From: an archaeon HR01
GTDB taxonomy: Archaea > Thermoproteota > Nitrososphaeria_A > Caldarchaeales > Caldarchaeaceae
Direction of reading: 5' to 3'
DNA length: 24,000 nt
Assembly: GCA_002898355.1 (NCBI GenBank)
Contig: BEHD01000004.1
Span: 46,540 to 70,539, forward strand
Shown here piece after piece: positions 1 to 24,000 of this stretch. The notes under the pieces were generated by a model, which had not been told where the DNA came from, made no database searches, and saw only the letters and a program-made list of their open reading frames with translations. The position numbers and the translations under genes are program-made. Each line of letters starts with the position of its first letter. The first letter of the stretch is position 1.

Positions 1-287
1 CGGCCCCTGCCGATATAGCCGACCACGTAGCCCTCCATACCTTTGATAAACAGGGTGAGGGGTGCGAAGAATCCGTAGCCTAGAAGTATGTCGGCCAGGG
101 CTGAGCCTATACCGCCGGCCAGAAAACCAACCCGGGCCCCGAAGACCAGGCCAGCCAGCATAACCATCGCATCGCCGATGTTGAAAAAACCTCTGGTGGG
201 TGCGAAGGGAATAACTATGAGCATGGTGGTAGCGGCTGTCGCAGCGGCCATCACGGCTGTGACAGCAACCTCTCGGCTGTCGGGCAT
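1..287 (-). CDS. ECF-transporter S-component-like membrane protein, N-terminal part (gene continues past the window start)
   Basis: Absent from the ORF track because it runs off the window. Reverse-strand translation from the ATG (complement of 285-287) gives MPDSREVAVTAVMAAATAATTMLIVIPFAPTRGFFNIGDAMVMLAGLVFGARVGFLAGGIGSALADILLGYGFFAPLTLFIKGMEGYVVGYIGRG. It shows hydrophobic helices and the NxGD..G...G...GGxGSxLADxLxGY pattern I associate with ECF substrate-capture components. It also explains why the first ~84 codons of track ORF 88..1770 look like antisense low-complexity sequence. Confidence 0.6.
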   Translation of the reverse strand, partial: MPDSREVAVTAVMAAATAATTMLIVIPFAPTRGFFNIGDAMVMLAGLVFGARVGFLAGGIGSALADILLGYGFFAPLTLFIKGMEGYVVGYIGRG

Positions 288-308
288 GGTTCTCCGTCAT
301 CCATTTAG

Positions 309-318
309 AATATATAAG
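309..318. promoter_or_regulatory. Shared TATA-like box (AATATATAAG) of a divergent gene pair
   Basis: The TATATA core at 311-316 is centred at 313.5. That is exactly midway between the first base of the minus-strand ATG (287) and the plus-strand in-frame GTG (340), 26.5 nt each way, which is the usual archaeal TATA-to-TSS spacing. Confidence 0.5.
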
Positions 319-339
319 CTATTACCTACATATAGGTCC

Positions 340-1770
340 GTGCCATTCATATGCAGTAGATGTGGTAGGGTCTGGTGGGGAGGCCGATGGATATGCGGGA
401 TATGTGGAGGCATCATCATACACAGGCCTGAGATTAGACCCTCACGCTATGAAGAGCTGATAGACAGTAAGGCCGGCGGCATCTGGCGTTATGGCCTACT
501 GCTTCCGGAGATACCTCAGCCATGGCGTATAAGTCTGGGCGAGGGTGGGACAGCACTCCTCAAGGCGGGAAGGCTGAGCCTCCGGATGGGCATTAGGGAT
601 GTTTACCTGAAGAACGAGACAGCGAATCCTTCAGGCTCCTTCATAGATAGGGGTGTGGCGGCGGAGATCTCCTACGCAGGCTCCAGAGGCTACAAGAGAA
701 TCGCATGCTTTAGCCGGGGGAACCTAGGCGTCTCAGTAGCAGCATACGCTGCTAAGACAGGCTTCGAAGCGATGGTCTACGCACCACCCTCCATCGAGAG
801 GGGTAAGCTCTACCTACTGCTCGCATACGACGCCCACGTTTTCTTCACAGAAAGAATGAGGAGGGGGGAGGTGGAGAGGCTCAGGAGAGATGGATACTAC
901 ATAGTCGAGAGCACCAGCCCCTACTTCCTCTCAGGCCTCAAAACCCTCGCATATGAGTTGGCTCTCCAGACAGCCCCCCAATACGTCGTCTTCCCTGTGG
1001 GAGAGGGGGGAAACCTGTCGATGTTCTGGGAGGGGCTGAAAGACCTCCGGGATGCAGGGGTCTCAAACATGATGCCACGCCTAGTGGCTGTCCAGTCCGA
1101 GGGCTGCATGCCGATAGTCAAAGCCTACAATAGCGGCGGAAAACCTGTCTGGAAAGGGCCGATAAGGACCATATTCGCCGATATAGCTGTCCCCAACCCA
1201 CCCCTGGGAGAGCTGGCCCTCCAATCCCTGAAGGAGTCGAGGGGGTTGGCTGTAGCCGTCAGCGATAGAGAGATTCTGGAGGCCACGAGGGATTTGGCCA
1301 GGATGGAGGGGTTGCTGGCTGAGCCGGCGGCCGCATCCACTGTGGCTGCGCTCAAGAAGCTACGTGATGAGGGGCTGGTTGGCTCCGACGTATCTGTGGT
1401 CTGTGTGATTACTGGTACAGGGTTGAAGGAGCCCTACCTGGGTGGGCCGATAGGGAGGGCTGCCAGAAGCATAGCCGCACGGGCTAGAGCATCATCCAGG
1501 ATAGGGGTGACCAAGTCGCGGATACTAGAAATCCTCGGCGAGAGAAGCCTGCACGGATATGGGATAAGAAAGGCTCTAGCATCCAAGTACGGCATCAAGA
1601 TTTCGACAGCCTCAACATATCAACATCTAGCCGAGCTTGCCGATGCCGGACTAGTCACCTACATACCAGTCAAACATAACGGCAGGATGCGGATAATTTA
1701 TGAGCTGACATCTTCCGGGAGACAGATACTCCAGCACCCGGTAGGAAATCCAAGCCGACACACCGTGTAG
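340..1770 (+). CDS. Threonine-synthase-like (fold-type II PLP) protein with N-terminal zinc ribbon, Ile at the catalytic Lys position, and C-terminal PadR-type wHTH
   Basis: Track ORF 88..1770 trimmed to the in-frame GTG at 340 (alternative ATG at 286), because 88-287 is antisense to the S-component gene and the TATA box lies at 309-318. Motifs: CSRCG..CGICGG, ETANPSGSFIDRG (canonical is GSFKDRG; codon 643-645 is ATA), GNLGVSVAAYAAKTG, GEGGNLSMFWEG, VCVITGTGLKEP. The C-terminus reads SRILEILGERSLHGYGIRKAL...YQHLAELADAGLVTY...GRMRIIYELTSSGRQIL, a PadR-like pattern. Confidence 0.8.
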   Translation: MPFICSRCGRVWWGGRWICGICGGIIIHRPEIRPSRYEELIDSKAGGIWRYGLLLPEIPQPWRISLGEGGTALLKAGRLSLRMGIRDVYLKNETANPSGSFIDRGVAAEISYAGSRGYKRIACFSRGNLGVSVAAYAAKTGFEAMVYAPPSIERGKLYLLLAYDAHVFFTERMRRGEVERLRRDGYYIVESTSPYFLSGLKTLAYELALQTAPQYVVFPVGEGGNLSMFWEGLKDLRDAGVSNMMPRLVAVQSEGCMPIVKAYNSGGKPVWKGPIRTIFADIAVPNPPLGELALQSLKESRGLAVAVSDREILEATRDLARMEGLLAEPAAASTVAALKKLRDEGLVGSDVSVVCVITGTGLKEPYLGGPIGRAARSIAARARASSRIGVTKSRILEILGERSLHGYGIRKALASKYGIKISTASTYQHLAELADAGLVTYIPVKHNGRMRIIYELTSSGRQILQHPVGNPSRHTV

Positions 1771-1870
1771 CAGGAGGTAAGACCTTTCAGCATGTTTCTA
1801 CCTTTTCGAGGATGCTATGCATCCGAACACAGCCATCAAGACAGGCGGCTCTACAGCAGTATTGAAAGCT

Positions 1871-1878
1871 TATATAAA
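1871..1878 (+). promoter_or_regulatory. TATA-like box (TATATAAA) for the racemase gene
   Basis: Centred about 24 nt upstream of the ATG at 1899. This supports 1899 rather than the track's GTG at 1881 as the start (leaderless). Confidence 0.5.
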
Positions 1879-1898
1879 TCGTGAGGAGTGAGGCGTTT

Positions 1899-2636
1899 AT
1901 GCGCATCAAGATTATCAACCCCAACACAACAGAGAGCATGACAGAAGCTATTAGAGAGAAGGCCCTGAGATATGCGAGGCCGGGAACGGAGATAGTGGCC
2001 GTCAACCCATCCACAGGCCCCGCATCAATAGAGAGCTACTATGACGAAGCTCTTGCCACCATAGGGGTGCTGGAGGAGGTTAGGAGGGGTGAGGCTGAGG
2101 GCTTTGACGGATATGCAATAGCATGCTACGGAGACCCGGGGCTTTATGCCGCCCGTGAAGTGGCTAGAGCACCTGTTGTCGGAATAGGCGAGACATCGAT
2201 GCTCATGGCATGCACCCTCGGCTACAAATTCTCCATAATAACGATATTGGATAGATTCATCGGCCCCGTGGATGAGATGGTGAAGAGATATGGTCTCACA
2301 GAGAGATGCGCATCCATACGGGTCATTAACACCCATGTCCTTGACATAGAGAAGGGTGGTGAGAAGATTACAAGGCTGATGATTGAGGAGGGCAGAAAAG
2401 CTGTAGCCGAGGACAGGGCCGAGGTACTGCTCCTCGGATGTGCCGGCATGGCCGGGCTTGAGGAGTCGATGGAAGAGGCTCTAGGCGTCCCAGTGATAGA
2501 CGGGATAGTGGCTGCGGTCAAGATGCTGGAGGGGCTTGTGGACTATGGGAAGAAAACCAGCAAGATACATACCTTCAGATATCCTGAGAAGAAAGTGGTT
2601 CGTGGTTTTCCCACTCTGCACGGTTTGACGCGTTAG
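1899..2636 (+). CDS. Asp/Glu/hydantoin racemase family protein (HyuE-like)
   Basis: MRIKIINPNTTESMTE start typical of the family. Both catalytic-Cys contexts are present (AIACYGDPGL and LLLGCAGMAG). Start moved to the ATG at 1899 on TATA spacing. Confidence 0.85.
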   Translation: MRIKIINPNTTESMTEAIREKALRYARPGTEIVAVNPSTGPASIESYYDEALATIGVLEEVRRGEAEGFDGYAIACYGDPGLYAAREVARAPVVGIGETSMLMACTLGYKFSIITILDRFIGPVDEMVKRYGLTERCASIRVINTHVLDIEKGGEKITRLMIEEGRKAVAEDRAEVLLLGCAGMAGLEESMEEALGVPVIDGIVAAVKMLEGLVDYGKKTSKIHTFRYPEKKVVRGFPTLHGLTR

Positions 2637-2726
2637 ACAACTGCCAGCCGGGGAGGGGAATTGCACCCCTGTAGAGCAGGTCTGCAGCCTGCCGCCTAGC
2701 TGCTCGGCCACCCCGGCTACCTATTT

Positions 2727-2960
2727 CTATTGGCTGGTGGTTTTTGAGTTTATGGGTTCGGCCGGCCTGGTGGCTAGAAATACGTATCCTATGAAGCCCA
2801 CCACGAAGAAGAAGAAGAGGGTGATGAGGAGTATGGGGATTTTTACGGCCAGCTGGGGGTCCAGCCACGTTATGAGGCCTAGGAACCATAGGGTGTAGAG
2901 TATGGAGCCTAGGATGCTGAGGGCTATCAGGGCTCCGCCCAGTATCTTCGCCGCAGCCAC
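2727..2960 (-). CDS. Small two-helix membrane protein, hypothetical
   Basis: 77-aa ORF with a GTG start, two strongly hydrophobic segments and a polar tail. An A/T box (TTAAATT on the minus strand, ~2984-2990) lies ~27 nt upstream. No family recognised. Confidence 0.45.
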   Translation of the reverse strand: MAAAKILGGALIALSILGSILYTLWFLGLITWLDPQLAVKIPILLITLFFFFVVGFIGYVFLATRPAEPINSKTTSQ

Positions 2961-2986
2961 GGCCTCTCAGGTTTTACGGCCTGAAT

Positions 2987-2998
2987 TTAACGTGTTAA
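2987..2998. promoter_or_regulatory. Palindrome TTAACgtGTTAA in the divergent promoter region between 2960 and 3040
   Basis: TTAAC and GTTAA are exact reverse complements separated by 2 nt. The palindrome overlaps the A/T-rich box of the divergent pair, so it is a candidate operator for the adjacent wHTH protein. Confidence 0.3.
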
Positions 2999-3039
2999 TC
3001 CCGGTCCAGGCCGGGGTTTTGCATGGTATGGTGTGATGT

Positions 3040-3522
3040 ATGCTTGGTTGGAAAATGGTTATACGTGGGGTGTTTTGGGTTTTTGGTGGCTTGACTGGTT
3101 CTAGCAGGCGTGTGGAGCTGGAGCTGAGGGGTAGGAGTCTGGAGGTTTTCCTCTATCTGGTGCGGAAGGGTGGGCCTGCGGGTGTTAGGGAGGTTCAGAG
3201 GGCCCTAAGCCTCTCCAGCCCCAGCGTCGCCCTCCACCATCTGGAGAAGCTTCACAGCCTTGGCGTTGTGAGAAAGGATGAGACAGGGGCATACCAAGCC
3301 GTTGAGAACGTGGACATCTCCGTCCTCCAGGCCTTTGTCAGGGTTGGGAGGCTTCTCCTCCCGAGGATGATGTTCTACGCAGCCTTCTTCACCACCTTCA
3401 CATCCCTGTATCTGGTCTTCGAGATTGGGCGTCTCAACCCCTACGCCATATCCCTCGGGGTTGCCGCATCGGCTTTCACATGGTTTGAGGCTGTTAGGGC
3501 TTGGAGGAGGAGGCCTTGGTAG
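3040..3522 (+). CDS. Membrane-anchored winged-helix transcriptional regulator (N-terminal wHTH plus 2 C-terminal TM helices)
   Basis: LRGRSLEVFLYLVRKGGPAGVREVQRALSLSSPSVALHHLEKLHSLGVVRKDETGAY is a classic ArsR/MarR-like wHTH. It is followed by two hydrophobic helices (MMFYAAFFTTFTSLYLVF and AISLGVAASAFTWF). Start uncertain: 3040, 3055, GTG 3070 or TTG 3091 are all in frame. Confidence 0.65.
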   Translation: MLGWKMVIRGVFWVFGGLTGSSRRVELELRGRSLEVFLYLVRKGGPAGVREVQRALSLSSPSVALHHLEKLHSLGVVRKDETGAYQAVENVDISVLQAFVRVGRLLLPRMMFYAAFFTTFTSLYLVFEIGRLNPYAISLGVAASAFTWFEAVRAWRRRPW

Positions 3523-3556
3523 CTGTTCTAGTTTGTGGATTTATGAGCTGGGGTGG

Positions 3557-3859
3557 ATGCTGTTGGATGGGATGAAGAGCCTCGCAATACCTCTCCTGCT
3601 GGGCGTGCTGCTGGCGGCGGCCCTATTCCAGATAATACCTAGGCCGGAGGAGCAGGCCTTCCAGCCGGCGGCGGAGCATCCCATGAAACAGTTTTCAACC
3701 ATAACCGTGACTGAGATGGCTGAGATGGCACCAGCCTACATGACTGGTGAGAAGGCTGAGATGGTCCCTACCTACGGAGGGTATGGGTTTCCGGTGGTGG
3801 CGGGTCTGTCGGCCGTTGTGGCCGTCGCAGCCTATCTCCTTTCAAGGCGGATGGTTTAG
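3557..3859 (+). CDS. Small secreted/membrane-anchored protein, hypothetical
   Basis: Track ORF 3425..3859 overlaps the previous gene, so it is trimmed to the in-frame ATG at 3557 (or 3572). It has an N-terminal signal/TM segment (MKSLAIPLLLGVLLAAALF), an internal AEM(A/V)P(A/T)Y repeat, and a C-terminal GYGF + hydrophobic helix + SRR tail. Confidence 0.45.
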   Translation: MLLDGMKSLAIPLLLGVLLAAALFQIIPRPEEQAFQPAAEHPMKQFSTITVTEMAEMAPAYMTGEKAEMVPTYGGYGFPVVAGLSAVVAVAAYLLSRRMV

Positions 3860-5586
3860 GCTGCCGGAGCCTTCATCTCCTTATAGCGCATCCTCAGCTG
3901 GGAGAAATCGGAGTTCATCCTCTTGATGGAGGTGTATGTTTTCGCCCTGTCTATGGCTTTTTCGTACTCCCTACCCCTTCTCTTGAGATACTTCTCTATA
4001 CGGTCCAGCCAGAACCTTGCGCCGTAGGTTAGGAGGGATGTGGTGAGGAGTCTCATCAGGAGGTTGTCTCTCCCTATCCTCCACGCCACGGCCTCAGCCA
4101 TCCTCTTGGTGTTTCTCCAGCAGACGTATATGAGGGCGGCCTGCGCTGGTGTCAGCTGGCCGTAGACATCTGTCAGGACGTTGGTCCCCCTTAGAGCTCC
4201 AAGGTTTACGAGGCTCATGGGCGTGACTGTGAAGAGGAGGTTCTCATACATCATGTAGTTTATCAGCCCTATCGTATCCCAGCTATCCTCCTCGGTCTCG
4301 CCCTCCTGCCCCAGTATTATCGTGTATGCCGGTATCCAGTAGGCGGCGTTATAGACACGCTGGGCCTCCACCACTATCTCGGACCATGTCCCATCCACAC
4401 CCACCTTCAACGGCTTAGCCTTATTCACCATATGCTTGAGGACCAGTCTGTCGCTACCGGTCTCCAGCCCTATCTGGACACCTATATGCCTTCCCGGCCC
4501 CGCCCCAACTATCTTTGCAACGCCCATGGCTGCCTCAGGGTCTGCGGCCACGGGTGCAAGGGTTGCATGCATGGGGTTGGCGTGGGCTACACCGTCAAGC
4601 CCCAAGACTGTTCGGTAGAGCCTGAATATCTCCTCCTTATTGGGCCAGAAGTTGGGGTCCTTCACCATGTATGCCCACTGGTTATCCGTTACAAACCATG
4701 CGTTGCTGATGCCGGCCCTCCTGTTAACCATCACCTCCTCGGCCACCTTCTCAGGCGGGTAGTATCTAAGCGGCCTGGTGGTTACCTCGCAGAAGTCGCA
4801 GTCTATTCCGCAGCCCCTCATTATCTCCGCCTGCCCGCTTATGGCCGGGTTGACTATCGTCGGTATATCGGATATCTTCGGTAGCCTATACTTGGATGCT
4901 GGGTTTCTGCATATAAAACGTCCTCCGCCGTCCTTCATGTATCTTATGAAGGGTCGGCCGTATGAGTCGAACTGTGTGGACTTGTAGCCATGCATAAACA
5001 TGGTCTTGTCGATATCCCCCTCTATCAGCTGCTCGAAGAGTAGGTGTATGATGTCGTCCATCTCACCCTGCACAACATAGTCTATCTCTAACCTCTCAAT
5101 CATCCAAGGCCTGTGCTCAAACTCCCACTCGCCAGACCCACCCAGCAAAACCTTGGCCCTGGAGCCTGAGTTCTTCTTAGCTACGGCGATACTCCTCATC
5201 AGCCCTTCGAACTCCTCCGTCACCCATGACTTCTCCCTCCCCGCGTTGTTGAACATTAGGGTTAGAGGCCCAAGCCCGAGGGGGTCCATCGTGTTGACGC
5301 CGATTATCTTGGTGTCCGACTTGATGAAATGGTGGACGAAGCGTGGATGGGCCACAACAACCTTAAGCTTAGATTTCTTCACCAGGCAGGCCTCTATCTT
5401 TCTGATGGCGTAGGGAGCTAGGACCGCCCTCCCATACTCATCGTAGGGTGCGTCCGGCAGGGAGAGGTATCGGTAGATGGGGCCTGGGACATACCGCACA
5501 GGCGCGCATGGGAGAAAGCTGAGTAGGGGGAAGTTATGAAAAAGATGGCCGAGTGATGGGTCGAAAGTGAGTACTACCTCAGTCAT
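3856..5586 (-). CDS. Radical SAM protein with N-terminal B12-binding-like (Rossmann-type) domain, COG1032-like
   Basis: CxxxCxxC cluster motif in AEIMRGCGIDCDFCEVT. The N-terminal KVVVAHP...IIGVNTMDPLGLGP region resembles the cobalamin-binding-like domain of class B rSAMs. Only 8 Cys in total, so probably a single Fe-S cluster. A TATA-like box (TTAAATAT on the minus strand, ~5613-5621) lies ~30 nt upstream of 5586. Confidence 0.8.
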   Translation of the reverse strand: MTEVVLTFDPSLGHLFHNFPLLSFLPCAPVRYVPGPIYRYLSLPDAPYDEYGRAVLAPYAIRKIEACLVKKSKLKVVVAHPRFVHHFIKSDTKIIGVNTMDPLGLGPLTLMFNNAGREKSWVTEEFEGLMRSIAVAKKNSGSRAKVLLGGSGEWEFEHRPWMIERLEIDYVVQGEMDDIIHLLFEQLIEGDIDKTMFMHGYKSTQFDSYGRPFIRYMKDGGGRFICRNPASKYRLPKISDIPTIVNPAISGQAEIMRGCGIDCDFCEVTTRPLRYYPPEKVAEEVMVNRRAGISNAWFVTDNQWAYMVKDPNFWPNKEEIFRLYRTVLGLDGVAHANPMHATLAPVAADPEAAMGVAKIVGAGPGRHIGVQIGLETGSDRLVLKHMVNKAKPLKVGVDGTWSEIVVEAQRVYNAAYWIPAYTIILGQEGETEEDSWDTIGLINYMMYENLLFTVTPMSLVNLGALRGTNVLTDVYGQLTPAQAALIYVCWRNTKRMAEAVAWRIGRDNLLMRLLTTSLLTYGARFWLDRIEKYLKRRGREYEKAIDRAKTYTSIKRMNSDFSQLRMRYKEMKAPAA

Positions 5587-5683
5587 CTATTTAGCATGGC
5601 ATATGAGGCCGATATTTAAGCAATATCACCCTAAAAACATGAGGTCAAAGAGTATTTTTTAGAAGGATAGCTGAGGCTCACCC

Positions 5684-6625
5684 ATGGCCGGCATCTCAAA
5701 ACTTCTCCAGAACCCGCCTATGTTCTACAAGTCGCTGGAAAGCGATGACCGGATAAGGCGTGGCATACTAGTCCTGGCCCTGGCTACATCCTCATCAATA
5801 ATTCTCTCACTGATATACTACCAGGTGAAAACCGTCTACGAGATCTTCCTCCCCTCACCAATCTCTCTAGATCTCAACGTGCTGCATACAGACTTTCTCA
5901 TCATGTCAAACCTAACCGCCATATTCATCACATCGGTCGTTCTCATCGGCGTAGGCCGGCTGGCGGCGAAGATTGTAAGGGGTAAGGATGTAAGCTTGAA
6001 GGCTTTCGTCAGCGCCATCTTCCACAGCTTCTTCTTGCTATTCATTCTAAACGTCGTCTCAGCCCCCCTAATACTGGCGGCCCCCTCGGAAAAGGTCTAC
6101 GTTATCGGAGCCGAGCTGGAGAACGTAGTCTTCTTCAACATAACCCTGACGGGATATACCCCGTCGGGCGAGATGGTCAACATAACCCGAGACGTTTTAA
6201 CAGTCTCAAGACTGGACGTGGAGAGAGCAGCAACGGACGGCACGAGAATCAGCTCATCACTTGTGGACAGGAAAAGGTTCGAGGAGATTATTCAGGGGTC
6301 GGCATCCAACATAACCATGACCGGTGTCTCAGGTGCAGAGACAGAGCTGGACCATGTGAGGGTCGTCACCCTAGCCTTCGACGACTACGTGGCCAGGAGG
6401 ACCGTCCTGAGCGACATACTTGTGGTAAGCGAGGGTGTTGACCTACCCTATCTGGCAACCCTCCCAGGCATAAACACGGTCCGAAACATAGTTTGGAGGG
6501 TGATGCTTGTTCTTGGCCTCTACTGGTCCCTCAGGGCCTTACATCTGATCTCCCGTAAAGTCAGCATCCCCGTCGCTATACTGTCCTATCTTATCCTGGC
6601 GAACTTTGTCCCCGCACCATTCTAA
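5684..6625 (+). CDS. Multi-pass membrane protein, Yip1-domain-like
   Basis: 313-aa ORF. The N-terminus (LLQNPPMFYKSLE...RRGILVLALA) resembles Yip1/DUF1282 starts. It has several TM helices and a ~130-aa loop with NxT/S sequons (NITL, NITR, NITM). An A/T box at ~5652-5662 lies ~26 nt upstream of the ATG. Confidence 0.5.
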   Translation: MAGISKLLQNPPMFYKSLESDDRIRRGILVLALATSSSIILSLIYYQVKTVYEIFLPSPISLDLNVLHTDFLIMSNLTAIFITSVVLIGVGRLAAKIVRGKDVSLKAFVSAIFHSFFLLFILNVVSAPLILAAPSEKVYVIGAELENVVFFNITLTGYTPSGEMVNITRDVLTVSRLDVERAATDGTRISSSLVDRKRFEEIIQGSASNITMTGVSGAETELDHVRVVTLAFDDYVARRTVLSDILVVSEGVDLPYLATLPGINTVRNIVWRVMLVLGLYWSLRALHLISRKVSIPVAILSYLILANFVPAPF

Positions 6626-7344
6626 TGGTCCCTAGACAGTATACGCCCCTCCGCATCAATCTCTCCCCGGAGAATCCTTGAGGTGGAGACCGGCTGTCCG
6701 TCGGCGGCGAGGACCAAAGGTGTAACAATAACCTTCAAAGGCTTAAGCATCCTTTCAACCCTTCTAGAGTTTATCTCGAACGCCCTCTGCTGGGTTGTAG
6801 GGCTTACCACAAGAAGCTCTATGGACGGGTCTTCAACAGTGGGGCCGTAGGGGTCTTCCAGCCTCACTATCCTACATCTTCCAAGCCAGCCATGCTGGGC
6901 CAGGATTTTCTTCAGGGATTCCTCCCTCTCATGATACATCCTCACCCTGTGGCTCTTCCCCAGCTTAGCCACCAACTCATCGCCTGCAAGACCTATCACA
7001 ACATTTTCGGCGTTTCTAAAGGCGGTCAGCATCAACATCAGATGTCCTACATGAATCACCTCAAAGGTTCCGCCTATGGCAGCCAGTAGAAACCTTTTAG
7101 TCGGCTCCTCAGCTTTCGAGAGCTCCTCCAAAACCTCCTCACCGGTCATCCTTACCTCGCTCAGGATAACCATAGCCTCCCCGAGGGGGATGGACAGCTT
7201 CAGACTCAGCTCTTCAGGGCTTATCGAGGGGTTCTCTGGAAGGATTCTATCCCTAACAAAGGCTTTATGGGCATGATATAGGGGGAGAGCCTTAACAGTC
7301 TCCACAAGGATACCCCAGTCCAGCGTCTTCCCCACCCTGGACAT
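6622..7344 (-). CDS. Archaeal-type phosphopantetheine adenylyltransferase (cytidylyltransferase-like fold) with ~85-aa N-terminal HTH-like extension
   Basis: GGTFEVIHVGH (the HxGH nucleotidyltransferase motif) and the C-terminal STSRILRGEID (ISSTxIR-like) motif. Start moved from the track's TTG at 7365 to the ATG at 7344, because an A/T box (ATAATATT on the minus strand, ~7373-7380) sits ~30 nt upstream of 7344. Confidence 0.8.
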   Translation of the reverse strand: MSRVGKTLDWGILVETVKALPLYHAHKAFVRDRILPENPSISPEELSLKLSIPLGEAMVILSEVRMTGEEVLEELSKAEEPTKRFLLAAIGGTFEVIHVGHLMLMLTAFRNAENVVIGLAGDELVAKLGKSHRVRMYHEREESLKKILAQHGWLGRCRIVRLEDPYGPTVEDPSIELLVVSPTTQQRAFEINSRRVERMLKPLKVIVTPLVLAADGQPVSTSRILRGEIDAEGRILSRDH

Positions 7345-7422
7345 AACTCTCCGGATAGAAAGCAACAGCTTGAATATTATGTTGAGACGGGAAAGCTTAT
7401 AATACGAGAATATGCGGTAGAG

Positions 7423-7599
7423 ATGGATATGGCGGAGTCCAGCTCCTCGGAGACACTGCTGGCGGAGGCCGAAGAGGAACTCCTGTTCTGCGAGCGGATG
7501 ATAGCATCGGAGTCTAGACTTGAATTGGTGGTAAGAGTCCTCGAGGAGATAAGGGAGAGGCTGACGTCAATCCAGGAGTTGGACATCCACCACACCTAG
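7423..7599 (+). CDS. Small acidic coiled-coil-like protein (58 aa), hypothetical; ends at a TAG in the same frame as downstream coding-like sequence and tldD
   Basis: Below the track's size cut-off. MDMAESSSSETLLAEAEEELLFCERMIASESRLELVVRVLEEIRERLTSIQELDIHHT*. A TATA-like TTATAATA at 7397-7404 lies ~22 nt upstream of the ATG. The 72-aa minus-strand ORF 7377..7595 is its low-complexity antisense. Confidence 0.35.
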   Translation: MDMAESSSSETLLAEAEEELLFCERMIASESRLELVVRVLEEIRERLTSIQELDIHHT

Positions 7600-7713
7600 A
7601 GGAGGAAGAACCTGTTGGACCGTGTCAACATACTCTACCACCGGGCCAAAACCCTCCTAGACATGGGTGAGGAGACTAAAAGCCTCCAGGACGGGGGCAC
7701 GAAACGCTAGAGG

Positions 7714-9174
7714 GTGGATACTTTGGAGGATATTTTAGATTACGCAGTTGACCTAGGGAGGAAGTTAGGCGCCACATATGCGGAGGCCCGATACCAGAGA
7801 GACATAGGCTCCGAGACCCTCCTGAAGAATGGCGTCCCCGAGGTTACTGGAGAGAGTGTCAGCTCCGGCATCTCGGTGAGGGTTGTATACGATGGATGCC
7901 TGGGATTCGCATCCACAAACAAAACTTTGAGGAGGGATGTGGCGGAGGCTGTCCGGGACGCCGTGGCGATGGCGAGGTCGGCGTCGAAACATGTCAAGAA
8001 TAAGGTTGTGATGGCTGAAGCTCAGATGGCAAGGACGAGATATGAGGCACGTCCACGGGTTAGATTCGAAGCTGTAGATGTGAACTCTAGGCTAGAGCTT
8101 TTGAAGGAGGTTGACACGGCGGCTTTGGATGCGGCCTCCAAGATGGGTGTGAAGCTTCCCACACGCATGTTTGATGTGGGGAGCTGGGTGACTGAGAAAC
8201 ATATAGTCAACAGCGACGGTGGAAACCTTCGGAGCAGGGTTTTCCGTGCCACATTCAACTACACAATAACAGTCTTCAGCCAGCAACATGACACAATTCA
8301 GAGATTCGAGAACCTGGGTGAGGCGAGGGGCTGGGAGGCTGTTGAGAAGTGGAATATGCCTTCCAAAATCTATGAGGAGGTGATGGACACTTCCAGAGCG
8401 CTCACAACCGGTAAAGCACCCCCAGAAGAACCCGTCAACCTCATCCTCGGCCCCGAGATAGTGGGGCTTGTATGCCACGAGTCATGCGGCCACCCAGGCG
8501 AGGCTGATAGAATGCTGGGCCGTGAAGCCGCCCAGGCTGGTGAGACATACATCAAAAAAGAGCTATTGGGAACGGCGATAGGCTCCGAACATGTGACGGT
8601 GGTCGACGACCCATCAATACCCCACTCCTTCGGATACTATCTCTACGACGAGGAATGCGTTAAAGCCCGTGAAAGAGTTCTGATAGACAGGGGGGTTCTG
8701 AGGGAGCTACTCCACAACAGGGAGACCGCTCCGGTCTTCGGGGTGGAGAGCAACGGAGCCTCAAGAGCCAGCTACTACGACCGTGAGCCTATAGTGAGGA
8801 TGGCCAACACGTATATGAAGCCGGGTGACCACAGTTTTGAGGAGTTGCTCGAGCTGGCGGGCGAAGGCCTCTACATACGCTCCTACCAGGAATGGAACAT
8901 AGATGACCGCCGCTGGAACCAGAGGTATGTCGGCGTCGTGGCCTACAGGATTAGAAACGGCGAGCTGGCCGAGATGGTCCGGGACCCTGTGGTGGACCTT
9001 ACGACAAAGGGGCTATACTCATCCGTGATGGCTGTGGGAGAAGACCTTTCATTCTCGGCAGGATACTGCGGTAAGGGAGACCCCATGCAGGGTATACCGG
9101 TCTGGTTCGGAGGCCCCTCAATCCTCCTGGGAAATGTGAGGGTCGGGACCAGAAGGGGTGGTGGAGTTGGCTGA
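7714..9174 (+). CDS. tldD: TldD/PmbA-family zinc metalloprotease
   Basis: HESCGHPGEADR (HExxxH) motif, family-typical N-terminus (LGATYAEARY) and C-terminus (GYCGKGDP..GGPSILL). GTG start preceded by GAGGG (Shine-Dalgarno-like), suggesting translation from a longer transcript. Confidence 0.9.
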   Translation: MDTLEDILDYAVDLGRKLGATYAEARYQRDIGSETLLKNGVPEVTGESVSSGISVRVVYDGCLGFASTNKTLRRDVAEAVRDAVAMARSASKHVKNKVVMAEAQMARTRYEARPRVRFEAVDVNSRLELLKEVDTAALDAASKMGVKLPTRMFDVGSWVTEKHIVNSDGGNLRSRVFRATFNYTITVFSQQHDTIQRFENLGEARGWEAVEKWNMPSKIYEEVMDTSRALTTGKAPPEEPVNLILGPEIVGLVCHESCGHPGEADRMLGREAAQAGETYIKKELLGTAIGSEHVTVVDDPSIPHSFGYYLYDEECVKARERVLIDRGVLRELLHNRETAPVFGVESNGASRASYYDREPIVRMANTYMKPGDHSFEELLELAGEGLYIRSYQEWNIDDRRWNQRYVGVVAYRIRNGELAEMVRDPVVDLTTKGLYSSVMAVGEDLSFSAGYCGKGDPMQGIPVWFGGPSILLGNVRVGTRRGGGVG

Positions 9175-9547
9175 GGATGACCTGGAGCTGAGGAGGCTGC
9201 AGCTGAGACGGCTAATGAGGATGGCCCTAGCGGCTGAATCCAAGAAGCCGGCCGAGCCAGAGCGGAGGGAGCCCACCGCCGATGAGATTGTGAGGTCCAG
9301 GCTAGGTGAGAGGGGTGAGGAAGTCCTGAATGCCGCCTACGAGCAATACCCCGAGGCCACAGCCAAGATAGTGGAGCAGCTGGCCAAACTCATCAAAGAG
9401 GGGCAGATAGACACGGTCATTGACGGGTATATGCTCTACAGCCTCTTCAGAAACCTTGGCCTGCGGGTTAGGATAGAGACTAGGATAAAGTATCTTAAAA
9501 GGGGTGAGGTGAAGGATTTAAGCGAGTTCTTCAGGCAGAAGCTTTGA
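9158..9547 (+). CDS. PDCD5/TFAR19-like DNA-binding protein (COG2118-like)
   Basis: N-terminal DDLELRRLQLRRL, then the pattern PEATAKIVEQLAKLIKEGQI...ETRIKYLKR, as in archaeal PDCD5 homologues. Overlaps the tldD 3' end by 17 nt. Start ambiguous (GTG 9158, GTG 9161 or TTG 9167). Confidence 0.55.
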   Translation: MVELAEDDLELRRLQLRRLMRMALAAESKKPAEPERREPTADEIVRSRLGERGEEVLNAAYEQYPEATAKIVEQLAKLIKEGQIDTVIDGYMLYSLFRNLGLRVRIETRIKYLKRGEVKDLSEFFRQKL

Positions 9548-9612
9548 AGGCTGGCGGGTGTTTCAATCCTTAAATACACTTATATCCCAGCTAAAGCCGT
9601 CTCCGATAAATC

Positions 9613-10032
9613 ATGTCTGAGCGCTATGAGATACCCGAGGACCTGCTGTACACCAAAGACCATGAATGGGTGAGGGTTGAGAAGAAATACGCTGTGGTGG
9701 GTATCACCGATTACGCCCAGAAGAAGTTGCGGGAGATTGTGTATATAGAGATGCCCAACGTCAATACGAGGGTGAGGCAGCGGGAGGTTCTAGGCACCGT
9801 AGAGTCTGTGAAAGCCACCTCGGACATCTACTCACCCGTCTCGGGTAGGATAGTGGATGTTAACTCGAAGCTGCTGGACCATCCAGAGCTCCTCAACGAC
9901 TCACCCTACAAGGATGCGTGGATAGCCAGGATAGAGCTGGCGGACCCCTCCGAGCTGGATAAGCTCATGGACGCCGACGAATACGCCAGATATATCGAGG
10001 GGTTGGAGGAGGAGATGGAGGAGGGGGAGTAG
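9613..10032 (+). CDS. gcvH: Glycine cleavage system H protein / lipoyl carrier
   Basis: YTKDHEWV, ITDYAQ and the lipoyl-lysine motif VESVKATSDIYSPVSG. A/T box (CTTATAT, ~9582-9588) lies ~27 nt upstream. Confidence 0.9.
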   Translation: MSERYEIPEDLLYTKDHEWVRVEKKYAVVGITDYAQKKLREIVYIEMPNVNTRVRQREVLGTVESVKATSDIYSPVSGRIVDVNSKLLDHPELLNDSPYKDAWIARIELADPSELDKLMDADEYARYIEGLEEEMEEGE

Positions 10033-10037
10033 GGGAG

Positions 10038-10388
10038 ATGGTTCTTGTGAGGGTTCAGCGGGTCACAGGATACACAGACCCGGAGACCGCCAGACCCGGG
10101 AAGATAATCGAGATGGTGGAGGTTAGGAGAACGGGACTATCGGTGAAGACATCCGGACTCGGGGATGAGACGGTGATGGTCCAGCGTCTTCTCCAGACGG
10201 CCATGATGCAGCTCCAGTCCATGGGGCTGATGCCCATCTCCAGAGAGATGCTCTTCCCGAAGATAGTCCTATACCTGACGGAGGAGGAGTACGACCTCCT
10301 AAATGTCAAGCTGGAGGTGAACGAGGTGTACGAGGTCAGCTTCAAAGACGGCCAGATAGCTTTCAGCCGTCCAGTCGGCTTAGGATAG
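10038..10388 (+). CDS. Hypothetical protein (116 aa), co-transcribed with gcvH
   Basis: Starts 5 nt after the gcvH stop, with GGGGAG just upstream. Composition is ordinary for coding sequence. No family recognised by eye. Confidence 0.5.
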   Translation: MVLVRVQRVTGYTDPETARPGKIIEMVEVRRTGLSVKTSGLGDETVMVQRLLQTAMMQLQSMGLMPISREMLFPKIVLYLTEEEYDLLNVKLEVNEVYEVSFKDGQIAFSRPVGLG

Positions 10389-10973
10389 CCCCAGCTCCTC
10401 GAGGGTGTGGAGAAACCTCTCAACCACCGTGAAGCCTGCCAGAACCGTCAAGACTGCCGCCGAGATGTTAAGGGCCTGCGGATAGATATACGCCGTCAAG
10501 GTGGCCACTATAACTATCAGAAGCCTCACACCCCTCTCACCCAAACCCACATCAGCCAGCCTAACACCCAGCGACTCACCCCTAGCCCTAGAATAGCTCA
10601 CCAGCATGGAGGTGGCCAGCATAAGCAGGGCCAGAAGAGGTTGGACAACCCCGGTCAGGAGATATCCAACAGCCACAAGGGTGTCGGAGACCCTGTCGGC
10701 GACGGAGTCTAGGAACGCACCAGCCCTAGACAGCCTACCCGTCCGCCTGGCCAGAGCACCGTCCAACATATCGAGAAAACCCCCGGCCATGAGGGAGGCG
10801 GCGGCAGCGAAAAGCCAGGCCCCACCCAACCAGTAGAAGAATACGGAGAGACCTGTGAGGAGGAGGCCGGCTAGGGTGAGCTGGTCCGGGGTTACGCCGC
10901 CGGCCGCCAGCCTGTCGGCTAGGGGTGTTAGGATTGTCTCCAGCCTTCCACGGGCAACCCTTCCCAGGGCCAT
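10380..10973 (-). CDS. CDP-alcohol phosphatidyltransferase family protein (archaetidylinositol-phosphate/serine synthase-like)
   Basis: Signature DG(x)2AR(x)8G(x)3D(x)3D in LDGALARRTGRLSRAGAFLDSVADRVSD, plus multiple TM helices. TATTTAAA (minus strand, ~11003-11012) lies ~30 nt upstream. Confidence 0.85.
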   Translation of the reverse strand: MALGRVARGRLETILTPLADRLAAGGVTPDQLTLAGLLLTGLSVFFYWLGGAWLFAAAASLMAGGFLDMLDGALARRTGRLSRAGAFLDSVADRVSDTLVAVGYLLTGVVQPLLALLMLATSMLVSYSRARGESLGVRLADVGLGERGVRLLIVIVATLTAYIYPQALNISAAVLTVLAGFTVVERFLHTLEELGLS

Positions 10974-11116
10974 CGGAGGTGGGTTGGAGGCCGGCTTATT
11001 TACTGTTTAAATAGGCAGAGTCCAGCTGCTGGACTTAAGAGGGGTCGCAAAGATCTAAAACCGACAGTTTTGGTGCCCGTATCATCATCGACGGAGCATC
11101 TCACCCGCCTATATAG

Positions 11117-11208
11117 TGGGGCCGCTGGGATTTGAACCCAGGATTGCCAGCGCTCCGGCAGGCCACATCCCCAGGCTGGAGTCTTAGACCATGCTAGACC
11201 ACGGCCCC
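11117..11208 (-). tRNA. tRNA-Pro (anticodon GGG) with a 16-nt intron in the anticodon loop
   Basis: Hand fold of the reverse complement: GGGGCCG/CGGCCCC acceptor, GTCT/AGAC D stem, CCAGC/GCTGG anticodon stem, loop CTGGGG(A/C), CTGGG-TTCAAAT-CCCAG T arm, discriminator A. Total 92 nt, i.e. 76 plus 16. A/T box AAAATATATAG lies ~30 nt upstream (11234-11244). No encoded CCA. Confidence 0.85.
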
Positions 11209-11309
11209 GACGGCCTATCTGGTGGATGGCGCTCTATATATTTTGGACCGTCCCTCTTCGTGGGTAAAATCTGTACAAGATATAAATAATGCAGAGGGGC
11301 AGACCTGCC

Positions 11310-11762
11310 ATGGAGAGGAAGGCTCTAATTGTTTTGGTGGCCGCCGTGGTTGCGGCGGTGGCTGCTGGCTCTATCCTGTTATTGGGCGGGCCTGCGCTAG
11401 AGGTCCACGACGTAAGCGTTAGGGCTGGAACCGGCTCCCTCGCAGTCTTCCTAACGATTCACAACCACGGCCTCTTGGGTGACTGCCTTGTAAATGTGAA
11501 GGTCTTACACCCCGAGGGCTTGAGAGCCGAGCTTCATAGAACGGTTATGGATGCTGGAGGTGTGATGAGGATGGAGAGGGTTGACAAGATATGTGTCGGT
11601 GGGCTGGGCGAGGTGAAACTGGCAGGGCTTGAGGAGGGCGGGCTACACATAATGGTTGTGGGCGGCGACGAAGACGTTCATGAAGTCATGCTGGAGCTGG
11701 TCTTTGAGAGCGGTAGAACAATAACCGTCAAATCCGGTGTGGGCGGAGACCACAGCCACTAA
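11310..11762 (+). CDS. Copper chaperone PCu(A)C (DUF461) family, membrane-anchored/secreted
   Basis: N-terminal TM/signal segment (ALIVLVAAVVAAVAAGSILLL) and the family pattern AELHRTVMDAGGVMRMERV....GGLHIMVVG (His/Met Cu(I) ligands). Start moved from 11289 to the ATG at 11310, because TATAAATA (11281-11288) overlaps the 11289 ATG and lies ~25 nt upstream of 11310. Confidence 0.7.
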   Translation: MERKALIVLVAAVVAAVAAGSILLLGGPALEVHDVSVRAGTGSLAVFLTIHNHGLLGDCLVNVKVLHPEGLRAELHRTVMDAGGVMRMERVDKICVGGLGEVKLAGLEEGGLHIMVVGGDEDVHEVMLELVFESGRTITVKSGVGGDHSH

Positions 11763-11844
11763 GGCTGGAACTGCTCCGGCACGGTCTTATAAGGCCGCCG
11801 GAGACGTACAAAACTAAATAAAACCTAGAACCAGCATGCTTTAG

Positions 11845-11918
11845 GCCCAGGTGGTATAGCCAGGTTAGCATCGCCGGCTGTCGCCCGGCGGACCCGGGTT
11901 CAAATCCCGGCCTGGGCG
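11845..11918 (+). tRNA. tRNA-Asp (anticodon GUC)
   Basis: GCCCAGG/CCTGGGC acceptor, GCCGG-CTGTCGC-CCGGC anticodon arm, 4-nt variable loop, CCGGG-TTCAAAT-CCCGG T arm, discriminator G. The D stem pairs imperfectly in my hand fold. A/T box (AACTAAATAAAA) lies ~25-30 nt upstream. Confidence 0.85.
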
Positions 11919-12066
11919 GAAGCCTATGCTGTGGTTCCACGCTATGAATGGTATTCTACCCCATTATTCTATCTAGCTCTAATCCTTATGTTGTGGGCAT
12001 CTAGTTCAACGACCCATTTCAGTATTAAAGAAAACTTAAATAAGATAAAAAAGTCCCTTTAATAAT

Positions 12067-14439
12067 ATGAGATATGTAGGTAATAGAATAACTAAGTTTA
12101 GTGACCCTCCTCTCCTTACTGGGCGGGCAAGATATGCGGGTGATATAACACCACCTGGAACGCTCTACGCATGTTTCGTAAGATCTAAGTATGCACACGC
12201 AAGGATAAGAGGGATAGATACGAGTAGAGCTTCTAGGGTTCCAGGTGTTAGAGCATTAATTATAGGTGATGAATTCCTCGATTACCCTATCTTCCAGCCC
12301 ATATCCACTAAACCGTATAAACCCTATGGTGCCAAGGAAGCTACTGTATACCCGCTGGTAGTGGGTAAGGTTAGGTTTGTAGGGGAGCCAATTGTGATGG
12401 TTGTAGCCGAAAGCAGAATCGCTGCGGCTGAGGCAGCCTCCCTAGTAGATGTTGATTATGACGTTCTCCCTGCTGTTGTAGACCCTGAAGAGGCTCTGAA
12501 GCCAGGCGCTCCCAAGGTATACGACCACTGGGATGGAAACTTGTTTATGAAGTTCCCGTCGGAGTGGGGTGACGTTGACGCTGCTTTCGGTAAAGCTGAA
12601 TACACATTGTCTGATAGCGTTAGGATACAGCGCTTCACTGGCCAGGCATTAGAACCCCGAGCTTACGTAGCAGACTATAACACTATAGAAAACCACTTGA
12701 CCTTCTACTCGTCTACTCAACAGCCCCATCCACTTAGGACTATACTCGCAGAGACCCTTAAGATACCTGAGAACCAAGTGCGGGTTGTCCAGCCATATGT
12801 TGGTGGCGGGTTTGGTCTTAAAATACCTCCATTCCAAGAGGAGATAGCTGTAGCTGTAGCTTCTGTTAAGCTTGGACGCCCGGTTAAGTGGGTTGCAGAG
12901 AGGTGGGAAGAGTTAATGGCTGGGGGGCACGCTCGTGATCAGAGACACTATTTTGAAGTGGCATTCAACAGTGATGGAAAGATACTCGGGATGAAGGTCA
13001 GGATAATAGCTGATATGGGTGCTCTCTTCCCAACCCCCGGATGGGGTATGCCTTTAGTAACTACAATTCATCTCCCAACTGTCTATAAAGTGGAGAATTA
13101 TAGAATAGAGCTACTGGAGATTGTTACTAATAAGAATCCGCTTAATGCATATAGAGGATATGGGAAGGAGTGTGCATGCTTCCTGATGGAGAGGATAATG
13201 GACATGGTCGCTAGGAGACTTGGAAAAGATAGGATAGATATTAGGATGAAGAACTTCATCCCTCCCAATGATTTTCCAGCAAGGATATCTAGATACACAG
13301 TCCTAGATAGCGGTAATTATCCAACAGTCTTGAAGAGAGCGGTAGAGGTATTCGAGTATGAGAAATGGCTTAAGTTAAAGGAAGAGGCTAGGAAGAAGGG
13401 CCGCTATATAGGAATAGGGGTAGCGTACGAGCTGACACCGGAGGGCGCATGTATACCTGGCTCATTCTTCCTCCAATACGATGCAGTAACAATAAAAGTT
13501 GCTCCAACTGGTAAGGTTTTAGTATATACTGGTATAACATCGCCTGGGAATGGGCAGGAGACCGCTATAGCCCAGATAGTGGCTGATAACCTGGGAGTAA
13601 GCATAGACGATGTTGTTGTTTATCAGGGCGATACAGACCTATGCCCATACGGCTTAGGAAATTTTAGTGGGAGAAGCATGATATCAGGCGGTTCGGCGGC
13701 TCTACTTGCATCTATAGAATTGCGAGAGAAGCTTCGGAAAGTCGCTGCAAGGATTCTAGAGTCCCGGCCAGAGGATTTGGAGGTATCTGACGGGAAATTC
13801 TATGTTAAAGAGGTGCCTGAAAGACAGGTAACTATAAGAGACGCAGCCTTCGCTATCTATAAGAACCCTTACGACCTAGCCATAGATGTAGAGCCGGGGC
13901 TGGAAATAACTAAATACTTTAAAATGCCTAACGCGCTCCACATACCTGATGAATCAGGATATACACGAACATATACTAGCTTCCCAAACGCAGCCCATCT
14001 CTGCGCAGTAGAGGTCGATATAGAGACAGGAAAGTTTGACATCCTCAAATACGTAGTGGTTGATGATTGTGGGAAAGTTATTAACCCTATGATAGTTGAA
14101 GGACAGCTCCACGGTGGTGTAGCGCAGGGGATAGGAGGAGCGATAATGGAAGAGCTTGTCTATTCTAGCGCGGGCCAGCTGCTTACCACTACATTTATGG
14201 ATTATCCAATCCCTACAGCGAAAGAGGTTCCAGACATGATTATCGAGCATGTCGAGACACCAAGTCCATATACACCAACGGGAGCTAAAGGTGTTGGAGA
14301 GTCAGGGATAGTAGGAGCGCCCGCATGTCTAGCTAGTGCTGTAGAGGATGCGTTAAGCGACTTTGGGGTAAAGGTTATGGAGACACCGCTACGCCCAAGC
14401 CGCGTATGGCGGTTAATACAGGAGGCGAGAAAGAAGTGA
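12067..14439 (+). CDS. Molybdopterin-dependent hydroxylase large subunit (xanthine dehydrogenase/CoxL/CutA family)
   Basis: 790 aa. Motifs QPYVGGGFGLK, NAYRGYGKE and the C-terminal GAKGVGESG (active-site Glu context). Lacks the form-I CODH VAYRCSFR loop. Lower GC and different third-position usage than the flanking genes. Confidence 0.9.
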   Translation: MRYVGNRITKFSDPPLLTGRARYAGDITPPGTLYACFVRSKYAHARIRGIDTSRASRVPGVRALIIGDEFLDYPIFQPISTKPYKPYGAKEATVYPLVVGKVRFVGEPIVMVVAESRIAAAEAASLVDVDYDVLPAVVDPEEALKPGAPKVYDHWDGNLFMKFPSEWGDVDAAFGKAEYTLSDSVRIQRFTGQALEPRAYVADYNTIENHLTFYSSTQQPHPLRTILAETLKIPENQVRVVQPYVGGGFGLKIPPFQEEIAVAVASVKLGRPVKWVAERWEELMAGGHARDQRHYFEVAFNSDGKILGMKVRIIADMGALFPTPGWGMPLVTTIHLPTVYKVENYRIELLEIVTNKNPLNAYRGYGKECACFLMERIMDMVARRLGKDRIDIRMKNFIPPNDFPARISRYTVLDSGNYPTVLKRAVEVFEYEKWLKLKEEARKKGRYIGIGVAYELTPEGACIPGSFFLQYDAVTIKVAPTGKVLVYTGITSPGNGQETAIAQIVADNLGVSIDDVVVYQGDTDLCPYGLGNFSGRSMISGGSAALLASIELREKLRKVAARILESRPEDLEVSDGKFYVKEVPERQVTIRDAAFAIYKNPYDLAIDVEPGLEITKYFKMPNALHIPDESGYTRTYTSFPNAAHLCAVEVDIETGKFDILKYVVVDDCGKVINPMIVEGQLHGGVAQGIGGAIMEELVYSSAGQLLTTTFMDYPIPTAKEVPDMIIEHVETPSPYTPTGAKGVGESGIVGAPACLASAVEDALSDFGVKVMETPLRPSRVWRLIQEARKK

Positions 14440-15311
14440 TCCATCAACCATTTGAATACTTTGCCCCCAAAACCATAAACGAAGCACTCAAACTCCTAAA
14501 CAAGTATAGAGAAGACGCTAAGATATTGGCCGGGGGGCAAAGCCTAGTCCCCATGATGAACTTAGGCATAGTCTCACCGAAATATGTAATAGACATAAAC
14601 AACATAGGAAAACTGTCAGAGATCAGAGAAAACAAAAACCAGATAACGATAGCTCCATTAGTTAGGCACTATGAAATAGCTGAGTCGAAAATAATTAAAC
14701 GAGCCATACCCATGTTATCAGAGGCAGCCAGCCATATAGGCGATATGCATATAAGACATAGGGGGACCATAGGGGGAGCTATATGTCATGCAGACCCCGC
14801 AGCCGACTACGCGCCAGTGCTCGCAGCGCTAGATGCTAAGCTGGAGATACAAAGCGTTAAGAGGAGGAGGATAGTGTCTGCTAGGAACTTCTTTAAGGAT
14901 GCATTTACCACGGAGCTAAAGCCGAACGAGCTACTCAAGGCTATACACATACAAAAGGTTGGACAAAGAACAGGAACAGCCTATCAGAAGCTAGAATTTG
15001 TAAGCGGGGGTTATGCAGTGGTTGGTGTGGCAGCTTTAGTAGCACTGGATGGAGAGGGTCTGATAGAAAAGCTGGTAGTGTCGGTGGGAGGTGTAGAGAG
15101 GCGACCTATAACTATAGTTTTCAACGGGGATGTGCTAGGAAGAAAGATAGAAAACGCAACGATAGAGGAGATATGCGGCGCTGTAAAGGATAAGATATCT
15201 GAGCCGCTCTCCGATATACACGCTGACGGCGAATATAGGAGATCTATGGCGGCTGTATATACCAAGAGAGCTGTGTTGAAGGCCGCCAACCGTGCTTTAG
15301 GAGGTGAATAG
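14436..15311 (+). CDS. Mo-hydroxylase FAD-binding medium subunit (CoxM/CutB family)
   Basis: (V)IHQPFEYFAPKTINEALKLL start, AGGQSLVPMMNLG, HRGTIGGAICHADPAADY. Start set at GTG 14436, which overlaps the large-subunit TGA (GTGA coupling). The track's ATG at 14406 is the alternative. Confidence 0.85.
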   Translation: MIHQPFEYFAPKTINEALKLLNKYREDAKILAGGQSLVPMMNLGIVSPKYVIDINNIGKLSEIRENKNQITIAPLVRHYEIAESKIIKRAIPMLSEAASHIGDMHIRHRGTIGGAICHADPAADYAPVLAALDAKLEIQSVKRRRIVSARNFFKDAFTTELKPNELLKAIHIQKVGQRTGTAYQKLEFVSGGYAVVGVAALVALDGEGLIEKLVVSVGGVERRPITIVFNGDVLGRKIENATIEEICGAVKDKISEPLSDIHADGEYRRSMAAVYTKRAVLKAANRALGGE

Positions 15312-15313
15312 GG

Positions 15314-15796
15314 ATGGTTAACAAGGTAAAGGTGAACCTGAAGCTAAATGGGGAGAGATTTTCAGCGGAGATAGACCCTAGAATGCTACTATGCGACTTT
15401 ATAAGAGATGTAGCAGGTTTGACTGGGACGCATATAGGGTGCATGACAGGGAATTGCGGCGCATGCACAGTCTTGATGAATGGAAGGACAGTCAAGTCCT
15501 GCACTATACTAGCTGCGCAAGCAAACGGCTCAGATATAACAACGATTGAGGGTCTAAGCAAGGGGCTTGAACTCAATCCTATACAGCGTGCATTCCATAA
15601 ACGCTACGCTGTCCAGTGCGGCTACTGCACCCCAGGCATGATAATAACAGCCCACTATCTACTATCTCTGGGAAAGACGTTAAGCAGACAAGAGATAAGA
15701 GAACATATATCCGGAAACCTGTGTCGCTGCACCGGCTACCAGAATATAATAGATGCTATAGAGGAGTTGTTAAGGGATAAGGGGCTCTTGAGGTAA
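15314..15796 (+). CDS. Mo-hydroxylase [2Fe-2S] small subunit (CoxS/CutC family)
   Basis: Two cluster motifs: CMTGNCGACTV and CGYCTPGM...CRCTGY. GGAGGTGA lies 6 nt upstream of the ATG. Confidence 0.9.
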   Translation: MVNKVKVNLKLNGERFSAEIDPRMLLCDFIRDVAGLTGTHIGCMTGNCGACTVLMNGRTVKSCTILAAQANGSDITTIEGLSKGLELNPIQRAFHKRYAVQCGYCTPGMIITAHYLLSLGKTLSRQEIREHISGNLCRCTGYQNIIDAIEELLRDKGLLR

Positions 15797-15802
15797 GGCT
15801 AT

Positions 15803-16855
15803 ATGAAGTTTGGTTTGGCTTATAGTATCCAGTCGCCAACTAAGGAATGGAGCCAGGCCTACGATAACGTTGTTGAGCAGACGCTACTAGCTGAGCGGCT
15901 AGGGTTTGATTCAGTATTGATAAGCGAGCACCATCTAACTGATGACGGATATTTCCCATCACCCTTGGTTGTAGCCGCCGGGCTATCTAGCGTTACAAGG
16001 CGCATAAGGGTGGGAACAGCGGTTGTTTTAGTCCCTCTCCACCACCCGGTGGAGGTCGCCGAGGCAGCTGCCGTAACCGACGTTATGTCTAGAGGTAGGC
16101 TGATACTAGGACTTGGATTGGGCTATAGGCCTGAAGAATTCAACCTATACAACGTGCCGCGTAGGGAGAGGGGTCCCAGGCTTGAGGAGGGGACTACACT
16201 TATCCGTAGGCTTTTATCAGAGGAGAACGTAACGTTCAGCGGCCGATTCTACAAGGTAAACAAGGTTACACTAACTCCGAGGCCAGTGCAGAGACCGCCG
16301 CCTATATGGATAGCGGCAAAGTTTGAGCCAGCCATAAGAAGGGCGGCTAGAATTGGTGACGCATGGTTTGCAGACCCTGTAACCCCCCTTAAGGTCTTGA
16401 AGGAGCGCAATAACATCTATCTTGACGAGCTTAAGCGGATAGGGAGAGACCCAGCTATGCTAGAGCGCCCACTCTGGCGCGAGGCATATGTAGCTGGCAG
16501 CGATGATGAGGCTTGGGAGGTTGCTAAAGACGGGGTTCTATACATCTATGGCAGGGATTACTTCAGATGGGGTCACCTACAGGACGAGGAAGGAAGAGAG
16601 GTAAACCCTCAAAACACTAGCTTCGAAGAGTTTGCAGAGACCCTGCGAAAACGTTTCATCATACGCGGAGTAGATGGATTCATAGACGAAGTGGAGAAGT
16701 ATAGAAGAGAGATTGGAACAAACTATTTTGTCTTCAGAATATACTTCCCAGGGATGAGGCATGATAAGGCTTTAGACGCCATACGCTTGATAGGAACAAA
16801 GATCATACCTTATTTTGAAGAGGATAAAAAACCTAGCGGAGCCGGCATTCCTTAG
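15803..16855 (+). CDS. LLM-class (luciferase-like) flavin-dependent oxidoreductase
   Basis: MKFGLAY..., GFDSVLISEHH, RIRVGTAVVLVPLHHP, LILGLGLGYRPEEF are typical LLM patterns. GAGGT lies upstream. Last gene of the low-GC operon. Confidence 0.85.
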   Translation: MKFGLAYSIQSPTKEWSQAYDNVVEQTLLAERLGFDSVLISEHHLTDDGYFPSPLVVAAGLSSVTRRIRVGTAVVLVPLHHPVEVAEAAAVTDVMSRGRLILGLGLGYRPEEFNLYNVPRRERGPRLEEGTTLIRRLLSEENVTFSGRFYKVNKVTLTPRPVQRPPPIWIAAKFEPAIRRAARIGDAWFADPVTPLKVLKERNNIYLDELKRIGRDPAMLERPLWREAYVAGSDDEAWEVAKDGVLYIYGRDYFRWGHLQDEEGREVNPQNTSFEEFAETLRKRFIIRGVDGFIDEVEKYRREIGTNYFVFRIYFPGMRHDKALDAIRLIGTKIIPYFEEDKKPSGAGIP

Positions 16856-16863
16856 CCGTCAAC

Positions 16864-16874
16864 TTTTATTTTTT
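16864..16874 (+). terminator. Oligo-T tract (TTTTATTTTTT), putative archaeal intrinsic terminator of the Mo-hydroxylase/LLM operon
   Basis: Begins 9 nt after the TAG at 16853-16855. Archaeal RNA polymerase terminates at T-runs. Confidence 0.4.
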
Positions 16875-17197
16875 GCCAGCTTATGGAAAGAAGCCGCTTT
16901 ATAGTTGATTCAACGGCCTGTTTCTGTTTTCTAAGCCTTATTGAGGCAGTGTTGGAGCGTGGCAATAGTGCCGACCTCTACAGCAAAGTTTGAGGTAGAT
17001 CTGTTGGTTAAGGGCCTTGGCCTCGATTATGACGGTAGAATTTTGGAGCGTGTTAGGAGGGGGTTGGGACATGTCCATAAATAGACTTCGCCAGAAAGAT
17101 GCGAGAGAATCGCCATGTTTTGTTTCGATTAGGTTATTGCAGAAACCTGCCCTAGCCAGATAGCGAGCAGATGACAGATGGCCACTCTGTATAAGCT

Positions 17198-17221
17198 GTT
17201 TATATGGTGGTTTATATTGTG
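17198..17221 (+). promoter_or_regulatory. Tandem 12-nt direct repeat GTTTATATgGTG / GTTTATATtGTG containing two TATA-like boxes
   Basis: 11 of 12 positions identical and directly adjacent. The second box is centred ~35 nt upstream of the ATG at 17249. The repeat overlaps the track's ATG at 17204, which argues against that start. Confidence 0.4.
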
Positions 17222-17248
17222 GGGTCCGTCGGCGGCGGACGAGCTGGG

Positions 17249-17839
17249 ATGGGGGACGTGGAGGTCGGCCAGGTCAGGCTTCATGTGGGTGTTGCAGGCT
17301 TCTCGGTGGTGGCTGGGATTGTCTTCACGGTTACAAGCCATTGGGTGGCTCCTCTGGCCTTTGCGGCCGGCGGGCATCTGGGCGTTGCGCTGGTCTACGG
17401 GCTTTGGTTTATGGGTGGGCCGTTGACCGCCTACATTGTGAGGAGGCCTTGGTCGGCCTTCCTCGGGGAGACGGTGGGAGCTATTGTCGAGCTGCTGCTG
17501 GTAAGCCCCTACTCCATCATGCTCTACTACTATGGCCCAGCCCAGGGGATAGTCAGCGAGGCTGTCTTCAGAGCCTTCAGATACAGAAACTTCGGCTACA
17601 AGGCCATGATTCTGGCTGGAGGGCTTCCAGCCCTCGCCGCCTACCCCTTCGACTGCCTAATCTCACCCTTCTACCCTGCCTGCAGGTCTCCCGGATACCC
17701 TCTGGAGCTCCACATCGGCTTGATCGCCGGCATGGCCGTAAGCGGGGCAGTTCTCGCAGGTGTCCTGGTGAAGGTGGTGGTTGACTCGGCTGTTTCCTCG
17801 GGCGCCCTCAGGAGTTGGCCGGTGGCGCGGATGAAGTGA
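17249..17839 (+). CDS. ykoE: ECF transporter S component, YkoE-like (HMP/thiamine-precursor specific)
   Basis: YGLWFMGGPLTAYIVRRPWSAFLGETVGAIVELLLVSP...QGIVSEAVFRAFRY...VSGAVLAGVLVKVVVDS matches my recollection of the YkoE pattern. It has 5-6 TM helices and is followed by a fused double ATPase and a T component. Start uncertain (17204 in the track, 17249 preferred). Confidence 0.7.
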   Translation: MGDVEVGQVRLHVGVAGFSVVAGIVFTVTSHWVAPLAFAAGGHLGVALVYGLWFMGGPLTAYIVRRPWSAFLGETVGAIVELLLVSPYSIMLYYYGPAQGIVSEAVFRAFRYRNFGYKAMILAGGLPALAAYPFDCLISPFYPACRSPGYPLELHIGLIAGMAVSGAVLAGVLVKVVVDSAVSSGALRSWPVARMK

Positions 17840-19161
17840 TAGTCGGAGACCTCTATGTGAAGGGTCTTAGAGTGGTGGTGGATGGCTTCGTTCTTGGCCC
17901 CCTAACCTTTAGGGTTGGGAGTGGTTCCTGCCTTGGAGTGGTGGGTGGAAACGGCTCAGGGAAAACCCTCTTGGTCAAGGCTTTGGCCGGTCTCATCAGC
18001 CATGAGGGAGAGGTGGCCTTAGGCGGTGTCAAGAAAGATGATGTCTCAAGATTTGAATGGTTTAGGAGGGTTGGGGTTGTTCTGGATGAATACGTCGGGT
18101 TGAGGGTTGCGTCGAACGTGGGCGATGAAGTGGCTTTCACCCTTGAAAACCTCGGCCTCGAGCCGGATAAGACGGCCGAGATGGTGCTGGAAACCCTCAA
18201 GCTTATGAGGATGGAGGAGATGATAACGTATGACGTCAACACGTTGAGCAGCGGTTACGCTGCCAGGCTATCGCTGGCGGCCGCCATGGCCCACAGACCA
18301 GCCCTACTCCTTCTGGATAACCCTCTCAAGCACATAGACCCACCCACAAGACATGAGATAGTGGAACGGCTGGTCGAGATTAAAAAACGTGGGACACGCA
18401 TAGTTGTAACTGCTACACACGCTAAAGACTACTCACCCCTGATAGATGAGGTCATCCACCTCGGCGGCGGGGATGGAGGTCCGTGGGATATGCGTGGTGC
18501 GGGGAGAAATGCCGGGGGTGGCGGGGCTGTTGTGGAGGCTGAAGGCGTCAGCTTCCGCTATGACGGAGTTGAAGCGGTCAAGAACGTGTCGCTTGTCCTA
18601 CGCTCAGGTGTCGTCACGGCCTTGGTTGGGAGGAACGGAGCCGGGAAGACGACACTGGGCAAAATCCTAGCGGGGCTGATAAAACCCAGCAGGGGACGGC
18701 TGAGGCCTGGGAAGGTCAGGGCTGCCTTCATGTCTTCAAACCCGGAAACACAGCTGGTGGGGCGGACGCCTAGGGAGGACATCATGGTAAGCCTCTCAAA
18801 AAAAGGCGGAGACCCCGGTAAAGCCGGTGAGATAGTTGAGGAGTTCGGCTTGGCCGGTGTAGCCGACAAACCCCTCCAAAGCCTCGGTAGGGGGATTAAG
18901 CGTCTGACGGCTCTGCTTTCCCTCTACACCTTGAAGCCAGCCCTCCTAGTCCTGGATGAACCCACCCAAGGCCTCGACTCAGCCCTGTCATCCATGGCCG
19001 CCAAAATCATCACACTGCAGGCGGCTGAGGGCAGGGCGGCCTTAATCATATCCCACGACATCGAGTTCGTGAAGGCTGTGGCTGACAGGGCCCTCGTCAT
19101 GCGTGACGGAGAGGTTGTAGCCGAAACCAGTCCCCAGGAACTTGGTGAGGGGATGCTTTGA
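17836..19161 (+). CDS. ykoD: ECF transporter ATPase, fused tandem NBDs (YkoD/EcfA-A' type)
   Basis: Two Walker A motifs (GGNGSGKT, GRNGAGKTT). Signatures LSSGY and SLGRG. Walker B LLLLDNP (NBD1) and LLVLDEP (NBD2). H-loops TATH and ISHD. Start set at GTG 17836, overlapping the ykoE TGA (GTGA); the track's TTG at 17815 is the alternative. Confidence 0.85.
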   Translation: MIVGDLYVKGLRVVVDGFVLGPLTFRVGSGSCLGVVGGNGSGKTLLVKALAGLISHEGEVALGGVKKDDVSRFEWFRRVGVVLDEYVGLRVASNVGDEVAFTLENLGLEPDKTAEMVLETLKLMRMEEMITYDVNTLSSGYAARLSLAAAMAHRPALLLLDNPLKHIDPPTRHEIVERLVEIKKRGTRIVVTATHAKDYSPLIDEVIHLGGGDGGPWDMRGAGRNAGGGGAVVEAEGVSFRYDGVEAVKNVSLVLRSGVVTALVGRNGAGKTTLGKILAGLIKPSRGRLRPGKVRAAFMSSNPETQLVGRTPREDIMVSLSKKGGDPGKAGEIVEEFGLAGVADKPLQSLGRGIKRLTALLSLYTLKPALLVLDEPTQGLDSALSSMAAKIITLQAAEGRAALIISHDIEFVKAVADRALVMRDGEVVAETSPQELGEGML

Positions 19162-19829
19162 ACCCCAGAGCGCTGAACCCATCCATCAAACTGGTCTTCC
19201 TCGCATACATCTTCACCCTGGTCAGCCTCCTAAACATGCTGCAGCACCTCCTCTATCTCCTACTCCTCACCCTGGTCCTCGCCCTAGCCTCGCATGTTAA
19301 GCCGTCAGGCCTTTTGAGGGTTTTCGTGGGTGTGGCACCAATGGCCTTTGGACTTGGGTGGTTCAACGCAGCCTTATCCGGTGACATAACATATCTGCCC
19401 ATGGTAGCCCTCAAAATCTACACATTAACCACTGCAACGGCCTACTTCGCCTCCACAACCGACCCGACAACCTTCTTCCACAGCCTCGTTCAAAACCTCC
19501 GGCTCCCCTACAGCTTCAGCCTCCCCCTCTCCCTAGCCTACCTAATCCTGAAAGACCTCCTCACATGGTATGTCGAAGCCGTCCACTCCCTCCGCGGGAG
19601 ATGGATACTGGGGAGTGGCTGGGAGACACCCTTCAAACTGAGGCTGGTGGGTGTGATGCTCCTAAACTATGTCTCAAGCCGTCTCGAGATGCTGGCTGAA
19701 GCCCTTGAGGTGAGATGCTTCACAACAGCGAGAAAACCGTGGAGAAGAGTCGCCGTCACGGGATGGGATTATATCTTCATCACCGTGTTGGTCTCGGCCA
19801 CAGTCCCCGTAATCATCCTCACAGCCTGA
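19158..19829 (+). CDS. ykoC: ECF transporter transmembrane T component (EcfT/CbiQ family, YkoC-like)
   Basis: Polytopic membrane protein. Coupling-helix motifs AVHSLRGR and AEALEVRCF (Ax3Ax2R(G/C)). The TTG start overlaps the ATPase TGA (TTGA). Confidence 0.7.
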   Translation: MNPRALNPSIKLVFLAYIFTLVSLLNMLQHLLYLLLLTLVLALASHVKPSGLLRVFVGVAPMAFGLGWFNAALSGDITYLPMVALKIYTLTTATAYFASTTDPTTFFHSLVQNLRLPYSFSLPLSLAYLILKDLLTWYVEAVHSLRGRWILGSGWETPFKLRLVGVMLLNYVSSRLEMLAEALEVRCFTTARKPWRRVAVTGWDYIFITVLVSATVPVIILTA

Positions 19830-20493
19830 AGGGCCATCCAACCAGGCGGTACGACTCATCCCAGAAGAGATACTCGTAAACCGTTGACAGCCTGAAGAGT
19901 CTCACAGCAGCCCTGGCCTCCGCCTCGGAGATTTTCTCACCATGTCTATCCACCATCTCGACAAGCCCTCTAACATTCCTCTCATACTCTTCCGAGGTGT
20001 AGGTCTCTATCCATCGCCTGTAGGTCTTGTTGGGCGAGCCCTTCTTAACAAGGCTTCTGCCCACCTCGAGGTAGACCCAGAAACAGGGTAGGATGGCTGC
20101 AAGACCCTGGGTGAAGGGCTTGTCGTATGCTGTGGCTGTGAGGAAGTTGGTGTAGGCTGTGTTCACCGGCGACATCGTGAAACGGCCGAGTTCTTCAAGG
20201 GTCAGCCCCCACTCCGAGAAGAGGAACTCGTGGAGGGATTTCCTCTCAAACGAGAGGGCCGCATGGGCGTTGGATAGGAGTGCTAGGGCGTCATCATCCT
20301 GGTCTGCCTTCACACCCACCAGCGCCACAGCCCTTGCGAAAGCGCTTAGGTAGAGGGCGTCCTGGATGATGTAGTGCTTGAAAACATCGATATCTAATCC
20401 ACCCGAGGTCAGGCCTTCTAAAAATGGGTGACGTAGGATACCCTCATAGACATCTCCGATACTCCGCCAGAGCTCAGCGGCGAAAACGGGCAT
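19819..20493 (-). CDS. tenA: TenA-family aminopyrimidine aminohydrolase (thiaminase II)
   Basis: HPFLEGLTSGGLDIDVFKHYIIQDALYL start. Catalytic-Cys context AAILPCFWVY. C-terminal EYLFWD. TTAAATA (minus strand, 20516-20522) lies ~26 nt upstream of the ATG at 20493. Confidence 0.85.
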   Translation of the reverse strand: MPVFAAELWRSIGDVYEGILRHPFLEGLTSGGLDIDVFKHYIIQDALYLSAFARAVALVGVKADQDDDALALLSNAHAALSFERKSLHEFLFSEWGLTLEELGRFTMSPVNTAYTNFLTATAYDKPFTQGLAAILPCFWVYLEVGRSLVKKGSPNKTYRRWIETYTSEEYERNVRGLVEMVDRHGEKISEAEARAAVRLFRLSTVYEYLFWDESYRLVGWPFRL

Positions 20494-20552
20494 AGATGTT
20501 TAAACCTTGGATGCGTATTTAAGGTCTGTTTGGCTGTGGCGGCCGCCATGCC

Positions 20553-20559
20553 TATAAAT
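20553..20559 (+). promoter_or_regulatory. TATA-like box (TATAAAT) of the acyl-CoA dehydrogenase gene, flanked upstream by the palindrome TGGCGGCCGCCA (20537-20548)
   Basis: Centred 24 nt upstream of the ATG at 20580. The 12-bp perfect palindrome occupies the BRE-proximal position. Confidence 0.45.
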
Positions 20560-20579
20560 CGGCGTGTGTATTATTTGTC

Positions 20580-21785
20580 ATGGTCTTTCCATTTGGCTCT
20601 CTTCTCGATTTTAGGATAAACCTCACAGATGAACATGAGATGTTTAGGAGGTCTGTTAGAGAGTTTGCGGAGAGGGTGTTGGAGCCCCGTGTGAGGGAGA
20701 TTGAACGGTCCAACCGTATCCCGGAGGAGCTGCTCAGGAAGGCTGGTGAGAACGGGTTCACCGGCCTGGGAATACCGCAGGAGTATGGGGGGCAGGGAAC
20801 CGACATAACCTTCAACGCAATATATGTTGAAGAGGTATCACGGATATGTCCAGCCTTCTCGGTGGCCACCCTCGTCCACGAGCTGTTTGTCTATCCTGTC
20901 CTAAGATATGGAACGGAGGAGCAGAGGAGGAGGTATCTCCCGCCGTTGGCAAGGGGTGAGAAACATGCATCCCACGCCACTACAGAGCCCCAGGCGGGTA
21001 GCGATGTGGCCGGGATTGAGACGAGGGGGGTGCGGGAGGGTGATGGATGGGTTCTCAACGGCAGAAAATATTTCATCTCAGGTGCTGACAAGGCCGACTA
21101 CTTCATAGTCTTGGCCAGGACCTCGGAGCCTCCGAGCCGTAAGGAGCGCTGGAAGGGGCTTACCTTCTTCATCGTTGAGAAGGGCACGCCTGGGCTGAGG
21201 CTGGGTGAGAGGATAGAGGTGATGGGGATTAGGGGGAGCCACCCATACGAGGTCTTCCTCGATAACGTCTATGTCCCAGACGATAACAGGGTGGGCGAGG
21301 AAGGACTCGGCTTCAAGATAGCGATGGAGACATACGACTACGGCCGGATAGGTGTGGCGGCCCAAGCCGTAGGAATCTCCCAAGCCTGCCTAGAGAGAAG
21401 CCTCCAATACTCGATACAGAGAAAGGCCTTCGAGAGACCTATCATAGGATTTCAGGCCGTCCAATTCCACATAAGCGACATACTCACAAAGCTGGAGGCT
21501 GCCAGACTGATGCTCTACTGGGCGGCGGCACTGGCCACCAGCAATAGGGCTGAGGCCAGCTTCGCAGCATCTATGGCCAAGCTCTTCGCCACGGAGGCCG
21601 CTGAAAACGCTGCCTTGAAGGCTATAACGATTCACGGCGGGATGGGTGTCGCTGTGGAGGGATGGGTTGAGAGGTTTCTGAGAGATACGCAGATACTCAA
21701 AACCTATGAGGGTGCCAACGATGTCCAGAGGCTGGTGATAATGCGGCAGATGATGAGGCAGGTCTTCGGAATGGAAATTCCCTAA
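20580..21785 (+). CDS. Acyl-CoA dehydrogenase
   Basis: LTDEHEMFRRSVREFAE start, TEPQAGSD, GRKYFISGA, and the catalytic-base context TYEGANDVQRLVI. Confidence 0.9.
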   Translation: MVFPFGSLLDFRINLTDEHEMFRRSVREFAERVLEPRVREIERSNRIPEELLRKAGENGFTGLGIPQEYGGQGTDITFNAIYVEEVSRICPAFSVATLVHELFVYPVLRYGTEEQRRRYLPPLARGEKHASHATTEPQAGSDVAGIETRGVREGDGWVLNGRKYFISGADKADYFIVLARTSEPPSRKERWKGLTFFIVEKGTPGLRLGERIEVMGIRGSHPYEVFLDNVYVPDDNRVGEEGLGFKIAMETYDYGRIGVAAQAVGISQACLERSLQYSIQRKAFERPIIGFQAVQFHISDILTKLEAARLMLYWAAALATSNRAEASFAASMAKLFATEAAENAALKAITIHGGMGVAVEGWVERFLRDTQILKTYEGANDVQRLVIMRQMMRQVFGMEIP

Positions 21786-21861
21786 GTAATACCCTAGATA
21801 TCCAGCCATCAACAGCAATACTTTTAATACTGGATATGGCTATGACACGGTAGAGCCAATT

Positions 21862-22422
21862 ATGCGTGCATCGTTAAGGATGGGACTTGGCGCACTCGCC
21901 TCATTCCTCGTAGTCTTCCTCATGGCTCGCCTCGAATCTAACCCGCAGGCCCTATATCTTGTGATCGCCCAGGTGGTGGGTTCCGGCGTTGCCGCAGGCT
22001 TGTTAAGCCGTGGCGGCGCCCTCGCAGCTCTAGCCTCGGCCGTAGGAGGGCTGGCGGGCCTTATACTCAACATCCGGATAGGGACATACCTGTGGAACCC
22101 CTCACACACCAGCTTGGACCTTATCCCAATCCGCCTCCTCCTCCTGGGCGCGTCAGCCGGGATAGCCGCCGTGATGGGTTATGGTTTCCGCCTCAAACCC
22201 GTGCCTCCGCCTGTTGAGGAGAAAAAAATAGAGACGCCTAGTATGGGCGTGGTGGAGGAGAAGCCGTCTCCTGAGCCTCCCAAGATTGAGGCCCAAGTCG
22301 AAGAGGCCGCCAGGCCTGAATATGTCGAGATTCAGAGCAGGATATGCAAGTTCTGCTACAGCGTGATACCGGCCGAGTCAAGGTTCTGCCCTATGTGCGG
22401 GCAAAAACTGGTGGAGGTTTAG
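21862..22422 (+). CDS. Membrane protein (about 4 TM) with Pro/Glu/Lys-rich linker and C-terminal zinc ribbon
   Basis: Hydrophobic N-terminal ~110 aa, a PVPPPVEEKKIETP...EKPSPEPPKIE linker, then CKFC-x12-CPMC. An A/T box (CTTTTAATA, ~21823-21831) lies ~30 nt upstream of the ATG. Confidence 0.6.
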   Translation: MRASLRMGLGALASFLVVFLMARLESNPQALYLVIAQVVGSGVAAGLLSRGGALAALASAVGGLAGLILNIRIGTYLWNPSHTSLDLIPIRLLLLGASAGIAAVMGYGFRLKPVPPPVEEKKIETPSMGVVEEKPSPEPPKIEAQVEEAARPEYVEIQSRICKFCYSVIPAESRFCPMCGQKLVEV

Positions 22423-22447
22423 GGCCTGGACTGGTGGAGATGGGGGA

Positions 22448-24000
22448 ATGCCGCACAACTCCGAGGCGGTTATCGAACTTCTGCCAAAACCTCTTAGGGA
22501 GGCTGTGAGGGAGAGGTTCGGAGCCCTAACAGAGCCTCAGGTGGAGGCTATACCGAAGATACTGGAGGGTAGGAACCTCCTCTTGATGGCTCCCACGGGG
22601 ACTGGGAAGACAGAGGCAGCCCTCATCCCCATCCTCGCCAGAGTTCTCACCGGTGGAGCTGTTCAAGGTGTCAAAATACTCTACATAACACCCCTGAGAG
22701 CCCTCAACAGGGATTTGCTGGAGAGGATTGAGTGGTGGGCCAACAGGGTGGACCTCACGGCCGCCGTCAGACATGGCGACACGGTGGAGAGGGAGCGGAG
22801 GGTCCAAGCCCTCCTACCGCCCAACATACTGATCACGACACCGGAGACGCTCCAGATTCTTCTAACGGCGAAAACCCTGAGACAGCACCTCCGCAGCGTC
22901 GAAGCCGTCATAGTCGACGAAGTCCACGAGCTGGCATCGGATAAGAGGGGTGCACAGCTCTCCGTGGGGCTGGAGAGGCTTGAAAAGATTACGGGTAAGC
23001 CCTTCCAGAGGGTGGGCCTCTCGGCCACAGTGGGTAGCCCGGAGCGTGTGGCATCTTTTCTGGCAGGTGTCGGCAGGGGCGTTGAGGTGGTCAGGGTTCC
23101 CGTCTCCCGCAACCTATCCATAAAGGTGGAGTTTCCCAGGCCCTCGCCTGAAGACCACGAGCTGGCCAGGTATCTCTCCATCCCTGAGGAGGTGGCGGCG
23201 AGGATGAGCCTTATACGGCGTCTGGTGGAAGGCCACGAGTCAACCCTCGTCTTCACCAACACAAGGCCCCTCGCAGAGATACTGACCAACCGGTTCAGGG
23301 CTTGGGATGAGGCCATACCGATAGGCATACATCACGGCTCCCTCTCAAAAACCACGAGGGTTGGGGCGGAGCAGGCCCTCAAAACCGGCGGGCTGATAGG
23401 GGTCATATGCACCTCATCCCTCGAGATGGGCATAGATGTGGGCCGTATAGAGCTGTGCATACAGTATAACTCGCCTAGGGAGGTCACCCGGCTGGTCCAG
23501 AGAATCGGGAGGAGCGGCCACAGGATAGGAGGCCTAGCCAAAGGTGTTGTGATAGTCATGGACTCAGACGACGCATTAGAGAGCCTAGTCATAGCCAGAA
23601 GGGCCTACTCAGACCTTATCGAGGAGGTGGAGGTACCCACCAACTCATTGGATGTGATAGCCCACCAGCTAGCCGGCCTGCTCATAGAATATTTTGAAGT
23701 GGGGACAGCAGACGCCCTAGAGCTCTTCAGAAAATCCTACTGCTTCAAAGACCTCAGCATGGATCAGCTCCTGAGGGTTGCCGACCACTTAACACGGCTG
23801 GGGATAGCCCATCTGACTGTGGACGGCGCCAGAATATCCAGGCCCGAAAGCTCCACACGGCTTTACGAATACTACTTCTCCAACCTCTCCATGATACCTG
23901 AGGAGAAGCAGTATCTGGTGGTGAGAGAGGGTACTGGGGAGCCTGTCGGGATACTGGATGAGGAGTTCGTGGCAGAATACGGCTCCGTGGGTACGAGATT
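22448..24000 (+). CDS. lhr: Lhr-type (large helicase-related) superfamily 2 DEAD/DEAH helicase, N-terminal ~517 aa (continues past the window end)
   Basis: Absent from the track (no stop in the window). Translation from the ATG at 22448: MPHNSEAVIELLPKPLREAVRERFGALTEPQVEAIPKILEGRNLLLMAPTGTGKTEAAL... Motifs: I APTGTGKT, II DEVH, III SAT, VI QRIGRSGH. The frame stays open to base 24000. The minus-strand track ORFs at 22526-23592 are its antisense. Confidence 0.85.
   Translation, partial: MPHNSEAVIELLPKPLREAVRERFGALTEPQVEAIPKILEGRNLLLMAPTGTGKTEAALIPILARVLTGGAVQGVKILYITPLRALNRDLLERIEWWANRVDLTAAVRHGDTVERERRVQALLPPNILITTPETLQILLTAKTLRQHLRSVEAVIVDEVHELASDKRGAQLSVGLERLEKITGKPFQRVGLSATVGSPERVASFLAGVGRGVEVVRVPVSRNLSIKVEFPRPSPEDHELARYLSIPEEVAARMSLIRRLVEGHESTLVFTNTRPLAEILTNRFRAWDEAIPIGIHHGSLSKTTRVGAEQALKTGGLIGVICTSSLEMGIDVGRIELCIQYNSPREVTRLVQRIGRSGHRIGGLAKGVVIVMDSDDALESLVIARRAYSDLIEEVEVPTNSLDVIAHQLAGLLIEYFEVGTADALELFRKSYCFKDLSMDQLLRVADHLTRLGIAHLTVDGARISRPESSTRLYEYYFSNLSMIPEEKQYLVVREGTGEPVGILDEEFVAEYGSVGTR

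Follow-up and report, generated by a model that had tools for sequence, protein, structure and literature searches.

A threonine synthase-like protein fused to a PadR winged helix as a candidate vitamin B6-responsive transcription regulator in archaea

What does a protein do that has the fold of threonine synthase (ThrC), an isoleucine where the Schiff-base lysine should be, and a DNA-binding domain at its C terminus? The question is raised by a gene near one end of a 24,000-nucleotide stretch of DNA from the archaeon HR01 (hereafter, the window). A sequence-only reading had proposed that the protein is a regulator in which an enzyme-derived, non-catalytic sensor domain is joined to a PadR-type winged helix-turn-helix (wHTH), and the comparisons reported here support the core of that idea.

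The open reading frame extends upstream to position 88 and stops at 1768-1770; we place its start at the GTG at 340, since the relatives L086 (GTG) and L082 (ATG) share this start position. The encoded protein begins with a zinc ribbon, continues with a fold-type-II PLP domain of the ThrC type and a linker that is disordered, and ends in a PadR winged helix. These four parts, with the sites of note in them, are located as follows:

340..1770, plus strand: ThrC-like/PadR fusion gene (476 aa), candidate B6-responsive transcription regulator
352..411, plus strand: N-terminal four-Cys zinc ribbon (CSRCG...CGICGG, residues 5-24), with C5, C8, C19 and C22 at least 90% conserved
529..1416, plus strand: fold-type-II PLP-fold domain (residues 64-359), catalytically dead; PF00291 (PALP), 6e-62 in Pfam
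643..645, plus strand: Schiff-base lysine column, ATA codon (Ile102), from alignment to solved threonine synthases
1000..1014, plus strand: GEGGN loop (residues 221-225), equivalent to the PLP-phosphate loop G-N-A-G-N in ThrC
1420..1506, plus strand: Ala/Arg-rich flexible linker (residues 361-389), with pLDDT below 50 over residues 361-386 and variable in length and sequence in the alignment
1507..1734, plus strand: PadR-type wHTH (residues 390-465; H-H-H-beta-beta-H); PF03551, 5e-13

The enzyme-like part is homologous to threonine synthase (phmmer, 3e-52 to 2zsj), and the same structure was its best structural match (Foldseek, TM 0.81 normalised to the target). With the N-terminal zinc ribbon, these are the features that the protein has in common with ThrC as modelled by TIGR00260 and the zinc-ribbon model NF006050; unfused archaeal ThrC relatives carry the same ribbon, indicating that it was inherited and is not new. 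The linker begins within the conserved TGxGLK loop, which contacts the cofactor. The C-terminal PadR wHTH, first proposed from the sequence alone, was borne out by a Pfam profile match over residues 395-465 that scored 49.3 bits (gathering score, 27) and covered profile positions 1-74 of 75. In the full-length AF2 model (mean pLDDT 87.2), the mean pLDDT per 10-residue block was 82-94 over residues 391-460; a single-sequence AF2 model of the wHTH was poor (pLDDT 63.5), and its fold-search matches were almost only PadR structures, at E values of 5e-3 or weaker. Pfam and homology searches gave no GntR or Aminotran_1_2 match in the protein, and Rfam had no match around the gene, whether to a riboswitch or to any other RNA family.

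Fold-type-II chemistry requires a Schiff-base lysine for transaldimination and as the catalytic base. When the protein was aligned with the solved threonine synthases 2zsj, 2d1f and 1uim, its string npsgsfIdrg fell on nptgsfKdrg, with Ile102 opposite K61 of 1uim, confirming that the ATA codon occupies the lysine column. In the protein search, lysine was absent from this column in 91/91 fused homologues and present in 28/28 unfused ones. A wider survey of 93 unique PALP+PadR fusions found Arg in 40, Lys in 15 and a hydrophobic or small residue in 38 (L14, I12, V5, M4, T2, A1), so that the column was other than Lys in 78/93 (84%); unfused ThrC relatives with a readable column had Lys in 70/70. 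The loss that had been noticed in a single protein thus recurs in its orthologues, but it is not universal among the fusions.

In Thermus thermophilus ThrC, the residues T88, N154, R160, N188 and H319 reportedly bind the substrate phosphate or act in catalysis, as attributed to Omi et al. in 2003. The corresponding residues of the window protein are L129, E190, F196, E222 and T360. All five were replaced in every fusion subgroup and conserved in 28/28 unfused relatives; across these subgroups, the one that retains the lysine included, T88 had become L, M, H or Q, R160 a hydrophobic or small residue, and H319 S, A, M or T. Since all fusions, Lys-keepers included, have replaced the phosphohomoserine-binding residues T88, R160 and H319, they are not threonine synthases. 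The sequence-only reading had seen every ThrC landmark in this protein; the strings that it quoted are all present, but with these five residues replaced the statement was too strong. The window protein also fell below the equivalog cut-offs of three threonine synthase models, scoring 154.1 against 167.1 for TIGR00260, 221.7 against 303 for NF006050 and 258.3 against 421 for NF004170.

The scaffold around the cofactor was kept in the window protein (F60, D62, R63, G86, N87, K165, T166, G187, G190, E287, P288, T317, G318, G320 and K322 in ThrC numbering). Ten of these residues, D62, R63, G86, K165, T166, G187, E287, T317, G318 and K322, were invariant in 91/91 fusions, and position 60 was Phe or Tyr in all of them (81 and 10, respectively); N87 (89/91), P288 (90/91) and G320 (90/91) were nearly so. 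Within the PLP-phosphate loop, A189 had changed to Gly in 91/91 and G190 was mostly kept. Judged from this pattern of conservation, the cofactor pocket of the fusions is under selection and the scaffold for the PLP ring and phosphate is retained.

The gene upstream of the fusion gene, on the opposite strand, was identified as follows:

3..287, minus strand: S-component of an ECF transporter, PdxU/PdxU2(HmpT) family, 5' part (95 codons; the gene is cut by the window edge); PF07155, 8.8e-28

This divergently transcribed gene is a candidate regulated target. It had been singled out as relevant context from the window, and the linkage proved to be conserved: a PF07155 S-component was found within 1.5 kb at 71/94 unique fusion loci, as against 0/73 ThrC loci, and at 40 of the 50 fusion loci with full flanks. 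Its orientation relative to the fusion gene was divergent, co-directional or convergent, and the pairing spans Nitrososphaerota/Aigarchaeota, Bathyarchaeia, Thor-/Hermod-/Promethearchaeota, Thermoprotei and Thermoplasmata. The window S-component is 77% identical to the one beside the L001 orthologue, and the sole PDB match of a full-length orthologue, from L003, was chain S of 4HZU (4.3e-15). That chain is Lactobacillus brevis HmpT, with pyridoxamine as substrate (PMC4860826). Of the three prokaryotic B6 transporters that have been characterised, only two are ECF S-components, PdxU and PdxU2/HmpT; both belong to COG4720/PF07155, a broad family whose specificities are hard to propagate (PMC9997740). 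In the S-component, four of the six HmpT pocket residues were kept (E41 as E or D, Y120, N140 and Q143), and two differed (H84 to K, Q87 to E). At L031, L009 and L007, which represent three lineages and are the only loci with this arrangement, the divergent neighbour in the position of the S-component was pdxS-pdxT (SOR_SNZ, 2e-95; 72-74% tblastn identity), with one or more palindromes in the intergenic region. At L087-L089 the divergent gene encoded a pterin-binding enzyme and so was not a B6 gene. The linkage to, and divergence from, pdxST or B6 transport genes is the functional signature of the MocR/PdxR regulators, which the fusions resemble in function only.

The architecture would be equally regulatory if the effector and regulon belonged to thiamine-pyrimidine salvage (HMP, HMP-P) or to another small heteroaromatic phosphate, a reading that we consider unlikely. 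HMP-P resembles PMP, the S-component family was first named HmpT, two of the six pocket residues differ as described above, and the window also encodes a YkoE-type ECF system and TenA. HmpT itself was originally assigned to hydroxymethylpyrimidine (PMC4860826). A frequent third gene, found after the S-component at 27/94 loci, encodes a PurM-superfamily protein with similarity to ThiL and HypE, which could point to thiamine-type chemistry; its scores of 94-99 bits are, however, far under the ThiL cut-off of 184. Against this reading, it is pdxS-pdxT and not thi genes that fill the divergent target position in three lineages, and clustering of the neighbours of 39 first-scan loci showed no thiC, thiD, thiE or thi4 beside the fusions. 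Moreover, the sensor keeps the residues with which ThrC holds the ring and 5'-phosphate of PLP, and one subclade keeps the Schiff-base lysine, which is sensible only for an aldehyde cofactor.

A little less probable again is that the protein is both enzyme and regulator, like RbkR and BirA, and still converts a B6-related or some other substrate, with or without the help of PLP. RbkR provides a precedent among archaeal vitamin regulators (PMC5397151), the active-site scaffold is highly conserved, and 15/93 fusions retain the lysine. The lysine that fold-type-II chemistry needs is nevertheless Ile in the window protein and something other than Lys in 84% of the family, and no conserved replacement nucleophile or base was seen at the family-specific positions.

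Descent of the domain from ThrC invites a further alternative, namely that its ligand is O-phosphohomoserine, threonine or some other amino acid and that it regulates genes of amino-acid metabolism. Among these would be the gene for the Asp/Glu/hydantoin racemase (PF01177, 3.7e-61), which lies downstream of the fusion gene both in the window and in the relative closest to it. We regard this as distinctly improbable. T88, N154, R160 and N188, which reportedly bind the substrate phosphate, are now hydrophobic or acidic, and thr, hom and ilv genes were not recurrent among the clustered neighbours of the 39 first-scan loci. Of the ligands that had been suggested for the domain, a B6-type compound is favoured, while phosphohomoserine and amino acids are disfavoured by the systematic replacement of those residues and by the lack of co-occurring threonine-pathway genes in that set. 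The racemase, which had been taken as part of a regulator's context, is indeed present but is no conserved partner: it lay outside every conserved neighbour cluster, was absent from the other clustered first-scan fusion loci, and was syntenic only in L170, the protein of which is 93% identical. The second palindrome proposed from the window, GGATGCtatGCATCC (1810-1824, upstream of the racemase gene), exists as described, but one of its arms is broken in L170 even at 93% protein identity and it is unlike the family operator, so we do not regard it as an operator. Genes for rubrerythrin, VIT1, ZIP, HD and glycosyltransferase proteins also recur nearby, but they reflect lineage-specific synteny and were uninformative.

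Finally, although ATA and AAA differ by a single transversion, a sequencing error or a decaying thrC pseudogene frameshift-fused to a PadR gene can be dismissed by family-wide conservation, since a non-Lys column recurs in 78/93 independent unique loci of many phyla, reading frames are intact with about 40 invariant columns across the family, and one error cannot explain the replacement in concert of five other catalytic residues; the caveat attached to the codon in the sequence-only reading was thus settled by the orthologues.

The region between the two divergent genes contains two elements:

309..317, no strand assigned: TATA box (AATATATAA), with a divergent start codon about 26 nt away on either side (287 and 340)
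324..337, no strand assigned: candidate operator, 14-bp palindrome ACCTA-CATA-TAGGT (ACCTACATATAGGT), between the TATA box and the regulator start codon

The archaeal spacing rule places the TATA box about 26 nt upstream of the transcription start site. The shared TATA box is probably one bidirectional promoter core that yields two leaderless mRNAs, with the start sites placed by prediction. It is conserved in the window, L086, L082, L085 and L001, and the sequence farther upstream diverges. The palindrome, whose inner part had been picked out as the first candidate operator (CCTACATATAGG, 325-336), has two 5-bp half-sites and follows the family consensus GCCTA-TATA-TAGGC; it is the sole CCTA-N4-TAGG in the 24-kb window, in which looser matches occur at the background rate. 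For genomes that carry a family member with a hydrophobic residue in the lysine column, as the window does, the corresponding search pattern is GCCTAWWWWTAGGC. Within 170 nt upstream of the regulator, the palindrome was present at 24/34 loci of this hydrophobic-column clade, 16 of them with a perfect core, as compared with 2/53 R/K-clade loci and 1/72 unfused ThrC loci. Its position was fixed, 7 nt past the TATA box and 2-25 nt ahead of the start codon, and its outer bases covary (A..T in the window as against G..C in L082 and L085). Two copies stand in tandem, 20 bp apart, in L009 and L007. At L031, the pdxS ATG at 5915, the TATA box at 5937-5944, the palindrome at 5951-5964 and the regulator start at 5974 match the geometry of the window (287, 309-317, 324-337 and 340), with pdxS replacing the S-component. 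The palindrome is itself TATA-like, so its conservation could partly reflect promoter function. A further site at 20550-20563 (GCCTATAAATCGGC), considered as a second operator, is most likely the TATA box of an acyl-CoA dehydrogenase gene, whose ATG follows after 17 nt. Enumeration of palindromes in the R/K subgroup, which is more than half of the family, gave nothing recurrent.

Taken together, we consider it probable that the window protein senses B6 and represses its own gene along with the uptake and synthesis of B6, as an archaeal functional analogue of bacterial PdxR. The domain architecture, the lost catalytic residues, the retained cofactor scaffold, the gene linkage and the palindrome in its conserved position are observed, whereas we infer the ligand, the direction of the response (holo- versus apo-repressor), dimerisation and DNA binding itself, as follows. 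The sensor would be the ThrC-derived PLP-fold domain, devoid of the phosphohomoserine site and, in the window clade, of the Schiff-base lysine, with a pocket that would still hold PLP by its pyridine ring and 5'-phosphate. Free PLP is the most likely ligand among the B6 vitamers, with PMP or PNP as possible others, and it would bind there reversibly and non-covalently. Binding would alter how the domain closes and where the TGxGLK loop lies, a loop that runs straight into the linker and the C-terminal winged helix. The dimer would then bind the palindrome at 324-337, and its presence between the shared TATA box and the regulator start would keep TFB and RNA polymerase from being recruited, shutting off both the regulator gene and the divergent gene for the B6-uptake-type S-component (PdxU/HmpT). 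Where pdxS-pdxT, the PLP synthase genes, take that position in other archaea, they would be the target instead. Overall, the supply of B6 would feed back negatively on its uptake and synthesis.

A bolder version, which we put forward tentatively and think rather doubtful as a whole, is that such ThrC-derived pseudoenzymes are the missing archaeal B6 regulator, spanning Asgard, TACK and Thermoplasmata-type lineages, with lysine-free, reversible sensing of free PLP and repression of B6 uptake or pdxST through GCCTA-N4-TAGGC; their regulon would be a new B6 salvage module, in which the PdxU-like ECF S-component is joined by a PurM-superfamily, ATP-dependent, non-orthologous B6-vitamer kinase. The linkage nominates the uncharacterised PurM-like protein as a possible vitamer kinase.

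The architecture had been called uncharacterised, but it is neither rare nor uncatalogued. The genome scan found full-length fusions in archaeal records only, and our results suggest a widespread archaeal family of vitamin B6 regulators that is labelled threonine synthase in databases. The NCBIfam model NF004170, 'threonine synthase', spans the wHTH, and other members of the family pass TIGR00260 and are hence named threonine synthase. The annotation error is systematic, and members that pass TIGR00260 and NF006050 can falsely complete threonine pathways in reconstructions from uncultured archaea. The regulators listed in a recent survey of PLP pathways are all of the bacterial PdxR type, and the survey describes B6 transporters as little known (PMC9997740). 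Our literature search found no prior description of the fusion family and no described regulator of archaeal vitamin B6 metabolism; the family supplies a directly testable regulator, operator and regulon for the latter.

Among archaeal regulators, ThiR is said to combine a ThiN-like domain with an HTH, reportedly in work of Rodionov and co-workers in J Bacteriol in 2017, and follows the same design logic. RbkR, a riboflavin kinase with a wHTH, is likewise an archaeal enzyme tied to a cofactor and fused to a wHTH; it replaces a bacterial riboswitch or regulator and uses palindromic operators at biosynthesis and transporter genes, ECF S-components included (PMC5397151). RbkR and ThiR differ from the fusions in their folds and vitamins, RbkR is still an active kinase, and the PALP+PadR sensor derives from a cofactor-using enzyme and not from a cofactor-making one.

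With PdxR and other MocR proteins (GabR, TauR) the window protein shares the design of a transcription factor with a PLP-fold effector domain, and with PdxR the divergence from its candidate targets and, as proposed, autoregulation. PdxR responds to PLP, and its targets are pdxST and, in streptococci, the salvage locus pdxU/pdxK (PMC9997740; PMC11619246). MocR proteins, however, consist of an N-terminal GntR wHTH and a fold-type-I aminotransferase domain that keeps the Schiff-base lysine, while the window protein is archaeal and has an N-terminal zinc ribbon, a fold-type-II ThrC domain and, at its C terminus, a PadR wHTH; as regulators, the two lack homology. From ThrC it differs by the missing catalytic lysine and T88, N154, R160, N188 and H319, by the added linker and wHTH, and by a context of B6 transport and synthesis instead of threonine biosynthesis. 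PadR, LmrR and Rv3488 resemble it in the PF03551-type wHTH and in the candidate palindromic operator with two 5-bp half-sites. Canonical PadR proteins are about 100-180 aa long, dimerise through a C-terminal helix or domain and take up phenolic acids or drugs at the dimer interface, whereas in the window protein the wHTH is a C-terminal appendage and sensing, and probably dimerisation, would be delegated to the 360-aa PLP-fold domain. The fusions would thus be a natural case of a fold-type-II PLP enzyme turned cofactor sensor, and the subclades with Lys, Arg or a hydrophobic residue in the lysine column offer a ready-made series for comparing covalent with non-covalent PLP sensing.

The gene under study and its surroundings comprise the following features.

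3-287, minus strand: ECF S-component (PF07155, 8.8e-28), with its ATG at 287
309-317: TATA box
324-337: palindrome, candidate operator
340: GTG start of the regulator gene
Residues 64-359 of the 476-aa product: PALP domain (6e-62)
Residues 395-465 of the product: PadR domain (49.3 bits against a gathering score of 27)
Downstream of the regulator gene: Asp/Glu/hydantoin racemase (PF01177, 3.7e-61)

The plus-strand ORF is open from position 88, and its start was placed at GTG 340 because the closest relatives begin there too (GTG in locus L086, ATG in L082); this codon comes directly after a promoter block that is conserved, and the Zn-ribbon motif at the N-terminus runs from residue 5. The sequence-only reading had described a lysine-less ThrC-fold protein joined to a PadR winged helix-turn-helix (wHTH), flanked by a divergent ECF S-component and a downstream racemase, and domain searches confirmed both the architecture, with PadR above its gathering score, and the presence of the two neighbours. 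The best solved relatives were threonine synthases (2zsj, 3e-52, then 2d1f, 1uim and 6cgq), and in the alignments to 2zsj, 2d1f and 1uim the query segment npsgsfIdrg was aligned on nptgsfKdrg. Counting along 1uim identified the Ile column as K61, the Schiff-base lysine; the corresponding codon (643-645) is ATA. A confident AF2 model based on a 25-sequence alignment (mean pLDDT 87.2) resembled ThrC in its body, was disordered in the linker (361-386) and formed a well-defined winged helix of H-H-H-beta-beta-H topology after it; the flexible linker begins inside the cofactor-contacting TGxGLK loop and joins the PadR wHTH. In a Foldseek search the body matched ThrC structures (TM 0.81 normalised to the target), and the fused ThrC-like and PadR architecture was absent among solved structures.

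ORFs were called around 39 fusion loci and then clustered, and the sole broadly recurring neighbour family was the ECF S-component, which is separated from the regulator gene by 25-220 nt and is divergent from it, co-directional or convergent, depending on the locus. Of 94 unique fusion loci, 71 had an S-component within 1.5 kb, against 0 of 73 unfused ThrC loci; where at least 1.5 kb of sequence flanked the fusion on either side, the figure was 40 of 50. In loci L031 (Nitrososphaerales), L009 (a 'Methanobacteriota' MAG) and L007 (Thermoplasmata), the divergent neighbour was pdxS-pdxT, encoding PLP synthase (SOR_SNZ, 2e-95; 72-74% tblastn identity between the three loci), and no S-component was found anywhere in their fetched sequence. 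The racemase, which the sequence-only reading named as part of the gene's context, lies outside this conserved pattern; its only recurrence is in L170, a relative at 93% identity. The evidence suggests that what is regulated is the ECF S-component (in other lineages pdxST) and not the racemase; the earlier interpretation was largely right in spirit, and is refined as to ligand class, regulated partner and operator.

Three prokaryotic B6 transporters have been characterised, and the two of them that are ECF S-components, PdxU and PdxU2/HmpT, both fall in PF07155/COG4720 (PMC9997740). RibU belongs to COG3601 despite the Pfam name of PF07155 (PMC5397151). Among solved structures the archaeal S-component had a single relative, L. 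brevis HmpT (4HZU_S, 4e-15), whose substrate was shown to be pyridoxamine (PMC4860826), and four of the six conserved HmpT pocket residues are kept, with H84 replaced by K and Q87 by E. The ligand class of the fusion family is most probably vitamin B6. The most serious alternative is that the effector is the thiamine pyrimidine HMP-P, as the history of the HmpT name and a PurM/ThiL-like neighbour gene would allow. This gene, of the PurM/AIRS superfamily (~336 aa), comes next after the S-component in 27 of the 94 fusion loci (for example L023:7969-8976, L030:8214-9224, L081:7029-8036 and L012:3105-4118), and its product is closest to HypE and ThiL. However, the protein scored far below all NCBIfam equivalog cut-offs, including those for HypE, ThiL and SelD, and is not a ThiL equivalog; moreover, it is pdxST, and not thi genes, that takes the target position. 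By transporter-plus-kinase salvage logic, the PurM/AIRS protein would be a candidate vitamer kinase. HAD phosphatases also occur now and then near fusion genes.

The protein search gave 120 homologues among the matches listed; all of these that combine PALP with PadR are without the lysine, and all unfused ones carry it. A MAFFT alignment took in 119 sequences, in which the lysine was missing in 91 of 91 PALP and PadR fusions and present in 28 of 28 unfused homologues. When the survey was widened by two contig scans of genomes and metagenomes, the lysine column of 93 unique readable fusions held R in 40, K in 15, L in 14, I in 12, V in 5, M in 4, T in 2 and A in 1, and K was found in 70 of 70 clearly unfused relatives. 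Lysine loss is thus dominant among the fusions (84%) but not universal. A set of ThrC residues is replaced in all fusion subgroups, the K-retaining one included. These residues, which Omi and co-workers reportedly described in 2003 as binding the substrate phosphate or acting in catalysis, are T88 (L, M, H or Q in fusions), N154 (T, A or S), R160 (F, L, V, S, T or A), N188 (mostly T or S, with about one-third keeping N) and H319 (S, A, M or T). Invariant or nearly so are F60, D62, R63, G86, N87, K165, T166, G187, G190, E287, P288, T317, G318, G320 and K322, the kept residues being the scaffold for the PLP ring and 5'-phosphate, and the A189 position is Gly in 91 of 91 fusions. Replaced substrate residues together with a kept scaffold read as the signature of a pocket selected for binding and not catalysis, and by these residues the ThrC-type domain of the window protein is catalytically dead, with its cofactor pocket preserved. 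Sensing of an amino acid or phosphohomoserine is accordingly disfavoured, since the substrate-binding residues are replaced and no amino-acid biosynthesis genes occur in the neighbourhood of the clustered fusion loci. A bifunctional enzyme and regulator is unlikely without the Schiff-base lysine, and an artefact in the lysine codon is excluded because fusions lacking the lysine recur family-wide (78/93).

The K-keeping subclade comprises Asgard archaea and Bathyarchaeia with the motif NPTNSFKDR (loci L013, L017, L024, L033-L037, L106, L108, L114, L123, L133, L136 and L150); it is without the ThrC substrate residues, yet still adjoins the S-component, and its sister R-subgroup has Arg at the lysine column.

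Between the window and relatives whose proteins are 51-79% identical, the intergenic regions differ near the S-component start but share a block, ATATATAAGCTAT-(A/G)CCTACATATAGG(T/C), that ends 2 nt before the start codon. The TATA box in the window is ~26 nt from each of the two start codons, which, given the usual archaeal TATA-to-TSS spacing, fits one bidirectional promoter core with two leaderless transcripts. CCTA-N4-TAGG occurs once in the window, as the 324-337 palindrome, which also abuts the TATA/BRE region serving the divergent gene. The palindrome recurs far outside the window's lineage, as GCCTATATATAGGC in Thorarchaeota and Bathyarchaeia and as ACCTAAATATAGGC and GCCTATATATCGGC in Nitrososphaerota, and L009 and L007 each carry it twice, with a spacing of 20 bp. 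The layout of L031 (pdxS ATG at 5915, TATA at 5937-5944, palindrome at 5951-5964 and regulator start at 5974) is that of the window with the S-component replaced by pdxS. The outer bases covary, being A..T in the window and G..C in L082 and L085, a paired change as would be expected for a symmetric dimer site. The palindrome, which overlaps the first operator proposed in the sequence-only reading and supports that proposal, was counted in the 170 nt preceding the Zn ribbon and was present in 24 of 34 loci of the clade with a hydrophobic residue at the lysine column (16 with a perfect core), in 2 of 53 loci of the R/K clade and in 1 of 72 unfused ThrC loci. The candidate element is itself TATA-like, but these clade-specific counts argue for more than a generic promoter element.

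The second proposed operator, the hairpin GGATGCtatGCATCC (1810-1824), was not supported, as it reads GGAGGCtatGCATCC in the 93%-identical L170 and one arm is not maintained (regions compared, window 1810-2636 and L170:1046-1998). A TATA box belonging to the racemase gene itself lies at ~1869-1877, the gene also has a Shine-Dalgarno-like GGAGG, and its start is most likely ATG 1919, not GTG 1881. An operator look-alike with one core mismatch (GCCTATAAATCGGC, 20550-20563) lies 17 nt before the acyl-CoA dehydrogenase ATG (20580) and is probably the TATA box of that gene. In two Aigarchaeota-like relatives (P0007 and P0005), the divergent gene encodes a pterin-binding enzyme (PF00809, 5.9e-55; L087:2986-3915, L088:404-1333 and L089:617-1564) with NifU downstream, and no S-component or pdxS was found within ~4 kb; in L087 the palindrome persists in degenerate form (TGCTATATGTAGGT), 15 nt ahead of the start.

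Since ThrC and PadR proteins are dimers, we infer that the fusion protein dimerises. A B6 vitamer, most likely PLP, may bind it reversibly, and domain closure would be relayed via the linker to the wHTH. With ligand bound (or without it), the dimer would sit on the palindrome and repress the regulator's own gene and the divergent S-component or pdxST, resulting in feedback control of B6 supply. Occupancy of a site whose centre is ~10 nt upstream of the TSS of the regulator gene would keep RNA polymerase from being recruited, a common archaeal repression mode. The K-retaining subclade would hold PLP as an internal aldimine, as in MocR, supporting an aldehyde cofactor as the ancestral ligand. 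In its proposed function the window protein resembles bacterial PdxR (MocR family), although DNA-binding domain type, PLP fold type and domain order all differ, and in design the fusion parallels archaeal RbkR and ThiR, enzyme-derived sensors fused to a wHTH, whose targets are vitamin genes and ECF S-components. The fusion descends from ThrC as a paralogue, but it fails three of the four defining features tested (lysine, substrate residues and curated cut-off). The fusion would be a cofactor-sensing regulator derived from an enzyme, a kind already known.

A search with the last 132 residues gave 155 clusters (50% identity) among 1.84 billion representatives, and about 80 of the 150 clusters listed were 430-500-aa proteins matching at the C-terminus, indicating a moderately large family. 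Full-length fusions in the genome scan came from archaeal records only (Aigarchaeota/Nitrososphaerota, Bathyarchaeia, Thor-, Hermod- and Promethearchaeota, Thermoprotei, Methanomethylicota, Thermoplasmata and one 'Methanobacteriota' MAG). NCBIfam NF004170 ('threonine synthase', 442 positions) extends across the wHTH and therefore models the fusion family, and several fusions also exceed the TIGR00260 or NF006050 cut-offs. The lysine-less fusions P0074, P0083, P0068, P0030 and P0006 score 179-213 bits against TIGR00260 thrC (curated cut-off 167.1), and P0030 additionally passes NF006050. Because lysine-less fusions exceed thrC cut-offs, annotation pipelines call them threonine synthase; the family is already catalogued, but misnamed. 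No earlier description as a regulator was found in the literature searched, whose coverage excluded most subscription journals. The experimental path for the family is clear, and there are consequences for annotation. The start of the P0004 gene, called at locus position 5001, belongs 75 nt further upstream (L085:4926-5000), and the deposited protein (438 aa) is N-terminally short, since the promoter block and Zn-ribbon codons (MPFRCSICG) lie upstream of 5001.

Elsewhere in the window, the following features were found.

2645-2718: tRNA Cys-GCA (ARAGORN only, not Rfam at gathering score)
3040-3522: protein of 160 aa, syntenic in L170, that has a LexA-type wHTH and is hydrophobic in its C-terminal half
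3856-5586, minus strand: radical SAM protein, 576 aa, adjoining the LexA-type wHTH gene on the opposite strand
11116-11208: tRNA Pro-GGG, 93 nt, probably intron-containing
11845-11918: tRNA Asp-GTC
12067-16855: molybdenum hydroxylase set (large subunit with MoCoBD, FAD-binding medium subunit, 2Fe-2S small subunit), followed within this interval by a luciferase-like monooxygenase gene
17204-17839: YkoE/CblT-type S-component (PF09819)
17815-19161: fused double ABC ATPase (EcfA-A')
19158-19829: EcfT/CbiQ
19819-20493, strand opposite to the ECF cluster: TenA/THI-4 gene

The ECF transporter cluster and TenA (17204-20493) look like a thiamine-pyrimidine salvage system. Apart from its EcfA-A' and EcfT (17815-19829), the window has no ECF energising module, and this one could serve the S-component at 3-287 as well.
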